Below, piece after piece: positions 1 through 64,000 of a stretch of 64,000 nt of DNA. The translations under genes were made by a program, and so were the position numbers. Under the pieces are notes generated by a model. That model searched no databases, had not been told where the DNA came from, and worked only from the letters and a program-made list of their open reading frames with translations. The stretch's first letter is position 1, and each line of letters opens with the position of its first letter. The stretch is from Candidatus Eiseniibacteriota bacterium (lineage in GTDB: Bacteria > Eisenbacteria > RBG-16-71-46). Location of the stretch: contig JANMQY010000060.1 of the NCBI GenBank assembly GCA_031370785.1, positions 4,826 to 68,825 of the forward strand. The letters run 5' to 3'.

Positions 1-748
1 CCCGCATTCCGCGCGCGGCGCGCCGTGATGCCGCGCCTGAGCCACGCCTCTTCCTGGGCCAGCTTCTTGTCGAACAGCTTGTCCTGCTCGCCTTCGACGC
101 GCAGCTCGTCCTCGCGGATCGCGAGGTAGGCGTCGTAGCCCGCGCGGTAGCTGCGGATCGCGCCGCGGTCGAGATCGAGGATGCGCGTGGCAAGGCCGCG
201 CAGGAAGCTGCGATCGTGCGTAACGAAGATCAGCGTGCCGCGCCGGCGGCGCAGCGTGTCCTCGAGCTGGCGGATCGCTTCGATGTCGAGATGGTTGGTC
301 GGCTCATCCAGGATCAGGACTTCGGGGTCGCGAACCAGCGCCGCGGCGAGCAGGACGCGGCGCTTGGATCCGGCCGAGAGCGTCTCGATCGCGACATCGA
401 GCTCGAACGCGAGGTCGTGTGCGACCTGATCGATCCGGGTCTCGATCTCCCACGAGGCCTCGCTGGTCGTCGCGCCGCAGGCGTGGTGCAGGTAGTCGCG
501 AACGCTGCCAGTGAGATCGAGCGGCACTTCCTGCTGCAGGCCCGCGACGCGCAGCCCGGGCTTGCGGAACACCTCGCCCGAATCGGGAGTCAGCGTGCCC
601 GCGAGAATCCTGAGCAGCGTCGACTTGCCGGCGCCGTTGCGGCCGAGGAGCCCGACCCGCTCGCCCTCGTCGATCTGAAGGCCCACCGAGTCGAGCAGTG
701 GGGGCCCGGCGAAGGTGAGGCTCACATTGTTGAGGCCGAGCAGCGCCA
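1..748 (-). CDS. ABC-F family ATP-binding cassette protein, N-terminal part (continues beyond window start)
   Basis: Minus-strand translation gives MALLGLNNVSLTFAGPPLLDSVGLQIDEGERVGLLGRNGAGKST (Walker A), then an LSAGSKRRV signature and an ILDEPTNHLD Walker B. The ATG is near 746-748. The + strand ORF 216..773 is its antisense shadow. Confidence 0.75.
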
Positions 749-991
749 TGGTGCGATGCGTCTCCTTGGGTGAATGCATGGCGGCGGGCGCGCCAGCGTC
801 CGGAACAGCGACTGCGATGCCAGCGGGCGCACGCGCGGGGCGGGAACTATGCCAGAAATGTCGCGAGGATGTTTCGGGTGATTCCTGTCGCGCTTTCGGC
901 CGATGACTCACGGAGCCTGCCGCCCAGCGCCTCGCACCGAGCTGGAACACAGTCCCAGGATCGCTACGAGATTCGACGTGAAGGAGTCAGC

Positions 992-1690
992 GTGACCTTG
1001 ATCCCGCCGCCCAGGCCTGCCGATTCCGCGGGCTCCGTGCCCGATGCGCAGCGCCTGATGGCCACGCTCCGCGCGATCGCCTCCGAGGCGCCGATGATGG
1101 ATGCCGCGCTCTATGGAATCCTGGTCGGCAATGCCGTGACCCTCGCCGGTGCGCTGTTCGAGCACTGGCCAGCGCTTCCCGTCCTCTGGGTCTACTGGGG
1201 CCAGAGCGTGATGATCGGTGTGGTCAACGTCATCCGCATCATGTGTCTCGAGGAGTTCTCGACCGAAGGCTTCACCAGCGGTGGCAAGCCGGTTCCCGAG
1301 ACCAGCAGGGGAAAGGCGAACACCGCCGGCTTCTTCGCCGTGCACTACGGCTTCTTTCATCTCATCTACGCTCTGTTCCTCACCAGGGGAATGCTGGGCG
1401 GCAGGATGTCGGGCTGGATGCCGGCCACGGTGCTGCTCAACGTGGCGATATTCGGCGCGGTCCATGGCTTCCCGCTGTGGAGGACGCATGGCCACGACCT
1501 TCGCTCGAAACGGCCCAACCTGGGCGCGCTGATGTTCTATCCCTACATTCGAATCCTGCCCATGCATCTCACCATCATCCTGGGCTCGGCATTCCCGCAG
1601 GGCGCGCTTCCCCTCTTCATATTGCTCAAGACCGGTTCCGACGTGGCGCTGCACCTCGTCGAGCAGAAGATGTTCCAGACCGCCGAGTGA
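992..1690 (+). CDS. hypothetical polytopic membrane protein
   Basis: AAGGAG (981-986) lies 5 nt before a GTG at 992 in the frame of ORF 770..1690. The product has several hydrophobic helices (LYGILVGNAVTLAGALF, VLWVYWGQSVMIGVV, FFAVHYGFFHLIYALFL). The upstream part of the track ORF is Arg-rich junk. Confidence 0.5.
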   Translation: MTLIPPPRPADSAGSVPDAQRLMATLRAIASEAPMMDAALYGILVGNAVTLAGALFEHWPALPVLWVYWGQSVMIGVVNVIRIMCLEEFSTEGFTSGGKPVPETSRGKANTAGFFAVHYGFFHLIYALFLTRGMLGGRMSGWMPATVLLNVAIFGAVHGFPLWRTHGHDLRSKRPNLGALMFYPYIRILPMHLTIILGSAFPQGALPLFILLKTGSDVALHLVEQKMFQTAE

Positions 1691-1708
1691 GCGCCCGATA
1701 AAGCCATC

Positions 1709-2000
1709 ATGTCGAACTCCCCGTCGCTCTCGCCATTGCTCCTGCCTGCCGGGCTCTCGTCGGCTGGTCCGAGGTCACGCCGCATTCCGCGGAGCCACAG
1801 CGCGACGAGATCTCGCAGTGGACTTCGCTCGAGAGCGCGACCGCCGAGTCGCAGCGCAACGGCAAACCGATCCTCATCGACTTCAACGCCGACTGGTGCC
1901 CGCCGTGCCGGAGGATGAAGCAACAGGTGTTCGAAGATGGCACGCGTGGGCGGGCGGTGCAGACCGCCGTGATCCCGGTCTCGATCGTGGATCGAAGGCG
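1709..2000 (+). pseudogene. thioredoxin-like (DUF255/DsbD-type) gene remnant, frameshifted and 3'-truncated
   Basis: A signal-peptide-like start (MSNSPSLSPLLLPAGLSSAG) sits in frame 2. It continues only in frame 1 as ...EISQWTSLESATAESQRNGKPILIDFNADWCPPCRRMKQQVFEDG...AVIPVSIVDRRREP (WCxxC thioredoxin motif). Frame 1 has no start codon. Similarity ends around 2000, where the 3' end of the converging M13 peptidase gene begins. Confidence 0.4.
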
Positions 2001-2062
2001 CGAGCCTGCGTTGAGGCTGGAACCCGCCCCCGCGCCTACTCAGCCAACCCATTCCGCCCACA

Positions 2063-4135
2063 TCACCAGATCACGACCCTCACGCTGTCGGCGCGCCACA
2101 TCGCGTCGCCGGGCTTCACGTCGAACGCCTTGTAGAACTCGGGGAAGTTCGCGACCGGCCCGTTGACCCGCAGGAACTGGGGCGCGTGCACGTCGGTCAT
2201 GATCTGTTGCGCGAGCGCTTCCGGCCGGCGCTGGCCGAGCCACGAGAGCGCGTAGCCCAGGAAGTAACGCTGATCGGGGGTGAGGCCGTTGATCTTCTCG
2301 CCCTTCTTCCACTGCTCGGTCTTCTTGAACGCTTCGTAGCCGAGCCTCACGCCGCCCAGGTCGGCGATGTTCTCGCCGAGGGTCGCGCGGCCTCGAACGT
2401 GCTTGTCGCCCACGACGTACTGATCGAACTGATCCACCAGCTTCTGCGCGCGCCCGCTGAACTGGACCGAGTCCTGTTCGGTCCACCATGGATTCATGTT
2501 GCCCTTCTCGTCGAACTGGCGACCTTCGTCATCGAACCCGTGCGTGATCTCGTGCCCGATGGTCGAGCCTCCGGCGTAGGAGTAGAGCACTGCGTCGTCG
2601 ACCAGTGAGTCGGGCACGCCGGGAAGCATGAAGGCGGCGGCGGGAAGCACGATCTCGACCTTGGACCCGTCGTAGTATGCGTTGTAGGTCTGCGGCGTCA
2701 TGTACCACTCGGTGCGATCGATCGGCTTCCCGAGCTTCGCGGCCTCGTGGCGGAACCACCACTCGTCGATCCGGACCCGATTCGCGGCGAACGAGCTGCG
2801 ATCGATCCGGAGCGCCGAGTAGTCGCGCCAGCGATCAGGGTAGGCGACCTTCCGGGCCACCCTGTCGAGCTTGGCCAGCGCCCGCTGCCGGGTCGTCTCG
2901 CTCATCCACGGCAGCGTGCGGATCCGATCGCGGTACACGCTGATGATGTTCTCGGTCAGCTTCTCGTAGCGCGCCTTGGTCGCGGGCGAGCAGTACCTGC
3001 TGACCCAGACCGCGCCCATCAGCTCGCCGATGCCGTCCTCTTCGGCATCGAGGACGCGCTTCCACCGTGGCCTCTGCTCCTTGGTGCCCGACATCACGGT
3101 GCCGTAGAAGCGGAAGTTCTCGCGATCGAAGGGCCGGCTGAGACTGGGCGCGAGAGTGTTGACCACGTTCCAGCGCAGATAGGTCTTCCAGTCGCCGAGC
3201 GGCACCGCGGTGAGGCTCGAATCCACCTGCAAGAAGAACTCGGGCTGCGCCACGATCACGGTGTCGACGGCGGCGATTCCCATCGCCGCGAATTGCCGCT
3301 TCCAGTCGATCGCGGGCGTGAGCGAGGCGAGCTGGCCGAGCGACATCTTGTTGTAGTTGGCCCACGGATCGCGCCGCTCCTCCAGAGTGCGCGAGCGCTT
3401 GGCGAGCCTGGTCTCGATGCGAACGATGGTCGCGCTCGAGCGGCGTGCGGTCGCGGCGTCCTCGCCGAGCAGATGGAACATCGCCGCCACGTGCTTCGCG
3501 TATTCGGCGCGAATGTGCTTCGTGGTCGAGTCGATGTTGAAGTAGTAGTCCCGATCGGGCAGTCGCAGTCCGCCCTGGTACAGATGGACCATGTACTGGT
3601 CGCTGTTGCGCTCGTCCTGACCGACGTACACCGAGTAGAGCGGCCGGAATCCCAGCACCTGAAATCGGGCGACGGTACCGAGTAGATCCTCGCGGGTGCG
3701 GATCGCGGCGATCTGATCGAGAGATGGCTTCAGTGGCGCGGCTCCCTGACGTTCGATTGTCACCGAGTCGAGGCCCGTCGCCCAGAAGTCCCCGACCTTC
3801 TGCTCGCTGGTTCCGCGGGCTGCGCCGGACCTTGCGGACGACTCACAGATCCCGGTGAGTTGCCGATAGACCTCCTCGCGCACGAGGTTCGCGATCCCCC
3901 AGCCGCGCTCCGCCGGGGGGATTGGATTCTGTTTCAGCCATCGCCCGTTGGCGTACTGGAAGAAATCCGTTCCGGGGCTGGTCGACGGATCCATGTTCAG
4001 CACGAGTGGATCCTTGTCGCGCGGGAGTGAAGGTTGGTCGTCCGCGGCGCGGAGCAGAGCCGGGATCGCGACGAGCAGGCTCACTGCCACGACTACGAGA
4101 ATCGACGATCGGTTCGAGGTCGAGTGCCGGGTCAC
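2063..4135 (-). CDS. M13 family zinc metallopeptidase (neprilysin/PepO-like), secreted
   Basis: Carries HEITHGFDDEG (HEXXH), ENIADLGG and NAYY motifs. The signal peptide MTRHSTSNRSSILVVVAVSLLVAIPALLRAADD begins at a GTG at 4135, with AGGAAAGGA upstream. The track ORF was extended to an upstream TTG. Confidence 0.85.
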   Translation of the reverse strand: MTRHSTSNRSSILVVVAVSLLVAIPALLRAADDQPSLPRDKDPLVLNMDPSTSPGTDFFQYANGRWLKQNPIPPAERGWGIANLVREEVYRQLTGICESSARSGAARGTSEQKVGDFWATGLDSVTIERQGAAPLKPSLDQIAAIRTREDLLGTVARFQVLGFRPLYSVYVGQDERNSDQYMVHLYQGGLRLPDRDYYFNIDSTTKHIRAEYAKHVAAMFHLLGEDAATARRSSATIVRIETRLAKRSRTLEERRDPWANYNKMSLGQLASLTPAIDWKRQFAAMGIAAVDTVIVAQPEFFLQVDSSLTAVPLGDWKTYLRWNVVNTLAPSLSRPFDRENFRFYGTVMSGTKEQRPRWKRVLDAEEDGIGELMGAVWVSRYCSPATKARYEKLTENIISVYRDRIRTLPWMSETTRQRALAKLDRVARKVAYPDRWRDYSALRIDRSSFAANRVRIDEWWFRHEAAKLGKPIDRTEWYMTPQTYNAYYDGSKVEIVLPAAAFMLPGVPDSLVDDAVLYSYAGGSTIGHEITHGFDDEGRQFDEKGNMNPWWTEQDSVQFSGRAQKLVDQFDQYVVGDKHVRGRATLGENIADLGGVRLGYEAFKKTEQWKKGEKINGLTPDQRYFLGYALSWLGQRRPEALAQQIMTDVHAPQFLRVNGPVANFPEFYKAFDVKPGDAMWRADSVRVVIW

Positions 4136-4479
4136 GGGCAATCCTTTCCTGTGGAGTAGTAAAGGAGCGAGGGCGGCAGAATAGGGCGGAGGCGCGCCGA
4201 AGACCAAATGGCGGCGTTCTAGAGGGCAGAACTCGAGTCACGTCTGGTTCTGCTCGTGATCTCGGCGGAGCGGCTCGGGTCCTAGCGCAACATCACGACT
4301 CGCGCGGTCAGCGCCCGCGTGCCGGACGGGTTCGAGACCACCGCGCGGGCAATCATGGAGTTTCGAGCCCTCCAGAAGCCGACAGTCAGAGGCTCAAGAG
4401 TCCCGATTCCGGTGCCGATAACGGACCGCGGTGGCCGAAGACCGGCTGTCCGCAGACCCGTACCGAGGAGGAATCCCAA

Positions 4480-5058
4480 ATGTCCGCCTTCGACAATGAA
4501 AGCATGGAATACGCAGAGTTGATGGCCCGCCGTCGCGAGGCGGAACGCACCTGGCAGATCTGCTGGACCGCCTCCGGCCTGATTGCCGGGGTGTTGCTGT
4601 CCTGGGCGATCGCCGCCCGCAGCTCCGGGTTGATGCTCCCGGTGATTCTCGCGGTGGCCTACGGTTTTTACGTCATGAATCACGCACGCAAGCAGGTCCT
4701 GATGATTGGTGGCTACGTCGAGGAGTTCTTCGAGAACCGCTCGAACGGGCCGCAGTGGTTCTCGCGCGTCGCCCGCACGAGGTCGGTCGCTGGCTTCAGT
4801 CCGATGAGCGGCTTCTTCTTCACCCTTCTGTCGGACGTGGCAGTGGCTCTCGCCGTGATTTTTGCGTGGATGTTCGCCCCGACAGCTCCGCGCGGCGAAC
4901 TGATGGCGGGCATCGTTACGGGATTCGGCGTGACGTTCGTATTCCACTCCCTGTTCGAGACCGCACAGCTGCAGCAGATTGACTTCGCCGCATTCTGGCG
5001 TCAGGCGAACAGCGGCCCGACGGCCGTCAAGCAAAGCAGCCGGGTCGCGAGCCGCTAA
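4480..5058 (+). CDS. hypothetical 4-TM membrane protein
   Basis: ATG at 4480 is preceded by GAGGAGG. The product MSAFDNESMEYAELMARRREAERTWQICWTASGLIAGVLLSWAIA... has four hydrophobic segments. The upstream 186 codons of the track ORF are Arg/Gly-rich noise. Confidence 0.55.
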   Translation: MSAFDNESMEYAELMARRREAERTWQICWTASGLIAGVLLSWAIAARSSGLMLPVILAVAYGFYVMNHARKQVLMIGGYVEEFFENRSNGPQWFSRVARTRSVAGFSPMSGFFFTLLSDVAVALAVIFAWMFAPTAPRGELMAGIVTGFGVTFVFHSLFETAQLQQIDFAAFWRQANSGPTAVKQSSRVASR

Positions 5059-5072
5059 AACGCGCGAACTCG

Positions 5073-5112
5073 AAGCCCCCGGGGGTCACGCCTCCGGGGG
5101 CTTTCGGCTTTT
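5073..5112 (+). terminator. rho-independent terminator candidate
   Basis: A 10-bp stem (AAGCCCCCGG / CCGGGGGCTT) with an 11-nt loop is followed by TCGGCTTTT, just downstream of the 5058 stop. Confidence 0.5.
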
Positions 5113-5183
5113 CAGGTCGAGGGCGCGACCGGCGCGGGGGAGGTGCCCCGCGCCGGTTCGTGATGCCACGAATGCGTTCGTGC

Positions 5184-6560
5184 CTAGCGTCCGTCTGGCC
5201 TCACGACGGCCATGCCGAGATCCACATCGTCCACATGGTCCAGGCGCAGCAGATCCCCGCGCAGCGACTGCCAGCCGCCGGCGAGCGCCGCGAACGCAAG
5301 ATCCTCGGTCGGGGGCAGGTCCTGAAGGAAAACGAACGCCGCCCCGGCCATGAAGCGCGGCAGGACATTGCGATCGTAGTGGCCCGAATCGCGCGTCGAG
5401 CGACGCGCGTCCAGCACCTGCTGAACCGTCGTCCCCTCGCCGCACACGTCCCTCCAGCGCGTCTCGATCTCTTTCACGCGGTCGGGCTGCGCCGCGCGCA
5501 CGATGTCGGAGACCAGCGCGTAGGCATCGAGCTCGCCTTCGGGCGTGTACGAGGTCCACACCACGCGCGCGCTGGTCGAGCGCTGCGTGTTCTGGTGGGC
5601 GAGTGTCGCGCCTTCCCTGGTCGCGATCACTTCATACTCCACATCCACGGTCACGGTGCGCACGCGCGCGACCAGTTCGACCGGCACGGACACCCAGCGC
5701 GTGACCCGTTCTCCCGCCGCATCCTTCTCGACGATGCGGCGCGCGATCACATCGGTGAAGAGGTGCAGCCTGGTGTGCGCTTCGACGTTTCCGATCGAGC
5801 CCCACACCACGCGCTCGGCGCCGGCCTTGCGGGCGAACCGGATCGCGTCTTCGCGAGAGAGGCGTCCGAGCTGCGAGACGGTCATCTGCTGCTCGATGGC
5901 CGCGCTGCCAAGGATGCGCGTGAAATGGCAGTCCGGCGGACTCATGCCCTGCGCCAGGTGGTCACGCCACTCGGCGGCCACGTCGCGCCCGAGCGAAACG
6001 CTCGAGGAACCGGAGGAGAACGGCACGACCGCGACCCGGGTCAGCGCCTTCTCGTAGGCTTTGTCCGCGAGCTTGGCCGCGTCCCGATAGTCGGGCACGA
6101 AGCGCCGGGAATCCGAGAACTGAAGGTAGGCGCGCTTGGGCCGGCGCGCGGTGAGATCCGTGACGCCGCGCTGATAGTAGGTGCGCGCGGCGGTCTGGCG
6201 GAGCGCCTGCTCCTCCTGCGACCACTCGGGGCTCACCGAGATCGCGGCGTAGCGGAAGGCGTCCATCCGGAACGCCGTGAGCGCAAGCACCTGCTCGGCG
6301 GCCGCGAGGCTGTCGGACAGGGTCAGCGAATGAATGCGCTGCTCCCAGTTCCGGGCCATGGCGTTGCCGGCCGCGGTGGCCGCAGCGCGTGCACGCGCGT
6401 TGCCGGGATCCTTGTTGAGTGCGCGCGTGGCGAGTTCCCAGGCGCGGCCGTTCTCGCCACCGGCGAGCTTCTCTTCGCTCTTCTGTGCGAGCTTTGCGGG
6501 TCCAGCACATCCGAGCAGGACCAGAAGCGCCAGGGCGGCCGGCGTAATTCGACGGAGCAT
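5184..6560 (-). CDS. hypothetical lipoprotein
   Basis: Internal start MLRRITPAALALLVLLGCAGP carries a lipobox (LLGC). A G-rich SD (AAAGGGGG) lies upstream of its ATG. The product is 458 aa with no recognisable catalytic motif. Confidence 0.6.
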   Translation of the reverse strand: MLRRITPAALALLVLLGCAGPAKLAQKSEEKLAGGENGRAWELATRALNKDPGNARARAAATAAGNAMARNWEQRIHSLTLSDSLAAAEQVLALTAFRMDAFRYAAISVSPEWSQEEQALRQTAARTYYQRGVTDLTARRPKRAYLQFSDSRRFVPDYRDAAKLADKAYEKALTRVAVVPFSSGSSSVSLGRDVAAEWRDHLAQGMSPPDCHFTRILGSAAIEQQMTVSQLGRLSREDAIRFARKAGAERVVWGSIGNVEAHTRLHLFTDVIARRIVEKDAAGERVTRWVSVPVELVARVRTVTVDVEYEVIATREGATLAHQNTQRSTSARVVWTSYTPEGELDAYALVSDIVRAAQPDRVKEIETRWRDVCGEGTTVQQVLDARRSTRDSGHYDRNVLPRFMAGAAFVFLQDLPPTEDLAFAALAGGWQSLRGDLLRLDHVDDVDLGMAVVRPDGR

Positions 6561-6727
6561 GGGAAGGCCCCCTTTCGTTCGCGTGTTATCGGCCTGGCAG
6601 GAATGGGACTTGAGAGTGAGACCCGGAACCTCCGGAAGTGGTCCAGGGCCGCGCTCAAAGACCGCGCAGCGCGGAACCGGTGCCCGGGTTCCGCGCTGCA
6701 CTCGCAACCATTCGCAACCAGCTCGCT

Positions 6728-9406
6728 TCAGGCCGCCTGCGCCCCGTTTTCCTCGCTGTCGACACCGTCTCCGCCCCGAACGAGGGCGACGGCACTGCGG
6801 ACGTTCGACGTCACGTCCCGCTCCTCCTTCAGGCCCTGGATGACGGACTCCGCCTGCTTCAGCATGGAGCGGAGCGAACGGGTCTTCTCGACCGCCTGGT
6901 CGATGAGGACCTTCTGTCCTTGCAGCGTTTCGATACTGGAGTGCATGTCGGCGAGCAGTGCATCCGCTCGGGCTAGGCGCTCCTCCGCCTTGTTCATCTG
7001 ACGAGTGCGCTCGTCGAGCTTGCTCGAAGTGTCCTGCACCTCGACAAGCCGATCCATCACTTCGTGCAGCATCGTGCGACTCTGCTCGACATCTGCCCGG
7101 GCCGCGTTGATCTCCCGGATCTCGCTCGCGGTCTTCTCGGCCATCGAGAACATGCGGTCGAGATCGGCCTGTATGGCGTCGAGCGTGCCCTGACGTGCGC
7201 AGATCTGCTCCAGCGACCTGGCCACATCAGGCTCGACCGCATCCCAGCGCGCCAGGCGCTCTTCAAACGTATCCAGCCTGCCCGAGACGGAATGCAGATC
7301 GCTGGCGCGCTCCTCGAGCTGTGCGGCGAGCGCTCCGATCTGCTGCGTGCGCTCGTCGGCGGTCGCGAGCGAACCGGTCAGCCGCTTGGTCAGCTCGCCG
7401 AGTTTCTGTGCTGATGCAGCCGCCTCCTGGCGCAGCTCCGTCGCCCGTTCGAGATCCTTGGCGGTCTCCGCGAGCGCGTGCTGCCGGTGATCGAGATCCT
7501 GCTTGAGGGTTCGAGTCTTCTCGGCCAGCTCCGCGACCGACTCGCATCGCGCCTCGATTGCCTCGACCGCCTTGGCCGTCTTGTCGGTTCTGGCACGCGA
7601 GTCGCTGACGCCGGATGCGATCGACGCGATCGTCCTGCTCATGCGGTCGGCCTCTTCCGAATGCGACGACAGTGCGACGAAGCGCTGCTCGGCGGCCTCC
7701 ATGCGGGACTGCAGATCGCGACTGCGCTCGTCCAGCCTCGAACTGAGCGCGCCTTGCTCCGCCAGTCGGCGGTTCAGGTCCTCCACGAACTCCCGCCGCG
7801 ACTCGATGACGGTGATGAAGTCGTGCACACGCTGCGCTTGCTTCTGCACGATTTCGATGGTCGGGGCCATGCCCTTCACGTCACTGATCTGCTGGCCGAC
7901 TTCGCCGACAGACTGCTCGACGCTCGACAGCCAGGTGCGTGTCTCGGACTGGCTCTCGAATACCCGGACAATCTCGCCGTTGGCCACCTGCATCTGCTCG
8001 AGCGCGTCCTTCACCATCGCGTGGGCGTGGGCCAGCCGCTCCAGGTCTCGGACTGCGGCCTCGACTGCCGGCCGCGCGGCCTCGATCTGTGCGACCTTCG
8101 CCGCGGACTCGTGGGCAGCCCTGCCCATTTCGTCCAGATCCCGGCGTACGCCTTTTGCCTTTGCGATCTCTTCGTCGATGTGTCCGATCTCGTCCGAGAA
8201 CGTGCTCAGGCTGGCCGACAGTGCCTGCGTCCGCGACTGGAGCTCTCCGACGTTCCGGCTCGTCTCGCTCAGGGACTTGAAACGGTTCTCGAAATCCACG
8301 AGCGCGCCACGCAGGTCCGCAACGCGCTGGCTGACCGATTCGAGGCCCCGGTTCTCGAAGTCGAACCGCTCGATCGACTTCCTGGTCTCGTCCTGCATCG
8401 TCGCCAGGTCGTGACGCGTCGCCCGAGTCTGTTCGCCTGCCTCGTGCTGAAGCTGGGTGATCTCCTCGGAACGTTCGAGCACCGAATCATGCAGCGACCG
8501 AAGCGTGGAGACATCCCTTTGCATTGCCTTGAGCGCCTTCTCGTTGTCCTGTTGCTGGGCGACGCCGGCATTGACCTGCTTCATGGCGTGCTCGAGCTGG
8601 TCCGCCCGGGCGAGCGCAGCCTCGATGGCGTCGCGCTGCGATTCGAGCGCCGCGCTCTTCTGTGCGACGAATTCTCCAAGCGCCTTCAGGGTTCCAAGCT
8701 CCCGCTTGACGCTGTCTACTGAGCTCTGGACGCCATCCATCGCACGGATGGAGTGCTCGACGCTGCCCACCCGACGTTCCTTGTCCTGCAGATCGCGGCT
8801 GAACTCCTCGCGACGCCGGTCCAGCGCTTCCATCTTGGACATCCCGAGCTTGTGGGCGTCGAGGAGCCGGTCATGCTGCGCTCCGAGGCGGGCAAGCTGA
8901 TCGCGCGTTCCGTCGACCTGACCGCGGAGCGCCTCGGCGTCGCCGCGCAATTCCTGTAGTGGCTTGTCCACCTCGAGGAATCCCTCGAGCTGCTCCTTCA
9001 GCTTCAAGGCCGAGTCCACCCGTTGGCCGAGCTCTTCGAACATCGCGCGGACCCGCCCGGCATTTTCGAGCGAGTCAGCGATCTGCGCTTCCATGTGCTG
9101 ATGGCCGTCCGCGACCGCCTGAGTGCGCTCCTCCAGGGACTGCAGCCGAGTCGACAGCTGCGCCATCGCCTCGAAGCGTTCCTCCAGTTTGCCGAGGCCT
9201 TCGGATACGCTGCCCACCCCGCTCTGCGCGATCGCGATGGGATCCTCGAGCTCGCGCAGGCGATCCGCCGCCGTCCGCGCGCGCTCGATGAGCGCCTCGC
9301 TGCGGGTGCGCTCCTGCCGCATCTCCTCAGCGACCGCGCGCATCTCCTCGATGAGCTGCTGATCCTTGGAACCATTTCCGAGCAGACTCTTGAGCATGGG
9401 AACCAT
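6728..9406 (-). CDS. large (about 892 aa) all-coiled-coil protein, hypothetical
   Basis: The start MVPMLKSLLGNGSKDQQLIEEM is preceded by AAGGAGGG. The whole product is heptad-like E/R/Q/L/A-rich sequence with no Walker motifs or TM segments. The N-terminal 110 codons of the track ORF are unlikely to be translated. Confidence 0.65.
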   Translation of the reverse strand: MVPMLKSLLGNGSKDQQLIEEMRAVAEEMRQERTRSEALIERARTAADRLRELEDPIAIAQSGVGSVSEGLGKLEERFEAMAQLSTRLQSLEERTQAVADGHQHMEAQIADSLENAGRVRAMFEELGQRVDSALKLKEQLEGFLEVDKPLQELRGDAEALRGQVDGTRDQLARLGAQHDRLLDAHKLGMSKMEALDRRREEFSRDLQDKERRVGSVEHSIRAMDGVQSSVDSVKRELGTLKALGEFVAQKSAALESQRDAIEAALARADQLEHAMKQVNAGVAQQQDNEKALKAMQRDVSTLRSLHDSVLERSEEITQLQHEAGEQTRATRHDLATMQDETRKSIERFDFENRGLESVSQRVADLRGALVDFENRFKSLSETSRNVGELQSRTQALSASLSTFSDEIGHIDEEIAKAKGVRRDLDEMGRAAHESAAKVAQIEAARPAVEAAVRDLERLAHAHAMVKDALEQMQVANGEIVRVFESQSETRTWLSSVEQSVGEVGQQISDVKGMAPTIEIVQKQAQRVHDFITVIESRREFVEDLNRRLAEQGALSSRLDERSRDLQSRMEAAEQRFVALSSHSEEADRMSRTIASIASGVSDSRARTDKTAKAVEAIEARCESVAELAEKTRTLKQDLDHRQHALAETAKDLERATELRQEAAASAQKLGELTKRLTGSLATADERTQQIGALAAQLEERASDLHSVSGRLDTFEERLARWDAVEPDVARSLEQICARQGTLDAIQADLDRMFSMAEKTASEIREINAARADVEQSRTMLHEVMDRLVEVQDTSSKLDERTRQMNKAEERLARADALLADMHSSIETLQGQKVLIDQAVEKTRSLRSMLKQAESVIQGLKEERDVTSNVRSAVALVRGGDGVDSEENGAQAA

Positions 9407-9907
9407 GGAACCCTCCTTCGAAAGCGCCGAGCACCGGACCCGATCCGGACGACTGCGTTCACTGGGCGAATGGGGACTCGTTTCTCCGCGTGTCGGCCGA
9501 GACCTGGGGGAGAGGTCGGACGCGGTGCGTATTGGTCCCCGAGGCAAGACCCGCGCCGAGTCGGGACCAATGCTCACGCGCAGATCTGCCAATTGACGTG
9601 AGCGCAGGGAATACGCGTCATCAGGAACCGCACGGGCCGGGTATGGAAGGAGCCCTCTCGTCGACGGACCGCCCAACAAGTGACCGGAATCCGGTTGCGC
9701 CGGGCCACGTCCGAGCCAAGCCATGCGAAGCCGCACGGGAGAGGGCCCCCAAAGGCTGCGTCCGTCAGGCGCCAGGCCGCGTTCGTGCGGCCGTCGACCG
9801 CAGCCGGGGAATCATGAGCCACTCTGCCACCCGCCAAGGCCGGCCCGCGCGGACCCCCGCGCCAACGACGGCCGCCTTCGAACCGCCTTCCGCCCAGGAG
9901 CCCTCTC

Positions 9908-11065
9908 ATGTCGTTCGCTCGTTTCGCCGCCGTTTCGCTTGCCCTCGTCGCGCTCGCCGGTCCCGCGGTCGCGGATGATTCCGGCAATTTCGTGATCCGG
10001 CTCGGCCAGGACACGACCAGTGTCGAGCATTACACCCGCACCCCTTCTCGCATCGAGGTGAACCAGGTCGGCCGCGCGCCGCGAGTGCTGAAGCGTCACT
10101 TCACCTATGACTTCACCAACGGCGCGATCTCGAAGCTGGCCGTGATGGTGACGGCTCCGGCCTCCCCGACGCCGACCCAGACCATCGATGCCACGTTCGG
10201 GCCGGACTCGATGTTCATGCAGATCAAGTCCGGCACCGCGCCGGTGCAGAACGTCCACGTCGCAATGCCGACCGGAACCGTGGTCGTGGCGCTCTCGAGC
10301 CCTTGGGCGGTGTACGAGAAGTCGATCGCGAAGCTGGTACAGGGCAAGAGCGACAGCCTGCGTTCCCCGATGTACCTGATCGGCGCGGACGCGATGAACT
10401 GGCTCAGCCTGCACAAGCTCGGCCGCGACTCGGTCGTTCTCTCCAATGACCACGGGGACCTGTTCCATGTGCGCGTCGACAAGGCGGGCCATGTCCTCGG
10501 CGTGCTGCCGATCTCGGGCACCGGCAAGTTCAGTGTGGAGCGCGTCCCGACACTGGATCTGGAGGCGATGACCGCGGTGTTCGCCGCGCGCGAAAAGGCC
10601 GGTGCGGGCGTCGGTGTGCTCTCACCGCGCGACACGGTGCGCTCCAACGTCGGTGGAGCCGCGCTGCTGGTGGACTATGGCCGGCCGGGCAAGCGCGGGC
10701 GGGTGATCTACGGCAATGTCGTGCCGTACGGCGAGGTATGGCGCACCGGCGCGAACGCCGCGACCCAGCTCAGGACCGACAAGGCGCTCGACTTCGGTGG
10801 CACCGTGGTGCCTGCGGGTTTCTACACGATGTGGACGCTTCCGACCGCCACCGGCTGGAAGCTCATCTTCAACAGCCAGACCGGTCAGTGGGGCACCGCG
10901 CATGACGCCACGAAGGATCTCTACACGATCGACATGAAGATGAGCACGCTGCCCCAGCCGGTCGAGCGCTTCACCATCAGCGTGGATCCGAGTGCGGAGG
11001 GCGGCGTGCTGAACCTCGATTGGGATACGACGCGCGCGTCGGCCGCCTTCACGGTCAAGCCATAG
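9908..11065 (+). CDS. secreted DUF2911 domain protein
   Basis: Signal peptide MSFARFAAVSLALVALAGPAVA. The C-terminal region GNVVPYGEVWRTGANAATQLRTDKALDFGGTVVPAGFYTMWTLP...WKLIFNSQTGQWG matches the DUF2911 family. Confidence 0.7.
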   Translation: MSFARFAAVSLALVALAGPAVADDSGNFVIRLGQDTTSVEHYTRTPSRIEVNQVGRAPRVLKRHFTYDFTNGAISKLAVMVTAPASPTPTQTIDATFGPDSMFMQIKSGTAPVQNVHVAMPTGTVVVALSSPWAVYEKSIAKLVQGKSDSLRSPMYLIGADAMNWLSLHKLGRDSVVLSNDHGDLFHVRVDKAGHVLGVLPISGTGKFSVERVPTLDLEAMTAVFAAREKAGAGVGVLSPRDTVRSNVGGAALLVDYGRPGKRGRVIYGNVVPYGEVWRTGANAATQLRTDKALDFGGTVVPAGFYTMWTLPTATGWKLIFNSQTGQWGTAHDATKDLYTIDMKMSTLPQPVERFTISVDPSAEGGVLNLDWDTTRASAAFTVKP

Positions 11066-11078
11066 CGCGGGAGGCCCG

Positions 11079-11759
11079 ATGGAGACGCGCAGCCCGGTCG
11101 TGTTCCTGTTCGATGTCGACAACACATTGATCGACAACGACCGGGTCGCGGCGGATCTCAAGCGACATCTCGAGCGAGAGCTGGGGCGCGAGCGCGAGGA
11201 GCACTACTGGACGCTCTTCGAAGCGCTGCGGGCCGAGACCGGCTACGCGGATTACCTCGGCGCGCTGCAGCGCTACCGGGCGGAGCAGCCGCGGGATCAG
11301 GGTGTGCTCACCGTCTCGTCGTTCCTCATCGACTATCCGTTCGCCAACCGGCTCTACCCGAACTCGCTCGACGTTCTGGAGCGCTTCCTCGAGTCGGGAC
11401 CGGTCGTGATCCTCTCCGACGGCGACGCCGTTTTTCAGCCGCGCAAGGTCCAGCGCTCGGGACTGTTCGAAGCGGCGAACGGAAACGTGCTCATCTACAT
11501 CCACAAGGAGCTCGAGCTCGAGGACGTCGAGCGCCGCTACCCGGCCGACCACTACGTGCTGGTGGACGACAAGCTGCGGATTCTGACCGCGGTCAAGCGC
11601 GCGTGGGGCAAGCGGGTCACGACCGTGTTCCCGCGCCAGGGCCACTACGCGCACGATGCAAAGCTGCTCTCGACCTATCCCGGCGCGGATTTCACCGTGG
11701 AGCGGATCGGGGAGTTGCTGGACGTGACCGCCGAGAACCTGGTGGGAGGGGCACAATGA
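11079..11759 (+). CDS. HAD family hydrolase
   Basis: N-terminal FLFDVDNTLID (DxDxT motif I), 226 aa. GGGAGG lies upstream of the ATG. Confidence 0.75.
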   Translation: METRSPVVFLFDVDNTLIDNDRVAADLKRHLERELGREREEHYWTLFEALRAETGYADYLGALQRYRAEQPRDQGVLTVSSFLIDYPFANRLYPNSLDVLERFLESGPVVILSDGDAVFQPRKVQRSGLFEAANGNVLIYIHKELELEDVERRYPADHYVLVDDKLRILTAVKRAWGKRVTTVFPRQGHYAHDAKLLSTYPGADFTVERIGELLDVTAENLVGGAQ

Positions 11760-11762
11760 CCC

Positions 11763-12320
11763 CTACCGCCCGCCCCGCGGCTGAACCGCGCGTGCCAGCT
11801 CGATGGCCTTGATCAGCGAGACCACGTCGAAGCCGCCGTCGTGCCGGACCTCGTTGATGAAGAACGTGGGCGTCCCGTTGACGCCGCTGCGGACTCCGCT
11901 CAGAAAGTCCTCGCGAACACGGGGCATGTGAATCCCCTGGCTCAGCTCGAGCACGAATCGGTGCATGTCGAGCCCCAGGATCCCGGCGTAGGACAGCAGC
12001 GACTCCGCGTCGAGCATGTCCTGGTGCTCGAACAGCAGGTCGTGCATCTCCCAGAACTTGTCCTTTGCGCCCGCGGCCTCGGCGGCCTCGGCCGCGGGTT
12101 CGGCGTTCGGGTGCACGCTGGCCAGCGGGAAATGTCGATAGACGAAGCGAAGCTCTTCGCCCAGTCGCCTGCGGACCTCACGCACCACGGGATGTGCCGC
12201 GCCACAGTGCGGACACTCGAAATCGCCGTACTCGACGAGAGTGACCGGTGCCGTTGCCGGCCCGAGGGCGTGATCGCGCCTGCTGACGGGCAGCATGAGA
12301 CGCGGTGCAAGGGCCTTCAT
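11763..12320 (-). CDS. DsbA-like thioredoxin-fold thiol:disulfide oxidoreductase
   Basis: Internal start MKALAPRL..., then VTLVEYGDFECPHCGAAHP (CPHC active site) and a C-terminal NGTPTFFIN. The track ORF is over-extended upstream through the peroxiredoxin remnant. Confidence 0.65.
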   Translation of the reverse strand: MKALAPRLMLPVSRRDHALGPATAPVTLVEYGDFECPHCGAAHPVVREVRRRLGEELRFVYRHFPLASVHPNAEPAAEAAEAAGAKDKFWEMHDLLFEHQDMLDAESLLSYAGILGLDMHRFVLELSQGIHMPRVREDFLSGVRSGVNGTPTFFINEVRHDGGFDVVSLIKAIELARAVQPRGGR

Positions 12321-12547
12321 GACGTGATGCCCTTGTGGATCGACTCGAGCGCCGCGAGGATGCCGTCGGCGCGCGACGCCGCGCCGCTGGGCTCGAAGTC
12401 CGCGAGCAGTGGAAACTGGAGCTTCCGGTCCTTCGCGAACGCCTTGTGGCACCACGCTCCGTCGACGGAAATCCCCAACGGCTTCTTGTCGGGCGTGCTG
12501 TTCAGCGTGAAGTCCGGCGCCACAGTTCCTTCGCTCAGGGGTTCCAT
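12317..12547 (-). pseudogene. peroxiredoxin (AhpC/TSA, Bcp-like) remnant lacking the peroxidatic Cys region
   Basis: The 76-aa ORF MEPLSEGTVAPDFTLNSTPDKKPLGISVDGAWCHKAFAKDRKLQFPLLADFEP... matches a Bcp N-terminus (APDFTL). It then jumps straight to the post-active-site region (GISVD...FPLLSDF), missing about 45 residues including the CP motif. It is also C-terminally short. Its TGA overlaps the ATG of the downstream DsbA-like gene. Confidence 0.4.
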
Positions 12548-12556
12548 GGTGTCCTC

Positions 12557-13402
12557 CTAGATCGTGGGTAATTCCCGCGGGCGTGGTCCTCGCGGAAAGG
12601 CTTTGTCGATCCGCCCGAGTTCGGCTTCGCTCAGCTCGAGGTCCGCGGACCCCGCGTTCTCGGCCGCGTGTTCCGGCTTTGATGCCTTCGGAATTGCGAA
12701 GACTGACGGCCTCCGCAGCAGGAATCTCAGCGCGACCTGGCGCGGAGTAGCCTGATGTGCGGCGGCGATTTCCTGAAGCACGCGCCCGCCCGGCGTCGTC
12801 GGCCCGGGAAAGCCCTTGTGTCCGAACGGGCTGTAGGCCACCACCGCGACACCCTGCTTTTCGCACCAGGGAATGACCGCGTGCTCGATCGCGCGCTCCT
12901 TCAGATGGTAGAGAACCTGATTGCACGCGAAGACGTACTTGCCGGCGATCTCGCTGGCCTCCACCAGATCCGGAACATCGAAGTTGCTGACGCCCCACGA
13001 GAGGATCTTGCCCGCGCGGCGCAGCTCCTCGAATGCCGCGATCGTGTCCTCGAGCGGATGCGCGCCGCGCCAGTGCAACAGATAGCAGTCCAGCCGATCG
13101 GTCTTAAGGTGCGAGAGCGAGCCGTGGCAGGCCGCGATGGTTCCCTTTCGTGAAGCGTTCTGGGGAAGCACCTTCGAAACCAGAAAAACTTCTTCGCGCC
13201 GCCCCGCGATTGCTTCGGCCACGATCGACTCGACGACCCCCGACCCGTACATCTCCGCGGTGTCGATGTGAGTCATGCCGAGATCGAGTCCGCGGCGCAA
13301 CGCGGCCACCGACACGTCTCGCGGGGCATTGTCCAGATACCACGTTCCCTGGCCGATCGCTGCGACTTTCCGCTTCGTGGAACCGAATCGGCGCTGTTCC
13401 AC
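12557..13402 (-). CDS. aldo/keto reductase
   Basis: Start MEQRRFGSTKRKVAAIGQGTWYL is family-typical. It contains HIDTAEMYG and AVVAYSPFG motifs, and GACGGAGG lies upstream of the GTG. Confidence 0.8.
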   Translation of the reverse strand: MEQRRFGSTKRKVAAIGQGTWYLDNAPRDVSVAALRRGLDLGMTHIDTAEMYGSGVVESIVAEAIAGRREEVFLVSKVLPQNASRKGTIAACHGSLSHLKTDRLDCYLLHWRGAHPLEDTIAAFEELRRAGKILSWGVSNFDVPDLVEASEIAGKYVFACNQVLYHLKERAIEHAVIPWCEKQGVAVVAYSPFGHKGFPGPTTPGGRVLQEIAAAHQATPRQVALRFLLRRPSVFAIPKASKPEHAAENAGSADLELSEAELGRIDKAFPRGPRPRELPTI

Positions 13403-13546
13403 GTCCTGCCTCCGTCTTTGTCGAAACGGCGAACCTGAACCTGGAATGCTGTTCCTGCACGGAAGTGATGTCAACATGTGCCGATGGCGACCCCCAAGCC
13501 ACCCCGGTCAAACCAACCTCACGCGGGTGCATCCCGACCCACTACC

Positions 13547-14341
13547 ATGTCGCCCATGACGAAGGGTGATTCCCCGCGATTCGAGCGCTACGTCGCCATT
13601 GGCGACAGCTCCACCGAGGGCCTCGACGACCCCGACGGGCAGGGAGGCTACCGCGGCTGGTCCAGCCGGCTGGCGGAGCGGATCGCGCGGAGACAGGGCC
13701 GGCTGCTCCATGCGAACCTGGCGGTTCGCGGCAGGACGACGCGCCAGATCCGGGAGCAGCAACTCGAGCGTGCGGCCGCGATGAATCCCGATCTCGCGAC
13801 GGTGTTCTCGGGCACCAACGATGTGTTCCAGCCGCGCTTCGACGCCGACCGGCTGGGCGCCGACATCGACCTCATGCAGCGCACTCTCGTCGCGGGTGGG
13901 GCCACCGTGCTCACGTTCACCCTGCCCGACCTGACTCCGATCATGCCGCTCGCGCGTCCGCTCGCGCCGCGGATCCACGCTCTGAACGATGCGCTGAGAT
14001 CCGTCTCCCGTGCGACGGGCACGATCCTCGTCGATTTCGCGGCGCATCCGGGCGCGACCGATCCCAGGCTCTGGAGTGAGGACCGGTTCCACGCGAACTC
14101 GAGAGGCCACGCTCTGATCGCCGAGGCACTCGCGCACGCTCTTGGGCTGCCGGGCAGCGATGATGCGTGGATGCGGCCGCTGCCGTTCGAGGCTCCGCCA
14201 GGTCCGCGCGCGCGAATCACTGCCGAACTGCGGTGGATACGGCGCCACGTCATGCCCTTGATGTGGCGTCGCCCGGGTGGCCCGCCGATGGAAGACTTTC
14301 GCGGCAAACAGCCGGAGCTGCGGCCGGTCGAAACGGGTTAG
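13547..14341 (+). CDS. SGNH/GDSL family hydrolase
   Basis: Carries the motifs VAIGDSSTEG, GTND and DRFHAN (DxxH). The internal ATG start is MSPMTKGD. Confidence 0.7.
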   Translation: MSPMTKGDSPRFERYVAIGDSSTEGLDDPDGQGGYRGWSSRLAERIARRQGRLLHANLAVRGRTTRQIREQQLERAAAMNPDLATVFSGTNDVFQPRFDADRLGADIDLMQRTLVAGGATVLTFTLPDLTPIMPLARPLAPRIHALNDALRSVSRATGTILVDFAAHPGATDPRLWSEDRFHANSRGHALIAEALAHALGLPGSDDAWMRPLPFEAPPGPRARITAELRWIRRHVMPLMWRRPGGPPMEDFRGKQPELRPVETG

Positions 14342-14353
14342 CGCGAAGCGCCG

Positions 14354-15151
14354 CTACGTCGCGGGCTTCGGCGCCGGGCGCGGCGCGAAGGAGGCATCCG
14401 CCTCGGCGGCAGCCATGTCCTCGGCCGAGAAGTAGCGCACCACCTGTTCACGCTGGCCCGGACGCGTGTAGACGTCGGCGCGCGGCGTGCGAATGACGCC
14501 GACGATCACTTCGGCGACTTCCTCGACCGGCTGCGCGTTCGGGAAGGTGCGGGAGTCCGCGCCACCGCCCAGCGCGTTCAGGCCGAAGTCGGTCGCGACC
14601 ACACCCGGGAGCACCGTGGACACGTGGATGTCGCGGTAGCCGGCGCGCAGCTCCATCCGCAGGTTCGCGGTCAGGGCATTCAGCGCATGCTTGGCCGCAC
14701 TGTAGGCGGAGCGCATCGGGGCGAAAGGGATGCGGCTCAGCATCGATGAGACGTTGATGATGTGCCCGCGGCCACGCTCGCGGAAGTGGGGCAGCACGAC
14801 CTGCATGCCGTACAGCGCGGACTTCACGTTGACGCGCATCATCTCGTCGAAATCGTCATCGCTCAGCTGCGACACCGGGCGGGTCAGCCCGCGCCCCGCG
14901 TTGTTCACCCACACGTCCACGTGGCCGAAGCGCGCCAGCGCCGAATCGAAGATGCGCTGCACCTCCTCGCGACGCGTGACGTCCGCGACCACGGCGAGGC
15001 TCTGGCCGCCGCATGCCGCCGCGACCTCGCGCAGCTCGGCCTCGCGGCGCGCGGCGAGCACGGCGGCGCCGCCGAGCTCGGCCACGCGCCGCGCGAGCGC
15101 AGCGCCGATGCCGCTGCTGGCGCCAGTGATCAAGACCACCTTGTCACGCAT
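14354..15151 (-). CDS. SDR family oxidoreductase
   Basis: VVLITGASSGIG Rossmann motif plus a YSAAK catalytic motif. Confidence 0.85.
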   Translation of the reverse strand: MRDKVVLITGASSGIGAALARRVAELGGAAVLAARREAELREVAAACGGQSLAVVADVTRREEVQRIFDSALARFGHVDVWVNNAGRGLTRPVSQLSDDDFDEMMRVNVKSALYGMQVVLPHFRERGRGHIINVSSMLSRIPFAPMRSAYSAAKHALNALTANLRMELRAGYRDIHVSTVLPGVVATDFGLNALGGGADSRTFPNAQPVEEVAEVIVGVIRTPRADVYTRPGQREQVVRYFSAEDMAAAEADASFAPRPAPKPAT

Positions 15152-15479
15152 GGGCGAAGACTAGGCGAAGGTGTGAGAATGCGCCAGAAGCGGGGAATGC
15201 CGGTTCACCCGGCGCCCAGATCGGTCCTTGTGCCCTCGGCGCATCGGGTGGCTTCACCGATTCGAGGCGTCCAAACGTGGGTCCGTCGCCCCAGCCCGGG
15301 ACCCGCGGACCCGGTCCACCGATGCCGCGCGGATCGGTGGAATGCTCGCTAACCGGCGTTCGGTCGGGACGTTGAGACCTTTGCACAGGGCCCGCAGTCC
15401 GCGTGGCATGGCCATTGCGCTAGAGGATTCGGTGAGGGGAAAAACCAGCACCAAACACCGCCCAACACGGGGAGCCTGA

Positions 15480-15929
15480 ATGCTGAAGTGCAGTAACGCG
15501 GGATTCACCCTGATCGAGCTGATGATCGTCGTCGTGATCATCGGCATTCTGGCGGCGATCGGGATTCCGAACTTCATCGCGATGCAGGACCGGGCGAAGG
15601 AGGCCAACACGAAGGCCAACATGCACGGCTTCCAGCTCTCGGCGGAGGATTACGGCGTGCAGCACGATGGAATCTATGCCGACGATGCCGCCGACGTCGT
15701 GACCGACCTCCCGGGCAGTGGTGTCTTCTTCAAGAATCCTTTCGATCAATCCACGGGCCTGGCCGGTGCCTGGGAGGACCGCGCTTCACTCGGCGCGGAT
15801 CCCACCGCCACTTCGGGCCTGGTGAGCTACGCGGACTCGGCAGCCCAGATGTACAACATCAAAGGTGTTGGCAAGATCACGAGCGGAACGGGCTTCCCGT
15901 TGAATCTGGTGCTGACCGCAGGCCAGTAG
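15480..15929 (+). CDS. prepilin-type N-terminal cleavage/methylation domain protein (GspG/PilA-like pilin or pseudopilin)
   Basis: MLKCSNAG|FTLIELMIVVVIIGILAAIGIPNFIAMQDRAKEANTKANM is a classic type IV prepilin leader, with conserved Phe+1 and Glu+5 and a hydrophobic helix. GGGGAG lies upstream. Confidence 0.8.
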   Translation: MLKCSNAGFTLIELMIVVVIIGILAAIGIPNFIAMQDRAKEANTKANMHGFQLSAEDYGVQHDGIYADDAADVVTDLPGSGVFFKNPFDQSTGLAGAWEDRASLGADPTATSGLVSYADSAAQMYNIKGVGKITSGTGFPLNLVLTAGQ

Positions 15930-15993
15930 GTTTCAGACGCCGCCGGGCGCTGCGACCGGCGTGGGCTTCGACACGCAGCTCTCTCTCGAAACA

Positions 15994-16034
15994 AACGCTC
16001 CCGGGGACTTCGTTCCCGGGAGCGTTGCCGTTTT
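15994..16034. terminator. bidirectional rho-independent terminator between convergent genes
   Basis: A 12-bp perfect stem (AACGCTCCCGGG / CCCGGGAGCGTT) with a 9-nt loop. It is followed by GCCGTTTT on the + strand and preceded by TTTGTTT when read on the - strand. Confidence 0.5.
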
Positions 16035-16077
16035 CGAGCAATGATTCCGTGGCGAACTCGCCGCCTCTGCGCTTCGA

Positions 16078-16611
16078 CTACATCTTTCTCGCCAGCTCGA
16101 ACACCATGACTTCTCCCTGCTTGCCCTTGTCGAAGTCGGTCCACTCGCTGCGCAGATGATTGTCGTCCACGAAAATCAGTTTCGCGGCGTGCATGTGTTT
16201 GTCGGTCTTGGGATCGAAGCCGGTGCCGCCGGCGAAATCGAAGACGATCTCGTTCGCCGCCGAGGTCTTGCGCGCCTTCATGCGCGGCTGGTTCCCGCTC
16301 GCGCAGTAGTGCGTGAGTGCGAGCTGGCTGCCGTCGGCCGTGTACATCGTCACCATCTCCATCGGCGTGCCGGGGAAGAGGGTCTCCATGACCGCGCTGC
16401 CGTTCGCGGTGACGTGGTACACGACCGTGGCGTCCATCTGATGGTCGCCGGGCCCCGCCTTGCCGGTCCACTCGCCCTGGAGCTTCTTGATCCTGTCGAG
16501 GGCGGGCGACGCCTTGGCCGAATGCTCGTGCATCTCATCGGCGAGCACTGCCGCGGCGGGAAGAAGGAGCGCGAAGATCAACGGGGCGAGCATGCGGATC
16601 GAAAGTTTCAT
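16078..16611 (-). CDS. hypothetical secreted protein
   Basis: Signal peptide MKLSIRMLAPLIFALLLPAAAVLA, preceded by GGAGG. It contains a conserved-looking HYCASGNQPRM motif and has no family assignment. Confidence 0.55.
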   Translation of the reverse strand: MKLSIRMLAPLIFALLLPAAAVLADEMHEHSAKASPALDRIKKLQGEWTGKAGPGDHQMDATVVYHVTANGSAVMETLFPGTPMEMVTMYTADGSQLALTHYCASGNQPRMKARKTSAANEIVFDFAGGTGFDPKTDKHMHAAKLIFVDDNHLRSEWTDFDKGKQGEVMVFELARKM

Positions 16612-16762
16612 GGATGCCTCCAGAGATTCGGTGACTGGTTCGGATCGGCAAAGAGTGCGGCGGCGCAAGGGGCGGAACCCTGAGGCGGTCTCGTGGCCCG
16701 GCGGCGCAGGAGGCGAGACCCTAGCACCGTCTCGCGTTCCGGCAAGCGGGCCGCGGATGGCC

Positions 16763-17539
16763 TCAGTGGCGCATGAGCCCGACGTACCAGCGCACCCAGT
16801 TCTCGCCCCACAGGTAGGCCACCAGCGCGGAGGGCGCGAGCAGGGTGCCGAACGGCAGCTCGGTGAGCGCGCCGCCCTTGCGCCTGAGCATCAGCGCGAC
16901 ACCCCACACGCTGCCCACCAGCGCGGCGAGGAACATGGTGAGCAGCGTGAGCTGCCAGCCCAGCACCACGCCGAACATGGCCGCCAGCTTGATGTCCCCG
17001 CCGCCCATGCCTTCGATCCTACGTACCTTGAGGTAGGCCCAGGCGATCAGCCAGAGCGCACCGCTCCCCGCGATCACGCCGAGCAGGGCCTCGTGCACGC
17101 CGCCCGGTCTTTGCAGCGCCGCGGCGAGCCCGATGAGAGTGCCGGGGAACGTGAGCGCATCGGGCAGGAGCTTGAAGTCGTAGTCGATCCACACCAGCCC
17201 GATGAGCAGGAAGCCCCACAGCGCGAGGAACGGGTAGGCACAGTCGAGCCCCGAGTGCCGGTAGAGGAGGAGCGCCCAGGCGCCGCACAGGAGTTCGGTG
17301 GCGGGATAACGCCATGCGACGGGCTCGCGGCAGTGGCGGCATCGACCGAGGCTGAGAGTCCATGACAGAACCGGAACGAGGTCAAGTGGTCCGAGCGGGG
17401 CGTGGCAGCGCGGGCACGCGGAGCGCCCCGAAAACCACGAGAGCCCGCGCGGGATCCGGTAGACGATCGCGGTGACGGCGCTTCCCATGACCAGCCCGAG
17501 CAGCGTCAGGCACAGCGGCACGTACCATTGCGGAAGCAT
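16763..17539 (-). CDS. pilD: prepilin peptidase (A24 family, PilD/GspO)
   Basis: N-terminal zinc-ribbon CPRCHAPL...CRHC, multiple TM helices, and a GMGGGDIKLAAMFG catalytic-Asp region. Confidence 0.85.
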   Translation of the reverse strand: MLPQWYVPLCLTLLGLVMGSAVTAIVYRIPRGLSWFSGRSACPRCHAPLGPLDLVPVLSWTLSLGRCRHCREPVAWRYPATELLCGAWALLLYRHSGLDCAYPFLALWGFLLIGLVWIDYDFKLLPDALTFPGTLIGLAAALQRPGGVHEALLGVIAGSGALWLIAWAYLKVRRIEGMGGGDIKLAAMFGVVLGWQLTLLTMFLAALVGSVWGVALMLRRKGGALTELPFGTLLAPSALVAYLWGENWVRWYVGLMRH

Positions 17540-17630
17540 CGCACTCCTTCAATCGTTGATCGGCGCCGCGGACTCTGCGAAAATTGAGCCTCGCTTCGGG
17601 CTCGGCCGCAATTCACGGAGTCGCATTTCC

Positions 17631-17951
17631 ATGCGTATCGTGCTGTTCCTTGCCATCGCCGCCAACAGTCTCGACCTCATGGCGACGTCGCTCGGAATCC
17701 ACTGGCTCGGCAATCGCGAAGGCAATCCATTGCTCGCGGGAATCGCACACCAGCACTGGTGGGCGTTCGTTCTTCTGAAGGGTCTGCTCATTCCGGCGTT
17801 GATCGTCTACCTGTACCGCTCCCGCAATCGTTCACCGGTGTTGTCGACCGTAGGCATGGCGCTCGTGACCGTGGCGCTCACCGTTGCGGTGGGGCAGTGG
17901 CTCGGCTGGATCGCCGGAGTGCTGAGCGTGTCGGGGATGACGCGGCTCTAG
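17631..17951 (+). CDS. small hypothetical membrane protein
   Basis: ATG start MRIVLFLAIAANSLDLMATSLGIHWLGNREGNPLLAGIA..., with three predicted TM helices. It is divergent from pilD. Its 3' end overlaps the convergent minor-pilin gene by about 120 nt, so one of the two C-termini may be mis-called. Confidence 0.45.
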   Translation: MRIVLFLAIAANSLDLMATSLGIHWLGNREGNPLLAGIAHQHWWAFVLLKGLLIPALIVYLYRSRNRSPVLSTVGMALVTVALTVAVGQWLGWIAGVLSVSGMTRL

Positions 17952-18248
17952 CCGTGCGCTCGCCGGCCGAAAGGTCGCAACGGGCTCCCCATCATCCCCG
18001 ACCGCAACTTCTAGCGCTGACATGATCCGAGGACTGGTCGTGACGATGAGCCGGTTGCCGCTCTTGTCGACCTCCATCTGCTCGGTCAGAGACTTCAGCG
18101 CGGTCTTGGTCTCGTTCGCGTCGGCATACCGGTCGATCAGCGTACGACCCGTGCTGAAGCTGTAGGCGAGCCCAAGTATTGCCACCACGGTGATGACAAG
18201 CGCGGCGAGGATCTCGATCAGCGAGAAACCTCGTTCGCTAGTCCGCAG
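17832..18248 (-). CDS. minor pilin-like prepilin-type protein with apparent CTG start
   Basis: Translation upstream of the track's GTG gives ...LRTSERG|FSLIEILAALVITVVAILGLAYSFSTGR, a perfect prepilin leader and cleavage motif. There is no ATG, GTG or TTG in frame between the upstream stop and the FSLIE motif. GGAGAGA lies 4-5 nt upstream of an in-frame CTG, which would give MRTSERG|FSLIE. Confidence 0.5.
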   Translation of the reverse strand: MRTSERGFSLIEILAALVITVVAILGLAYSFSTGRTLIDRYADANETKTALKSLTEQMEVDKSGNRLIVTTSPRIMSALEVAVGDDGEPVATFRPASARLEPRHPRHAQHSGDPAEPLPHRNGERHGHERHAYGRQHR

Positions 18249-18321
18249 GCAATCTCTCCGGCTCCCATGCTTCGACCCGCTCGAGAAGGCAATGACTCAA
18301 CGGCCGTCAGACTCGCAGGGA

Positions 18322-18717
18322 CTAGTGCTCATCCCACTGCGGCGTCTTGCCGCGCTCGTAGGTGCACTGCACCCACATCGCATCATTGCCACCGGTCGTG
18401 CTCGTGACTTTCACGACGAATTTGTCACCGGTGACCGTGATCTCTGGCGCCTTCCACTTGTCTCCCAGATCGCTCAGATCAACGTTGAGTTCGGCGAAGT
18501 TGGCCGTGTACGCGGGAGACTTCCCATTTGCCATCTGCTTCTGGTAGAAGGCCTGCTCCCCGGTGATGATCGCGCGGATTGCGCCCTTGGCTTCGGTGCG
18601 CTGCGCGTCCTTGACGTAGTTGATGTACAGCGGCACGGCGACCGCGGCCAGAATGGCGACGATCACGATGACGACCATCAACTCCATCAGAGTGAAGCCT
18701 CTTGCATTGCGTCGCAT
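18322..18717 (-). CDS. pilA: type IV pilin (PilA-like)
   Basis: MRRNARG|FTLMELMVVIVIVAILAAVAVPLYINYVKDAQRTEAKGAIRAIITGEQ is a canonical prepilin leader plus N-terminal helix. GAGGAG lies upstream of the ATG. Confidence 0.8.
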   Translation of the reverse strand: MRRNARGFTLMELMVVIVIVAILAAVAVPLYINYVKDAQRTEAKGAIRAIITGEQAFYQKQMANGKSPAYTANFAELNVDLSDLGDKWKAPEITVTGDKFVVKVTSTTGGNDAMWVQCTYERGKTPQWDEH

Positions 18718-18835
18718 GCGAACATCTCCTCTTCGGTTTCGGCTCTCCAACGACGCCAGAACCCCGGGGGATGAATTTTTCTCCAGTGAAGCCCGCCGCG
18801 CCTCCGTGTGACGCAACGAACCGTTCAGTGTCCCA

Positions 18836-19306
18836 GTAGCCCCTGCCGCATCGCGTTGCCCAGGTTGAACAGCGGCAGGTAGAGCGCGTATAGGATCTGG
18901 GTTCCGCTCGAGCTCAGGATGCCCAGCGTCCGGGCGAACTTCGTGACAGCATACATTCTAATGAGCGGGCCAAAGATCGGTAGGTTGAATTTCGCCCGAT
19001 CGATCGTTCGACGCCCGTTCGGCGTCTGCGCCCAGTACCACAGCGCAGCCCCCGATGATCAGAGCTAAGGCCGTGAAAGGCAAGATATTGTGTACGAGGA
19101 TATCGCTCGTCGCGAGCAGGATCCGCGTGGGCAGCGGCAGCCCGGCATCGCGCACTTCCGTGTGAGCCTGTTCGCTCCACCACTCGCTTCAAGATCGAGT
19201 CGCGTTCCAGGGGTAGGACGCTGCTCATGAACTGACCACCCTGCACACTGTGCGGCGAGAAATGATCACGGGGTCTGCCGCCCGGTCCCGCACTCACGCT
19301 GTCCAC
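18836..19306 (-). pseudogene. pilC (type IV pilus assembly platform, GspF family) remnant: frameshifts and internal deletions
   Basis: Minus-strand pieces in at least two frames match PilC. One is AGLPLPTRILLATSDILVHNILPFTALALIIGG (a PilC TM segment). Another is TIDRAKFNLPIFGPLIRMYAVTKFARTLGILSSSGTQILYAL, fused directly to the extreme C-terminus YLPLFNLGNAMRQGLLGH*. The pieces total far less than a 400-aa PilC, and local GC is lower. Confidence 0.5.
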
Positions 19307-19962
19307 GCGACCCGTAGCTGAAGCATCGAGAATAGGCGGCGTCGGGGGAGAGTGTCAGCGACTCCGGGGAGTGACCGCGGGTTTCACCGGGAACCCAGCG
19401 GTGCCGGCCGTGGTACTACGCCACGTCGAGCCTCATGGAATGAGGGGTGTTCGAGTCCGAAAAACCGCTTGTCATGCGGGTGGGCATCTGGCACCTTGCG
19501 ACGTTCCTGAGCCAATCCTGACCGGGCCGGCTCGGGAAATGACCCATGGAAGGCCTCATTCGAAGCGCTCGCTGCTTCGACTACTGTTCGCCAGGGAAGG
19601 TCGCCCTCGCGTTGCAGTCGGATAGGCGAGCAATGCAGTTTCCAACGCCTCGCTCCGCCCGGTTTCCCCAGCAGTTCTGAAAGCCGCTCCATACCGCTGA
19701 GGCACGTAGTGCCTTGGGCGCGAGTTAGCCGTTTCGTGGTCTCGAAACGAAACGCCTGACTCGTGGGGCATGCTTCGTGCTGTGTCGCATGCGGTTTATC
19801 GCATTGCTCACACAGCTCAGGTGTCCCGAGGACCGTATTTGCGGGCATGAAGTCCGGGTCCTCTCCTTCGGCACCGCACGCTGCATCCGTGCTCAGTCTC
19901 ATGCGGGCTATCTCGAGATCAACAGGGATATCGATCTCGCGGATGGCGGTTGGAGGGGCCTC

Positions 19963-20775
19963 TTGGATCTCCGCCGTTGTGTTTCCTTGCTCTGTCTATC
20001 GATCGGCCTCATGGCCATGGCTTCGGTCTCGAATGCTCAGGTGACGGCAACCAGCGTCAAGCTCACCTGGACCTCCCCGGGAGACGACAGTCTGGTGGGT
20101 ACCGCATCTCAGTTCGACATCCGCTACTCGACATCTCTGATCACCGCGGCGAGCTTCAACTCGGCCACGGCGGTTTCGGGTGTCCCCGCGCCGGCCGCTC
20201 CCGGAACGCTTCAGAACTTCACCGTGACCGGCCTCGCCCCGAGCACCACGTACTGGTTCGCGATGAAGACCGCGGACGATGTGGCCAACTGGTCGGGGAT
20301 GTCGAACGTGGTCTCGAAGACGACGCTGGCCGCGCCGGACGCGACACGTCCCGCCGCGATCGCGCTCAACGTGGCCTCGGTCACCGACACCTCTGCGACG
20401 CTCTCCTGGAACGCGACCGGCGATGACAGCCTGACCGGCACCGCGACCTCCTACGACATTCGCTACTCGGCCTCGCCGATCACGGCGGCAAACTGGACGA
20501 CCGCGACCCAGGTCACCGGCGAGCCCACGCCACTGGTGGCAGGCTCGCTTCAGACTTATGCGGTGCGTGGCCTGAGCCGCCAGAGCACGTACTACTTCGC
20601 GATCAAGGCGATCGACGAAGCGAGCAACGTCTCCGCGATGTCGAACGCGCCTGCTGCGACCACCACCGACACGCTGTCGCCGAGGGCGATCGCGGATCTG
20701 GCGGTGAGCTTCATCTGGTTCGGCTGGCACACTGGCACTTCGCGGCCCGCTCATGATCTCGTGGCGGCACGGTGA
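19963..20775 (+). CDS. secreted protein with two fibronectin type III-like repeats
   Basis: A TTG at 19963 follows GGAGGGG. The signal peptide MDLRRCVSLLCLSIGLMAMASVSNA|QV precedes two repeats of the form KLTWTSPGDDSLVGTASQFDIRYS... and TLSWNATGDDSLTGTATSYDIRYS... The upstream part of the track ORF is unlikely to be translated. Confidence 0.6.
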   Translation: MDLRRCVSLLCLSIGLMAMASVSNAQVTATSVKLTWTSPGDDSLVGTASQFDIRYSTSLITAASFNSATAVSGVPAPAAPGTLQNFTVTGLAPSTTYWFAMKTADDVANWSGMSNVVSKTTLAAPDATRPAAIALNVASVTDTSATLSWNATGDDSLTGTATSYDIRYSASPITAANWTTATQVTGEPTPLVAGSLQTYAVRGLSRQSTYYFAIKAIDEASNVSAMSNAPAATTTDTLSPRAIADLAVSFIWFGWHTGTSRPAHDLVAAR

Positions 20776-21782
20776 CCGGGCTCTTCATTCGGCCGACCCG
20801 ACGCCCGCAGCGCGGCAATCGCTGGCGGCGCGTGCTCCTGATCCTCGCCGGGCTCGCGCTGCTCGCGGCCGCGCCGCTCCTGGCCCACGCGCAGGCGGGT
20901 CCCGACTCCGTGCGGCTGGCGTGGACCGCTCCCGGTGATGATGGATCGATCGGAACCGCGAGCGCCTACGAGATGCGCATGGACACCGCGCCGATCGACA
21001 CCTCGACGTGGGCCAGCGCGACCGTGGTCGGCGGCGGCCCGGCACCGACTCTCGCCGGCACGCGTCAGACCTGGATGGTGCGTGGTCTCGACCGTTCGAT
21101 CATCTACTACTTCGCGATCCGTGCGGTCGATGACGTCGGCAACTGGGCGAGCCTCTCGAACGTTCTTCGCTGGGACTGGATCACCGACACCGCCCCTCCC
21201 TCCGCGCCGGGCGGCATCACCGCCCAGCGTCAGAGCGCGAGCGTGCACGTGCACTGGTCGGCCAACACCGAGCCCGATCTGCTGGGCTACACCGTGTTCC
21301 GCGCGACCAGCGCCTCGGGACCCTTCAGCGCCCTGAACGGCACCCTGCTCGGCACCAACGACTACGTCGACTCGAATCTGCCCGCCGACAACGGAGCGCT
21401 CTGGTACCAGGTGAGCGCGACCGATGAGACCGGCAACCAGAGTGCGCGCAGCGCAAGCGCGACTGCGGCCGCCCCGGCCGGCTCCACGCCTTCCGAGTGG
21501 TCGAGCGAGCCCGGCTATCCGAATCCCAGCGGCGGAACATCGCCGGTGACCATCGCCGTGATCGTGCCTGCCTCGGGCGGCGCAGGCGGGACGATCGACA
21601 TCACCGACAGCGCGCAGCATCGCATCCGCCGCATCGACCTCTCGGGTCTCTCGCCCGGCCGCCAGCTCGTGGTCTGGGACGGGCGCAACGATGCGGGTCG
21701 ACTCGTCGCGCCCGGCACATTCACCGCCTGGGTCATCGCCGGCAGCGTGCGCAGCAGCGTGCGCCTGGTCCGCGTGCCATGA
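20772..21782 (+). CDS. secreted FN3-repeat protein with C-terminal FlgD-Ig-like (T9SS-type) sorting domain
   Basis: Its GTG overlaps the previous stop (GTGA). The signal peptide runs to ...LAGLALLAAAPLLAHA. It has the repeat RLAWTAPGDDGSIGTASAYEMRM..., and the C-terminus ...PNPSGGTSPVTIAVIVPASGGAGGTIDITDSAQHRIRRIDLSGLSPGRQLVVWDGRNDAGRLVAPGTFTAWV resembles a FlgD Ig-like / Por C-terminal domain. Confidence 0.65.
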   Translation: MTGLFIRPTRRPQRGNRWRRVLLILAGLALLAAAPLLAHAQAGPDSVRLAWTAPGDDGSIGTASAYEMRMDTAPIDTSTWASATVVGGGPAPTLAGTRQTWMVRGLDRSIIYYFAIRAVDDVGNWASLSNVLRWDWITDTAPPSAPGGITAQRQSASVHVHWSANTEPDLLGYTVFRATSASGPFSALNGTLLGTNDYVDSNLPADNGALWYQVSATDETGNQSARSASATAAAPAGSTPSEWSSEPGYPNPSGGTSPVTIAVIVPASGGAGGTIDITDSAQHRIRRIDLSGLSPGRQLVVWDGRNDAGRLVAPGTFTAWVIAGSVRSSVRLVRVP

Positions 21783-21802
21783 AAAACCAGGGAGTGGGCA
21801 AC

Positions 21803-23566
21803 ATGCGCAATTACACGTGGCTCATCGCGCTCGCGATCGTGATCGCGGCGCGAGCTGAAGCCGGAGTCGAGAAGGCCGGCACCACCGCCGCGAATTTCCT
21901 CTCGGTGGGTTCTGGCGCGGGCATTCTCGGCATGGGCGGCGCCACGCTCGGCGCGAGCGGCGACCTGAGCATGATCAACTGGAACGTCGCTTCGCTCGGA
22001 AGCCTGAACGAGACGCAATACGTGATCTCGCACGCCGGCCTCAGCGGAAACAGCGCGCAGGAATGGGCCGCGGTCGGCGGGCGCTTCCGCCATTCGGCGA
22101 CCCGCTGGTCGCTGTCGGGCCTGTACCAGGACGACGGCGTCTTCGAAGGCCGCGACGCCACCGGCGTCTCGACCGGCACCTTCAACGTTTCCAGCATGGC
22201 TTTCGGCGGACATCTCGCCCAGGCGTTCGGCGACTACGTCACGCTCGGATTCGGCGCCAAGTTCGTGAGTGAGAACCTCGGCACCGTGAGCGGCTGGGGC
22301 GGCACCTACGATGCCGGCATCCAGGTGCATACCGGCGCGTTCGGCTTCGGTCTCGCCGCGCAGAACCTGGGTGGACGGATGATGTATGGCAACGCGATCT
22401 ACCCGGTGCCGACCAACATCGGCGCGGGCTTCGCATACCAGATCCCCGCGAGCGGACTGCGCTTCGCGCTCGACGCGAATTTCCCGTCGGCGTACTACAG
22501 CGACGTGCGTGCGGGCGTGGAGTGGATGTACAAGGAACGGCTCGCGCTGCGCACTGGATATCGCAAGGAGATGGGCGGAGCCTCGGATGACGCGTTGACC
22601 GGACCCACGTTCGGAATGGGCGCCGGACTGCGCGGCATGTGGTTCGACTATGGGTATCTGGTCGGCGGATCGGCCGGCGAGGGCCAACACCGCATCGGCC
22701 TCTCGTTCCATCCGGGGGCTCTCAACTGGAGCGGCGGCGAGGAACTCGGCATGACGCCGAATGTGAGCGTGCAACCGCCTGCCCCCAAGCCGACCGTGCG
22801 CACCAGCGAAGGAGCTTCATCCGCCACGCCCAAGGCAGAGAGCGCGAAGCCGAACAGCGGAACGCCGGTGAGCACGCCTGTGACGGCGACATCGTCTGCG
22901 ACTCCGAAGGCGAGCACGCCTGGGATCGTGGCCCCGACTGCTGCTCCGAAGGCGACCACGCCTGCGGTCACGGCTCCGACTGCGACCGCTGCTCCGAAGG
23001 CGATGACACCGTCGGCGACGCCGTCCAACACGACGCCAGCAATGCCGTCTAGCCAGACTCCGAAGAGCACGCCGGATGTCGTGGCTCCGAGTGTCGCGCA
23101 GAAGGCGATCGCGACGGGCGATTCCAGGCCCGAGGTCACGAAGTCTGCCGTGTCGGCTGCGCCTTCTCCGAAGATCGAGGCGCCGAAGCCGACGCTGACT
23201 CAGGCGCCGGCGGTCGCAGCGCCGAAGATTGAGACGCCGAAGCTGGCAGCGTCCATCGCGCCGGCTGCCGTCGCGCCGAAGACTGAGACGCCGAAGCCGG
23301 CAGCGCCCATCGCGCCGCCTGTCGAGGCGCCGAAAGCTACGGCGCCGCCCGCCGAAACGCCGAAGGTCGCCACGCCGCCTTCCGCGAGCGAGCCGACACC
23401 GGTCCCGCTCGCGCAGCGCCCGGCCACGATCAAGGTGCGCAAAGGCGACACGCTTGCCTCGATCGGCCGCACGTACGGCCTGAGCTATGCGGCGATCATG
23501 ATGGAGAACAACATGGTCTCCGAAAGCATCAAGCCAGGACAGACCCTGAAGCTGCCGAAGAGATAG
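21803..23566 (+). CDS. PorV/PorQ-like outer-membrane beta-barrel fused to Pro/Ala/Lys/Thr-rich repeat linker and C-terminal LysM domain
   Basis: Signal peptide MRNYTWLIALAIVIAARAEA. The N-terminal 290 aa are Gly/aromatic-rich with AANFLSVGSGAGILGMGGATLGASGD (a PorV/PorQ-like motif). A roughly 220-aa (A/T)PKxxTP repeat region follows, then LysM (IKVRKGDTLASIGRTYGLSYAAIMMENNM...GQTLKLP). An alternative ATG at 21779 overlaps the upstream stop (ATGA). Confidence 0.65.
   Translation: MRNYTWLIALAIVIAARAEAGVEKAGTTAANFLSVGSGAGILGMGGATLGASGDLSMINWNVASLGSLNETQYVISHAGLSGNSAQEWAAVGGRFRHSATRWSLSGLYQDDGVFEGRDATGVSTGTFNVSSMAFGGHLAQAFGDYVTLGFGAKFVSENLGTVSGWGGTYDAGIQVHTGAFGFGLAAQNLGGRMMYGNAIYPVPTNIGAGFAYQIPASGLRFALDANFPSAYYSDVRAGVEWMYKERLALRTGYRKEMGGASDDALTGPTFGMGAGLRGMWFDYGYLVGGSAGEGQHRIGLSFHPGALNWSGGEELGMTPNVSVQPPAPKPTVRTSEGASSATPKAESAKPNSGTPVSTPVTATSSATPKASTPGIVAPTAAPKATTPAVTAPTATAAPKAMTPSATPSNTTPAMPSSQTPKSTPDVVAPSVAQKAIATGDSRPEVTKSAVSAAPSPKIEAPKPTLTQAPAVAAPKIETPKLAASIAPAAVAPKTETPKPAAPIAPPVEAPKATAPPAETPKVATPPSASEPTPVPLAQRPATIKVRKGDTLASIGRTYGLSYAAIMMENNMVSESIKPGQTLKLPKR
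23219..23326 (+). repeat. 2 x 54-nt near-perfect tandem repeat within the PAPK linker coding region
   Basis: Unit 1 is gcgccgaagattgagacgccgaagctggcagcgtccatcgcgccggctgccgtc and unit 2 is gcgccgaagactgagacgccgaagccggcagcgcccatcgcgccgcctgtcgag. Degenerate copies flank them. Coordinates are plus or minus 2 nt. Confidence 0.6.
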
Positions 23567-23595
23567 TCCGGCTCGAACGTCGAACGCCCGGTGCG

Positions 23596-23632
23596 ATTCC
23601 TTGCAGCGGGCGTTTTCGCTTGGGCTGGCGTG
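23596..23632. terminator. possible terminator between convergent genes
   Basis: An 8-bp stem (AACGCCCG / CGGGCGTT) with a 16-nt loop is followed by TTCGCTT. This is weak. Confidence 0.3.
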
Positions 23633-23680
23633 CGCGCTCGAGCGCGAGTGCGCCACCGAGAGCGACCATCAGGATCGGTC

Positions 23681-24781
23681 TCACAGCGGGAAGGCGCCCT
23701 CGAACTTCTGGCCTTCACCCATCGCCACGGCGTAGCGCATCTGCTCCTCGATGTGCTTCGGCATCTCCTTGTAGACGTCGGTGAACAGGGTCTCGATCGC
23801 GGGAGGGGGCAGTGCTTCGGCTTCCTGAATCGCGGTGCCGATCTCGTCGTTCAGCTCCTGCGTCCACTTGACCTCGTCTTCCGGGGTGAGCATCCCCTTC
23901 GAAGTCAGATAGACGCGCAGCCGGTTCATCGGATCCTTGAGCTCCCATTCGCTGACCAGTTCCGCGTCGCGATAACGCGTCGGATCGTCGCTCGACGAGT
24001 GGCCGCCCATGCGAAACGTGACCGCTTCGATCAGCGTCGGGCCCTCGCCGCGCCGCGCGCGCTCAGTGGCCTCGCGCGTTGCCGCAATCACGGCGAAGAT
24101 GTCGTTGCCATCCACGCGCACGCCGGGGAAGCCGTAGGCGGTCGCCTTGATCGCGATGCTGCTCGAGGCGGTCTGCTGCGAGAGCGGCACCGAGATCGCC
24201 CACTGATTGTTCTGGCAGAAGAACACGACCGGCAGTTGAAACACGCCGGCGAAGTTGGCGGCGGCGTGAAAGTCTGCCGATGAGGAGGCGCCATCCCCGA
24301 GGTAGCCGACCATCACGTCCGAAGTCTTCTTGAGCTTTGCGGCCCATGCCGCGCCCATCGCGTGCACCAGTTGCGTTCCGATCACCGACGACCACGCCAC
24401 CGAGCGCACCTTCACGTCGCTGAAGTGGCATGGCATCTGGCGTCCGATGAGCACATCCCCGCTGTTGCCGATCAACTGGCAGACGATCTCCTTGATCGAA
24501 GTGCCGCGCCACAGCGAGACGCCCATCTCGCGCAGCGCGGGGAATACCCAGTCGGTGTCGCGAATGCCGTAGGCCGAGCCGGTGACCGCGGCCTCCTGCC
24601 CGGCCGCGGTGCCGTAGAAGCCGATGCGTCCCTGGCGCTGCAGCGACAGCATGCGCTGGTCGAGCACGCGCATCTTGAGGATGTGGCGGAACAGGCGGCG
24701 CAGGTTGTCGCGCGAGACCTCGGGCAATGTGCCCACCGGCTTGCCCTCAGCATCGAGCAGCTGAAGCAGCGTCTCGCTCAT
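23681..24781 (-). CDS. 2-oxoacid dehydrogenase E1 component alpha subunit (TPP-dependent; BCKDH/PDH-type)
   Basis: Start MSETLLQ... with GGGAGA upstream. The TPP motif is GDGASSSADFHAAANFAGVFQLPVVFFCQNNQWAIS. Its ATG overlaps the E2 stop (ATGA). Confidence 0.85.
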   Translation of the reverse strand: MSETLLQLLDAEGKPVGTLPEVSRDNLRRLFRHILKMRVLDQRMLSLQRQGRIGFYGTAAGQEAAVTGSAYGIRDTDWVFPALREMGVSLWRGTSIKEIVCQLIGNSGDVLIGRQMPCHFSDVKVRSVAWSSVIGTQLVHAMGAAWAAKLKKTSDVMVGYLGDGASSSADFHAAANFAGVFQLPVVFFCQNNQWAISVPLSQQTASSSIAIKATAYGFPGVRVDGNDIFAVIAATREATERARRGEGPTLIEAVTFRMGGHSSSDDPTRYRDAELVSEWELKDPMNRLRVYLTSKGMLTPEDEVKWTQELNDEIGTAIQEAEALPPPAIETLFTDVYKEMPKHIEEQMRYAVAMGEGQKFEGAFPL

Positions 24782-26142
24782 GTGAGATCTCCCACCGTGA
24801 GCCACGAGGATGGATTCTCGAGCCGCGCGATCAGTGCGTAGAGGAAGTCGGCGCCCACCGCGCCATCCACCACCCGGTGATCGAGCGAGAGCGACAGGTT
24901 CGTCATGTCACGCGCCACCACCTGGCCATGCACCACCGCCGGCTTCTTCTTCACCTCGTGCACGCCGAGGATCGCGACCTGCGGATGGTGCAGGATCGGA
25001 GTGGCCAGCAGTCCGCCGTGCGCGCCGGTGCTGGTGACGGTGAACGTCCCGCCCTGCAGCTCATCCAGCTTCAGCTTGTGCTCCCGCGCCGCCTTCGCGA
25101 GGCGCTCAATCTCTCTCGCCAGCGCGAACAGTCCGAGCCGGTCCACCTCGTGCACGATCGGCACGGTGAGTCCATCGTCGGTGTTGGTGGCCAGCCCGAG
25201 GTGGTAGTCGCGCTTGATCACGACCTCCTGGGTCGCATCGTCGAGCGAGGCGTTGAGCAGGGGGAACTGTCGCAACGGTTCGATCAGCGCGCGGAAGACG
25301 TAGGCAATGTAGGTGAGCCGCACCCCCTCCGCCTCGGCTTTCGCCCGCTGGGCCGCACGGTGCTCGACGATCACGCTCATGTCGCACTCCGCGACGAATG
25401 TGAACTGCGCCGCCGTCGAGAGCGAGCGCCGCATGTGCTCCGCAATCTTCCGCCGAAGCCCCCGAAGCGGCACACGCTCCTCGTTTCCCGCGCGCGAGGG
25501 AGAGGTCGTCGGCGCCGCGGCAGGGACTGGAGGTGCCGCGGGGGCGGAATCAGCAACGGAAGAGGCCAGAGAGGGAGTGACAGAGGATGAAGGCGAGGGA
25601 GCCGCGACCACGCCGCCCGCCGCGCTGCGCTTCACGTCCTCAGCAACGATCCGACCGCCAGGCCCCGTGCCAGCAACTCGCTCCAGAGCGACCCCGAGTT
25701 CTCGCGCCAACGCACGAACCGCCGGAGTGGCCTGGATTCCCGCGGCGGTCCCCTGATCCAACGTGGCGGGGGCGGGGTGGCCGATGGCGAGTGGGGGTGG
25801 AGCGCGGGAGGCCGGCTGGGGGGGGTGGGGAGCGACGGGGACCCGCGAGTCATCGGGTAACCCGCCCCCGCCGACCGTGTGACTAGGGGCCTTTTCGGTT
25901 TCCCCTGCCACCGCAATCGTGATGAGCAAGGATCCGACCGGCACCATCGCGCCCTCCGCCGCGTGCAGCACCGAAACCGTCCCGGTTCGTGGCGATGGAA
26001 TCTCGACGCTGGCCTTGTCGGTCATCACTTCGACCAGCGGCTGATCTTCCTTCACCGAGTCGCCGGCCTTCACCAGCCAGCGCACGATCTCGCCTTCGGC
26101 GATTCCCTCGCCGATGTCCGGCAGCTTCACGTCGTAGGGCAT
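24778..26142 (-). CDS. dihydrolipoamide acyltransferase E2 component
   Basis: Lipoyl domain (VEVMTDKASVEIPSP), a Pro/Ala linker, the E3/E1-binding domain (TPAVRALARELGVALERVAGTGPGGRI) and the catalytic DHRVVDGAVGADFL. Confidence 0.85.
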   Translation of the reverse strand: MPYDVKLPDIGEGIAEGEIVRWLVKAGDSVKEDQPLVEVMTDKASVEIPSPRTGTVSVLHAAEGAMVPVGSLLITIAVAGETEKAPSHTVGGGGLPDDSRVPVAPHPPQPASRAPPPLAIGHPAPATLDQGTAAGIQATPAVRALARELGVALERVAGTGPGGRIVAEDVKRSAAGGVVAAPSPSSSVTPSLASSVADSAPAAPPVPAAAPTTSPSRAGNEERVPLRGLRRKIAEHMRRSLSTAAQFTFVAECDMSVIVEHRAAQRAKAEAEGVRLTYIAYVFRALIEPLRQFPLLNASLDDATQEVVIKRDYHLGLATNTDDGLTVPIVHEVDRLGLFALAREIERLAKAAREHKLKLDELQGGTFTVTSTGAHGGLLATPILHHPQVAILGVHEVKKKPAVVHGQVVARDMTNLSLSLDHRVVDGAVGADFLYALIARLENPSSWLTVGDLT

Positions 26143-26164
26143 GGAGCGGCGCTCCTCCTCGGTC

Positions 26165-26467
26165 TCATTCTACGAAATCAAAACGGCCGATCTCGTTCTC
26201 CCGCTCGATCAGCCGGTGACCCCGTTTGTGAAGTGCGGCGTACTCGATCGCGCGCACCCGCTTGAACTCCTCGTATAGCGTCTCGCTGGTCCAGCGGTCG
26301 GCAATGAGGAAATGGTGTGGATCGCGCAGGTCCTTCATCAGCGTGATGCTCACGAACCCGGGCGCCTCCCGGAACAGCACGCCCCAGGCGCCATCGGGAC
26401 GGTACACCTCCTCGAAGTTGTCGATCATGTCGGCCTTCACCGTGTACTCCCACACGATCACGAGCAT
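26165..26467 (-). CDS. ABM (antibiotic biosynthesis monooxygenase-like) domain small protein
   Basis: The 100-aa product is MLVIVWEYTVKADMIDNFEEVYRPDGAWGVLFREAPGFVSITLMKDLRDPHHFLIADRWTSETLYEEFKR.... GGGGG lies upstream, 8 nt after the E1beta stop. The rest of the 448-aa track ORF is an antisense shadow of E1beta. Confidence 0.55.
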   Translation of the reverse strand: MLVIVWEYTVKADMIDNFEEVYRPDGAWGVLFREAPGFVSITLMKDLRDPHHFLIADRWTSETLYEEFKRVRAIEYAALHKRGHRLIERENEIGRFDFVE

Positions 26468-26475
26468 TGCGCCCC

Positions 26476-27450
26476 CTAGTACTGCATCACGTGCTCGATC
26501 GCGCGCAGCACGCGCGGTGCGTCGGGCAGGTAGCTGTGCTCGAGCGTGTACGGAAACGGCGTGTCGTAGCCGGTCACGCGAAGGATCGGCGCCTGCAGGG
26601 AAGTGAGTGCCTTCTCGGCGATGATCGCGCTCAGCTCGGCGCCGTAGCCACAGGTGCGCGGCGCTTCGTGCACAATCACCACCCGGCCGGTCCGGCGTAC
26701 GCTGGTCAGCACGGCGTCCTGATCGAGCGGTACGAGTGTGCGCAGGTCCATGACCTCGACCGACCAGCCGCGCTCCGCTGCCTGGGTCGCGGCCTCGAGC
26801 GAGACCGGCACCATCGCGCCGTAGGCGAGCACCGTGACCTGATCGCCTGCACGTGCGATCCGCGCCCGGGCGAGCGGCGTGGTGAAGCGGCCCTCGGCCA
26901 CTTCCTCCTTGATCGTGCGATAGAGGCGCTTGGGTTCGAGGAAGATGACCGGGTCCTCGCCCTCGAGTGCGGCGAGCAGCAGGCCCTTTGCGTCCGATGG
27001 GGTCGAGGGGATGACCACCTTGAGTCCGGCCGTGTGGCAGAAATAGGCCTCGGGACTCTGGCTGTGGTAGAGGCCGCCCTTGATCCCGCCGCCGTAAGGC
27101 GCGCGCACGATGACCGGGCACGCGTACTGCCCGGCCGATCTCCAGCGCAGCTTGGCCAGCTCCGATACGATCTGGTCGAACGCGGAGTAGATGAAGTCCA
27201 CGAACTGGATCTCGGCGATCGGGCGCATGCCGTAGAGCGCCATGCCGATCGCGCCGCCCACGATGCCGTTCTCCGCCAGCGGCGTGTCGCTCACCCGCTC
27301 GGGCCCGAACTCCGCCTGAAGGCCCTCGGTGACCCGGAACACCCCTCCGTTCCTGCCGACGTCCTCGCCGAGCACGACCACGCGCGGATCCTCGCGCAGC
27401 GCGACGCGCATCGCGTCCTGGATGGCCTGCACCATGGTCATCTGGGGCAT
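26476..27450 (-). CDS. 2-oxoacid dehydrogenase E1 component beta subunit
   Basis: MPQMTMVQAIQDAMRVALREDPRVVVLGEDVG...EIQFVDFIYSAFDQI is a canonical transketolase-like E1beta. Confidence 0.85.
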   Translation of the reverse strand: MPQMTMVQAIQDAMRVALREDPRVVVLGEDVGRNGGVFRVTEGLQAEFGPERVSDTPLAENGIVGGAIGMALYGMRPIAEIQFVDFIYSAFDQIVSELAKLRWRSAGQYACPVIVRAPYGGGIKGGLYHSQSPEAYFCHTAGLKVVIPSTPSDAKGLLLAALEGEDPVIFLEPKRLYRTIKEEVAEGRFTTPLARARIARAGDQVTVLAYGAMVPVSLEAATQAAERGWSVEVMDLRTLVPLDQDAVLTSVRRTGRVVIVHEAPRTCGYGAELSAIIAEKALTSLQAPILRVTGYDTPFPYTLEHSYLPDAPRVLRAIEHVMQY

Positions 27451-27585
27451 GAGACGTCTCCAGGTGGGAAAGAGGAGTGCGCAGATTAGCCGAAGGCCAG
27501 TGGGCGGGCAATGGACGCAGCCCGGGCCCCGCGTGCGCTCAGCCCCGCGAGGACACGAGGGGCGGGGTCGCGGGCCCGGCCGAAA

Positions 27586-27628
27586 TAATTAGTCTGGACA
27601 AATCCGGCTCTTAGTCTAGCCTAACCGC
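27586..27628. promoter_or_regulatory. DtxR/IdeR/MntR-box-like operator immediately upstream of the DtxR-family regulator gene
   Basis: cTTAGTCTAGCCTAACCgc matches 13 of 19 positions of the TTAGGTTAGGCTAACCTAA DtxR consensus. A second partial half-site, aTTAGTCTGGACaa, lies 20 nt upstream. The site abuts the ATG at 27631. Confidence 0.45.
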
Positions 27629-27630
27629 GC

Positions 27631-28329
27631 ATGACGACCCGACGGCCGCCCCGCACGCTTTCGCGCTCGCGCCAGGACTACCTCAAGGCGCTCTACGTGT
27701 TGGACCCATCCGGCGGCGCGGTGCCTCCCTCGCGCATCGCCGCCCGTCTCGGAGTCTCCGCACCTTCGGTGACCAACATGCTGCAGACCCTCGCCGCGGA
27801 GGGGCTGGTGAATCACCCGCGCCGCGCGGGCGCGAACCTGACGGCCGAGGGGCGCCGCCAGGCGCTCACCATGGTGCGCCGTCACCGCGTGCTCGAGACG
27901 TTTCTCGCGCGCGTGCTTGGTCTCGACTGGTCCGAGGTTCACGAAGAGGCCGAGGTGCTCGAGCACCACATCAGCGATCGCGTGCTCGATGCGATCGACC
28001 GGCTGATGTCCCACCCGAGCGAAGATCCGCACGGGCATCCGATCCCGGACGGGCACGGGCGCCTCGCGCGCCGGGCGCTCGCTCCGCTGGTCACGCTTCC
28101 GCTTGGCGCAAGGGCCACGGTGCGCGAGATCCGTGACCGCGACCGGCGGCGCATGGCGGCGTGGAAGATCGCGGGGCTGGTGCCGGGGGCGCGGGTGCGC
28201 ATGTGCGAGGTGCGCGCGCTCGACGATGTCTTCGAGCTCGAGGTCGAGGGACGGCGTCTCGTGACCGGCAGCGAAGGGCTGGACGGCATACTGGTCGAGC
28301 GCAGGCGCGGGAGCGGCGATGCGCGCTGA
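27631..28329 (+). CDS. DtxR/MntR family metal-dependent transcriptional repressor with FeoA-like C-terminal domain
   Basis: SRQDYLKALYVL...RIAARLGVSAPSVTNMLQTLAAEGLV (HTH), the metal-site helix HRVLETFL, and a C-terminal SH3-like/FeoA region. Confidence 0.8.
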   Translation: MTTRRPPRTLSRSRQDYLKALYVLDPSGGAVPPSRIAARLGVSAPSVTNMLQTLAAEGLVNHPRRAGANLTAEGRRQALTMVRRHRVLETFLARVLGLDWSEVHEEAEVLEHHISDRVLDAIDRLMSHPSEDPHGHPIPDGHGRLARRALAPLVTLPLGARATVREIRDRDRRRMAAWKIAGLVPGARVRMCEVRALDDVFELEVEGRRLVTGSEGLDGILVERRRGSGDAR

Positions 28330-30328
28330 CGCGGAGGGCCGCTCGCTTCCCGAGGTCCATTCCTCGGTCGCGCTGCCCGGCGTGAATCGCTCGTGGCTGC
28401 GCCGGCTGTTTGCCTTTGCGGGTCCCGCCTATCTGGTGAGCGTCGGCTACATGGATCCGGGCAACTGGGCCACCGACCTCGCGGGCGGCGCGCGATTCGG
28501 CATGCAGCTGCTGTGGGTGCTGCTCATGAGCAACCTCATGGCGGTCCTGCTCCAGACGCTGAGCGCGCGGCTCGGGGTGGTGACCGGACGCGACCTCGCG
28601 CAGGCGTGCCGCGACTGGTATCCGCGGCCGCTGGTGGTTCCGCTGTGGCTGCTGTGCGAGGTCGCGATCGTGGCCTGCGATCTGGCCGAAGTGCTGGGCG
28701 CGGCGATCGGGCTCAAGCTCCTGTTCGGCGTGCCGCTGCTGTGGGGAGTGCTGCTGACCGCGTCCGATGTGTTGCTGCTGCTCGCGCTGTCGCGGCTCGG
28801 CATGCGCCGGCTCGAGGCGATCATCGTGGTGCTGGTCCTGACCATCGGCGGCTGCTTCGCGATCGAGATGATTCTGGCGAGGCCCGATCTGCCCGCGGTG
28901 CTGCGCGGCCTGATTCCGCGCGATCCGGAGGGACACTTCACCCTGTTCCAGGTCGGCCCCGATGGGCCGCGCGTGCTCGGGCTGAATCGCGACTCGCTCT
29001 ACATCGCGATGGGAATCCTGGGCGCTACCGTGATGCCGCACAACCTCTACCTGCACAGCGCGCTGGTCCAGAGCCGCTCGGTCGAAAATTCGCCCAAGGC
29101 CAAGCGCGAAGCGTGCCGCATGAACCTGGTGGATTCCGTGGTCGCGCTCAACTGTGCCTTCTTCGTGAACGCCGCGATCCTCATACTGGCCGCGGCCGCG
29201 TTCCACACCACCGGGCATTCGGACGTGGCGAAGCTCGAGGATGCGCACCGGCTGCTTGCGCCTCTGCTCGGCACCGGACTCGCCTCGACGCTGTTCGCGG
29301 TCGCGCTGCTCAGTTCTGGACAGGCCAGCACCATCACCGGCACGCTCGCCGGACAGATCGTGCTCGAGGGATTCCTTCACATCCGCATCCGTCCGTGGCT
29401 GCGCCGCATGATCAGCCGCGGGCTGGCCATCATTCCCGCGGTGGCGTTCATCGCGATCCGCGGCACCAACGCGGTCGACGAGCTGCTGGTGCTGTCGCAG
29501 GTGGTGCTGAGCATGCAGCTGGCATTCGCTGTGGTTCCGCTGATCTCGTTCACCAGCGACCGGCGCAAGATGGGGGACTTCGTCTCGCCGTGGTGGGTGA
29601 TCGGGCTCGCCTTTGTGAGCGCCACGATCATCATCGGGCTCAACGCCAATCTCGTGCTGCAGCAGTTGACCGCGTGGAATGCGGCCGCGGGCCCCGGCGG
29701 CGCGTGGTTCCTGTGGATCGTGGTGCCGCTGGTCGGCGCCCTCGCGCTGATGCTCCTCTATCTCATTCTTGCGCCGCTGATCGAACGCGTGGCGCCCCAA
29801 CTGGTGCGACCCGGAATCGAGCACGTTCCCACCGGAGCTTCGCCGCATGCCGGGGGCGTGGCCGAACGGCCATCGCTCGTCACGCTACCGGCCGGCCCGC
29901 ATCGTCGGGTCGCGGTCGCGCTCGAGCTGGGTCCCGCGGACGCATCGGCGCTCGAGGCCGTGCGCACGCTCGCGATGGACGCGGACGGCGAGGTGATCCT
30001 GCTGCACGTGGTCGAGAGCGCGGCGGGGCAATACCTCGGTCCCGAGGCTGCGGACGCCGAGGCGCGCGAGGATCGCGCCACGCTCGAGTCGCTGGCCGAG
30101 GAGCTGCGCGCGCGCGGGCTGCGCTCGCGCGTCAGACTCGGGTTCGGCAGCGTGACGTCCGAGCTGGCCCGCATGGTCAATGAGGAGGGCGCCGATCTGC
30201 TCGTCACCGGTTCCCACGGGCACCGGTTGATCGGAGACCTGATCCACGGCTCGACCATCTCGGGCCTGCGTCACCTCGTGCGCTGCCCGGTGCTGACCGT
30301 GCCCACGGCGGGTCGACCTCGCGCCTAG
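28319..30328 (+). CDS. mntH: NRAMP family divalent metal transporter (MntH-like) fused to C-terminal universal stress protein (USP) domain
   Basis: Carries the NRAMP motifs GPAYLVSVGYMDPGNWATDLAGGA and MPHNLYLHSALV. The C-terminal roughly 140 aa have ...VILLHVVESAAG...GADLLVTGSHGHRLIGDLIHGSTISGLRHLVRCPVLTV, a UspA fold. The start overlaps the regulator gene by 11 nt. Confidence 0.8.
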   Translation: MRADAEGRSLPEVHSSVALPGVNRSWLRRLFAFAGPAYLVSVGYMDPGNWATDLAGGARFGMQLLWVLLMSNLMAVLLQTLSARLGVVTGRDLAQACRDWYPRPLVVPLWLLCEVAIVACDLAEVLGAAIGLKLLFGVPLLWGVLLTASDVLLLLALSRLGMRRLEAIIVVLVLTIGGCFAIEMILARPDLPAVLRGLIPRDPEGHFTLFQVGPDGPRVLGLNRDSLYIAMGILGATVMPHNLYLHSALVQSRSVENSPKAKREACRMNLVDSVVALNCAFFVNAAILILAAAAFHTTGHSDVAKLEDAHRLLAPLLGTGLASTLFAVALLSSGQASTITGTLAGQIVLEGFLHIRIRPWLRRMISRGLAIIPAVAFIAIRGTNAVDELLVLSQVVLSMQLAFAVVPLISFTSDRRKMGDFVSPWWVIGLAFVSATIIIGLNANLVLQQLTAWNAAAGPGGAWFLWIVVPLVGALALMLLYLILAPLIERVAPQLVRPGIEHVPTGASPHAGGVAERPSLVTLPAGPHRRVAVALELGPADASALEAVRTLAMDADGEVILLHVVESAAGQYLGPEAADAEAREDRATLESLAEELRARGLRSRVRLGFGSVTSELARMVNEEGADLLVTGSHGHRLIGDLIHGSTISGLRHLVRCPVLTVPTAGRPRA

Positions 30329-30435
30329 GTTGAACCAGCGGGGGTCGGGTCCTAGAATGCGCGCTCGCTTCCCGCGCAACTCACGCACCCGATGGGAGAG
30401 CCCGCCTTGCGCCGTCCTTCCGGATCGAACTCGAG

Positions 30436-30921
30436 ATGAGCGATCGCCTGATCCACGGCGCGGTCGCCGCGACCTGCGCCGATGTGGTCGATGCCGGAAT
30501 GGACCTGCTCGCGCACTACGAGTTGGCGGCGCTCGCGGTGCTCGATGGGCACGAGCGTCCGGGCGAGCTGCCGCAGGTGAGGCGCCGGCTGCGCGCCGAG
30601 GGCATTCGCGCCAGCGAGCACCGCGGTGTGCTGCTGCTCGCCCCGGGCGAGCTGGATCAGTGCTCGTCCATCGGACTTCTGGGCGGCGCGGAAGAGATCT
30701 TCCTGTGCTCGGAGTGGAACGACGAGTTCGAGTCCTTCCCCGGGCGCATCGCGGGCGAAGGGCTGAACTTCGAGGAGAGCACTCCGCTCGGGCTCGAGGA
30801 ATGGATGATCGACGCGCACTGCCTTCTCGCGATCGGCGATGGGCGCCTGCTCAACTTTGCGACCCTGGATCGCGAACTGGCGGCGAGACTGCGCAAGCGC
30901 TTCAAGCCCGCTCGTCGCTGA
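30436..30921 (+). CDS. hypothetical protein
   Basis: A 161-aa acidic protein with no recognisable motif. Its stop is 8 nt upstream of the ATG of the downstream hydrolase. Confidence 0.45.
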   Translation: MSDRLIHGAVAATCADVVDAGMDLLAHYELAALAVLDGHERPGELPQVRRRLRAEGIRASEHRGVLLLAPGELDQCSSIGLLGGAEEIFLCSEWNDEFESFPGRIAGEGLNFEESTPLGLEEWMIDAHCLLAIGDGRLLNFATLDRELAARLRKRFKPARR

Positions 30922-30928
30922 TCTCCGC

Positions 30929-31588
30929 ATGACCGGTGGCGGCACTCGGCTCGTTCCGCTGACCCTGGCGGGCCCCTCAGGCGCGCTCGAAGCGCTGCTG
31001 CAGGAGCACGCTGGCCAGCGCGCCGCGCTGGCCGCGCTGGTATGCCATCCGCATCCGCTCTACGGCGGCACGCTCCACAACAAGGTGGTGCACCGCATCG
31101 CCTCCACGCTGCATGCGCTGGGGTCGACCGTACTGCGCTTCAATTTTCGCGGGGTGGGAAAGAGCGAAGGACGCTACGACAATGGCGAGGGCGAGCTCGA
31201 CGATGCGCGCGCGGCGCTCGCCGAGCTGCGGCGCCGCGTCCCCGCAGCCCGCTGCTGGGTCGCTGGCTTTTCGTTCGGCTCCTGGATCGCGGCGCGCCTT
31301 GCGGCTTCCGCCGCCGAGGTCGAGCGCCTGATCCTGGTGGCGCCTCCGGTTTCGACGCAGGACTTCTCGGTGCTCCGCACCGCGAGCGTGCCCAAGCTGA
31401 TCATCCAGGGCACGGCGGACGTCACCTGCCGGCCCCAGGAGCTGGCGAAGCAGCTGCCGCTCTGGGCCGAACCGAAGCGGCTGATCCTGATCGAAGGCGC
31501 CTCGCACTTCTTCGATCGCCAGCTCGGGGCGCTGGGGGAGGCGCTCCAGCGCGAGCTCGAAGGTCCGGCGAAGCACCCCTCGCGCTGA
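30929..31588 (+). CDS. alpha/beta-fold hydrolase
   Basis: Internal ATG start MTGGGTRLVPL.... It has the nucleophile elbow GFSFGSW and ...CHPHPLYGG..., and is 219 aa. Confidence 0.65.
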   Translation: MTGGGTRLVPLTLAGPSGALEALLQEHAGQRAALAALVCHPHPLYGGTLHNKVVHRIASTLHALGSTVLRFNFRGVGKSEGRYDNGEGELDDARAALAELRRRVPAARCWVAGFSFGSWIAARLAASAAEVERLILVAPPVSTQDFSVLRTASVPKLIIQGTADVTCRPQELAKQLPLWAEPKRLILIEGASHFFDRQLGALGEALQRELEGPAKHPSR

Positions 31589-31610
31589 AGCAGGCGCCGG
31601 CGCTGCGCGC

Positions 31611-32531
31611 TCAGCCCTCGGCCTTGAGTCCGCCGCCTTCGCGCGCGCGGGCGCGCTCGCTTTCGAGCGCGGGCTCGACGTGCACCACGACGTCGGTGAG
31701 CCCGAGCCAGCGCTCGCGCAGCCGGCGCTCCACGCGATGGCCGATCGCATGCGCTGCGGCGAGCGACAGCTCGGGGTCGACCAGGATGTGAAGGTCGAGG
31801 TGGATGTCATCGAGCGGGCCGCGCGAGCGAACGTTGTGCGCCTCGATCACGCCCGGCTCCTCGATCGCGGTCTGCTCGATCAGCTCGGGCGCGATGCGGC
31901 GCTCGTCCGACAGCGTCGAGAGCGTGCCCTTCAGGAGCCCGAAGCCGGCGTGCAGGATGAGCACCACGATCAGCGCTGCCGCAACGAGGTCGGCGTAGGG
32001 AACGTGAAGGCGGGCGGCAGCGAAGCTGACCAGCACCAGCAGGCTCGCGAACACGTCGCTGCGCGTGTGCGCGGCGTCGGCCAGCAGAAGCTCGCTCTGA
32101 AGTATTCGCCCTTCGCGGCTCTCGACCGCGACCACGATCAGATTGATCACGAGCGTGAGCGAGAGAACGATGAACGCTTCGAGCGTGATGTGTGGCGCCT
32201 GCCCCTGCTTCATCTGGGCGGCCGCGGTCAGCACCAGCTGGTAGCAGCCGAAGAACATGACGCCGGCCACTCCGAGCGCGGCAAAGGTCTCGTACTTGCG
32301 GTGTCCGTACGGATGGTTGGCGTCGGGCGGGCGGCTCGAGGCGAAGATACCGATCAGCGCGACCACGTTGCCCGAGGCGTCGATCAGAGAGTGGATCCCA
32401 TCGGCGGTCAGGGCGACCGCGCCAACCCGCATCCCGTAGAACAGCTTGGCGAGCGCGACCAGCAGATTGAGGCCGAGGATCGCCCACAGGACGCGAATGA
32501 CGCGGCGCGTGCGCGGGGTGGGTTTGTTCAA
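31611..32531 (-). CDS. cation diffusion facilitator (CDF) family metal efflux transporter
   Basis: AAGGAG plus a 7-nt spacer precede a TTG start. The product MNKPTPRTRRVIRVLWAILGLNLLVALAKLFYGMRVGAVALTADGIHSLIDA... has six TM helices, HPYGHRKYE, and a C-terminal cytoplasmic domain. The other 500 codons of the track ORF are spurious. Confidence 0.8.
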   Translation of the reverse strand: MNKPTPRTRRVIRVLWAILGLNLLVALAKLFYGMRVGAVALTADGIHSLIDASGNVVALIGIFASSRPPDANHPYGHRKYETFAALGVAGVMFFGCYQLVLTAAAQMKQGQAPHITLEAFIVLSLTLVINLIVVAVESREGRILQSELLLADAAHTRSDVFASLLVLVSFAAARLHVPYADLVAAALIVVLILHAGFGLLKGTLSTLSDERRIAPELIEQTAIEEPGVIEAHNVRSRGPLDDIHLDLHILVDPELSLAAAHAIGHRVERRLRERWLGLTDVVVHVEPALESERARAREGGGLKAEG

Positions 32532-32789
32532 CCGGGAACTCCTTGCGGGGTCGGGCCGTCGAGCCGAGCGGCCGCCTGAGGGTACCGAGACCCTGCGCAT
32601 CATGAACTGCGCGGCGCACCTGCGCAAATCCGGGGTCGCGCTCGTCGCCGATGCCGGCGCGCTGGTCCGCGCGGGTCGACCCCTTACCGTGTCCTCCGGT
32701 ATGGTCGTTCGTCCCTGCCTGTGACGGGCGGATCGGACCGTGCCGGGATTGCGGCATCCAACTCGACTCGCCCCCCTGAAGGAGGTTGA

Positions 32790-34262
32790 TTGAATCGCAA
32801 ACGCATCTGGATCGCGGTCGGGGTGGTTGCCGTGGTCGTCGTCGCGGGATGGTGGATCAAGTCGCGCGGCAAGACCACCGCACCGAAGTGGCGGACCGCC
32901 ACGGTCGAGCGCGGATCGATCGAATCGCTGGTGTCCGCAACCGGCACCATCCGCCCGGTGGTTCAGGTACAGGTGGGCAGCCAGGTGAGCGGCACGGTCC
33001 TCGCGCTCTACGCCGACTACAACAAGCGCGTGAAGAAGGGTGACGTGCTGCTGCGGCTCGATCCCGCGTCCTTCCAGGCGCGCCTCGCGCAGAACGAAGC
33101 GGCGGTCGCGCGCGCCGATGCGGCGCTCAGGGATGCGCAGCGCCAGCTCAAGCGCGCGCAGGAGCTGTTTCCGCAGAGCTATATCTCTCAGGCCGAGCTG
33201 GACGGGGCCATGCTTGCGGTCGAACAGCGTCAGGCCGACCTCAAGCAGGCGCGAGCGACACTTCAGGCCGCGCAGGTGGACCTGACCAACGCCACCATCC
33301 GCGCGCCGATCGACGGGGTCGTGATCTCGCGCTCGGTGGATGTCGGGCAGACCGTCGCGGCCAGCCTCCAGTCGCCGCAGCTCTTCCTGCTCGCGAACGA
33401 CCTCACGCAGATGCAGGTCGAGACGCGCATCGACGAGTCGGACATCGGCCGCATCCATCCGGGGCTCCCGGTAAGCTTCACCGTGGATGCGTTTCCCGAC
33501 GATCAATTCGAGGGCAAGGTGGCGCAGGTGCGGCTCGAGCCCATCACCGACCAGGGCGTGGTCACTTACACCACCGTGATCGAGGCGAACAATCGGGATC
33601 TGAAATTGCGCCCGGGCATGACCGCGAACGTGTCGGTGCTCGTGGATCAGCGTGACGACGTGCTCAAGGTTCCCGCGGTGGCCCTGCGCTTCCGCCCGCC
33701 CGCGGACACGAAGAATCGCGCAGCCCGGGACGCGACCCCCGCGACCGGCGGCGCCGCGGCATCGCCGGCCCCCGGTGCTGCGGCCTCGAGCGCCGGCGCG
33801 ACAACCGGGGATGCGGGCGCGCAGGCAGGCGGTCGCGGGCGGTGGCGAGCCGGTGGTGGCGCGGGCTCGGACTCGGCCGGGGCGCGCATCCGCGCACTGG
33901 TACAGAGCGGAAAGATCACGCGCGATCAGGGGCGCATCATGTTCCAGCAGCTGCGCTCGAACGGCAGTGGCGCAGCCGGCGGCGCGGCCGCGGGCGCGGG
34001 ACGCACGAATCTCAAGCCCGGCACGATCTATGTTCTTCGCGACGGCAAGCCGCAACCGGTACGCGTGCTCACCGGTATCACTGACGGCACGACGGTCGAA
34101 TTGGTCAGCGATCAGATCAAGCCTGGCGACATCGTGGTCACCGGGCAGGAGCTCGCGGCCGCGACCGGTCCCGCACTGACTCCGCCCCCCGGTATGGGCG
34201 GTCCCGTCTTCCGCGGCCCGGGCGGTGGACGCGGCGGCGCCGGAGGCGGGAAAGGGCGATGA
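32790..34262 (+). CDS. efflux transporter periplasmic adaptor subunit (HlyD/MacA-like membrane fusion protein)
   Basis: GAAGGAGG lies upstream of the TTG. It has a TM anchor, coiled-coil hairpin regions (QARLAQNEAAVARADAALRDAQRQLKRAQEL...), and a Gly/Ala-rich C-terminal tail. Confidence 0.8.
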   Translation: MNRKRIWIAVGVVAVVVVAGWWIKSRGKTTAPKWRTATVERGSIESLVSATGTIRPVVQVQVGSQVSGTVLALYADYNKRVKKGDVLLRLDPASFQARLAQNEAAVARADAALRDAQRQLKRAQELFPQSYISQAELDGAMLAVEQRQADLKQARATLQAAQVDLTNATIRAPIDGVVISRSVDVGQTVAASLQSPQLFLLANDLTQMQVETRIDESDIGRIHPGLPVSFTVDAFPDDQFEGKVAQVRLEPITDQGVVTYTTVIEANNRDLKLRPGMTANVSVLVDQRDDVLKVPAVALRFRPPADTKNRAARDATPATGGAAASPAPGAAASSAGATTGDAGAQAGGRGRWRAGGGAGSDSAGARIRALVQSGKITRDQGRIMFQQLRSNGSGAAGGAAAGAGRTNLKPGTIYVLRDGKPQPVRVLTGITDGTTVELVSDQIKPGDIVVTGQELAAATGPALTPPPGMGGPVFRGPGGGRGGAGGGKGR

Positions 34263-35476
34263 TCTTCAGCTCGCTGCTTGCCCTTGGCGTTCAGGCGCTG
34301 TCGCGCAACCGCCTTCGCTCCGCACTCACCGTGCTCGGCATCGTGATCGGGGTCGCGGCGGTGATCGCGACGCTGGCGATCGGCCAGGGCGCGCGTGCCG
34401 CGGTTCAGGCGCAGATCCGCGCGCTGGGCGCGAACGTATTGACCGTGCTTCCGGGCACCATGACCGCGGGCGGTGTGCGCATGGGTTCGGGCAGCACTAT
34501 CACGCTCACGCCTGACGACGCGATCGCGATCCGGCGCGAGTGCCCGGCGCTGGCCGCGGCCGCTCCCGCGGTTCGCACCACCGCGCAGCTGGTCGCGGCC
34601 AATCAGAACTGGAGCACGCAGGTCCAGGGCACGACCGCCGACTATCCCATCATCCGTTCGTGGCCGGTGGCGGACGGGGTCTTCATCTCGGATTCGGACG
34701 TGCGTGGCGCCGCCAAGGTCTGCGTGCTCGGCCAGAAGGTGGCGCAGGCGCTGTTCCAGGGCGCAGACCCGATCGGGGCGACGATTCGCATCAAGAACAT
34801 TCCATTCCGCGTGGTCGGTGTGATGTCGCTGAAGGGTGGCACGGGCTTCGGCGGGGATCAGGACGACGTGGTGTTCATTCCGCTCACCACCGCCCAGCAC
34901 AAGCTGCTCGGCATCACTCACGTCAATTCGATCCTGGTCTCCGCGGTCAGCGAGTCGCAGGTCGACGCGGCGGTGACTCAGATCAGCGAGCTGCTGCGCC
35001 AGCGTCACAAGATCAGGCCCGGCACCGACGACGACTTCTTCATTTTCAATCAGAAGGACATCGCCACCACCGCGGAATCCAGCTCCAAGGTGATGACCCT
35101 CCTTCTCGCCAGCATCGCCGCGGTTTCGCTGCTGGTCGGCGGCATCGGGATCATGAACATCATGCTGGTCTCGGTCACCGAGCGCACCCGCGAGATCGGG
35201 ATCCGCCGCGCGATCGGGGCAAGGCGGAACGACATCCTGCTTCAGTTCCTGGTCGAGGCCGCGTTCCTCTCGCTGGCTGGCGGAGCGCTGGGCGTGGCGC
35301 TCGGCATCGTGTCCGCGGTGCTGGTCACGCAGATCGCGCGCTGGCCGACCATGATCCAGCCCTCTTCGGTGCTGCTGGCGTTCGGATTCGCGAGCCTGGT
35401 GGGATTGTTCTTCGGCTTCTACCCCGCGCGCCGCGCCTCGAAGCTCGATCCGATCGACGCCCTGCGCTACGAGTAG
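34259..35476 (+). CDS. ABC transporter permease, MacB/FtsX family
   Basis: MacB_PCD-like periplasmic domain between TM1 and TM2, and an FtsX C-terminal 3-TM bundle (ERTREIGIRRAIGARRNDILLQFLVEAAFLSLAGGALG). Its ATG overlaps the adaptor stop (ATGA). Confidence 0.8.
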   Translation: MIFSSLLALGVQALSRNRLRSALTVLGIVIGVAAVIATLAIGQGARAAVQAQIRALGANVLTVLPGTMTAGGVRMGSGSTITLTPDDAIAIRRECPALAAAAPAVRTTAQLVAANQNWSTQVQGTTADYPIIRSWPVADGVFISDSDVRGAAKVCVLGQKVAQALFQGADPIGATIRIKNIPFRVVGVMSLKGGTGFGGDQDDVVFIPLTTAQHKLLGITHVNSILVSAVSESQVDAAVTQISELLRQRHKIRPGTDDDFFIFNQKDIATTAESSSKVMTLLLASIAAVSLLVGGIGIMNIMLVSVTERTREIGIRRAIGARRNDILLQFLVEAAFLSLAGGALGVALGIVSAVLVTQIARWPTMIQPSSVLLAFGFASLVGLFFGFYPARRASKLDPIDALRYE

Positions 35477-35786
35477 CGCTCAGCGAACGACGGCGCCAGA
35501 CTCAGTGCGGGCACATCCACCCAGGTCTCGGCGGTGACGCGATCGATGCCGCCGTCGAGGTACCCGAGGCGATACGCGTAGCGCTGTCCCGGGGACCTCG
35601 GCCTTCCTGCGCGATGCGATCGATCAGAAGGGCTCGACTGGCCGGGCAGCTTCGTGCTCCACTATGCAGGTTCATCCGGGGCTACTCTCTTCGGGGTTGG
35701 AATGGCCTTAGACACCACCCAACTTTCAGCAGAAGGACCCCGGGTGAATCAACTACCCCTGTGAGCAACCTTCTGAGACTTCACAT

Positions 35787-38489
35787 CTAGCGCACGAGCG
35801 CGACGCGGGCGACCGACTCGCGGAACCCCGCAATGCTGAGGCGCGCGAAGTAGACGCCGCTCGCGAGGTGGCCAGGAAGCGCCGCCTCGAGCGTGCCCAC
35901 CCCGGCTTCGCGGCGGCCGTGTGCAAGCGAAGCCACCCGTCGCCCGGCCAGATCGAACAGGCTCCAGTCGACCTCGGCTGCTCTCGGCAATGCGAGCGAG
36001 ACGCGCAGCCGCTCGTGCGCCGGATTAGGCCACGGCGCGCCAATCGCGAGCCGCGCGGTCCCGGAACCAGCGTCCGAGATCGGACCGGTCGGAAACGTCA
36101 CGCGCACGTGGTCGATGTACCAGCCGTGACCGCCCACGAAGTCGTCGGCGCCCATGTGAAAGCGGAGGCTCACGGACTGGCCCGCATAGGGCGTGAGGTC
36201 GATGATCTCGCTCTTCCATCCATTCGATTTCCCGCTCCAGCACGGCGTGCCCGCTCCGAGCGGCGAGCCCACCGCGGTGTGAGTGTAGCCGGCGGCCGTA
36301 GCAATCGGATCCCAATGAGTGCTGTCCGCGAGAAGCTCGATCCGAACTCCGTCGAATGCGCGCGTCGCGTCGGCCTGCTCGAGGTCATAGCGATGTTCGA
36401 AGCGCACCAGCGTGCCCGGAACCACCGGATAGATCCCCCGCGCCGCCAGCACCGCGTCGAGGTGTGGCGCGTAGAGGCCGGTGTCGCATGCGCCCGCCTT
36501 CCAGCACGTGCCGCCTGCGGGAAAGGACTGATCCTGCGCCAGGTGCCACGGATTCCGGAACGAGTCGGTCTTGATGTACGAACTCCAGCCCGCGCCGCCA
36601 TTCTCGAATTCCTCCTGCCAGTCCCTGCCCACCGTGAACGTGTCGAACGCCGAGTTCGAATAGGTGAGGTTGTGCGCCAGCGCGCGGTCGCGCGCGACGA
36701 ACCGGTACGCAACGCGCCCGCCCACCGGCACTCCGGCGCCGAGCGCCGCCGCGAACGAGTCCTGCCCCGCGGGCGTCGTGGCCATCGAATCGGGCGGCCC
36801 GCCGTTCACCGCGAACTCCACCCATACCGAGTCCACGCCGAGGTTGTCGCGAACGCGCGCGAGCACGGTCTTCGGCAGCTGATCGTCCGGTGCCACCGGC
36901 AGAGGGACGTGGATTACGGCGGGCGGGATCGTGTCGGGTCCCGTGAAATACGTGAAAGGCGCCGCGGCTCCCGCTGCGGGCAGTGTGGCGTCGATGCCGC
37001 TCGAATCGCTGGACGCGCTCAGGTAGTACTCGATCTGCGTGCCGTCCGGCATTCCCGGCAGTGCGCCGGCGAAGGAGTCGGCGGCGACGTTCGCGAGCGG
37101 CACGCTGGTGTATGCGCCCGCCCCCGCCAGCCGCCACCATGCGCGGACCGATGAGGGATCGAGCGCGATCGGAATGCCGGCCTGCTCGATCCACGCCTGT
37201 GCCCCGACCGGTCGCGACACGCCCGCTTCCTCGGTGTCGGGCAGCGGCTGATGCGCGATATGCACGCGGCCGGCGTGCGAGTCGAGCGTGACGTCCACCG
37301 CGGCGCGCCCTTCGGTCGAGCCGGCGATGGTGTTCGGGAAGCGGGTGCGGATGGTGTCGAGCTTCGCGAGATCGGCGGCGGTCGGGTCGGTGCCACGAGG
37401 GACGATCAGCGCGAAGGCGACACGGAACGTGTGCGGCGAGCCGACCGCGTCGGGCACTCGCGGACCGTTCGCGCCCTCGATGTCCGAGACGTGCCACCAC
37501 GTGGCGCGCCCGCGGCAGCCGAGCCCGACGATCGGGTTGCTCCGCGGCACGTACGTGCCCGGAGGATCGAAGTCGGTCGGATCGTTCACGACGAAGAAGG
37601 AGTCGGTCTCGGCTTTGGAGCGCAGCCCCATCAGATACATGTCGAGCATGCCGAAGGCGCTGCTCACCCCGTCAGTGCGGAACGAGTCGGGCGCCGGGGA
37701 GATCCAGTCGCATCCTTCCATGAATGACGAATCCACATCGGCGAAGAAGCTCCAGTGCTCCCAGTCCCGACCGAGCAGGGCGGGCGATGGCTGGCCGGCC
37801 GAGTCCACCATCACGTACGCCAGCCAGCGATGCCCGAACTCGTGGGCCAGCACGTCCAACGTGCTGAAGGAGTCGCCCGGGCCGCCGATGCTGGCGTCGG
37901 GGTTCGCCGGGTAGCGGCTGAGAGCGTTCATGTTGAAGAACGTGTGCAGGCGCGATGGGCTGCCGAAAGCGCCGCCAAAATCGAAGGTATTGAGCCCGAT
38001 TCCCGTCACGTCATTGCGCACCACATCGCAGGTCGCGAGTGCGCCGGTGGATCCGAGCCAGTCCGGCATCCCGCTCGAGAGGTAGACGGCGAGCGCATCG
38101 TAGTCATCGCCGTGAGCGCGGAAGAACGCGTTCGCGACCGAGACGCCGTCCATGATGGTGCGCACCGATTCGGTCAGGAAGAAAAACGTGCCGTCGTCCT
38201 CGAGCACCGCGATCTCGCCCACGTCGGTCGAGTGCGGCGTCGGCAGAGGCTCGCACTCCCGGCGCTCGAGGTGAGTGACGAGCGCGTCGGCGACCGATTC
38301 GATGCGGGTCGCGCAGGCGCCGGCGGGCGCGTCGCCGAAAGGCGCGTTGGCGGCCGGTGCGGAGCCCGGGAAGACTTGCGCAACGCGAGGCGCGGTGGCC
38401 CGGATCGGGTCGGCGGGGCGCGCGATCGCGAGGACGGCGCCCGCGACCAGCGCGAAGGTGGCCGCGAAGAGTGGCAGCGATCGGCGCAT
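35787..38489 (-). CDS. secreted HEXXH zinc metalloprotease (about 900 aa) with C-terminal FlgD-Ig-like/T9SS-type sorting domain
   Basis: Signal peptide MRRSLPLFAATFALVAGAVLAIA, with GAGGA upstream. The zinc motif is LAHEFGHRWL. The C-terminus ...PNPAHERLRVSLALPRAAEVDWSLFDLAGRRVASLAHGRREAGVGTLEAALPGHLASGVYFARL resembles the C-terminal sorting domain of the 20772 gene. Confidence 0.7.
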   Translation of the reverse strand: MRRSLPLFAATFALVAGAVLAIARPADPIRATAPRVAQVFPGSAPAANAPFGDAPAGACATRIESVADALVTHLERRECEPLPTPHSTDVGEIAVLEDDGTFFFLTESVRTIMDGVSVANAFFRAHGDDYDALAVYLSSGMPDWLGSTGALATCDVVRNDVTGIGLNTFDFGGAFGSPSRLHTFFNMNALSRYPANPDASIGGPGDSFSTLDVLAHEFGHRWLAYVMVDSAGQPSPALLGRDWEHWSFFADVDSSFMEGCDWISPAPDSFRTDGVSSAFGMLDMYLMGLRSKAETDSFFVVNDPTDFDPPGTYVPRSNPIVGLGCRGRATWWHVSDIEGANGPRVPDAVGSPHTFRVAFALIVPRGTDPTAADLAKLDTIRTRFPNTIAGSTEGRAAVDVTLDSHAGRVHIAHQPLPDTEEAGVSRPVGAQAWIEQAGIPIALDPSSVRAWWRLAGAGAYTSVPLANVAADSFAGALPGMPDGTQIEYYLSASSDSSGIDATLPAAGAAAPFTYFTGPDTIPPAVIHVPLPVAPDDQLPKTVLARVRDNLGVDSVWVEFAVNGGPPDSMATTPAGQDSFAAALGAGVPVGGRVAYRFVARDRALAHNLTYSNSAFDTFTVGRDWQEEFENGGAGWSSYIKTDSFRNPWHLAQDQSFPAGGTCWKAGACDTGLYAPHLDAVLAARGIYPVVPGTLVRFEHRYDLEQADATRAFDGVRIELLADSTHWDPIATAAGYTHTAVGSPLGAGTPCWSGKSNGWKSEIIDLTPYAGQSVSLRFHMGADDFVGGHGWYIDHVRVTFPTGPISDAGSGTARLAIGAPWPNPAHERLRVSLALPRAAEVDWSLFDLAGRRVASLAHGRREAGVGTLEAALPGHLASGVYFARLSIAGFRESVARVALVR

Positions 38490-38547
38490 GCGAATCCTCG
38501 GGGGGGGGCAATGATTCGGCAGCGCTGAAGCCGCTGCAGGCGCGATT

Positions 38548-40005
38548 CTAGCGCATCGGCTCCATGTCGTGGAACCAGGTCTCGAGGGAATCGCCACGGG
38601 CGGGGCGTTCCGGCGTGTCCGCCCCGGGCGTGCCGCGCAGGGCCAGCCGGGCGTATTCGGCCCGGGTGAGCCACACGGTCGGGCGGCCGGTGGTGAATGC
38701 GACGAAGTCCGGAGTGTCCGAGAACATGAGGTTACTCCGTGGCGCGGGCCGCGCGGCCAGCGCCGCGCGCTCGAAGGCGAGCCGGACTTCGAACGTGCGC
38801 GCCTCGCGCGCGGCGTCCCTGAGGGTCGGGAGCGAGGTCGGCAGCGCCATCAGGATCAGCAGCGTGATCCAGGTACGCGGCCCGCGTCCCCACGCGGGAA
38901 GGAACGAGGCGAGCTTGCGCCCGCCGAGCGCTGCGGCCAGCGACCACAGCGGCAGGAATGGAGTGAGGTAGCGATCGTCGTAGACCGCGAACGTCATGAT
39001 CCCGATCGGAATCGCGGCGAGCAGCAGCGCGACCAGGGCCCGCCGCCGCGGCGCCATGAGGGCGCCGATTGCGGCGAGCCAGCCGGTGGCGCCGGTCGGG
39101 GTGAGCAGCGCGCGCTTGAGCGCGTGCGGGAAGAAGTCTCGGGCCTTTTCGAGAACGATGGGCAGCGATCCCGCCAGCGTCGAGGGCCAGCGCGCCGGGG
39201 TCATGTCGAAGTCGCGGATCACGCTCAGCCCGGGACGCGCGCCCCAGTAGCCGATCAGCAGATAGGAGGAGAGGTTGAACCACGGCGCGCCGCACGCGCG
39301 CAGGTTGTGAACCCACCACGGCGCGAGGCACGCCACGCACGCCAGCAGTGCGGCGAGACGCCCGCGGCCGCGCGCGAGCAACAGCACCGCGGGAAGCGCG
39401 CTCAGCATCTCGGGCCGCGCGAGCGCGGCCAGCCCGAGTGCGATCCCGGCGCGCGCGGCCGATCCGGTACCCCCGGAGGCAAGATTGAGCGCGAGCACGA
39501 GCAGAGCGGCGCCGAGCAATAGCGAAGGATCATGGTTCACTGCGCGCAGGGTTCCCGGGGCGAGCGTGAACAGCAGCGCCGCTCCCGCGCCCACGTCGGG
39601 GCCGAAGCGCCGCGCGGCCATGTGGTAGAGCGCGACCGCGGCGAGCAGCGCGAACGCGGCGCTCACCCATGCGAAGTGGTCGATCACGCGATCGCCGAGC
39701 ACGCGCAGCAGCGGCGCGACGATCAGCGGGGCCAGCGGGCCGTGGATCAGCACCGGCACAGTGTTCGCCGTATCGCGAAGCATCCACAGTGGGGGATGGA
39801 TCACGCCGGTGCGGAATCCGTGCCCCGCGAGCAGCTGGCGCGCGGCCACACCGTATTCCCAGGTGTCATCGAGCGGGTCCGGAACTCCGGCGCGCAGCAC
39901 GACGAGATCACTGAACCAGTAGAGCGCGATCGCGGCGAGCGTCGCCACGAGCCACGGCGACATCTGTCGCAATCGCGACGACGTTCGCGGGCCGGGTTCG
40001 GACAT
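38548..40005 (-). CDS. glycosyltransferase family 39 (ArnT/PMT-like) polytopic membrane protein
   Basis: Many TM helices, with the N-terminal loop DDTWEYGVAARQLLAGHGF typical of GT-C ArnT-like enzymes. The start was chosen at MSEPGPR. Confidence 0.6.
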   Translation of the reverse strand: MSEPGPRTSSRLRQMSPWLVATLAAIALYWFSDLVVLRAGVPDPLDDTWEYGVAARQLLAGHGFRTGVIHPPLWMLRDTANTVPVLIHGPLAPLIVAPLLRVLGDRVIDHFAWVSAAFALLAAVALYHMAARRFGPDVGAGAALLFTLAPGTLRAVNHDPSLLLGAALLVLALNLASGGTGSAARAGIALGLAALARPEMLSALPAVLLLARGRGRLAALLACVACLAPWWVHNLRACGAPWFNLSSYLLIGYWGARPGLSVIRDFDMTPARWPSTLAGSLPIVLEKARDFFPHALKRALLTPTGATGWLAAIGALMAPRRRALVALLLAAIPIGIMTFAVYDDRYLTPFLPLWSLAAALGGRKLASFLPAWGRGPRTWITLLILMALPTSLPTLRDAAREARTFEVRLAFERAALAARPAPRSNLMFSDTPDFVAFTTGRPTVWLTRAEYARLALRGTPGADTPERPARGDSLETWFHDMEPMR

Positions 40006-40094
40006 GGCGCGGCACTCTGGCATGCGTGCAGCGCCGAATCAACCGCGGTGCGCATGCTATAGTCCGCCGTTCGTTCGGGACGGAGGGGAGCCGC

Positions 40095-41363
40095 GTGAAC
40101 CTGGACTGGCGCCGCCTGAGGGCGGTGGTGCTCGAGAGCGATGATTGGGGGCTGTGCGCCTGGTCTCCGGACGAGCAGGCGCGGCTCGTGCTCGCCGACA
40201 CGCCGGCGTTCCGCAGCCCGGCCGGTGCCCGCTACGGCGGGTCCACGCTGGAGAGCGCGAGCGATGTGCGCGCCCTCACCGATCTCCTGCTCGAATTCCG
40301 CGGTGGCGATGGGCTGGCGCCGGTGCTGCAGGCCAATACCGTGATGGCCTCGCCCGACTACGTCGGCCTCGAGCCGCCGCTGTTTGCCGCCGGGCAGCTG
40401 CCGCTCATCGACTTTCCGCAGACACCCTCGCGCTGGGCCCGTCCCGGGCTGTGGGGCGAGGTGGTGCGCGCGCGTGAGGCCGGCGTGTGGTGGCCCGAGC
40501 TGCACGGCCTGACCCACCTGCCCGAGCACACGTGGCTCTCCGCGCTCCGCCGGGCCGAGGCCGACGCGCGCCGCGCGCACGAACAGCAGAGCCCGATCTG
40601 TCAAGCGGTCGAGTCGAGCGGGGAATACGACGCCTCCGAGCCGATCGAGGTCCGCAGGCGCAATCTCGCGCTGGCCGTCGAGAAATTCCGGGAGCTGTTC
40701 GGGCGTCCGCCGACCTCGTTCTGCCCGCCTGATTACCGCTGGGACGAAGCCTGCGATGCCGACGCCGATCGGCTTGGCCTGACCACGTTCCAGGGAAAGG
40801 CGGAGCGAACCGGATCCGTGCTGCCGCGCCTGCGGCGCGTGCTCGGCCGCTATCCGTGGCCCGACTTCGAGGGATCGCGCTTCCATCTGCCGCCGCGCAT
40901 CGCCTTCGAGCCCTCGGTCACCGATCGCGCTGCGGCGCGGGTCGGCGTCGATGCCGCGCGTAAAGCGGTGCGCACCGCGTGGGGGCGGGGCCAGCCCGCG
41001 GTGATCAGCTCGCATCGGATGAACTACGTGCATCTCGAAGACGCGCGCGCGCAGGCCGGGCGCTCGCATCTGCGCGACCTGCTCTCCGCGCTCGCCGAGG
41101 ACGGCGCCATGTTCCTGACCGACGCCGAGGTGCGCAGCCTGGTCGAGCGCGACTGGTCGGTGCGCCCGATCGCGACGCGCGGTGCGCTGGTCCGCTACTA
41201 CGGCCCGCCGCGCGAGCCTGTGTATTTTCCCGCGCCGGCCGGGGCCGAGGGCGCGACCGTGCGCGAGGGACGTCCCGGTGAGGCCGAGGTCGCGGTCGAA
41301 CGAGGCGAGGTGATGCTGCGCGCGAACGTCGGCGAATACCTGCTCGAATGGGGACACGCGTGA
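40095..41363 (+). CDS. hypothetical protein (possible polysaccharide-deacetylase-like fold)
   Basis: GGAGGGGAG lies upstream of the GTG. The N-terminus AVVLESDDWGLCAW resembles the NodB-type motif (V/A)LTFDDG, and ...VISSHRMNY... follows later. This is a weak assignment. Confidence 0.45.
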   Translation: MNLDWRRLRAVVLESDDWGLCAWSPDEQARLVLADTPAFRSPAGARYGGSTLESASDVRALTDLLLEFRGGDGLAPVLQANTVMASPDYVGLEPPLFAAGQLPLIDFPQTPSRWARPGLWGEVVRAREAGVWWPELHGLTHLPEHTWLSALRRAEADARRAHEQQSPICQAVESSGEYDASEPIEVRRRNLALAVEKFRELFGRPPTSFCPPDYRWDEACDADADRLGLTTFQGKAERTGSVLPRLRRVLGRYPWPDFEGSRFHLPPRIAFEPSVTDRAAARVGVDAARKAVRTAWGRGQPAVISSHRMNYVHLEDARAQAGRSHLRDLLSALAEDGAMFLTDAEVRSLVERDWSVRPIATRGALVRYYGPPREPVYFPAPAGAEGATVREGRPGEAEVAVERGEVMLRANVGEYLLEWGHA

Positions 41364-42073
41364 GCGATGCGTGGCGGGTGTCCCGGGGCCGGGTCGGGAA
41401 GTGGTCGGTGTGGAAGTTCAACTGGCTCGCGAACCACAAGATCATCCGGGTTCTGGAGCGGGCCCGCGTTCACGCGCACGGCCGTCTGCTCGACGTGGGC
41501 TGCGGCTCACGGCCGTTCGCCTCGACGTTCGCCGGCCGGATCACGCACTACATCGGCACCGATCTCTACGCCTCGCCCTACCTCGACTCGCATCCGCCCG
41601 ACATCCGCGCGGCCGCTGATGCGCAGCCGATTCGCAGCGCGAGCATGGACACCGTGTTCGGCCTGTCGATGCTCACCTACATGCCCGAGCCGCTGCGCAT
41701 GATCGAGGAGGCGTACCGGGTACTGAAACCCGGCGGCATGCTGCTGCTCGAGTTCACGCAGATGGTCCCGCTGCACGACCCGCCGAACGACTACTTCCGC
41801 TTCACCCGGTACGGCGCCGCCTATCTGCTCGAGCGGGCCGGCTTCGAGCCGGTCGAGTTCATCCCGATCGGTGGACTGTGGGCGCGGGTGGGTCTGAGCA
41901 CGATCGCCGCGCTCAACCGGGTCAATCGTGGCCCGACCCGTGTGCTGACCGAGATCCCGGTGCGCATTCTCTACGTGGTGCTGCAGGTGGGATTCGAGCT
42001 TCTCGACCGGCTGTGGTTCGACCCGGACGAGGTGCTCGCTCACCTTGTAATCGCGAGAAAGCCGCATTCTTGA
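41360..42073 (+). CDS. class I SAM-dependent methyltransferase
   Basis: The LLDVGCGSRPF motif I is followed by VLKPGGMLLLEF. Its GTG overlaps the upstream stop (GTGA). Confidence 0.7.
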   Translation: MSDAWRVSRGRVGKWSVWKFNWLANHKIIRVLERARVHAHGRLLDVGCGSRPFASTFAGRITHYIGTDLYASPYLDSHPPDIRAAADAQPIRSASMDTVFGLSMLTYMPEPLRMIEEAYRVLKPGGMLLLEFTQMVPLHDPPNDYFRFTRYGAAYLLERAGFEPVEFIPIGGLWARVGLSTIAALNRVNRGPTRVLTEIPVRILYVVLQVGFELLDRLWFDPDEVLAHLVIARKPHS

Positions 42074-42105
42074 CCCTGTTTTAACACGGGTGCTAGTGTC
42101 CCGGC

Positions 42106-43845
42106 GTGATTCCCACATCATCTGCTCCCTCTCCGGTCGTGCGCCTCCTTCCGCAGCTGGCAGATTTCGCCGCCCGCCAATACGGGGATACCCCGTTCGT
42201 GCTGCGCTCGACCCGTGCGGGCTGGCGGGGTTTTTCGTTCAACCAGGCAGCTGCCGCGATGTATTCGTTCGCTGCGGCCCTCGAAGCCGCGGGGGTGAAG
42301 GCGGGGGATCGGGTCGGACTGGTCAGCGAGAACCGGCCCGAGATGGGCCTCGCCTATCTCGCCGTGCTCGCGATCGGCGCGGTGGTCGTGCCGCTCGACC
42401 CGCAGCTCAAGGCGCTCGAGGCGGGCGAGATCCTGGCCACGGCCGGAGCGCTCTTCTCGATCGGAAGCGAGAAACGGCTGGACCTGCTGCGCGAAGTGCA
42501 GACCTCGCGCCTCTCCGCGCTGCGCATGATTTCGCTCGATGAATCGAGTGCGCTCCCCAGCTTTCCGGACGCGCTGCGCCGGTTTGCGAACGCGCCTCCG
42601 CGCGAGATGCGCGGCTCGCCCGGAGACCTGGCGGCACTGCTGTTCACCTCGGGCACGACCGGGCGGGCCAAGGGTGTGATGCTCTCGCACGCCAACCTGC
42701 TCTCGAACGTCGAGGGCGTTGCGAACACGCTCGAATTCGGGCCCGCGGATCGCTTCCTTTCGGTGCTGCCGCTCCATCACACGTTCGAATTCACCGGCGG
42801 GTTCCTGTGCCCGATGCGGGTCGGCGCGAGCATCGCCTATGCGCGCGGCCTCAATTCGACCGAGCTGCGCGAGGACATGCGCTCCTCGGGCGCGACCATC
42901 ATCCTCGGCGTTCCGCTGCTCTACGAAAAGCTGCTCACCGCGATCCATCGGGGCATCGCCGAGGCGCCGCTCCCGCGCCGCCTGCTCGCGCGCACGCTGC
43001 TCGGCGTGACGCGCCTCGTGCGCCTCGTCACCGGCCAGCGGATCGGGCGCACGCTCATGCGCCCGCTGCGCGAGCGCGCCGGGATGGATCGGCTCCGCCT
43101 GTTCGTCTCGGGCGCCGCGACTCTTCCTCCCGAACTGTTCTGGGGATTCATCGATCTGGGCTGGCCGGTGCTCGAGGGATACGGGCTCACCGAATGCTCG
43201 CCGGTGGTGGCGGCGAATCGTCCCGGGCATCCACGCACGGGTGCGGTCGGCTGGCCGCTGATCGGCGTCGACGTGCGCATCGATCGACCGGACGCCGAGG
43301 GCAACGGCGAGATCGCCGTTCGCGGGCCAAACGTGATGCTCGGCTACTATGGCGATCCGCAGGGCACCGCCGAAGTGCTGCGCGAGGGCTGGTTCTACAC
43401 CGGCGACCTGGGCCAGTTCACCGTGGACGGTCGGGTGCGCATCACCGGACGTCTCAAGAACATGATCGCGACCGCGGCGGGGAAGAAGATCTATCCGGAG
43501 GAGATCGAGACGCAGCTCTCCGGCTCTCCCTACATTCTCGAAGTGGTCGTCGCCAGTGGCCGTGATGCGCGCGGTGAGCGCGAAGAGGTCCATGCCCACG
43601 TGCTGCCGAACCTGTCCGCGCTCGAAGCGCTGGCGACTTCGACCAGGGCCCGGTTCGACGATGCGTTTGTCGAGAGCGTGCTGCGCCGCGAAGTCGAGGC
43701 GCGCTGCCAGCCGCTCGCGCCATTCAAGCGGGTGAAGCGAGTGATCGTGCGTCGCCAGGAATTCCCGAGGACCACGACCGGAAAGATCCGGCGACAGGAC
43801 CTGGCCGCGGAGCAATCGGGCACGCACGCATCGGCAGTCGCCTGA
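42106..43845 (+). CDS. AMP-dependent synthetase/ligase (acyl-CoA synthetase-like)
   Basis: AMP-binding motifs LLFTSGTTGRAKGVMLSH, EGYGLTE and YTGDLG, plus the C-terminal TTTGKIRRQDL. The start is uncertain; an alternative in-frame GTG lies 11 codons downstream. Confidence 0.8.
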   Translation: MIPTSSAPSPVVRLLPQLADFAARQYGDTPFVLRSTRAGWRGFSFNQAAAAMYSFAAALEAAGVKAGDRVGLVSENRPEMGLAYLAVLAIGAVVVPLDPQLKALEAGEILATAGALFSIGSEKRLDLLREVQTSRLSALRMISLDESSALPSFPDALRRFANAPPREMRGSPGDLAALLFTSGTTGRAKGVMLSHANLLSNVEGVANTLEFGPADRFLSVLPLHHTFEFTGGFLCPMRVGASIAYARGLNSTELREDMRSSGATIILGVPLLYEKLLTAIHRGIAEAPLPRRLLARTLLGVTRLVRLVTGQRIGRTLMRPLRERAGMDRLRLFVSGAATLPPELFWGFIDLGWPVLEGYGLTECSPVVAANRPGHPRTGAVGWPLIGVDVRIDRPDAEGNGEIAVRGPNVMLGYYGDPQGTAEVLREGWFYTGDLGQFTVDGRVRITGRLKNMIATAAGKKIYPEEIETQLSGSPYILEVVVASGRDARGEREEVHAHVLPNLSALEALATSTRARFDDAFVESVLRREVEARCQPLAPFKRVKRVIVRRQEFPRTTTGKIRRQDLAAEQSGTHASAVA

Positions 43846-43849
43846 CGCC

Positions 43850-44332
43850 ATGTCCATCGACCCGATTCCGACCGTCTCGATCAGCAGGGTGATGGGCCTT
43901 CTCGAAGTGCTGGAAGACGCGGGCGGGCGCTACGACGTCTTTCGACTGGCTCGCGACATCAACTACGAGTTCGGCGAGATCCTGATGGTGATCAAGGCCG
44001 CCGAGCTGCTCGATCTGGTGGTGACGCCGGGTGCGGACGTCGTGCTCACCGGCACCGGCAGCGCGCTCCTGCGCGCGAAGGTGAATGCGCGCAAGAAGCT
44101 GCTCAAGGAGCAGATCAAGAAGCTGCCGCTGTTTCGAACCGTTGTCGAAGTGCTGATGCGCAGCGAAGACCGGCGCACCGACGAGAGCACGTTTCTCGAG
44201 ATCTTCGCGCTGCACCTGCCGGCCGAGTCGGCCGAGGCTCTGCTGAAGACGGTGATCGACTGGGGTCGATACACCGAGCTGCTGGGCTACAGCCCCGACG
44301 ACAAGCAGCTCTATCTCGATCAGCCCGACTGA
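43850..44332 (+). CDS. hypothetical protein, resembles the stand-alone AAA-associated C-terminal domain of NitT/TauT-type ABC ATPases
   Basis: A 160-aa helical protein with ...VMGLLEVLEDAGGRYDVFRLARDINYEFGEILMVIKAAELLDLV.... It starts 5 nt after the ligase gene. The family assignment is tentative. Confidence 0.45.
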   Translation: MSIDPIPTVSISRVMGLLEVLEDAGGRYDVFRLARDINYEFGEILMVIKAAELLDLVVTPGADVVLTGTGSALLRAKVNARKKLLKEQIKKLPLFRTVVEVLMRSEDRRTDESTFLEIFALHLPAESAEALLKTVIDWGRYTELLGYSPDDKQLYLDQPD

Positions 44333-44335
44333 AGG

Positions 44336-44719
44336 CTACTTGCCGAGCTTGGTCTCCGGCTGGTAGATCACTTCGCCGTTGCCATCGATGGTCATGACGT
44401 GGCGCTGCACCATCGGCCCCTTCGGAACCATCCCGCCGCTCCAGTGCGATTCGCCGACGCGATCCGACCACTGCCAAACCAGCTCGAACGACGCGTCGCG
44501 GCTCACCTTGAACGGGAATACGACGCGTTCGTTGTCCGCCAGAGTCTCCTTGACGAACGTCTGGCCGTCGATGATCACGCGAATGCGCTCGAGGCGATGT
44601 CCGGAGTTGTTCACGACCACCGCATCGTGGGAAGCCGTGCGGTTGGTGAGCTCGGGATAGTGCTTCCACCCATACCACGCGGCTGCCACGACCAGCACCA
44701 GCAAAAACAGTCTCTTCAT
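44336..44719 (-). CDS. hypothetical membrane-anchored periplasmic protein
   Basis: GGAGGG lies upstream of the ATG. MKRLFLLVLVVAAAWYGW gives a single N-terminal TM anchor, and the product is 127 aa. Confidence 0.5.
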   Translation of the reverse strand: MKRLFLLVLVVAAAWYGWKHYPELTNRTASHDAVVVNNSGHRLERIRVIIDGQTFVKETLADNERVVFPFKVSRDASFELVWQWSDRVGESHWSGGMVPKGPMVQRHVMTIDGNGEVIYQPETKLGK

Positions 44720-44855
44720 GAATCCCTCCATGGAGAATGTCCCGGCTTCCTGCCAGGCACGCGCGTCACCCTAATCGCGCCCACCGCCGCGCGCAAGGGT
44801 TGACGCACCAGCGAGGGCGTCGCGACGACGCCCGAGCGAGCGCATGACCCGCGCG

Positions 44856-46151
44856 TCAATCAGGAGTCGGGCCGCCCGCGAGCCGGGCAGCGACCTCTTC
44901 GCTCGGCGCGGGCGCGTACTCGCCTTCGGGAAGCTTGCGGAACGAGAGATAGAACGTGACCGCCGCGCAGAAGTAGAGACCGGCGGTGATGTAGAAGGGG
45001 ACTGCATATCCAAAGCGCTGGATCACCAGGCCCGCCAGCGTCGCGCTCGCGGCCCATCCGATGTTCCACACCAGGTTGTTCAGGCTGGTCGAGCGCGCCC
45101 TGAGCGAAGGAGGCAGAGCCTCCATCACGAACGCCTGCACCAGCGGCGTCGAGGCCTGCATCAGCGAGGCGCGGCACCAGAACGAGACCACGGCGATTCC
45201 GAGATGGCGCTCGGCTCCGAGCGTGACCAGAAATGGCAGCGACAGGAGCTCACTGGCGGTCGCGGTGCGCAGCTTGCCGTAGCGTCGCGCGATCGCAGGC
45301 CCGAGCAGTGCGGCGACCGCGGTGCAGATCTGGGCGATCGAGAAGAACATCCCGATCTGGGCGCTCGAACACTGAAAGCGCGTGGCGAAGTATAGATTCA
45401 TGAACGGAATCACGAGCCCGGCGCCGATCCCGATCAGAAACGCATTCAGTGCGATCGGGTACAGACGCCACGTTTCCTCTGGCGCAGAGTCCGTGCGCAC
45501 ATGCTCGATCGGGGCCTCGACCACGTGCCGCAGGCGAAGCAGCGGAACCACCGAGGCCAGTGCGATCAGCGCACCGAAGGTGAGCGTCAGTCGGTAGGCG
45601 ACGATCACGGTCGGCTGCGTTCCCGTGGGCAGCGCGCGGAAAGCCTCGGGCAGCCAGCCGCCGACGAGGCTGCCCACCACGCCGGCGAGCAGCTCGGAGG
45701 CGAAGAACGCGCTGAACAGGTGCGTACGCTCGCGGGGCGTCGAGTGCTCGGTCAAGAATGGCGCAGCGGCGATGGCGAGCAGCGACTGGCCCGCCCCGGC
45801 AATGAAGCTCGAGCCGTAGATCACTGCCGGCACCATCACGGTCGCGCGCAGCAGCAGGCTCACACCCTCGAGCACTCCGCCGAGGATCAGGCAGCGACGG
45901 CGTCCCCAGCGATCGGCCAGCCACCCGGCCGGAAGCGCGGTGACGGCGAGCCCCACGCCGCCGAGCGAGATGGCGCGGCCGATGAACGCCTCGTTGTAGC
46001 CGCCCTCGACCAGGTACAGGTTGAACAGCACCTGAAAGACGCCCTGGCCGGTCCACGCCAGCAGCACGGCGAGCAGGAACTGTCGCGCCGGCGGAGAAAA
46101 GCTGCGCGCGGCGTCACGGTAGTCTCTCCATACCGCTCGTATCGGGCTCAC
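44856..46151 (-). CDS. MFS transporter
   Basis: 12-TM profile with the GWLADRWGRRR MFS signature. Confidence 0.8.
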   Translation of the reverse strand: MSPIRAVWRDYRDAARSFSPPARQFLLAVLLAWTGQGVFQVLFNLYLVEGGYNEAFIGRAISLGGVGLAVTALPAGWLADRWGRRRCLILGGVLEGVSLLLRATVMVPAVIYGSSFIAGAGQSLLAIAAAPFLTEHSTPRERTHLFSAFFASELLAGVVGSLVGGWLPEAFRALPTGTQPTVIVAYRLTLTFGALIALASVVPLLRLRHVVEAPIEHVRTDSAPEETWRLYPIALNAFLIGIGAGLVIPFMNLYFATRFQCSSAQIGMFFSIAQICTAVAALLGPAIARRYGKLRTATASELLSLPFLVTLGAERHLGIAVVSFWCRASLMQASTPLVQAFVMEALPPSLRARSTSLNNLVWNIGWAASATLAGLVIQRFGYAVPFYITAGLYFCAAVTFYLSFRKLPEGEYAPAPSEEVAARLAGGPTPD

Positions 46152-46216
46152 GGCGCTCTCATGCGAACGGCGGCCCGTGAAGGCCGCCGTTCAGGCTCAC
46201 AGGAGGATGCGGGTGA

Positions 46217-46825
46217 TCAGCCGGCGTTGCTGCCCACCGGCAGAGCTTCTGGCTCGAGGCGTGTCTCGCGTACGCGGATCAGCGGCTCGAACGCGGCGGG
46301 CGTGATCGCGATGAGCACTCGCGCCGTGCCCGTGCCCGCGTTTTCGACCGCGTGCGGCGTGCGTCCGTCGTAGTGGCACGAGTCACCGGCCTCGAGCACC
46401 GTCGCGTAGTCGCCACAGCTGATGCTGACGCGGCCCTCGAGACACACCACGCACTCCTCGCCGTGATGGTAGTGGCGCTTGTCGCCGGCGGAAAGTCCGG
46501 GCGGAAGCTCGGCCATGAGCAGCTCGAGATTGCGCTTGGGCTGTGCTGAGAGCACTTCGACCCGCGAGGTATTGCCGCCGACCTGAACGCGCGGCCGCTC
46601 GGCGACGCGCACCACGTGCGGCTGCTGCTCCTCCTCGACCACGAGGTAGGCGACCGAGGTTTCGAGCGCGCGCGCCAGATCACGGAGCGTGGCCAGGGAG
46701 GGTGAGGTGCGGTCGTTCTCGACCTGGCTGATGAATCCCTTGGAGAGGTTGCTGGCCTCGGCAAGCTGCTGAACGGTGAGGCCACGCCGCAGCCGCACAT
46801 CGCGGATCTTCTTGCCGAGCTGCAT
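46217..46825 (-). CDS. XRE-family HTH transcriptional regulator with C-terminal cupin domain
   Basis: HTH_3 region (LRRGLTVQQLAEASNLSKGFISQVENDRTSPSLATLRDLARAL) and a cupin C-terminus (HYHHGEECVVCLEGRV...GDSCHYDG..PH). Confidence 0.75.
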   Translation of the reverse strand: MQLGKKIRDVRLRRGLTVQQLAEASNLSKGFISQVENDRTSPSLATLRDLARALETSVAYLVVEEEQQPHVVRVAERPRVQVGGNTSRVEVLSAQPKRNLELLMAELPPGLSAGDKRHYHHGEECVVCLEGRVSISCGDYATVLEAGDSCHYDGRTPHAVENAGTGTARVLIAITPAAFEPLIRVRETRLEPEALPVGSNAG

Positions 46826-46837
46826 CAGCCACCCCAC

Positions 46838-46872
46838 GAGGGTTTAGGTGGGCAAATTTTCGTTTACCAAGG
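46838..46872. promoter_or_regulatory. AT-rich promoter/operator region with inverted repeat upstream of the XRE-cupin regulator
   Basis: This is the only AT-rich stretch locally: tttaggtgggcaaattttcgtttaccaaggctatgtcaggtttattggtaagtc. It contains a TTTACCAA(N17)TTGGTAA inverted repeat and, on the minus strand, a TTGACT hexamer. Confidence 0.3.
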
Positions 46873-48818
46873 CTATGTCAGGTTTATTGGTAAGTCAACA
46901 ACTGAGGCGCTGCTGACGCTCAAATCGTCGTCCTGCGCGACCGCCCGGTCGGACCTGGTGGAACGCGCCCCGAGGAACTGGAGCTGATAGAGACGTGAGT
47001 AGATTCCGCCCCGCGCCAGCAGCTCGGCGTGCGTGCCGACCTCGCGAACCCGCCCGCGGTGCAGCACCACGATGCGGTTGACGTCCTGAATCGTGGACAA
47101 CCGATGCGCGATCACGAGGCAGGTGCGGCCGCGCATCAGCCGGCGCAGCGCGTCCTGGATCAACTGCTCGGTGTGGGTGTCGACCGACGAGGTCGCTTCG
47201 TCCAGAATGAGCAGGCGCGGGTCGCGGACCAGGGTGCGGGCGAAGGCCAACAGCTGCTTCTGCCCGGCCGAGAGCGTCGCGCCGCGCTCCCGCACCACCG
47301 CGTCGTATCCGCCGGGCAGAGCCATGATGAACTCGTGCGCGTGCACTTCGCGGGCGGCGCGCTCAATCGCCTCGCGGCTCAGCGAGCGGTCGCCGAGCCG
47401 CAGGTTGCTCTCGATCGTGCCGCTGAACAGGAACACGTCCTGCAGCACCAGCCCGATGTGACGGCGCAGGGTGCGCGCATCCCAGCTCTCGAGCGGATGG
47501 CCGTCGACGCGGATCGAGCCTTCCTGCGGCGCGTAGAAGCGCATCAGCAGGCTCGTGAGTGTGGTCTTTCCGGATCCGGTCGCGCCGACCAGCGCGACAC
47601 GCTCGCCCGGCTGGATGACCAGCGAGACGTCTTCGAGCACGCGATTCTCCCCGTCGTAGGAGAAGGAGACGCGGTCGTACTCGATGTGGCCGGAGAACGC
47701 GGAGTCGCCCGCGCCGTCTGCCGCGGGCTCGGACTGTCGGCCGACGTGCCGGCCGACCAATACGGGGCGGGCCTCCAGCGCAGGCCCATTTCGCATGCCG
47801 GAGTGTGCGGCTCCCGGGGCGAGCGCCGGGTCCTCGGGCGCGTCGAGAAGTTGGAAGATGCGCTCGGCCGAGGCCATGGCCTGCTGAAGGATGTTGTACT
47901 TCTCGCTCAGGTCCGAGATCGGACGGAAGAAGCGCTGGGTATACTGGATGAACGCGACCAGAGTCCCCAGGGTGATGCCGGTCCACATCACCTGGCGGCC
48001 GCCGTACCAGACGATCAGCGAGACCGCGAGCGCGCCCACCAGTTCGAGCACCGGAAAGAACACCGCGTGGTAGAACACGGCCCTCAGGTTGGCGTCGCGG
48101 TGCCCGGCATTCACCTCGCGGAACTGTTCGTAGTTGCGAGGCTCGCGGTTGAGCATCTGCACCGTGCTCATGCCGGTGAGGTTCTCATTGAGGAACGCGT
48201 TGAGCCGGGCCAGGCGCGTGCGGATGTCGCGGAACGAGGCGCGCACCCTGGAGCGGAACACGATGGTCACGATCGCGATCAGCGGCAGGACCGAGAAGGT
48301 CACGACCAGGAGCTCGACGTTGAGCTGCGACATCGCGAATATGATCCCGATCAGCGCGAACAGGTCGCCGAACAGCGCGACCACGCCCGCGGTGACCAGC
48401 TCGTTCAGGACATCGACGTCGTTGGTGACGCGCGTCATCAGCCGTCCGATCGGGTTGCGATCGTAGTAGGAGATCGGCAGGCGCTGCAGCTTGGCGAAGA
48501 GCGCGGTGCGCAGGTCGAGCATCACCTGCTGGCCGACGCGCTGCATGAGCTGGTTGTGCAGATAGCCCAGCCCGAACCCGATCCCGAGCACGGCCAGAAA
48601 CAGGAGCGCGACGTTGTCGAGGAACATGAGATCCCGGTGGCGGATCCCGTTGTCGATCGCCTCCTTGGTCAACCACGGAAAGACCAGCTGCACCAGCGCA
48701 TCCGCGATCACGACCAGCCCGGCGAACAGCACGCGCCCGCGATAGGGCGCGAGGTATCCGAGCAGGCGCCGCATCAGGCGCTGGTCGTAGGCGCGTCCCA
48801 ACACCTCGTCTTCGTGGC

Positions 48819-48822
<4 letters not shown>
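46873..48822 (-). CDS. ABC transporter ATP-binding protein/permease (half-transporter, exporter type), subunit 2
   Basis: Its GTG start overlaps the upstream stop (GTGA). It has six TM helices, then an unusually long roughly 50-aa Pro/Ala/Gly-rich insert before the NBD (GATGSGKT, LSAGQKQ, ILDEATSSVD). Confidence 0.85.
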
Positions 48823-50567
<1,745 letters not shown>

Positions 50568-50617
50568 AGGAGATGCCTCCGGACCCGGAAGTCGCGGACG
50601 GCCGGATCCCGCGCGCC

Positions 50618-51514
50618 TCAGGGCTTGCGCGTTCCGCCGAGGAAGCCTTGCAGGCGGTTCAGCCGGGTCTGCTTGACCGCCACGCCCACGTAGACCTGAT
50701 CAACGTGCAGCGCGTTCCTTGATTTGGCGGTGTGCAGCGATCCGCCGATCAGGTCGAGGTGGTCGCCCACACGATACACCAGCATGGGCCCGGACAGTTG
50801 AGTCGTGATCTGGGCGTTGGTCGTCCCCGGGATGCCGTCGCCGGACAGTGCGATGAACGTGTCCTTGTCGCCGGGCTTCGCTCCGAAGGAGCCTCGATAG
50901 CGACCGGCGACGAGCAGCTTCTGCCCCAGCCAGAAGCCCAGCGTCACCCCTGCGAGGGTCTGGTCGGTCGGCGCATGCTTGTCCAGGTAGTAGCGGTAGC
51001 CGCCCGACAGCTCGAAGAATCCCCGTCCGCCGAGCGCAGTCCCCAGCTCGAGCGAACCCAAGAAGCTCTGGCGACCTTCGCCCAGGTGCGGGTTCAGCGC
51101 GCGGTCGTAGCCCATCGGCGCGAGCCACTGCACTTCGAGCGCGGCGTTCGGGACCAGACGCCTGCGCACCCCGAAGCGCAGGTCGCCGAATCCGGTCTCG
51201 GTCGCGTTGAACCCCCCGGCCGCGCCCGTCCGCCGGCTGACGCTCAGCGCCGGGATCTCGAGAAACGCCGACATGTTCTTCTTCCAGCCGAACTCGTTGT
51301 AAGAGACGATTCCGCGCTCTTCGTGCAATCCGCCTGAGTTGAGCGGGCTGCGGACTCCGGTCAGATCGTAGTAGCTGTCGGCGGAGAAGACGCTCGCGCG
51401 CAGCTCGTAGTGGCGGTCGCCGGGCTCCGGAAGCCAGGGATCGGCGAGCGCCGGGCCCGAAGCGAGGAGCACGGCGGTGAAGAGCAGCGAAGATGCGGCA
51501 GAGCGCGCGATCAT
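50618..51514 (-). CDS. outer-membrane beta-barrel protein (MetA-pathway/phenol-degradation-like 'transporter' family candidate)
   Basis: Signal peptide MIARSAASSLLFTAVLLASGPALA. The product has alternating Gly/aromatic beta-strand texture (GGYRYYLD, LVAGRYRGSFG), is 298 aa, and sits directly upstream of the two ABC half-transporters. Confidence 0.5.
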   Translation of the reverse strand: MIARSAASSLLFTAVLLASGPALADPWLPEPGDRHYELRASVFSADSYYDLTGVRSPLNSGGLHEERGIVSYNEFGWKKNMSAFLEIPALSVSRRTGAAGGFNATETGFGDLRFGVRRRLVPNAALEVQWLAPMGYDRALNPHLGEGRQSFLGSLELGTALGGRGFFELSGGYRYYLDKHAPTDQTLAGVTLGFWLGQKLLVAGRYRGSFGAKPGDKDTFIALSGDGIPGTTNAQITTQLSGPMLVYRVGDHLDLIGGSLHTAKSRNALHVDQVYVGVAVKQTRLNRLQGFLGGTRKP

Positions 51515-51636
51515 GTGGGGAAGCGGACCTCCGGTGGGGTGTGCGGTCAGCGAGTCCGCGGAGACTATCCGCGTGTCGCGATGCGTGCAAGCGTTTCGTT
51601 CGCGCCGCGCGTGGCGCTGTGGCACCATGCGCCGTC

Positions 51637-52647
51637 GTGGAAACCCTGTGCGTGCTTGTGTTCATCCGCGATCCCGAAGGTGTGTGGACGCTCCCGCATT
51701 CGGCGCTCGCCGCGCTCGAGCGCGAATTCCCGGCGGTCCGATTCATCGCGCCCGCGGATCGCGCGGAAGCCGATGCGCGCCTTCCCGAAGCCGACGTCGT
51801 GCTCGGCTGGGCGGTGACGCCGCGCAATTTCGCCACCGCGAAGCGCCTGCGCTGGATCCACGTCACCGCCGCGGGCGTCGGCGCCCAGCTCTTCCCGGAG
51901 CTCGCGGCCTCCGACGTCGCGCTCACCAACGGCCGCGGCCTGCACTCCGCCTCGATGGCCGAGCACACGCTCGGCGTGATGCTCGCGTTCGCGCGCAAGC
52001 TTCATCTCGCGCGCGATGCGCAGGGCGAGCGGCGCTGGACGCAGCGCGAGCTCTGGACCGGGCAGCCACCGTTCGCTGCGCTCGCGGGCGCGACGCTCGG
52101 GCTGGTCGGCCTGGGCCGGGTGGGCGAAGCAGTCGCCGCCGGTGCCCGCGCGCTGGGCATGCGAGTGCTCGCGGTGCGCCGCCGTCCGGCGCGCGGGAAC
52201 ACGCCCGCCGCCGCGGCTTCTTCGGCGCACGAGCAGTGGGGGCTCGAGCGCCTGGCGGATCTGCTCGAGGCCTCGGACTGGGTCGTGCTCGCCGCGCCGC
52301 TCACCGCCGACACCCGGCACCTGATCGGGGCGGCACAGCTCGCGCAGATGAAGCGCGAGGCGGTGCTCATCAATCTCGGGCGCGGCGCGCTCATCGACGA
52401 GCGTGCGCTGATCGCGGCGCTGGCCGAGGGTCGCATCGCCGGCGCGGGCCTCGACGTCTTCGAAGAGGAGCCACTGCCCCAGGGCAGTCCGCTGTGGAGC
52501 ATGCCGCAGGTCATCGTCACGCCGCACATCTCGGGACTGGGCCCTCGCTACTGGGAGCGCGCGATGGAACAGTTCTCTGCGCACCTGCGAGCGTTTCTCG
52601 AGAAGCGCGCGCTCGAAAACCTGGTGGACAAGAGGGCGGGGTACTGA
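51637..52647 (+). CDS. D-isomer-specific 2-hydroxyacid dehydrogenase family protein
   Basis: NAD-binding GATLGLVGLGRVGEAVA, catalytic RG...H pattern (LINLGRGALID, VTPHISG). GTG start METLCVLVF.... Confidence 0.8.
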   Translation: METLCVLVFIRDPEGVWTLPHSALAALEREFPAVRFIAPADRAEADARLPEADVVLGWAVTPRNFATAKRLRWIHVTAAGVGAQLFPELAASDVALTNGRGLHSASMAEHTLGVMLAFARKLHLARDAQGERRWTQRELWTGQPPFAALAGATLGLVGLGRVGEAVAAGARALGMRVLAVRRRPARGNTPAAAASSAHEQWGLERLADLLEASDWVVLAAPLTADTRHLIGAAQLAQMKREAVLINLGRGALIDERALIAALAEGRIAGAGLDVFEEEPLPQGSPLWSMPQVIVTPHISGLGPRYWERAMEQFSAHLRAFLEKRALENLVDKRAGY

Positions 52648-53258
52648 TGCGCGTCCCTCTGGGCGTGATCGTCGCCGGCGGCCGTGGCGTGCGACTTGGC
52701 TCGGGCCCCAAGGCTCTTGTCGTTCTCGAGGGACGCACCCTCCTCGATCGAGCGATCGAGACGCTGTCCCGATGTTGCGAGGAGTGGGTCGTTGCGACGG
52801 CGCCCGACATCGAGCTGCCAGTGGACGGCGCGCGGCTCGTCCACGACGCGCCCGGAAGCGGGGGCCCGCTCGCCGGCGTCGCGGCCGCGCTCTCAGCGCG
52901 CGAGCCGACCGACACTCTGGTGCTGGGCGTGGACTTCCCGCTCGCCCGGCCGCAGGCCCTTGCCGCGCTGGCGGCACGGCGCGGGAATTCTCCGGCGGTG
53001 CTGCCGGCTCCCGGGGGTTCGCCGCAACCGCTCGCGGCGGTCTACGGCACCGCGGCGTGCGCGGCGCTGAGGTGCGCGCTTGCGGAGGGCGAGACGTCGA
53101 TCCGGCGCGCGGCGCTCGCGCTGGGGCCCCTGATCCTCGATGACGTCGCGCTCGCCGCACTCGAAGGCGGCTCCGAGAATTTCTTCAACGTGAACACTTC
53201 CGAAGATCTCGCCGAGGCGGCGCGCATGCTCGCGGCCCGAGCCGGAGCCCCGCGATGA
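52647..53258 (+). CDS. MobA-like NTP transferase domain protein (molybdenum-cofactor guanylyl/cytidylyltransferase or CofC-like)
   Basis: MRVPLGVIVAGGRGVRLG (GxxAGGxSxRxG nucleotide-binding loop) and ...LVHDAPGSGGPLAGV.... Its ATG overlaps the upstream TGA. Confidence 0.6.
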   Translation: MRVPLGVIVAGGRGVRLGSGPKALVVLEGRTLLDRAIETLSRCCEEWVVATAPDIELPVDGARLVHDAPGSGGPLAGVAAALSAREPTDTLVLGVDFPLARPQALAALAARRGNSPAVLPAPGGSPQPLAAVYGTAACAALRCALAEGETSIRRAALALGPLILDDVALAALEGGSENFFNVNTSEDLAEAARMLAARAGAPR

Positions 53259-54556
53259 GTCCCGGCGATCGAATCCGCCCGGCGAGCGATCCCAGGCTCG
53301 CGAATTCCGAGCGCTCGGGCGGCGTCCCGCTCACCAGCGTGCTGCCCGCGCTGCGCTCGCTCGAGCCGCAGGCGCGGGCGTGCTGGGTCTACGACATCGA
53401 TGCGTTCGTCGCGCGCGCGCGGCGCTTCCGCGCGGCGTTCGCGCCACTCGCTCCGCTGATCGCCTACGCGATCAAGGCGAACGGTCTGCCGGCGCTGCTC
53501 GAAGAAGCGCTTCGCGCGGGGCTCGGCGCCGACGCCGGCTCGCTCGGCGAGCTCGAGCTTGCCGCTCGGGCGGGGTTCGCGCCCGCCGGGCGCGCGCTCA
53601 ACGGCAATGGGCGGACGGCCGAGGAAGCGGCATGGGTCGCGCGTCACGGGGTGGCGCTGGTCAACGCCGATCACGTGCCCGAGCTCGACCTGCTGGAGCG
53701 CGAAAGCGCGGCGGCGGGGGTGCGGCTGCGCGTGGCGCTCAGGGTCAATCCCGGGATCGCGACGCCGGGACATCGCTACGTCTCGACCGGCGGCGACGAG
53801 GCGAAGTTCGGGATCGGCCCGGGCGAGGCGCTCGAAGCGTGGGCGGCGCGCGCACGCTGGCCCCATCTCACGCTCGACGGCGTGCAGGTGCACGTCGGCT
53901 CACAGCTGATGGAAGCGGGGCCGCTCGAGCGCGCGCTCGATACCGTGCTCGAGCTGATGAAGGAGAGCGCGCAGCGCGGCGCGCCACTTCGGCTCGTCAA
54001 CCTGGGCGGCGGCTTCGGGGTGAACTATTCGGGCACCGGCGGCGAGTTCCCGCTCGAGGAGCACGCACGATCCGTCGTCGAGCGCGCCACGCCCCTCGCG
54101 CTCGAATGGGTGCTGGAGCCAGGGCGATGGCTGGTCGCTCCGATCGGGACACTGCTCGCCGAGGTGCTGTGGGAGAAGCGACGCGACGGCCGGCGCTTCG
54201 TGGTGCTCGCGGCAGGAATGAACGATCTGATCCGGCCGGCGCTCTACGGGGCCGAGCATCGGATCGAAGCGCTCGTGCCGCGCGGGGGCGCGCTCACGCC
54301 CGCCACCGTCGTCGGGCCGGTCTGCGAGAGCGCGGATGTGTTCGCGAGGGAGGTGGCACTGCCGCCGCTCGAGCCCGGAGACGTGGTCGCGATCCGCGAC
54401 GTGGGAGCGTATGGCGCGAGCATGTCCTCGAACTACAACGGTCGGGGCCGACTCGCGGAGCTGGTCGCGGCCGGCGGCGCGCTCACGCGCGCCCGTGCAG
54501 GCGAAACGCCGGCAGACCTTTCGGCCCGCCGGCGTTCGGACGATCTCTCGTGGTGA
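53255..54556 (+). CDS. PLP-dependent decarboxylase of the Orn/DAP/Arg decarboxylase family (diaminopimelate decarboxylase-like)
   Basis: PLP-lysine context AYAIKANG, then GGGFGVNY, and the C-terminal CESADVFAREVALPPLEPGDVVAIRDVGAYGASMSSNYNGR. Its start overlaps the upstream stop by 4 nt. Confidence 0.75.
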   Translation: MSPGDRIRPASDPRLANSERSGGVPLTSVLPALRSLEPQARACWVYDIDAFVARARRFRAAFAPLAPLIAYAIKANGLPALLEEALRAGLGADAGSLGELELAARAGFAPAGRALNGNGRTAEEAAWVARHGVALVNADHVPELDLLERESAAAGVRLRVALRVNPGIATPGHRYVSTGGDEAKFGIGPGEALEAWAARARWPHLTLDGVQVHVGSQLMEAGPLERALDTVLELMKESAQRGAPLRLVNLGGGFGVNYSGTGGEFPLEEHARSVVERATPLALEWVLEPGRWLVAPIGTLLAEVLWEKRRDGRRFVVLAAGMNDLIRPALYGAEHRIEALVPRGGALTPATVVGPVCESADVFAREVALPPLEPGDVVAIRDVGAYGASMSSNYNGRGRLAELVAAGGALTRARAGETPADLSARRRSDDLSW

Positions 54557-54566
54557 TCGAGTTCTT

Positions 54567-55214
54567 CTAGAGCGCGAGGCGCGGGCGCACCGCGACCAGC
54601 AGCACCGCAGGATTGGACGCGAGATTCAGGTACGAATGCGAGCGATGCGCGCGGAAGTGCACCGAGTCGCCCTCGCGCAGCACGTAGGACTTGCCGTCGA
54701 CACGGATCTCGGCGACGCCGGACAGCACGGTCGCCCACTCCTCGCCCTCGTGATGATGGGTGAGCGCCGGTTCGCGCCGGATGGGCAGCGTCATGATCTG
54801 CGCCCCGATCGCTCCGCACTGCACCGGTTCGGTCACCGACTCGAGCAGCGCCGCGCCCCACTGCACGCGCCGATCCTGCCGCTCGTCGGCGCGCATCACC
54901 GAAACCTCGGGCAGCACACGCGGCTCGACCAGCGTCGCCGGGCGCATGTCGAGCGCGCGCGCGATGCGGCCGAGCGCGCCCACCGTCGGTGATGCCTTTC
55001 CGCGCTCGATCTCGGAGACGTGCGTGGCCGAGATGCCGCCACGCTCCTCGAGGTCCTTAAGCGTGAGCCCGCGGGAGACGCGCAGCAGCTTGATACGGCG
55101 GCCCAGCTCGCTCGGCGAGGGATCGCGCGGGCGCAGCCCGGCACTGGACTCGCGAGGCATCGTGTTTTCGTTGAGGCTGCTGGATTCGGTCGGCTCGATG
55201 GGGGGGGTGCGCAT
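54567..55214 (-). CDS. XRE-family HTH transcriptional regulator with cupin domain
   Basis: RIKLLRVSRGLTLKDLEERGGISATHVSEIERGKASPTVGALGRIARAL (HTH_3) plus a C-terminal cupin. The start may be the internal MPRESS.... Confidence 0.7.
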   Translation of the reverse strand: MRTPPIEPTESSSLNENTMPRESSAGLRPRDPSPSELGRRIKLLRVSRGLTLKDLEERGGISATHVSEIERGKASPTVGALGRIARALDMRPATLVEPRVLPEVSVMRADERQDRRVQWGAALLESVTEPVQCGAIGAQIMTLPIRREPALTHHHEGEEWATVLSGVAEIRVDGKSYVLREGDSVHFRAHRSHSYLNLASNPAVLLVAVRPRLAL

Positions 55215-55216
55215 GG

Positions 55217-55798
55217 TCAGGCGGGCTCCTCGAGCGAGCGGGTAAGTACGGCAATGATCTCGGCGGCATCGCCCTGCGCGGCGCGCAGTCGGTGCGGGAG
55301 CGTGAGCGATGCCTGCACCGCGTCACCCTCGCCGAGCGTCACACGAAGATCTCCGAACTGGGTTTCGACCCGGCCACGCCGCACCAGGTAGAGGGCGTCG
55401 CCGTCCACCTGCTGCGCCTTGAGATTGAGTTCCGGCGCCGAAGCCGAGGCGGCGAACGTCAGGCGATAGGGAAACATCCTGCTCCCCGGGATGCCTGGCG
55501 TCAGCGCTTCGGCGGTGATGCCCTCAGCGGGAGTCAGCATGTGCGCCTTCTCGCGCGTGACGTATGCGGTCTCGGCGCGCTCGTCGCGCTCGATGAAATA
55601 GGAAGCGTCCTTCTCGAGCGCGCGTGCGATGCGCACCAGCGCGCCGATTGTGGGAGAGGTGCGACCACGCTCGATCTCGGAAAGGTGGGTGGCCGAGAGG
55701 CCCGAGGCCTGCTCGACCTGCTTCAACGTCATGCGGCGCTCCAGACGGAGCTTCCGGATGCGCCTGCCCAGTTCATCAATCTCGACGATGGAAGTCAT
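55217..55798 (-). CDS. XRE-family HTH transcriptional regulator with cupin domain (paralog of downstream neighbour)
   Basis: RIRKLRLERRMTLKQVEQASGLSATHLSEIERGRTSPTIGALVRIARAL plus a cupin. It lies 2 nt upstream of the 54567 gene. Confidence 0.75.
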   Translation of the reverse strand: MTSIVEIDELGRRIRKLRLERRMTLKQVEQASGLSATHLSEIERGRTSPTIGALVRIARALEKDASYFIERDERAETAYVTREKAHMLTPAEGITAEALTPGIPGSRMFPYRLTFAASASAPELNLKAQQVDGDALYLVRRGRVETQFGDLRVTLGEGDAVQASLTLPHRLRAAQGDAAEIIAVLTRSLEEPA

Positions 55799-55825
55799 GG
55801 GTTTGCGTTCCCTCGGTGCCGCGCT

Positions 55826-55847
55826 GCCTGCGCCCGGTGGCGCAGGC
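55826..55847. promoter_or_regulatory. perfect 8-bp inverted repeat in the leader/promoter region of the XRE-cupin tandem
   Basis: GCCTGCGC-ccggtg-GCGCAGGC lies about 30-50 nt upstream of the 55798 start and is a candidate autoregulatory operator. Confidence 0.3.
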
Positions 55848-56326
55848 CGGAAGGGGCCTTGTAGTGAAACGGACTACGCACGTGCCGTTTCGATATAGGG
55901 GGCTGCGGATCTCGGACGAAGGATACCTATCGCGCACACTCGTCTGACCCGCACCAGTTGCTGGCACCCATGATTCAATTGCCTGTTGCACCCGAGGGGG
56001 GACACGGGTGCGAGCGGATTCCCCCGTGAAAGGGGAACGGCCGCGCGAGAAATGTCACGGCTGATGATGACACATCCCTGAAATCATGGTCAAGGACGAT
56101 AGCCCTGCACCTCATCCGCCGGCGCCTTCCGGTCTAGCGATCGCGAGGCGGGTTTGGAAGAGGTGCGATCGCGGCGGCGTTGGGCGCAGGCGTTGTGGGT
56201 CGTGCGTGTCGTGCTCGTGACACGGAGGCGAGGTCTGGCGCGCCATTGCCCCCGATTCGTCGCGACGTTCCGCAGCCTTGACACCTCGGCCCGCCGAGCG
56301 CGAAACTGCGCCTCGAAACCCACGCT

Positions 56327-56377
56327 TTGCATCTGCAAGAACGTCGGTTGCGCGCCACTTTGTGAAAGTTGGCGCAA
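56327..56377. promoter_or_regulatory. two palindromic elements 50-100 nt upstream of etfB
   Basis: TTGCAtcTGCAA (56327-56338) and the 30-nt near-palindrome TTGCGCGCCACTTTGTGAAAGTTGGCGCAA (56348-56377). The latter shares the TGCGC...GCGCA ends seen in the 55826 repeat. Confidence 0.35.
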
Positions 56378-56424
56378 GACCGATGCGCGCTCGAGCCGAA
56401 ACGCCTCCACCTTAAGGGGACTTC

Positions 56425-57177
56425 GTGATCCAGGTCGTGTGCATCAAGCAGGTGGCCGACACCGAGACCCGCGTGAAGGTGGCAGCCGATGGCAAGAGCC
56501 TCGACCCCGCGGGCGTCACCTGGATTCTGAATCCCTATGACGAGTTCGCGGTCGAGCAGGCGCTTCGCGTCAAGGAGCAGCTCGGCGCCGGCGAGGTGAT
56601 CGCGATCTCGCTTGGAGGCGCCGGCGTTCCGACCACGCTTCGCAGCGTGCTCGCGATGGGCGCGGATCGCGCGATCCATCTGAAGGCCGACGGCCCGGCG
56701 CCGGACTCGCTGCAGGTGGCACGAGCTCTCGCCACCGAGATCGCACCGCTTGGCGCGGGACTGGTGTGGCTCGGCAAGCAGGCGGTGGACGACGATGCCG
56801 CGCAGGTCGGACCCATGCTCGCCGAGTTGCTGCATCTGCCGTGCGTGACGGTGGTCGCGAGCTTCGAGCTGGCGGGCGATCGTGCGAAGGTCGAGCGCGA
56901 GATCGAGGGCGGCCGAGAGGTCGTCGAAGTCACCCTTCCCGCCGTGCTCACCGCGGACAAGGGACTCAACGAGCCGCGCTACGCCTCGCTCAAGGGCATC
57001 ATGGCCGCGAAGAAGAAGACCATCGACGAGAAGCCGGCCGCTCTCGGAGAGCCCAACCTCGAGGTCAAGTCGCTGGCGCTGCCGCCTGCGCGTTCGGCCG
57101 GACGCATCGTCGGCAAGGGCATCGAAGCGGTGCCCGAGCTGGTGCGGCTGCTGCGCGAAGAAGCGAAGGTGATCTGA
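56425..57177 (+). CDS. etfB: electron transfer flavoprotein beta subunit
   Basis: MIQVVCIKQVADTETRVKV...ILNPYDEFAVEQALRVKE is canonical EtfB. Confidence 0.85.
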   Translation: MIQVVCIKQVADTETRVKVAADGKSLDPAGVTWILNPYDEFAVEQALRVKEQLGAGEVIAISLGGAGVPTTLRSVLAMGADRAIHLKADGPAPDSLQVARALATEIAPLGAGLVWLGKQAVDDDAAQVGPMLAELLHLPCVTVVASFELAGDRAKVEREIEGGREVVEVTLPAVLTADKGLNEPRYASLKGIMAAKKKTIDEKPAALGEPNLEVKSLALPPARSAGRIVGKGIEAVPELVRLLREEAKVI

Positions 57178-58154
57178 TGAGCATCCTGGTTTTCATCGAG
57201 CAACGCGAGGGTCGCGTCCGTCCCGTGTCGCGCGAAGCGCTCGGCGAAGCGACGCGACTGGCAGCAACCCTGGGCGGGCCGGTCGTGGGTGTGTGCGCGG
57301 CCTCCGCGGATCCGGGACTCGCGGCGCTCGGCGCTGCAGGCGCCGACAAGGTGCTGCTCGCGACGGGTCCGCGCTTCGAGTGGTACGACGCCGAGGCCAT
57401 GACCGCGGCGGTCGTCGCCGCGATCGAATCGCTCGAGCCCGATCTGGTGCTGTTCGCCGCCTCGGCGATGGGCAAGGACCTCTCGCCGCGCGTCGCGGCC
57501 AGGATCGGCGTGGGGCTGGCCTCGGATTGCACCGCGCTCACCCCGCAGGGCGGAACGCTGCTCGCGAGCCGACCGGTGTTTGCGGGCAAGGCGCTCCAGA
57601 CCGTGCGCTTCCCGCGCAAGCCGGCGATGGCGTCGCTCAGGCCGAAGGTGTTCGCGACCATCACCCGCGAAGGCGCGACCACCCCGGTCGAGCGGCTGGT
57701 CGTGGCGCTCGATGCCGCGCCGTCGCGCGCCCGCGTCACGAGCGTGGTCGCGGCCTCGGGCGGCAAGACCGACCTGACCGAGTCCGAGATCATCGTGTCG
57801 GGTGGACGCGGGCTCAAGGGGCCCGAGCATTTCGATCTGGTCGAGAATCTCGCCGCGGCGCTCGGCGCGACCGTGGGCGCTTCGCGCGCGGTCGTGGATG
57901 CCGGGTGGCGCCCGCACGCGGATCAGGTCGGACAGACCGGCAAGACGGTTTCGCCCAAGCTGTACGTGGCGGTTGGAATCTCGGGAGCGATTCAGCACCT
58001 CGCGGGCATGTCGTCCTCGCGATGCATCGTCGCGATCAACAAGGATCCCGATGCGCCGATCTTCAAGGTCGCGGACTACGGTCTGGTCGGCGACCTGTTC
58101 GAAGTGGTGCCGGCGCTCACCGAGGCGGTGCAGAAGCTCAACGCGCACGTCTGA
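57177..58154 (+). CDS. etfA: electron transfer flavoprotein alpha subunit
   Basis: MSILVFIEQREGRV..., and the FAD-binding C-terminus LYVAVGISGAIQHLAGM...VAINKDPDAPIF. Its ATG overlaps the etfB stop. Confidence 0.85.
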   Translation: MSILVFIEQREGRVRPVSREALGEATRLAATLGGPVVGVCAASADPGLAALGAAGADKVLLATGPRFEWYDAEAMTAAVVAAIESLEPDLVLFAASAMGKDLSPRVAARIGVGLASDCTALTPQGGTLLASRPVFAGKALQTVRFPRKPAMASLRPKVFATITREGATTPVERLVVALDAAPSRARVTSVVAASGGKTDLTESEIIVSGGRGLKGPEHFDLVENLAAALGATVGASRAVVDAGWRPHADQVGQTGKTVSPKLYVAVGISGAIQHLAGMSSSRCIVAINKDPDAPIFKVADYGLVGDLFEVVPALTEAVQKLNAHV

Positions 58155-58207
58155 AATGCGCGCAGCTCGATTCGCGCGCCGGCACGGTCGGCGGCGCGCC
58201 GCGCGGC

Positions 58208-58236
58208 TTGACGGTCGCGCGCTCGGACCGTAGGGT
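58208..58236 (+). promoter_or_regulatory. sigma70-like promoter candidate for the nuo operon
   Basis: TTGACG, 17 nt (gtcgcgcgctcggaccg), then TAGGGT, about 60 nt upstream of the nuoA start. Confidence 0.3.
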
Positions 58237-58296
58237 GCAGTGCCCGCGCGGACACTGGTCCGAGCGTCTGATGCATGGCCGATTCTGAGGAGCGTC

Positions 58297-58650
58297 GTGC
58301 GCGAATACCTGCCGGTACTCCTGTTCTTCATCGTCGCCGCGGCGTTCGCGGGTGGCACCATCGGACTGTCCACGATCATCGTGCCGCGCCGCCGCAACGC
58401 CGTGAAGAATTCGGCGTACGAGTGTGGCGTCGAGCCGGTCGGAGACGCGCGCTCGCGTTTCTCGATCAAGTTCTACATGGTCGCGGTGCTGTTCATCCTC
58501 TTCGACATCGAGGCGGTGTTCCTCTACCCGTGGGCGGTCACGTTTCGCCAGCTCGGGTTGTACGGGCTCATCGAGATGATCCTGTTCATCGCGGTCCTGC
58601 TGGTGGGCTACGTGTACCTGCTGAAGAAGCGGGCGCTCGAATGGGAATGA
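58297..58650 (+). CDS. nuoA: NADH-quinone oxidoreductase subunit A
   Basis: AGGAG-cgtc-GTG. The product [25 protein letters not shown]...YECG...FDIE is canonical NuoA. Confidence 0.85.
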
Positions 58651-58696
58651 CCCCGCCGCGCGGTACGCGCCACCAGAGTCGGCAGCAGGAGTTCGC

Positions 58697-59362
58697 ATGA
58701 CCGATCCCAGGCCAACCAATCCGTTCCGTCCGCTCGGCGGGCCGGCCCCGGCGCCGGTCGTGCCGGTCTCGGACCTGCTTTCGCCCAGGACCGAGGACGA
58801 TCTGCTGCGCGAGGAGGTCGAGCGCGGCGTCCTGTTCACCACGTTCGAGGGCATGGCCAACTGGGCGGTCAACCAGTCGCGCGTGAATGCGATCTGGCCG
58901 CTCGGCTTCGGACTCGCGTGCTGCGCGATCGAAATGATGGCGATCGCCGGCCCGCGCTTCGACATCTCGCGCTTCGGCGCGGAGGTGTTCCGCGGCTCGC
59001 CGCGCCAGGCCGACCTCATGATCGTCGCCGGCCGCGTGAGCGTGAAGATGGCGCCGGTGCTGCGTCAGCTGTACGACCAGATGCCGGATCCGAAGTGGGT
59101 GATCTCGATGGGCGCGTGCGCGTCGTGCGGCGGCGTGTTCAACAACTACGCGATCCTGCAGGGCGTGGACAAGATCGTGCCGGTGGACGTCTACGTGCCC
59201 GGCTGCCCGCCGCGTCCCGAGGCGCTGATCCACGGCATCATGAAACTTCAGGAGAAGATCCTCGCCTCGTCGGTCGAGATCGGCACGCTCAAGCTCCGCC
59301 CGCGCAAGAGCTCGAAGACTCCGAAGACCCAGAAGAGCTCGAAGCAGAAGGGCGCTGCGTGA
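58697..59362 (+). CDS. nuoB: NADH-quinone oxidoreductase subunit B
   Basis: [10 protein letters not shown]...GACASCGG...CPPRPE Fe-S motifs. The C-terminal Lys-rich tail is unusual but in frame. Confidence 0.9.
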
Positions 59363-59925
59363 TGGAGCTGGCTCCCGAGCGTATCGAACAGCGGCTGAGG
59401 GAGCGCTTCCCGGAGATGCCGCTGCGCCGCCAGACCGGCGAGGCAGTGCGCGACTTCACGCTGTTCGTGCCCGGCGCCCGGCTGGTCGAGGTCTGTACTT
59501 TCCTGCGCGACGATCCCGAGCTCGATTTCGCGATGCTCTCCTGGATCGGTGGGGTCGACTACCTGCCGCGCGAGCCGCGCTTCGAGGTGGTCTACGGCCT
59601 GCTCTCGCTCTCGGCCAACGCGCGCCTCCACCTCAAGGTCGAAGTGCTCGAAGAGAATCCGCGCGTGCCGAGCGTGGTCGGAGTGTGGCCGACCGCGAAC
59701 TGGCACGAGCGCGAGACCTACGACTTCTACGGGATCGAGTTCACCGGGCATCCCGACCTCACGCGCATCCTGCTGCCCGACGACTGGGTGGGCTGGCCGC
59801 TGCGCAAGGATTCGCCGCTCGGATACGAAGAGGTCGCGTTCACGCACAACACGCCGAAACGCACCAAGCCCGCGCCCTCGCTCACGCGCCTCAAGCCGAA
59901 GAAGGTGACCTACCGTGCGCAGTGA
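59362..59925 (+). CDS. nuoC: NADH-quinone oxidoreductase subunit C
   Basis: ERETYDFYGIEFTGHPDLTRILLPDDW signature. Its ATG overlaps the nuoB TGA. Confidence 0.85.
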   Translation: MELAPERIEQRLRERFPEMPLRRQTGEAVRDFTLFVPGARLVEVCTFLRDDPELDFAMLSWIGGVDYLPREPRFEVVYGLLSLSANARLHLKVEVLEENPRVPSVVGVWPTANWHERETYDFYGIEFTGHPDLTRILLPDDWVGWPLRKDSPLGYEEVAFTHNTPKRTKPAPSLTRLKPKKVTYRAQ

Positions 59926-61093
59926 GACCATGACCCTGAACATGGGTCCGCAGCACCCCTCGACGCACGGTGTGCTGCGGGTCGCGCTCGAGCTCGACGG
60001 CGAGAACGTGGTGCGGGCGAAACCGATCATCGGCTACCTCCACACCGGCATGGAGAAGCAGGCCGAGTACAAGACCTACACCCAGTCCATTCCGCAGACC
60101 GACCGGATGGACTACCTGGCGCCGATGAGCAACAACCTCGCGCTGTGCCTCGCGGCCGAGAAGCTGGTCGGGATCGAGGCACCGCCACGCGCGCAGGCGA
60201 TCCGCGTGCTGCTCACCGAGCTCACGCGCATCAGCGCCCACTGCGTCTGGCTCGGAACGCACGCGATCGACATCGGCGCGATGACCGTGTTCTGGTACTG
60301 CTTCCGCGAGCGCGAGAAGGTCCTGTCGATCTACGACCAGGTGTGCGGCGCGCGCATGACCGCTTCGTACTTCCGGGTTGGCGGGCTCGCGATGGACATT
60401 CCTGCAGGATTCCTCGACCGCTGCGAGAAGTTCGTGGACGAGATGCCGGCGCACGTCGACGAGTACGAGAGCCTGCTGACCAAAAACCCGATCTGGCTCG
60501 CGAGGCTCAAGGGCGTGGCGACGCTCTCGGCGCGCGATGCGGTCGCGCTGGGCGCGACCGGCCCGACGCTGCGCGGCTCCGGGGTCAAGTGGGACCTGCG
60601 CAAGGCCCAGCCCTACTCGGGCTACGAGAGCTACGACTTCGACGTGCCGGTCGGAGCGGTGGGAGACGCCTACGATCGCTACCAGGTGCGCGTCGCCGAG
60701 ATGCGCGAGTCCACGCGCATCGCCAAGCAGGCCGTGCAACGCCTGCGCGAACTGGGGCCGGGACTTTATCGCGTGCGCGACTTCAAGTACGTGCTGCCTC
60801 CCAAGGAAGAGGTGAAGACCTCGATGGAGGCGCTCATCCACCATTTCAAGATCGTGGCGCACGGATTCTTCCCGCCGGTGGGCGAGGCGTATCAGGCGGT
60901 CGAGGCGCCCAAGGGCGAGCTCGGCTTCTACTTCGTCTCCGACGGAACGCCGCGGCCGTGGCGCATGAAGGTGCGTTCCCCGTCGTTCGTGAACCTGCAG
61001 ACGCTGCCGACGATGGTCGCGGGACGCCTGGTGGCGGACGTGATCGTTGCGATCGGCAGCCTCGACATCGTGCTCGGGGAGATCGATCGGTGA
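59915..61093 (+). CDS. nuoD: NADH-quinone oxidoreductase subunit D
   Basis: TLNMGPQHPSTHGVLRV...; the alternative ATG at 59930 (MTLNMG) is equally plausible. It is a separate gene from nuoC, not a fusion. Confidence 0.9.
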   Translation: MRSETMTLNMGPQHPSTHGVLRVALELDGENVVRAKPIIGYLHTGMEKQAEYKTYTQSIPQTDRMDYLAPMSNNLALCLAAEKLVGIEAPPRAQAIRVLLTELTRISAHCVWLGTHAIDIGAMTVFWYCFREREKVLSIYDQVCGARMTASYFRVGGLAMDIPAGFLDRCEKFVDEMPAHVDEYESLLTKNPIWLARLKGVATLSARDAVALGATGPTLRGSGVKWDLRKAQPYSGYESYDFDVPVGAVGDAYDRYQVRVAEMRESTRIAKQAVQRLRELGPGLYRVRDFKYVLPPKEEVKTSMEALIHHFKIVAHGFFPPVGEAYQAVEAPKGELGFYFVSDGTPRPWRMKVRSPSFVNLQTLPTMVAGRLVADVIVAIGSLDIVLGEIDR

Positions 61094-61614
61094 GAAGCGC
61101 GTCCACCTCGAACGGCACCCTGATCGATCCGGCCGGGCTGGCGCCATTGCGCATCTCGGACGCCGCCAGGTCCGAGATCGCTCAGGGTTTGACGCGCTAT
61201 CCGAACCGCCGCTCCGCGATCCTGCCGGTGCTGTGGGCTCTGCAGCGCGAGCTGGGCTGGCTCTCTCCGGCCGCGCTGCGTTACGCGGCGCAGACGGTCG
61301 AGCTGCCGGACCCCGAGGTGTTCGGGATCGCCACGTTCTACACCATGTTCAACCTCGCGCCGGTGGGACGCCATCACCTGCAGGTGTGCATGACGCTGTC
61401 GTGCTCGTTGATGGGCTCGGACCGGCTGTTCCGCCACCTCGAAAAGAAGCTCGGCATTGGCCACGGCGAGACCACGCCGGACGGGCGCTTCACGCTGCGC
61501 CGCGTCGAGTGCCTCGCGGCGTGCGGCGGCGCGCCGTGCATGCAGGTGAATTTCGACTACCACGAGAACCTCGATGAGGCCGCGACCGACCGGCTGCTGG
61601 AGACCCTGAAGTGA
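61090..61614 (+). CDS. nuoE: NADH-quinone oxidoreductase subunit E
   Basis: Its GTG overlaps the nuoD stop (GTGA). It has the thioredoxin-like 2Fe-2S motifs CMTLSC...CLAACGGAP. Confidence 0.85.
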   Translation: MRSASTSNGTLIDPAGLAPLRISDAARSEIAQGLTRYPNRRSAILPVLWALQRELGWLSPAALRYAAQTVELPDPEVFGIATFYTMFNLAPVGRHHLQVCMTLSCSLMGSDRLFRHLEKKLGIGHGETTPDGRFTLRRVECLAACGGAPCMQVNFDYHENLDEAATDRLLETLK

Positions 61615-62927
61615 GAGGCCCGCTGCTGTTCAAGGACATCGACACGCCGGGGCTGGCGGCGATCGCGACCTATCGCGCCGGCGGCGGCTACGAGCCGCTC
61701 ACCTCGACCCTCGGCGCGAAGAGTCCCGACGAGTGCATCGAGATCGTGAAGGCTTCCGGGCTTCGCGGGCGCGGCGGCGCCGGATTCCCGACCGGACTCA
61801 AGTGGAGCTTCGTGCCGAAGAATTCGCCGAAGCCCAAGTACCTGGTGTGCAACGCGGACGAGAGCGAGCCCGGCACGTTCAAGGATCGCGAGCTGATGGA
61901 GAAGAACCCTCATCTGCTGATCGAGGGAATGATCCTGTCGGCTTACGCGTTCAACGCGAACACCGGATACATCTACCTGCGCGGTGAGTTCGAGTACATC
62001 CAGCGCATTCTCGACAGCGCGATTGCCGAGGCGCGCGCCGCCGGCTTCCTCGGCGATCGCGTCGCCGGCACCGGCTTTCGCTTCGAGCTGTACACGCACC
62101 TTGGCGCGGGCGCGTATATCTGCGGCGAGGAGACCGCGCTCTTGAGCTCGCTCGAGGGTTACCGCGGCCAGCCGCGGCTCAAGCCTCCGTTCCCCGCGGT
62201 CGAGGGCCTCTACGCGTGCCCGACCGTGGTCAACAACACCGAGACGCTGATGAACGTGCCGCACATCCTGAAGCATGGCGCAGCGTGGTACCGGCAATGG
62301 GGCACCGAGAAGAGCCCGGGCACCAAGATCCTCAGCGTTTCCGGTCCGGTGAAGAAGCCGGGCAACTACGAGGTCGCGCTCGGGCTGCCGCTGCGCCGCC
62401 TGATCGAAGAGCAGTGCGGCGGCATGCGCGAAGGCGTGAAGGTGAAGGCGGTGATCCCGGGCGGCTCCTCGGTGCCGCTCCTGCCCGCATCGCTGCTCGA
62501 CACCGGGCTCGACTACGAGTCCATGAACGCGGTGGGGACCTATCTCGGTTCGGGCGGCGTGATCGTGATCGACGACCGGACCTGCATCGTGGACGCGATG
62601 TACAACGTGACGCGCTTCTACGAGCACGAATCGTGCGGCAAGTGCACGCCGTGCCGCGAAGGCACCTACTGGATGAGCGAAGTGTTCGAGCGCCTCGAAA
62701 CCGGCAAGGGCCGGCCCGGCGACGTGGATCTGCTGGCCGACGTCTCGGACAACATCCTGGGCAAGTCGTTCTGCGCGCTCGGCGACGCGGCGGCCATGCC
62801 GGTGCTCGGCGCGATCAAGCACTTCCGTGAGGAGTTCGACCACCACGTCACGCACGGACGCTGTCTCGTGAACCGACGCGTCGAGGAGATCGCGGCGGGC
62901 GCGGGCGCGGTGGGAGCGCGGGCGTGA
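61611..62927 (+). CDS. nuoF: NADH-quinone oxidoreductase subunit F
   Basis: GRGGAGFPTGLKW (FMN site) and the 4Fe-4S motif ESCGKCTPCREG. Its GTG overlaps the nuoE stop. Confidence 0.9.
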   Translation: MRGPLLFKDIDTPGLAAIATYRAGGGYEPLTSTLGAKSPDECIEIVKASGLRGRGGAGFPTGLKWSFVPKNSPKPKYLVCNADESEPGTFKDRELMEKNPHLLIEGMILSAYAFNANTGYIYLRGEFEYIQRILDSAIAEARAAGFLGDRVAGTGFRFELYTHLGAGAYICGEETALLSSLEGYRGQPRLKPPFPAVEGLYACPTVVNNTETLMNVPHILKHGAAWYRQWGTEKSPGTKILSVSGPVKKPGNYEVALGLPLRRLIEEQCGGMREGVKVKAVIPGGSSVPLLPASLLDTGLDYESMNAVGTYLGSGGVIVIDDRTCIVDAMYNVTRFYEHESCGKCTPCREGTYWMSEVFERLETGKGRPGDVDLLADVSDNILGKSFCALGDAAAMPVLGAIKHFREEFDHHVTHGRCLVNRRVEEIAAGAGAVGARA

Positions 62928-64000
62928 GCGCGACCGTGAGGGTGAACATCAACGGACGCGCGATCGAAGTGCCGGCCGGCACGCTGGTGACCGATGCGGC
63001 GCGCGTGGCCGAGGTGCACGTCCCGATCTTCTGCTCGCACGCGAAGCTCCCGCCGCTCGGAGCGTGCCGCATCTGCGTCGTCGAGATCGGGGTGCCCAGG
63101 CTCGGTCCCGATCGGAAGCCGGTGTTCGGACCCGACGGCGCTCCTGAAATCGCATGGATGCCCAAGGTCCAGACCGGCTGCACCACGGCCGTCACCGACG
63201 GCATGCACGTGCGCACCGAGTCTCCGGTGGCGATCCAGGCGCGCAAGGGTGTGATGGAGTTCCTGCTGGTCAACCATCCGCTCGACTGCCCGGTGTGCGA
63301 CGAGGGCGGCGAGTGCCAGCTCCAGGACCTCGCGTTTGCGTTCGGTGCGGACTTCTCGCGCATGTCCGACGCCAAGCGCACGTTCGTCTCCGAGGATCTC
63401 GGGCCGATCGTCAAGAAGGAAGCGAATCGCTGCATCGTGTGCATGCGCTGCGTGCGCTACTGCGACGAAGTGATGGGCGACGACGCGCTGACCGCGCACC
63501 AGCGCGGCGTGCGCACCGAGATCTCCTCGTTCAACCGCCAGCCGCTCGAGTGCGAGCAGTGCGGCAACTGCATCGAGGTGTGTCCGGTCGGTGCGCTGAC
63601 CGCGCTGCCGTACCGCTTCCAGGCGCGGCCGTGGGACCTGCGCCAGCACATCACGGTGTGCCCGTACTGCTCGAACGGCTGCTCGGTGCGCCTCGGAGTG
63701 CGCGGCATGGAGATCCTGCGCGCGCGCGGGACCGAGTACCGGGGCGTGAACGAGGAGTACCTGTGCGTGCGCGGACGCTTCGGCTACGAATTCGTGAACA
63801 GCGCCGACAGACTGACCAGCCCCCTGCTGCGCGTGGGCGGCGCGCTGTCTCCGGCCGGATTCGACGAGGCGTCGACCTACGCGGCGGCGCGGCTCAAGGA
63901 GGTCGCGGCGACTCACGGCCCCGGTGCGATCGCGTTTCTCGGCGGCGAGAAGCTGAATCTCGAAGAGCAGTACCTCATGCAGAAGCTGGCGCGCGCCGTG
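62924..64000 (+). CDS. nuoG: NADH-quinone oxidoreductase subunit G (N-terminal part; continues beyond window end)
   Basis: 2Fe-2S ferredoxin-like N-terminus (CSHAKLPPLGACRICVVE) followed by CxxCxxxC...C clusters. Its GTG overlaps the nuoF stop. Confidence 0.85.
   Translation, partial: MSATVRVNINGRAIEVPAGTLVTDAARVAEVHVPIFCSHAKLPPLGACRICVVEIGVPRLGPDRKPVFGPDGAPEIAWMPKVQTGCTTAVTDGMHVRTESPVAIQARKGVMEFLLVNHPLDCPVCDEGGECQLQDLAFAFGADFSRMSDAKRTFVSEDLGPIVKKEANRCIVCMRCVRYCDEVMGDDALTAHQRGVRTEISSFNRQPLECEQCGNCIEVCPVGALTALPYRFQARPWDLRQHITVCPYCSNGCSVRLGVRGMEILRARGTEYRGVNEEYLCVRGRFGYEFVNSADRLTSPLLRVGGALSPAGFDEASTYAAARLKEVAATHGPGAIAFLGGEKLNLEEQYLMQKLARAV

Follow-up and report, generated by a model that had tools for sequence, protein, structure and literature searches.

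In a 64,000-nucleotide stretch of a Candidatus Eiseniibacteriota genome (the window), the gene for a very long coiled-coil protein (CC) lies upstream of, and co-directional with, a lipoprotein gene, raising the question of what kind of protein CC is and whether the two genes belong together. The best explanation as a whole, to which we give a probability of about 0.45, is that CC represents a family of cytoplasmic, fixed-length, overwound coiled-coil rods and that the lipoprotein is unrelated to it (Table 1).

Table 1. Features of the CC–lipoprotein region (positions counted from the first nucleotide of the window).
Feature	Position	Strand	Description and basis
Convergent gene	4480..5058	+	four hydrophobic segments; beyond the hairpins downstream of the lipoprotein gene
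Two strong GC hairpins	5060..5183	-	between the convergent lipoprotein and four-segment genes; -70.7 kcal/mol, z = -4.2
Lipoprotein gene	5184..6560	-	458 aa, N-terminus MLRRITPAALALLVLLGC; TPR-like helical domain plus LpoB/PelC/TolB-N-like alpha/beta domain; translation, homologues, model
Lipoprotein promoter-like motif	6585..6613	-	TCAAG-N-CCGATAAC; inside the 167-nt CC–lipoprotein spacer
GC-rich hairpin, 15 bp, terminator-like	6664..6701	-	directly after the CC stop; -45.8 kcal/mol for an 88-nt stretch, z = -2.1
CC gene	6728..9406	-	892 aa, all-helical coiled coil; stop codon 6728..6730; translation, homologues, AF2, periodicity
C-terminal tail, residues 868–892	6731..6805	-	acidic, ends A-x-A-A; pLDDT < 50; A891 invariant within Eisenbacteria
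Rod, residues 13–867	6806..9370	-	continuous hydrophobic seam, 3.46-residue period, ~20 stammer-type register shifts
Module, residues 446–605	7592..8071	-	absent in the 712–748-aa subfamily; edges at conserved Pro446 and AF2 helix break 596–606; invariant Pro515 inside
N-terminal amphipathic peptide, codons 1–12	9371..9406	-	M-x-P-L-L-K-N-L-L-G-N-G; putative membrane or partner anchor; conservation
Shine–Dalgarno sequence	9411..9419	-	GAAGGAGGG; 4 nt upstream of the CC ATG; AAGGAGCG kept in orthologues
Upstream element	9543..9558	-	CGGCGCGGGTCTTGCC; GG-N8-TTGC with sigma-54-like -24/-12 spacing; 151 nt before the CC ATG

The translated CC protein (N-terminus MVPMLKSLLGNG) is rich in A (13%), E (11.7%), R (10.2%), L (9.9%), S (8.3%) and Q (7.2%), and the AlphaFold2 (AF2) model is helical over residues 13–867. 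Strong heptad-type register covers 92% of residues, with L/V/A at positions a and d, E/R at e and R/Q at g, and the composition of core and flanking positions is that of a typical coiled coil. Scans of the protein for Walker A (G/A-x4-GK[ST]) and Walker B (hhhhD[DE]) motifs returned none, no Pfam family reached its cut-off, and the Kyte–Doolittle 19-residue mean peaked at 0.64, so that CC has neither a transmembrane segment nor a signal peptide. The sequence-only reading had described a giant, solitary, domain-less and uncharacterised protein behind a strong Shine–Dalgarno sequence, with no Walker motifs, transmembrane segment or signal peptide, and these points were borne out. It had also set CC apart from SMC/MukB/RecN-type proteins, rightly on our evidence: homologues are labelled 'chromosome segregation ATPase' by JGI, and weak NCBIfam and PADLOC matches to the coiled-coil arms of SMC, Rad50, MukB, JetC and LmuB point towards an SMC/Rad50/MukB-type or other DNA-associated protein, but all scores lie 10–50 times below the family cut-offs (32–85 bits against 567–1087 for the SMC, MukB, RecN and Rad50 models), the reversed sequence scores similarly, and CC is helix from end to end, with no Walker A/B motif, head or hinge, leaving this identity a negligible probability.

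Over ~855 residues, the hydrophobic seam of CC showed a single peak, sharp and phase-coherent, at 3.46 residues, with a normalised power of 128 (shuffles <10) compared with ~2 at 3.50. The peak recurs in each 140-aa segment of CC and in Gemmatimonadota, and the same period was found in all 26 distant members tested (712–1261 aa). Register tracking detected shifts of +3 (n = 15), +6 (n = 4) and +4 (n = 3); the period is 3.46 because ~20 conserved stammer-type (+3) shifts are interspersed among the heptads. Synthetic heptads gave 3.50; when stammers were placed in them at the sites observed in CC, the period became 3.455. Tsr peaked at 3.495–3.50 and the arms of MukB and SbcC gave weak, incoherent peaks; with these three E. 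coli proteins as the protein controls, a 3.46 period might be common to other bacterial coiled-coil-rich families. The earlier claim of uninterrupted heptad-like sequence thus holds for the continuity of the coiled coil but not for its repeat, which is not the ordinary 3.50 heptad. Stammers raise left-handedness and strain in coiled coils, and periodicities above 3.5 predominate among the known non-heptad coiled coils (PMC4786415). CC showed no long-range charge periodicity of the type that drives lateral assembly of myosin or IF-type proteins.

More than 200 homologues of CC (50–85% identity, 885–900 aa) and more than 380 of the lipoprotein (58–99% identity) mark both as real genes, not chance ORFs. 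Across 80 loci of GTDB species representatives from Candidatus Eisenbacteria and Gemmatimonadota, every complete CC ORF was 880–902 aa long, including Gemmatimonadota proteins at 35% identity, whose alignment is nearly gapless. When 1.84 billion representatives were searched with a profile, only 225 matched at E ≤ 1e-30, among them distant end-to-end members of ~900 aa; distant relatives span 712–1261 aa, and tandem paralogues occur in loci L171 (712 + 712 aa) and L170 (1261 + 1065 aa). Every family member has a short amphipathic hydrophobic N-terminal peptide and a disordered C-terminal tail. No neighbour is conserved across the CC loci, and the gene stands alone. As judged from these alignments, length and register are kept almost gaplessly from Eisenbacteria to Gemmatimonadota and beyond, and CC is a member of a previously undescribed bacterial family of predicted fixed-length coiled-coil rods.

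Some features of the model and the family bear on an alternative fold, in which CC would form antiparallel hairpins or three-helix bundles (spectrin-like, EzrA-like or an MCP-like hairpin) and hence a much shorter particle. The AF2 helix breaks at conserved Pro/Gly sites (145–149, 221–226, 513–515 and 596–606), and the 712–748-aa subfamily lacks exactly residues 446–605, as expected from removal of one hairpin arm, with two breaks at the edges and Pro515 near the middle; there is also weak internal similarity between residues 508–577 and 747–812. Breaks at 145–146, 221–226, 513 and 596–606, along with the excisable segment, could mean a folded multi-hairpin structure in place of a straight rod. 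Periodicity nevertheless stays phase-coherent through all break sites, and the +3 shifts there are the same as in the rest of the seam; this coherence counts against hairpins because arbitrary loops would destroy it. Aggregated MI/APC covariation across 201 sequences, at low statistical power, gave no antidiagonal signal of hairpins, and the tertiary packing of the AF2 monomer is not confident (pLDDT 65, pTM 0.20). We consider the hairpin fold unlikely.

Long bacterial coiled-coil-rich proteins of IF-like type include crescentin, FilP/Scy, Helicobacter Ccrp and the cyanobacterial CCRPs, the last including tandem pairs. CC is likewise a long coiled-coil rod without enzymatic domains; it shares with the crescentin/FilP/Scy group, which is often lineage-specific, a long, domain-less, cytoplasmic make-up without nucleotide binding, and its paralogue pairs in L170 and L171 resemble the CCRP tandem pairs. 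By contrast, CC has no sequence relationship to crescentin, FilP or Scy, no IF-type segmented rod with linkers and stutter, and no 51-residue hendecad-containing repeat as in Scy/FilP (power near 3.64 is absent, and shifts are mostly +3, not +4). It further departs from the IF-like group in its single stammer-made 3.46 seam, its near-invariant length across phyla and its conserved N-terminal peptide. The cytoplasmic domain of MCPs, to which the CC profile gave weak PDB matches (2ch7 and 3ja6), is also a very regular, length-conserved helical coiled coil in which subfamilies vary in length by discrete blocks, but Tsr has the 3.50 period, MCPs form hairpin four-helix bundles on transmembrane sensors, and CC has no MCPsignal match.

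The highest-scoring curated models for CC were those of the spirochaete SpiroCoCo/LA_3659 family (NCBIfam NF047514-6), presumably also long solitary bacterial coiled coils, of which CC might be a distant member. CC scored 122.4 bits against SpiroCoCo_C (NF047515; cut-off 125) and 45 bits against LA_3659_fam (NF047516), above the cut-off of 36 but over residues 623–719 only; the L067 homologue reached 156.9 bits. However, reversed CC scored 83 and 31 bits against the same two models, and SpiroCoCo_N (NF047514) reached 45 of the 75 bits required. Each third of the protein (N-terminal, middle and C-terminal) aligned at 44–54 bits with a different, non-collinear part of SpiroCoCo_C, and the best stretch shifts in homologues (224–406 or 359–528). 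The reversed-sequence scores and the non-collinearity indicate that the match reflects mostly composition and periodicity, and membership is very unlikely, the LA_3659_fam result on its own being mixed.

At the start of CC, L8 and G10 are invariant and M1, L9 and N11 are at least 90% conserved; family-wide the start reads M-x-x-L-(L/F)-K-x-L-(L/F)-G, with analogous peptides in Gemmatimonadales (MAWNIFG) and in distant members (MxxLFKKLFGG-type). SepF, MreB and PspA carry N-terminal amphipathic membrane-targeting helices, and the CC peptide resembles them in placing hydrophobic residues at i, i+1, i+4 and i+5, with an intervening basic residue and a Gly after them, whereas the remainder of the protein is unrelated; membrane binding through it is putative and only an analogy. 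Neither this peptide nor the conservation of length across phyla had figured in the sequence-only reading.

The gene is also marked by what precedes it. The GG-N8-TTGC element is present in 56 of 71 orthologous CC upstream regions (~9 in shuffles), and gave the only PWM match within the window; of its 55 strong matches in 1.87 Mb, 54 fall upstream of a CC gene. In the orthologous regions nothing is conserved 17 nt downstream of it, and there is no -10 box. In one clade a CGATAAC-type motif takes its place at a similar position, and Gemmatimonadota orthologues lack it. Its distribution identifies it as a family-specific element preceding the CC gene in most Eisenbacteria. Dependence on sigma-54 is uncertain: the window's own site has three mismatches to the enterobacterial consensus and is by itself not above chance, and a search of 1.87 Mb of Eisenbacteria loci turned up neither a GAFTGA activator nor an RpoN box. 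In enterobacteria, expression of pspA depends on sigma-54, and its product is a coiled coil with an N-terminal amphipathic helix; the upstream element and the N-terminal peptide of CC could accordingly suit a PspA/Vipp1-like stress-induced membrane protector or remodeller, under a sigma-54 activator switch and with its N-terminal helix on damaged membrane. Pfam nevertheless gave no PspA_IM30 match at E ≤ 1, CC is four times longer with no ESCRT-III-like hairpin evident, and no psp-type genes neighbour the CC loci; together with the lack of RpoN and activator signatures in those 1.87 Mb and the Gemmatimonadota orthologues that lack the element, this makes such a role distinctly unlikely.

The lipoprotein itself was correctly described in the earlier reading, as regards both its co-directional placement across a 167-nt spacer and the four-segment membrane protein beyond a terminator. 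Its lipobox (MLRRITPAALALLVLLG-C) has Cys18 invariant in 33 homologues and G17 at least 90% conserved, the -2 residue, Leu, being slightly outside the strict consensus. No sequence match was found in Pfam, NCBIfam or PDB. In the model, the alpha/beta domain structurally resembles LpoB, PelC and TolB-N, and with the TPR-like domain it predicts a periplasmic location; the protein can be likened to LpoB, PelC, the TolB N-terminal domain and the flagellar LPHT-ring protein, from which it differs in an extra long beta-hairpin (250–336) and in its domain combination. Its promoter-like motif has the general form TCAA-N17-21-GATAAC, and 52 of 76 orthologue upstream regions carry CGATAAC ~31 nt ahead of the ATG (0.5 in shuffles).

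The sequence-only reading had paired the two genes, implying a functional envelope-spanning unit. They are indeed adjacent and co-directional in the window, in L083 (with a 33-nt gap and no lipoprotein promoter motif) and in L084, stand in the order lipoprotein-then-CC in L004, L005, L009, L051 and L158, and are adjacent at ~1–5% of loci, in two orders, where ~0.1% would be expected for two random genes. Yet only 4 of 82 species-representative CC loci have the lipoprotein within 10 kb of CC, in reversed order there, and CC adjoins it in 1 of 80 metagenomic lipoprotein-centred loci; the pair is thus missing from 78 and 79 loci, respectively, and the adjacent cases, in either order, are scattered over the tree. 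Gemmatimonadota CC loci lack the lipoprotein, each gene has its own, different conserved promoter-like motif with a hairpin between them, and the lipoprotein is predicted to lie in the periplasm, for which CC carries no export signal. Conservation in related genomes, whose failure the sequence-only reading had itself named as evidence against the pair, was not found. A functional pair is largely refuted and highly improbable; on the comparative evidence, the lipoprotein is an unrelated, independently transcribed neighbour, predicted to be periplasmic and anchored in the outer membrane.

For the overwound rod, we propose that CC chains would pair in parallel and in register, as homodimers here and as heterodimers where two tandem paralogues of equal size are found. 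They would form a left-handed supercoil with a pitch of ~11 nm (versus ~14.5 nm) and a length of ~125 nm, which the N-terminal peptide may hold against the cytoplasmic membrane on its inner side, or attach to a partner. Such a rod would be made only under particular conditions, and its length would matter for its role as spacer, scaffold or cytoskeletal-type element. From these features we infer that CC is most likely a rod or scaffold of fixed length, expressed conditionally and anchored to the membrane. More tentatively, and with doubt, the family may constitute a new natural class of coiled coil: a very long parallel homodimer, or heterodimer of tandem paralogues, overwound by regularly spaced and evolutionarily fixed stammers to a 3.46 period (~38/11 or 45/13). 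Tethered to the membrane, it would act in Eisenbacteria, Gemmatimonadota and further lineages as a ruler of fixed length or as part of a cytoskeleton, under a dedicated sigma-54-type promoter in Eisenbacteria.

The 892-aa coiled-coil protein (CC) and the 458-aa lipoprotein are both encoded on the minus strand with a 167-nt spacer between them, and two strong hairpins past the lipoprotein gene are followed by a convergent gene with four transmembrane (TM) segments. An ORF of 250 codons antisense to this four-TM gene (4282..5034, minus strand) was rejected as a non-coding high-GC artefact, the four-TM gene being the real one. The sequence-only reading had described CC and the lipoprotein accurately (ORFs, spacer, composition and lack of Walker motifs), as borne out by the observed ORFs, spacer, hairpins and composition and by the Pfam and AlphaFold2 results. 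CC is rich in A, E, R, L, S and Q, with a classical core (a and d, L/V/A; e, E/R; g, R/Q); it contains no Walker motifs, reaches a maximum 19-residue hydropathy of only 0.64 and matched no family above threshold in a Pfam scan. AlphaFold2 modelled residues 13–867 as helix (pLDDT 65, pTM 0.20); Foldseek with this low-confidence model gave 0 hits, and a PDB profile search with CC returned nothing usable. A short amphipathic stretch opens every family member: MxPLLKNLLGNG in Eisenbacteria, MAWNIFG in Gemmatimonadales, and in other lineages MASLFKSFFGG, MAAALKKLFG or a similar sequence. LPEEL often follows this peptide. N-terminal membrane-targeting helices are a known class, and by comparison with them we read the peptide as a putative membrane or partner anchor. 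The C-terminal ~25 residues are acidic and disordered, with an A-x-A-A end in Eisenbacteria.

Coordinates of features in the window and at retrieved loci carrying CC or lipoprotein homologues (L-numbers; positions within each locus).
Feature	Position	Strand	Remark
CC ORF	6728..9406	-	892 aa; N-terminus MVPMLKSLLGNG
CC Shine-Dalgarno GAAGGAGGG	4 nt 5' of ATG	-	read from sequence
CC module missing from the 712-748-aa class	7592..8071 (residues 446-605)	-	~150-residue block absent from whole subfamily
Lipoprotein ORF	5184..6560	-	458 aa; N-terminus MLRRITPAALALLVLLGC
Four-TM gene	4480..5058	+	convergent
M13 peptidase	2063..4207	-	downstream of CC and lipoprotein
Non-coding stretch	9407..9907		~500 nt, CC start to DUF2911 gene
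DUF2911 gene	9908..11065	+	divergent from CC
GG-N8-TTGC block	9543..9558	-	sole PWM match in window
Box GGCGGCGCG(T)CC	9421..9445	-	conserved, directly 5' of AAGGAGCG Shine-Dalgarno of CC genes
TCAA-N17-21-GATAAC, lipoprotein copy	6585..6613	-	inside CC-lipoprotein spacer
TCAA-N17-21-GATAAC, four-TM gene copy	4394..4422	+	5' of four-TM gene
L171 tandem CC paralogues	5671..7809 and 8001..10139		712+712 aa, 64% identical
L170 tandem CC paralogues	8001..11786 and 11944..15141		1261+1065 aa, 38% identical
L083 CC and lipoprotein	5289..7967 and 8001..9377		33 nt apart
CC copies of MAG GCA_040961615.1 (L084 and L002)	5150..7828 and 8001..10679		70% identical

Searches of metagenomes and MAGs recovered more than 200 CC homologues, nearly all of 885–900 aa and 50–85% identity, and those with names were Candidatus Eisenbacteria. 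Relatives are encoded at 108 loci of GTDB species representatives, and all complete ORFs in the 80 retrieved loci measured 880–902 aa. Gemmatimonadota members, at only 35% identity, align over ~870 positions almost gap-free; conservation is full-length, with invariant R, D, E, W, F and P residues (for example, the motif RFDFE..GLESVSQRVADLRG). A profile search against 1.84 billion cluster representatives returned 798 matches at E ≤ 1e-3 and 225 at E ≤ 1e-30, a small family. Its members fall into three length classes: about 880–917 aa, aligning end to end; 712–748 aa, lacking residues 446–605 of the window protein; and 1072–1261 aa, with insertions close to the N terminus. A distant 912-aa member was located on contigs of 5.6 and 8.7 Mb. 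The Eisenbacteria MAG GCA_040961615.1 holds two copies, one followed by the lipoprotein gene (L084) and one solitary (L002); a genuine duplication or a mixed bin could account for this.

The family has no curated model, and Pfam, NCBIfam and PADLOC scans of CC gave only sub-threshold coiled-coil noise; PspA and MCP domains were absent by Pfam. SMC, Rad50 and MukB were excluded (no heads, scores far under the cut-offs), and the JGI label ‘chromosome segregation ATPase’ on CC homologues is a coiled-coil artefact. SpiroCoCo_C matched CC at 122.4 bits (cut-off, 125), but membership was rejected given that the reversed sequence scored 83 bits and that fragments and homologues matched non-collinearly; the match mainly reflects composition and periodicity. 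LA_3659_fam (NF047516) scored 45 bits (cut-off, 36) and the reversed sequence 31; this model apparently tends to yield false positives with coiled coils. We regard the near-threshold SpiroCoCo match as a coiled-coil artefact, and the LA_3659_fam match may be another. Literature searches on SpiroCoCo and on Eisenbacteria coiled coils found nothing relevant. The closest functional analogues are lineage-specific coiled-coil-rich cytoskeletal proteins, from which the CC family is set apart by a seam at 3.46 residues, a fixed length and the N-terminal peptide. CC represents a new family and, among the long coiled-coil proteins of bacteria, a structurally unusual variant.

Fourier analysis of core residues revealed one sharp peak, which lies at 3.46 residues and not at 3.50. 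The alignment profile had a normalized power of 128 at 3.46 (shuffles, <10) and ~2 at 3.50, the window sequence alone reached 104 at 3.46, and all 140-residue sub-windows peaked at 3.44–3.48. Gemmatimonadota homologues also peaked at 3.46, and 26 of the 26 distant members tested (712 to 1261 aa) lay at 3.45–3.475 with negligible power at 3.50. The controls performed as anticipated: the strictly heptad cytoplasmic domain of Tsr peaked at 3.495–3.50, the arms of MukB and SbcC gave weak, incoherent peaks, and synthetic heptads moved from 3.50 to 3.455 when +3 shifts were added at the observed sites. Register tracking assigned a clear heptad frame to 92% of CC residues, with ~24 frame changes, of which 15 were +3 (stammer type), four +6 and three +4. 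Stammers make a supercoil more left-handed and add strain; they count as rare and strained defects of local extent, and most of the non-heptad coiled coils known so far have periods above 3.5 (PMC4786415). Literature searches on the periodicity found no mention of a 3.46 coiled coil. A value of 3.63 residues per turn would give the supercoil a pitch of ~11 nm as opposed to ~14.5 nm, and an extended rod a length of ~125 nm. Fourier analysis of charges detected no assembly periodicity besides 3.46.

CC may instead have a folded, hairpin-containing architecture: the module missing from the shorter class is delimited by Pro446, which is conserved, and by a helix break that AlphaFold2 predicts at 596–606, and an invariant Pro515 lies within it. 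Against such folding, the periodicity runs phase-coherently through the module bounds and Pro515, and MI/APC covariation amounted to phylogenetic noise without an antidiagonal hairpin signal. A search for internal repeats (hhalign of 150-aa blocks) found only a weak match of 508–577 to 747–812. Tandem paralogues at L171 and L170, from other lineages, all have the N-terminal peptide and the 3.46 periodicity; the L171 pair especially, with its members of equal size, is consistent with two chains pairing in register.

The sequence-only reading was right to single out a long coiled-coil protein, but its coupling of CC with the lipoprotein did not hold: the lipoprotein, a bystander, lies within 10 kb in only 4/82 CC loci, each time upstream of CC, which reverses the window's arrangement. 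CC adjoins the lipoprotein in 1/80 metagenomic lipoprotein loci, and the window's order was seen again in L083 and L084. Adjacent cases are dispersed over the CC tree, and neighbour clustering of 83 CC and 87 lipoprotein loci yielded no conserved partner for either gene. The two genes adjoin more often than chance would predict, yet there is no conserved operon. An M13-family peptidase lies downstream of CC in 11/83 loci; secreted peptidases (S9, S46, Tricorn and M13) generally crowd Eisenbacteria loci.

CC and the lipoprotein are separate transcription units because they carry distinct upstream motifs and a 15-bp hairpin directly follows the CC stop codon. A block, rGGyCCGCcTCTTGCA, is conserved 100–170 nt 5' of the CC ATG, its GG-N8-TTGC having sigma-54-like –24/–12 spacing, and occurs in 56/71 CC upstream regions (shuffles, ~9). 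Its PWM found 55 sites in 1.87 Mb of locus sequence, 54 of them upstream of CC genes. This family-specific element recurs at orthologous positions among L001–L071, L083, L084 and L158 and is absent from Gemmatimonadales loci. A second copy ~90 nt 5' of the first is present in many loci (L023, for one, has it at –227, GTGGCTGGCATTTTGCC). No conserved –10-like element was found 3' of the block, no rpoN or GAFTGA activator (bEBP) motifs were seen in the 1.87 Mb, and scanning the window with a generic sigma-54 consensus gave no more than chance would, the window's site alone not being significant. One Eisenbacteria clade (L034, L038, L043, L049, L050, L053, L056 and L066) lacks the block and instead has a GATAAC-type motif, GCCGATAAC, at about –100 of CC. 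The lipoprotein has its own motif, TCAA-N17-21-GATAAC, ~31 nt 5' of the ATG, with CGATAAC in 52/76 orthologues (shuffles, 0.5). This motif (also CCGATAAC) recurs in promoter-like fashion ~30–60 nt 5' of start codons and may represent the form that housekeeping promoters take in Eisenbacteria. L083 lacks the lipoprotein CGATAAC, and its CC and lipoprotein genes may share a transcript. For the conserved leader that immediately precedes the CC Shine-Dalgarno, RNAalifold gave no supported structure; Rfam had no match in the non-coding stretch, and over 4000..11500 its sole match was a spurious miRNA on a hairpin.

The lipoprotein was modelled confidently by AlphaFold2 (pLDDT 86, pTM 0.71) as a TPR-like helical domain (21–172) and an alpha/beta domain with a long beta-hairpin. 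These domains, with no sequence matches in Pfam, NCBIfam or PDB, point to an outer-membrane-anchored periplasmic protein of scaffold type, predicted to lie in another compartment than CC, which lacks a signal sequence. For CC itself, we favour with moderate-to-low confidence a membrane-tethered, fixed-length rod or scaffold that is conditionally expressed; the conservation of its length hints at a ruler or scaffold.

CC is an uncharacterised protein, single-copy and near-universal in two little-known soil phyla, and the upstream elements are the first promoter motifs to come from comparative analysis in Eisenbacteria. If the periodicity reading is true, ~20 stammers are fixed in register over ~855 residues and kept across phyla and length classes; the globally overwound supercoil would then be a selectable design, and the CC family a natural model for its study.

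Follow-up and report, generated by a model that had tools for sequence, protein, structure and literature searches.

An operon that ends in a PorV/PorQ-like outer-membrane barrel extended by a peptidoglycan-binding domain, and that begins with two genes for exported fn3 proteins, raises the question of whether its products form a dedicated surface-attachment module, a secretion device or something less specific. The three genes (g1, g2 and g3) lie on the same strand, in this order, within 19963-23566 (+) of the window, i.e., the whole stretch of 64,000 nucleotides that was analysed, and both the coordinates and the gene order were confirmed. Their features are the following:

19963..20775, + strand: g1, two fn3 domains between a signal peptide and a conserved C-terminal tail (ORF, start context, Pfam)
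about 20029-20301 and 20365-20625, + strand: the fn3 domains of g1 (Pfam fn3)
20772..21782, + strand: g2, signal peptide, fn3, second fn3-like sandwich and FlgD_ig-type C-terminal domain (CTD) (ORF, Pfam, AF2)
20886-21143, + strand: fn3 domain of g2 (Pfam fn3, E 6e-9)
21531-21779, + strand: FlgD_ig-type, PorZ-CTD-like C-terminal domain of g2 (Pfam FlgD_ig, CTD profile)
21803..23566, + strand: g3, PorV/PorQ-family outer-membrane barrel plus linker and LysM, 587 aa (ORF, HMMs, public gene call)
21881..22711, + strand: barrel domain of g3, 14-strand FadL/PorV type (NF033709, AF2, Foldseek)
22718..23431, + strand: Pro/Ala/Thr/Ser/Lys-rich disordered linker of g3, about 235 aa (composition, pLDDT below 50)
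23432..23557, + strand: C-terminal LysM peptidoglycan-binding domain of g3 (PF01476, AF2)

The first gene starts with a TTG at 19963, a few bases downstream of a GGAGG (about 19953-19957), and its 270-aa product has an N-terminus resembling a signal peptide, LDLRRCVSLLCLSIGLMAMASVSNA followed by Q. Pfam recognizes fn3 at two stretches (E 5e-15), as the first-pass annotation had described, and ortholog comparison adds a conserved C-terminal tail (..PxAIxDLxxxFVWFGW..). Orthologs of g1, 54-67% identical, lie directly 5' of g2 in most loci of the candidate phylum Eisenbacteria, from which the window itself most likely derives. Both g1 and g2 had been regarded as cargo-like, but a domain search found no CTD in g1, and only g2 keeps that description. 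As for the two start-stop overlaps originally proposed, the GTGA between g1 and g2 is real, with g2 starting at the GTG at 20772, whereas the ATGA at 21779-21782 is present but leaves the start of g3 ambiguous between the ATG at 21779, overlapping the g2 stop, and the ATG at 21803. Since the latter has an AGGGAG Shine-Dalgarno sequence 7 nt upstream and is the start of the public gene call (P0001, 100% identical to g3 over 587 aa), g2 and g3 either overlap by 4 nt or lie 20 nt apart.

That g3 belongs with the PorV/PorQ barrels, as initially suggested, is borne out by both profile and structural comparisons. The NCBIfam PorV/PorQ family model NF033709 is passed at 108.8 bits (cutoff 90), and g3 contains FLSVGSGAGILGMGGA, the motif noticed at the outset, which no other block of the family exceeds in conservation; the conserved N-terminal block of the barrel reads AGTTAANFLSVGSGAGILGMGGA. 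At the equivalog level the best match is PorQ (77.4 bits, E 1e-21), ahead of PorV (36.1 bits, E 4e-9), so that g3 is by sequence closer to PorQ than to PorV, although it falls below both cutoffs (220 and 250 bits, respectively). The Pfam PorV model PF19572, which had been expected to match, does not do so on g3 itself but recognizes 15 of 31 distant relatives; TIGR03519, PF11751 and UPF0164 likewise gave no match on g3 in the NCBIfam and Pfam searches. AF2 confidently predicts a barrel of 14 strands (pLDDT about 85-95), and the top Foldseek matches of this model are Flavobacterium johnsoniae PorV chains 8gl6_F (E 1.9e-12) and 6h3i_F (E 2.8e-11), with target TM scores of 0.63-0.65, both taken from structures described as translocon complexes; FadL, TodX and TbuX come next, with E-values of 1e-8 to 1e-5.

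Beyond the barrel, the linker consists of 21% Ala, 20% Pro, 14% Thr and 7% Lys and is predicted with pLDDT below 50. It was first read as a (A/T)PKxxTP tandem repeat of roughly 220 aa; its length (about 235 aa) and the 13 (A/T)PK motifs agree with this reading, but the underlying DNA holds only short degenerate repeats (42 bp x2, 54 bp x2.4), and the linker is a low-complexity region rather than a clean tandem array, variable in length and sequence among orthologs. The LysM domain is secure (PF01476, E 1.7e-11, 44.3 bits against a cutoff of 20.9), is modelled confidently as a beta-alpha-alpha-beta fold (pLDDT above 90) and has a block, AIMMENN(L/M)V, conserved among orthologs. Linker and LysM are found on about half of the orthologous Eisenbacteria barrels and are missing from the other half, and the tether is therefore inessential to the module. 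Related barrels have other C-terminal extensions: FlgD_ig-like, OmpA (E 2.5e-12 and 2e-10) and TPR domains together in L074 and L079, TPR alone in L055 and L081, and, among 31 long family representatives, TPR in seven, LysM in five, CarboxypepD_reg in two, OmpA in one and SH3_3 in one. On barrels of other lineages, OmpA or TPR modules take the place of LysM, a recurrent wall-tether theme.

The C-terminal domain of g2 had been described as FlgD-Ig-like or as a Por-type sorting domain. The first designation stands (PF13860, aa 254-320, 36.1 bits against a cutoff of 27), whereas the type A sorting-domain model TIGR04183 gave no match at E<=0.1. In the AF2 model, g2 consists of three tandem beta-sandwiches, the last of which is the CTD (pLDDT about 80-90). 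By sequence, the CTD is most closely related to the Ig domains of flagellar FlgD, which match a profile of 23 Eisenbacteria g2 CTDs at E 2e-7 in partial alignments; the same profile matches the Porphyromonas gingivalis PorZ CTD weakly (E 0.0033), aligning end-to-end from profile position 4 to 90 on residues 676-753 of 758 in 5m11_A. A non-iterated HMM of 65 g2-ortholog CTDs matches the C-termini of proteins encoded beside related barrels in other phyla (E 4e-8 to 1e-2). Among eight such C-termini tested, seven match the CTD end of the PorZ model (E 1e-17 to 1e-7), most also match the PorU model and five pass TIGR04183. Like the g2-CTD profile, they resemble the uncleaved CTD of PorZ.

The association of barrel and CTD gene extends far beyond this genome. 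Some 50 Eisenbacteria loci, from about as many species, were compared and nearly all of them keep the order g1-g2-g3; a CTD gene lies directly upstream of 62 of 62 Eisenbacteria barrels. Adjacency within the phylum is by itself weak evidence, because the operon sits in a wider frozen synteny reaching from pilus genes to 2-oxoacid dehydrogenase. More telling are 26 loci from other phyla, picked by barrel motifs or similarity alone: in 17 of them a same-strand CTD ORF ends 14-377 bp upstream of the barrel, and in two more it lies just downstream. Chance alone would give 0.006 per locus, and the binomial P for 17/26 is 4e-32, a value that overstates independence because several of the Elusimicrobia loci are orthologous; about 7-8 distinct combinations of lineage and cargo underlie the pairing. 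It occurs in Elusimicrobia, Aerophobetes, Ignavibacteria, Calditrichia and FCPU426, and the cargo varies with the lineage, comprising giant adhesin-like proteins, S8 and C1 proteases and NHL-repeat proteins. Furthermore, in nine loci with two pairs, barrels and CTDs sort into the same two classes, with within-class identities of 53% and 64.5% for barrels and 54% and 66% for CTDs, against about 40% between classes for both; the duplicated pairs co-diverge.

The architecture was initially taken as undescribed. No published description of a PorV/PorQ barrel-LysM fusion was found in the literature, but the fusion is common across Eisenbacteria and already machine-annotated, its barrels being named "PorV/PorQ family protein" or "LysM peptidoglycan-binding domain-containing protein" by NCBI. 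What is new is that CTD gene and barrel are paired across phyla, that the CTDs resemble that of PorZ and that OmpA or TPR replaces LysM in other lineages.

Three further features of the window bear on how these proteins might be exported and on what the operon's neighbours mean:

18322-18717, − strand: pilin gene
18828..19140, − strand: frame-broken PilC (T2SSF) remnant between the pilin gene and g1 (tblastn)
35787..38597, − strand: large secreted protein resembling a protease, with a type A-like CTD in its last ~90 aa (TIGR04183, jackhmmer)

The adjoining pilus locus is decayed, as had been noticed from the start: where relatives carry pilC-pilB-pilT, the PilC of L002 used as a tblastn query finds fragments of 56-74% identity in different frames, and neither PilB nor PilT was found at this locus. 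The protease, with InhA-like MAM and M36-like regions, carries a CTD related to that of g2, in line with the first reading; it is recovered by jackhmmer seeded with the g2 CTD (37.8 bits) and scores 25.6 bits against TIGR04183 as an isolated C-terminus and 21.1 bits as part of the full protein (cutoff 23). No barrel gene adjoins it, which suggests a general CTD pathway in the genome. Core type IX genes are absent from the 64-kb window and from the surroundings of all of the about 80 loci inspected; if there were no translocon, g2 might never reach the surface.

Could g3 simply be a FadL-type uptake channel or an OmpA-like link between outer membrane and wall, with g1 and g2 as unrelated, co-transcribed proteins of the periplasm or surface and no docking of a CTD? 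The significant structural matches to FadL, TodX and TbuX, the Toluene_X (11/31) and UPF0164 (18/31) matches of distant relatives in Pfam, the OmpA-like order in which a Pro-rich hinge connects the barrel to a peptidoglycan-binding domain, and the missed PorV and PorQ equivalog cutoffs would all fit. We nevertheless consider this improbable: PorV leads the structural matches by at least four orders of magnitude in E-value, g3 passes NF033709, and such a function explains neither the upstream CTD genes (62/62 in Eisenbacteria and 17/26 in other phyla, where the passenger domains are unrelated) nor the co-diverging classes of barrels and CTDs. Similarly doubtful is an autonomous display or export pair that dispenses with a type IX translocon, in which the partner would take a different path to the surface or use a lateral opening of the barrel, passing through or along it. 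The pair does behave as a self-contained, duplicating unit with no core type IX genes near the loci inspected, and is found in Elusimicrobia and Aerophobetes, for which, to our knowledge, no type IX system has been reported; but a plugged 14-strand barrel is too narrow for a folded or 3000-residue protein, and in the 8gl6 and 6h3i complexes the pore is SprA, and PorV does no more than carry the CTD. The same genomes also have CTD proteins without an adjacent barrel (the window protease, L036, L045 and L051), which suggests a general pathway elsewhere in the genome.

A role as a type IV pilus accessory, for instance as a LysM-bearing secretin-associated anchor like TsaP or FimV, is very improbable. 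LysM proteins are known pilus accessories, and in nearly all Eisenbacteria loci the operon adjoins either the genes for pilin, PilC, PilB and PilT or that for PilD, with a pilin gene also near the related barrel in L060. This adjacency is unspecific, because synteny extends over the entire neighbourhood, 2-oxoacid dehydrogenase genes included; moreover, g1-g3 are intact beside deleted or broken pilus assembly genes, barrels in other phyla lack adjoining pilus genes, half of the g3 orthologs lack LysM, and Pfam and NCBIfam searches gave no similarity to pilus proteins.

We therefore favour, with reasonable though not high confidence, the view that the operon encodes an anchor for its own surface protein, comparable to PorQ-PorZ, into which a PorE-like wall tether is built. 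Of the two functions first proposed, surface attachment is backed by the gene pairing, the co-divergence and the PorZ/PorU-like CTDs, while no evidence was found that the g3 barrel itself secretes. In the arrangement we infer, g3 would sit in the outer membrane as a 14-strand PorV/PorQ-family barrel and, since a barrel of this type has its two termini on the periplasmic side, the g3 linker of ~235 residues would span that compartment to let the terminal LysM grip peptidoglycan. The exported g2 would stay on the cell surface; judging from sequence, and with g2 and g3 each modelled as a single chain, its uncleaved C-terminal beta-sandwich most likely binds the outward side of the g3 barrel without a covalent bond, by analogy with PorZ-PorQ and PorU-PorV, while its two fn3-like domains would point outward. 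The g1 protein, whose two fn3 domains belong to the same subfamily and which lacks a CTD, probably associates with g2. By tying the anchor, and thereby the outer membrane, to the wall, the tether would perform in one polypeptide the task that PorE has for the PorP barrel in Porphyromonas.

Several known systems share parts of this design. FadL-like UPF0164 treponemal barrels, which bear C-terminal periplasmic TPR extensions, belong to the same broad superfamily (18 of the 31 distant g3 relatives match UPF0164, and several relatives have C-terminal TPR modules), but they carry TPR rather than LysM and have no described adjacent CTD partner. OmpA, too, is a single chain in which a proline-rich hinge in the periplasm connects an outer-membrane barrel to a peptidoglycan-binding C-terminus, yet it has eight strands and OmpA_C in place of the 14-strand PorV-type barrel and LysM of g3, and no cognate CTD partner gene. 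In PorE-PorP-PG1035, SprF-SprB and the PorP-like/PorE-like neighbourhoods, a FadL-type barrel is encoded beside a cognate CTD surface protein and linked to peptidoglycan, an arrangement proposed to fix non-mobile cargo to the wall (PMC9143113). The three layers of surface protein, 14-strand barrel and wall recur here, as read from genes and models; g3 differs in belonging to the PorV/PorQ family, the g2 CTD is of the type A/FlgD_ig rather than type B kind, and wall binding would be provided by a fused LysM instead of PorE, a separate OmpA_C lipoprotein. The closest parallel is the P. gingivalis type IX attachment complex, in which PorQ anchors PorZ and PorV anchors PorU (PMC5562754), each barrel holding its surface protein via a type A-like C-terminal beta-sandwich (PMC5562754, PMC12365241) that is not removed (PMC11285876). 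PorQ is the best specific HMM match of g3 and the g2-CTD profile aligns with the PorZ CTD, but g3 misses the equivalog cutoffs, no linker and LysM tail was found described for PorQ or PorV, and g2 is a small protein of the fn3 type, unlike the double propeller PorZ or the sortase PorU. Finally, porQ and porZ, of Bacteroidota, are not described as an operon, whereas in Eisenbacteria g2 and g3 adjoin and duplicate as a unit.

The three-gene operon that the first-pass annotation placed at 19963–23566 is confirmed, its genes being read on the plus strand of a window with a G+C content of 66–70%:

19963–20775, + strand, g1, secreted fn3 protein; start TTG at 19963, with GGAGG shortly upstream
20772–21782, + strand, g2, fn3 protein with a C-terminal domain (CTD; FlgD_ig or type IX type A-like); start GTG at 20772 inside the g1 stop (GTGA overlap)
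21803 (or 21779)–23566, + strand, g3, PorV/PorQ-family barrel with linker and LysM; ATG at 21779 is possible (ATGA overlap), and ATG at 21803 has AGGGAG 7 nt upstream

The public gene call of an identical database protein (P0001, 587 aa) takes the g3 start at ATG 21803, and an exact look-up found this 587-aa form on record and no record of the 595-aa form. A leader of the basic-hydrophobic-AxA type can be read by eye at the N-terminus of g1, g2 and g3. Promoter and terminator scans of the operon and of the 1.1-kb gap upstream of it gave nothing informative, and a regulatory RNA in that gap was considered and rejected, no Rfam match being found.

Profile searches bore out the domain calls made earlier from the sequence, except for Pfam PorV on g3 and TIGR04183 on g2. 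PF19572 (Pfam PorV), expected on g3, does not match at E ≤ 0.1, and the assignment of g3 to the PorV/PorQ family relies on NF033709 (108.8 bits, cutoff 90; aa 35–311 of the 595-aa form), together with its fold and profile comparisons. Among the equivalog models, PorQ fits g3 better than PorV does, and the scores stay below the cutoffs of PorQ (NF033711, 77.4 against 220 bits), PorV (NF033710, 36.1 against 250) and PorV2 (33.9 against 325). The structure predicted by AF2 from an alignment of 22 g3 homologs contains a 14-strand barrel at aa about 40–305 (pLDDT about 85–95), whose two best Foldseek matches in the PDB are Flavobacterium johnsoniae PorV in SprA translocon complexes (8gl6_F, E 1.9e-12; 6h3i_F, E 2.8e-11; target TM 0.63–0.65), followed by TodX, TbuX and FadL at 1e-8 to 1e-5. 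Behind the barrel lies a linker of about 235 residues, 55% of them Ala, Pro or Thr, with 13 (A/T)PK motifs; it is predicted to be disordered (pLDDT below 50), and its DNA holds short degenerate repeats only. The terminal LysM domain (PF01476, 44.3 bits against a gathering score of 20.9) is modeled with the beta-alpha-alpha-beta order E542–544, H551–558, H562–568 and E581–583 at pLDDT above 90. As a general rule, both termini of even-stranded outer-membrane barrels are periplasmic; thus the linker and LysM would lie in the periplasm, where the peptidoglycan is.

The partner protein g2 combines fn3 with FlgD_ig (PF13860, 36.1 bits against a gathering score of 27, aa 254–320), and TIGR04183, which had been expected on it, gave no match at E ≤ 0.1 (cutoff 23 bits). 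Its AF2 model consists of a leader helix and three tandem beta-sandwiches, the CTD at aa 255–336 being a beta-sandwich with pLDDT 80–90. A type IX type A CTD is a compact C-terminal Ig-like beta-sandwich of about 70–90 aa (PMC11285876). A profile of 23 orthologous g2 CTDs matched the PorZ CTD in the PDB over its full length (5m11_A residues 676–753), with a weak E of 0.0033, and FlgD Ig domains in part (E 2e-7). In NCBIfam the g2 CTD itself has FlgD as its sole match and is more divergent than the partner CTDs of other phyla described below, and when the complete g2 model was searched by fold, only eukaryotic fn3 tandems came up, which is uninformative on the CTD. The first protein, g1, has two fn3 domains by Pfam profile search and a C-terminal tail (window 20650–20772) that is conserved in the g1 orthologs of related loci L002–L054 as (T)PDTxxPaAIxDLxxgFVWfGW, then about 15 variable residues, the last one Arg. 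Its beginning can be aligned with strand 1 of the second g2 domain; the tail includes neither a CTD nor any match to a known sorting signal.

The architecture is widespread in the phylum, and its rarity, as implied by the first-pass annotation, was overstated: the barrel-LysM fusion is common in Eisenbacteria and already machine-named by NCBI, as "PorV/PorQ family protein" or "LysM peptidoglycan-binding domain-containing protein". A search with the g3 protein gave about 300 clusters, with LysM in roughly 110 of the best 120, nearly all from Candidatus Eisenbacteria. Scanning one genome per species yielded 79 loci, about 52 of them in Eisenbacteria at 39–60% identity, the remainder being barrels 25–30% identical from Elusimicrobia, Aerophobetes, Ignavibacteria, Calditrichia and candidate division FCPU426. 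Finally, an exhaustive phmmer search with the g3 barrel against 1.84 billion representatives found 4533 relatives at E 1e-3, 1225 at 1e-10 and 65, the Eisenbacteria orthogroup, at 1e-30. From these counts, the window most probably belongs to an Eisenbacteria genome, and the fusion is a phylum-level feature and not a one-off. A literature search on PorV with LysM returned nothing relevant.

In tblastn with the window proteins, the order g1-g2-g3 recurs in nearly every Eisenbacteria locus, g1 being absent from five, and is flanked by type IV pilus genes (pilin, PilC, PilB, PilT, or PilD) on one side and a 2-oxoacid dehydrogenase cluster on the other. Two contigs with this Eisenbacteria-type synteny, g1-g2-g3 and then E1a, E2 and E1b, carry other labels, namely L003 (DATJEP010000002.1, Candidatus Udaeobacter) and L006 (DASQFU010000192.1, Candidatus Limnocylindria); both are 58–87% identical to the window, and their binning or labels are probably wrong. 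In another database protein, P0044 (904 aa; 66-kb JGI contig), a g2-like N-terminal region whose CTD is disrupted runs through an Arg-rich stretch into a g3-like barrel-LysM; rather than a genuine fusion, this is probably the product of a frameshift or of misassembly at the g2/g3 junction.

The pilus locus next to g1 was rightly described as decayed:

16763–17539, − strand, PilD
18322–18717, − strand, pilin
18828–19140, − strand, PilC remnant, fragments in different frames, 56–74% identical to the PilC of L002

The PilC fragments cover residues 219–304 and 401–423 of the L002 protein; the low-GC gap of 1.1 kb before g1 consists, on its pilin side, of PilC pseudogene debris, and PilB and PilT, present here in relatives, were not found at the window pilus locus. 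These adjoining genes have decayed while g1–g3 are intact, which argues against a dependence of the operon on that locus; a reading of g1–g3 as pilus accessories was rejected on this ground and on synteny. Elsewhere in the window, a 1002-aa coiled-coil protein at 6728–9736 (−) scores 120.7 bits with NCBIfam SpiroCoCo_C, a family named after spirochaetes, just below the cutoff of 125. Two long ORFs, 31611–34055 (−) and 32790–34262 (+), overlap on opposite strands; the latter encodes an HlyD-type protein and the Cation_efflux match of the former is confined to its last ~290 residues, so the real minus-strand gene is probably much shorter than its ORF.

The pairing of a CTD protein with a barrel extends well beyond Eisenbacteria. 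A jackhmmer search of the six-frame ORFs of all loci, with the C-terminal 100 residues of g2 as seed, retrieved the g2 orthologs and, in addition, same-strand ORFs immediately upstream of distant barrels. Among the 26 loci from other phyla, which had been picked through barrel motifs only, 17 have a CTD ORF ending 14–377 bp before the barrel, and 2 more have one just downstream. By chance, 0.006 upstream CTD ORFs would be expected per locus (binomial P 4e-32). This P value counts related loci as independent; six Elusimicrobia loci are orthologous, and about 7–8 distinct lineage/cargo combinations remain. The passengers are mutually unrelated and comprise adhesin-like proteins of 1300–3300 residues, S8 and C1 proteases, and NHL-repeat proteins. 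Iteration is not needed for the pairing to emerge, since a single-pass HMM of 65 Eisenbacteria g2 CTDs also finds the partner C-termini (E 4e-8 to 1e-2). Seven of the eight partners tested map to the end of the PorZ model (NF052228, about 665–757 of 757; E 1e-17 to 1e-7), most map also to the end of the PorU model (NF033707, about 990–1095), and five of eight pass TIGR04183 with 30–36 bits. Judged by sequence, the partner CTDs are of the kind found in PorZ and PorU, where the CTD is uncleaved.

In several of the distant barrels, LysM is replaced by other C-terminal modules:

L074 (FCPU426), 1877–3973, PorV-family barrel with FlgD_ig-like, OmpA (E 2.5e-12) and TPR
L079, 9567–11603, PorV-family barrel with FlgD_ig-like, OmpA (E 2e-10) and TPR
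L055, 3503–5587, PorV-family barrel with TPR array
L081, 7341–9332, PorV-family barrel with TPR array

Among 31 long representatives of the family, such modules are TPR (7), LysM (5), CarboxypepD_reg (2), OmpA (1) and SH3_3 (1); wall tethers fused to the barrel have arisen more than once, built from different domains. In an HMM survey, about half of the barrel orthologs stop about 20–35 residues past the barrel, without linker or LysM, so that CTD protein and barrel form the conserved core, to which a tether may or may not be added.

In 53 Eisenbacteria loci, each of the 62 barrel genes directly follows a CTD gene, and nine to twelve of the loci hold a second CTD-barrel pair (L002, L017, L018, L021, L028, L040, L042, L049 and L053; also L004 and L035, cut at contig end). 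The first pair consists of a 335-aa g2 and a plain ~340-aa barrel, and the second of a 432-aa CTD protein, which resembles a fusion of g1-type fn3 domains with the C-terminal half of g2, and a barrel-linker-LysM protein, LysM being found on the second barrel only. Barrels and CTDs of the two-pair loci (n = 9) sort into the same two classes, with barrel and CTD identities of 53% and 54% within class a, 64.5% and 66% within class b, and about 40% for both between classes. Barrel and CTD gene were duplicated together, and the copies have stayed distinct, as cognate recognition predicts; along with the conserved adjacency, this is indirect evidence that the barrel binds the CTD.

The arrangement that we infer from these comparisons, as regards topology, g2–g3 contact, peptidoglycan binding, export route and the role of g1, would have g3 as a PorQ-like outer-membrane anchor, tied to the peptidoglycan by its own linker and LysM. 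On the cell surface, g2 would dock non-covalently on g3 through an uncleaved CTD, and g1, which shares fn3 domains of the same subfamily and has a conserved C-terminal tail, probably joins g2. Of the "attachment or secretion module" suggested earlier, attachment is backed by comparative evidence, and secretion found no support. No type IX core gene (SprA/Sov, PorK/L/M/N, PorU, PorT) was detected in the 64-kb window or in the regions flanking the inspected loci. Literature searches on type IX secretion (T9SS) in Eisenbacteria, on type IX in Elusimicrobia, for a type IX survey across FCB phyla, and on FlgD with type IX returned nothing relevant.

The pairs of CTD protein and PorV/PorQ-type barrel, the barrel often wall-tailed by LysM, OmpA or TPR, could also be an ancient, self-standing system of surface display, spread over Eisenbacteria, Elusimicrobia, Aerophobetes and other phyla, that operates without the Bacteroidota type IX translocon. 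We regard this as rather unlikely, and it would gain weight if no translocon exists; were it true, the attachment half of type IX would pre-date, or be independent of, the secretion half. A secreted protease-like protein of the window (35787–38597, −) bears a type A-like CTD that, scored alone, passes TIGR04183 (25.6 bits, cutoff 23), and together with unpaired CTD proteases of related loci it is suggestive of a general CTD pathway in these genomes; a search with this CTD alone gave no more than 4 matches and no picture of the CTD cargo repertoire. Under the anchoring reading, which we prefer, the locus bears on the origin of the attachment part of type IX and offers a simple two- or three-protein system for the study of CTD-barrel recognition and wall tethering, while the field's picture would stay unchanged unless these organisms prove to be without a translocon.

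From studies of PorV, PorQ and PorP in Bacteroidota came the idea of 14-strand barrels as cognate carriers or anchors of CTD proteins, some of these barrels being tied to the wall by a separate protein, PorE, among whose domains is CarboxypepD_reg. The same anchor logic is seen here hard-wired outside Bacteroidota, with the barrel gene adjoining that of its CTD partner in several phyla. Few type IX proteins keep their CTD uncleaved; PorZ and PorU do so (as does PorA), PorZ staying on PorQ and PorU on PorV (PMC5562754, PMC11285876). In Porphyromonas gingivalis, the PorP barrel is bridged to peptidoglycan by PorE, a lipoprotein with TPR and OmpA_C among its domains, and PorP-PorE has been proposed to fix non-mobile CTD cargo to the wall (PMC9143113). 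The PorP/SprF family models (TIGR03519, PF11751) do not match g3, and 3 of 31 distant relatives match them weakly; the likeness of g3 to PorP/SprF is functional and not one of family membership. Whereas the P. gingivalis bridge is a separate lipoprotein, here it is fused to the barrel, and the TPR and OmpA tails of barrels from other phyla place a PorE-like domain set on the barrel itself. The locus probably represents the anchoring logic of PorQ-PorZ and PorP-PorE, with a fused LysM tether, in Eisenbacteria.

Follow-up and report, generated by a model that had tools for sequence, protein, structure and literature searches.

The DNA analysed here is a 64,000-nucleotide stretch from a Candidatus Eiseniibacteriota bacterium, referred to as the window, with a G+C content of 67.7% (rounded to 68% elsewhere). 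Within it, a gap of 626 bp (55799-56424) separates the ATG of reg1, which is read on the minus strand, from the GTG of etfB at 56425 (Table 1). To the left of the gap lie lysA and the tandem regulator genes reg2 and reg1; to the right, etfB and etfA are followed by nuoABCD, an order that is kept in every locus of the clade with enough downstream sequence. The closest named NCBIfam relative of Reg1 is PuuR, with a score far below the cut-off, and the alignment of Reg1 homologues begins at residue 1. A further promoter-like sequence, TTGACG-N17-TAGGGT, is present between etfA and nuoA (58208-58236). The gap had first been singled out for its unusual length, and rightly so: the median intergenic gap is 38 bp and the 626 bp are among the longest, on a gene map and a gap-length distribution that are rough, because the gene caller is crude and several other 'long gaps' are its artefacts.

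Table 1. Genes and sequence features in and around the gap between reg1 and etfB (positions in the window; dot, no strand)
Feature	Position	Strand	Remarks
lysA	53255-54556	+	TIGR01048, above cut-off
reg2	54567-55214	-	XRE-HTH and cupin; paralogue of reg1
reg1	55217-55798	-	XRE-HTH and cupin regulator (Pfam HTH_3 and Cupin_2); its start bounds the gap
reg1 ribosome-binding site	55814-55808	-	GAGGGAA
Predicted reg1 5' leader	55799-56057	-	about 258 nt; extent as predicted from the 56093-56064 promoter
Perfect 9-bp inverted repeat	55826-55847		GCCTGCGCC-cggt-GGCGCAGGC
7-bp stem	55866-55872 and 55885-55891		GAAACGG/CCGTTTC
G/C-run hairpins	55988-56037		in the reg1 leader
reg1 promoter	56093-56064	-	sigma-70-type; TTGACC, 18-nt spacer ending TGTG(T), CATCAT
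Inter-promoter spacer	56094-56277	.	variable, no sequence conservation, no detectable function
etfBA promoter	56278-56307	+	sigma-70-type; TTGACA-N18-GAAACT (-35, 56278-56283; -10, 56302-56307)
Predicted etfB 5' leader	56314-56424	+	about 111 nt; extent as predicted from the promoter
Palindrome	56327-56338		TTGCATCTGCAA; in the etfB leader
30-nt palindrome	56348-56377		imperfect, one-base offset between the arms
Left arm of the 30-nt palindrome	56348-56359	+	TTGCGCGCCACT; no detectable constraint
18-bp site	56360-56377	+	TTGTGAA-AGTT-GGCGCAA; right-hand 18 nt of the 30-nt palindrome, in the etfB leader
etfB ribosome-binding site	56415-56420	+	AGGGGA
etfB	56425-57177	+	Pfam ETF / ETF_alpha matches for etfBA
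etfA	57177-58154	+	Pfam ETF / ETF_alpha matches for etfBA
nuoA-D	from 58275		after etfBA; Pfam matches for NuoB and NuoC

Concerning the coding capacity of the gap, the open reading frames had been judged non-coding, and our analysis agrees. They show neither a codon-position G+C bias nor a Pfam match nor frame-consistent conservation. Translated matches between loci fall in several frames and therefore reflect conservation of the DNA only. A repeated or mobile element was also considered and rejected, as no second copy of any part of the gap exists within the 64-kb window.

About 75 related loci of Candidatus Eisenbacteria were compared, together with a sister strain. A search with EtfB yielded 69 genome loci, and almost all of the closest ones, with 73-81% identity at the amino-acid level, come from MAGs of Candidatus Eisenbacteria; a search with Reg1 yielded 80 metagenome loci. 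The order lysA, reg2, reg1, gap, etfBA and nuoABCD is found in 56 non-identical loci, and in these the gap is always long (295-761 bp). About 20 further loci of the clade are without the regulator pair, and most of these have lysA immediately ahead of etfB. Across Eisenbacteria the tandem XRE-cupin pair between lysA and etfB is present in some loci and absent from others (compared in L003, L005, L007, L010, L013, L020 and others). Only the approximately 150 nt nearest to etfB can be aligned across loci. The distal gap shows no conservation of DNA or peptide, even relative to the nearest species, with 79% identity in Reg1.

Two promoters recur among these loci. Ahead of etfB, a sequence of the form TTGACN-N17/18-NANACT is found in 73 of 75 related loci, and from its position in the window the transcription start of etfBA is predicted near 56314. 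On the opposite strand, the reg1 promoter was the sole promoter-like match of a consensus scan of 55600-56600, where 0.1 matches were expected; about 30 of the 56 loci have a corresponding sequence, cTTGACs-N12/13-TRTG-nAnnnT, on that strand. A k-mer search of the distal parts of the gap recovered CTTGACG alone, which belongs to this minus-strand promoter. The reg1 promoters carry TRTG just upstream of the -10 element, i.e. an extended -10, and the etfB promoters do not. Extended -10 elements of the TRTG type are of the kind described in Gram-positive bacteria. From locus to locus the length of the reg1 leader lies anywhere between about 50 and 340 nt, and its sequence is not conserved even in comparison with the closest species; the spacer between the two promoters ranges from 14 to 311 nt. 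In the window this spacer contains an indel hot spot (56153-56220), where the sister strain (L150, L152) lacks 10 nt and carries an insert of about 113 nt. The gap is best described as two predicted sigma-70-type promoters placed back to back, each followed by a long untranslated leader whose start site is likewise a prediction.

Within the etfB leader, one short sequence stands out. In 47 of the 56 regulator-bearing gaps there is a single exact TTGTGAA, which invariably lies on the etfB strand, 54-145 nt ahead of the etfB start codon; a search based on TGTGA finds the site also in 14 of 20 upstream regions that are without regulators. Loci without the motif include L001, L003, L010, L013 and L081. 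When 57 sites are aligned without gaps, there are invariant columns on either side and the spacer is always 4 nt, so that the element has a fixed length of 18 nt with the logo T1 T2 G3 T4 G5 A6 A7 - N4 - G12 G13 C14 G15 C16 A17 A18. C16, A17 and A18 are conserved, and T1, A7 and A18 hardly vary at all. In the right half the sequence GGCGCAA is kept, with G12 in 43, G13 in 47 and G15 in 50 of the 57 sites; T is the sole alternative to G at position 13. Just before the 18-mer, A-2 and C-1 are conserved as well. Scored with a weight matrix derived from the other 56 loci, without the window, the site reaches 34.9 bits, and the next best score in the 64 kb is 4.6. The site starts at +35 to +67 from the predicted transcription start, and the copy in the window is centred near +55. 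By this comparison of loci, the 18-mer is the only deeply conserved candidate regulatory element of the gap. The view that the gap is regulatory is supported.

Three further observations concern the surroundings of the site. A GYG at the fixed position -9 to -7 (56351-56353 in the window), 12 nt upstream of the main half-site, is found in 28 of 57 loci. Auxiliary TTGYR half-sites were considered and rejected, since they occur at -11 in only 5 and at -32 in only 3 of 57 loci and are confined to near relatives of the window. In one locus (L049, 1227-1305), the etfB leader contains 6.6 tandem copies of a 12-nt unit, GCCATGATGCTG, between the Rex-like site and the start codon.

An identical Reg1 is encoded on three contigs, of which one is identical to the window and two (L150 and L152) represent the sister strain. 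The divergence of this strain from the window is about 8.5% in lysA and, besides indels, 10-13% in the gap; reg2 and reg1 are identical at the DNA level. No change affects the 18-mer or the core of either promoter, i.e. both hexamers of the etfBA promoter and the -35 element and TGTG of the reg1 promoter. The remaining features have changed. Of the 22 nt of the 9-bp repeat, 5 are altered, with one compensatory and one disruptive change. Two changes in the CCGTTTC arm are without compensation, the G/C-run hairpins have decayed, and the 30-nt palindrome has TTGCGCAGCA as its left arm, with 2 changes that are not compensated either. The pattern of constraint in the sister strain matches that of the deep comparison. 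A stretch covering reg2 and reg1 (window about 54600-55827) has zero DNA differences from L150 and L152 despite the diverged surroundings. This could result from a recombination tract that covers exactly both regulators or from a chimeric metagenome assembly.

These data allow the repeats and hairpins that had been listed in the gap to be weighed individually. Every one of them is found where it had been placed, and several turn out to be other than described. The inverted repeat near reg1, given as 8 bp, is a perfect repeat of 9 bp; there are 13 such perfect 9-bp repeats in the window, and a first-order Markov simulation gives P ~0.014 for the gap. The stem GAAACGG/CCGTTTC is present, but it is at chance level, because 7-bp stems occur about 4 times per kb in a window of 68% G+C, and it decays in the sister strain. 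All these distal hairpins, including those of the G/C-run, lie in the reg1 leader. Both palindromes upstream of etfB exist as well; the one of 30 nt is imperfect, with its arms offset by one base. It does contain a strongly conserved cis-element, but the palindrome itself is not the conserved unit, which is the asymmetric 18-mer: the left arm is missing in many loci (e.g. L008, L014, L019 and L051). The palindrome TTGCATCTGCAA is kept in the nearest relatives only. As far as the comparison of loci reaches, the hairpins and palindromes other than the 18-mer are lineage-specific sequence without demonstrable function.

The original prediction had considered that the G/C-run element acts as an attenuator or antiterminator, or that the region encodes a small RNA. 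More generally, the conserved element might act at the level of RNA, either as a hairpin or single-stranded protein-binding motif in the etfB leader or as an attenuator or riboregulator in the reg1 leader. The motif does indeed keep to the sense strand and falls within the predicted etfB leader in every case, UUGUG and CGCAA can pair, with a conserved U-G wobble between U4 and G15 in 50 of 57 loci, and the window sequence at the 18-mer folds into a 44-nt hairpin; in the reg1 leader, the compensatory change of the 9-bp repeat in the sister strain is from C-G to T-A. However, two hairpin models were tested on the ungapped alignment of 57 sequences and rejected: in hairpin A (UUGUG/CGCAA plus outer helices) 65.9% of the cells are paired as compared to 67.7% in column shuffles, 465 of 500 of which were as high, and hairpin B, which pairs the left and right arms of the window palindrome, has 62.0% as compared to 60.5% (63/500). 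The two flanks of a site are no more complementary to each other than flanks combined across loci (z = -0.2 to -0.5), and RNAalifold predicts 0 pairs in the 57 sequences. A comparison of L075 with L078 looked compensatory for the hairpins and did not survive statistics. Folding is insignificant against dinucleotide shuffles throughout: z = -0.64 for the etfB leader and -1.86, +0.49 and -1.04 for the reg1 leader, the latter two values being those of the G/C-run hairpins on the plus and the minus strand, respectively. Beside the reg1 start, no conserved hairpin is seen over 56 loci (mean z = -0.27).

An Rfam 15 scan of 54500-57500 on both strands, with E-values up to 10, gave chance matches and no family. 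The sole match inside the gap was sR55, a snoRNA family of archaeal/eukaryotic type, at 56057-56121 (E=6.8; 14.2 bits as compared to a gathering score of 35). No terminator-like site exists in 55600-56600. The G/C-run hairpins, though present, are not mutually exclusive as had been supposed: the minimum-energy fold has both side by side, there is no U-tract, and together with the GAAACGG stem they decay without compensation in the sister strain. Neither the attenuator nor the small RNA is therefore supported. Since excess pairing and covariation are lacking, we read the 18-mer as sequence and not as folded RNA; an action of the element through RNA appears improbable.

A second proposal concerned the two regulators. 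Based on the TGCGC...GCGCA ends shared by the two palindromes, it held that one regulator, possibly an XRE-cupin protein, controls etfBA; in its wider form, etfBA expression would be linked to a small-molecule signal through binding of Reg1 and/or Reg2 to the palindromes. PuuR-type XRE-cupin proteins are repressors of neighbouring genes and act on divergent target operons. The arrangement at hand resembles this, in that regulator and candidate target are divergent in about 56 loci and, in the window, arms of the form TTGCGC...GCGCAA flank the core. Yet the motif and the regulators dissociate both ways: the motif is present in 14 of 20 loci without the regulators and is absent or decayed in 9 loci that bear them. 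Moreover, the left arm of the 30-nt palindrome is not conserved, the arm spacing of the two palindromes differs (4 nt as compared to about 14 nt), and in the DNA proximal to reg1 no common motif was found except for a promoter -35 element. In the sister strain, with its DNA-identical regulators, both proposed operators are changed and the 18-mer, which is the conserved unit, is not. Control of etfBA by Reg1 or Reg2 through the palindromes is thus very unlikely.

The 18-mer itself resembles the operator of the NADH-sensing repressor Rex. The published Rex operator is TTGTGAANNNNTTCACAA, i.e. TTGTGAA-N4-TTCACAA (PMC5355995, PMC2883068, PMC6391272), and that of S. aureus has been given as TTGTGAAW4TTCACAA (PMC2883068). 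The left half of the site (56360-56366) is a perfect Rex half-site, and the right half agrees with TTCACAA at 4 of 7 positions (C14, C16, A17 and A18), with G12, G13 and G15 in place of T, T and A. With 3 mismatches to TTGTGAANNNNTTCACAA, the site is the sole such match in the window. Relatives come nearer to the consensus: the sites of L007 (TTGTGAA-TGGA-TTCACGA, TTGTGAATGGATTCACGA), L006 (TTGTGAA-ATCA-TTCCCAA, TTGTGAAATCATTCCCAA) and L029 (TTGTGAA-CCCA-GTCACGA, TTGTGAACCCAGTCACGA) are close to it, and the T that is the only alternative at position 13 is the Rex consensus base. A weak right half is not foreign to Rex operators either. The B. subtilis consensus, WWTGTGAANTNNTNNNCAAW, retains little beyond the terminal CAA in that half, and Rex is able to bind TTGTGAA half-sites (PMC5355995). 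The location of the site can also be accommodated, as Rex binding downstream of the transcription start is on record for cydA1 (-3 to +25) and wblE (+108 to +135) (PMC5355995). In the related loci the 18-mer lies downstream of the promoter that is kept in 73 of 75 of them, and the genes that follow are etfBA and then nuoABCD; the operons repressed by Rex include nuoA-N, cyd and atp (PMC5355995).

Several points weigh on the other side. The conservation of GGCGCAA as such is not explained by a symmetric homodimer and counts against Rex. Searches for rex by regular expression and phmmer were negative for both the 64-kb window and 149 loci, and among the best 120 of 7420 Rex homologues in a protein search, which are 60-94% identical to Thermus Rex, no named one is from Eisenbacteria; a literature search gave nothing on Rex in Eisenbacteria or the FCB group. 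Finally, a single candidate regulon member is available, so that there is no support at the level of a regulon.

A rival reading takes the 18-mer as the operator of another protein, be it a regulator of the CRP/FNR family or an unknown factor that binds asymmetrically. The CRP consensus half-site is aaaTGTGAt, and CRP/GlxR-type sites have the form TGTGA-N6-TCACA. The core of the 18-mer, TGTGA-N6-nCnCA, fits this architecture as well as that of Rex, its right half is held as GGCGCAA without drift toward TTCACAA, a rex gene was not found in the lineage within the loci and homologues searched, and the upstream GYG, seen in about half of the loci, together with the conserved A-2 and C-1 points to an asymmetric footprint of more than 18 bp. 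But the near-invariant T1, A7 and A18 belong to the Rex half-site TTGTGAA/TTCACAA and not to the CRP consensus, and activators of the CRP type do not act from where the site is found, near +55, downstream of the promoter with a varying distance between the two. The variable distance between promoter and site fits a roadblock repressor and not an activator. Respiratory gene neighbours, moreover, fit Rex regulons (PMC5355995). An operator for a protein of the CRP/FNR family or for some other factor is hence rather unlikely. Several further candidates were rejected by inspection: a sigma-54 promoter, a downstream class II promoter and ARG-box, FNR, RamB and PsrA sites do not fit in spacing or invariant bases. 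Downstream of the 18-mer there is no conserved -10-like element.

The upstream GYG and, around 56371-56375 (motif positions 12 to 15), the right half GGCGCAA suggest an asymmetric footprint. In a further reading the element would be something other than a plain Rex operator. TTGTGAA, GGCGCAA and the phased GYG would then form a composite site, read by a lineage-specific complex such as a Rex variant with a second factor, possibly an XRE-cupin protein. We give this only slight credence; if true, control of ETF and complex I would be tied to a metabolite signal as well as to NADH.

On balance we favour, with a probability a little under 60%, the reading of the gap as a pair of divergent promoters with long leaders in which the 18-mer is the predicted operator of Rex. 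Because of the Rex layout, the near-consensus sites of relatives, the published Rex targets and the invariant bases, we propose a Rex-type, NADH-responsive repression of etfBA. Under this proposal reg1 would be transcribed leftward from 56093-56064, with a poorly conserved leader of about 258 nt and of variable length among loci, and etfBA rightward from 56278-56307, with a leader of about 111 nt. As long as the NADH/NAD+ ratio is low, the 18-mer would be occupied by a Rex dimer, which would block the elongating RNA polymerase; with rising NADH Rex would leave the DNA, and etfBA, which adjoins the complex I genes, would be derepressed. If this is true, NADH/NAD+-responsive repression of respiratory genes reaches Candidatus Eisenbacteria, and etfBA, directly ahead of the complex I operon, joins the known Rex targets. 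Irrespective of the protein, the consensus TTGAC-N17/18-nAnACT and the weight matrix of the site can be used for annotating regulation in Eisenbacteria MAGs. The locus also illustrates that in DNA of 68% G+C conspicuous palindromes and hairpins are mostly due to chance; it was the comparison of related loci that singled out the one constrained element.

Set against known systems, the locus shares with PuuR-type systems the head-to-head arrangement of HTH_3 and Cupin_2 regulators with a metabolic operon. It differs from them in that no operator common to the regulators was found and the motif does not co-occur with the regulator genes. With CRP/GlxR-type sites the 18-mer shares the TGTGA...CnCA core and its spacing. 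CRP sites, however, have A/T-rich flanks of the opposite polarity, as compared to the invariant or nearly invariant T1, A7 and A18 of the 18-mer, which moreover lies about +55 downstream of its promoter at a variable distance. As compared to known Rex operators, the 18-mer has a right half, GGCGCAA, that agrees at 4 of 7 positions only and is itself conserved. In contrast to known Rex systems, its host is an uncultured phylum of the FCB group, no Rex has been described in that phylum, and no cognate rex was found in the window and the 149 loci. The operon that it precedes is etfBA, upstream of nuo, and not nuoA itself, which has a promoter-like site of its own (58208-58236). What the 18-mer has in common with the Rex operators of Streptomyces, Bacillus and Staphylococcus (e.g. 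S. avermitilis nuoA1, cydA1 and wblE; PMC5355995) is the 18-bp layout, in which 4 nt separate TTGTGAA from an inverted partner with CAA at its end. Like the 18-mer, these operators lie in or downstream of respiratory or redox promoters, and a weak second half-site is tolerated in them.
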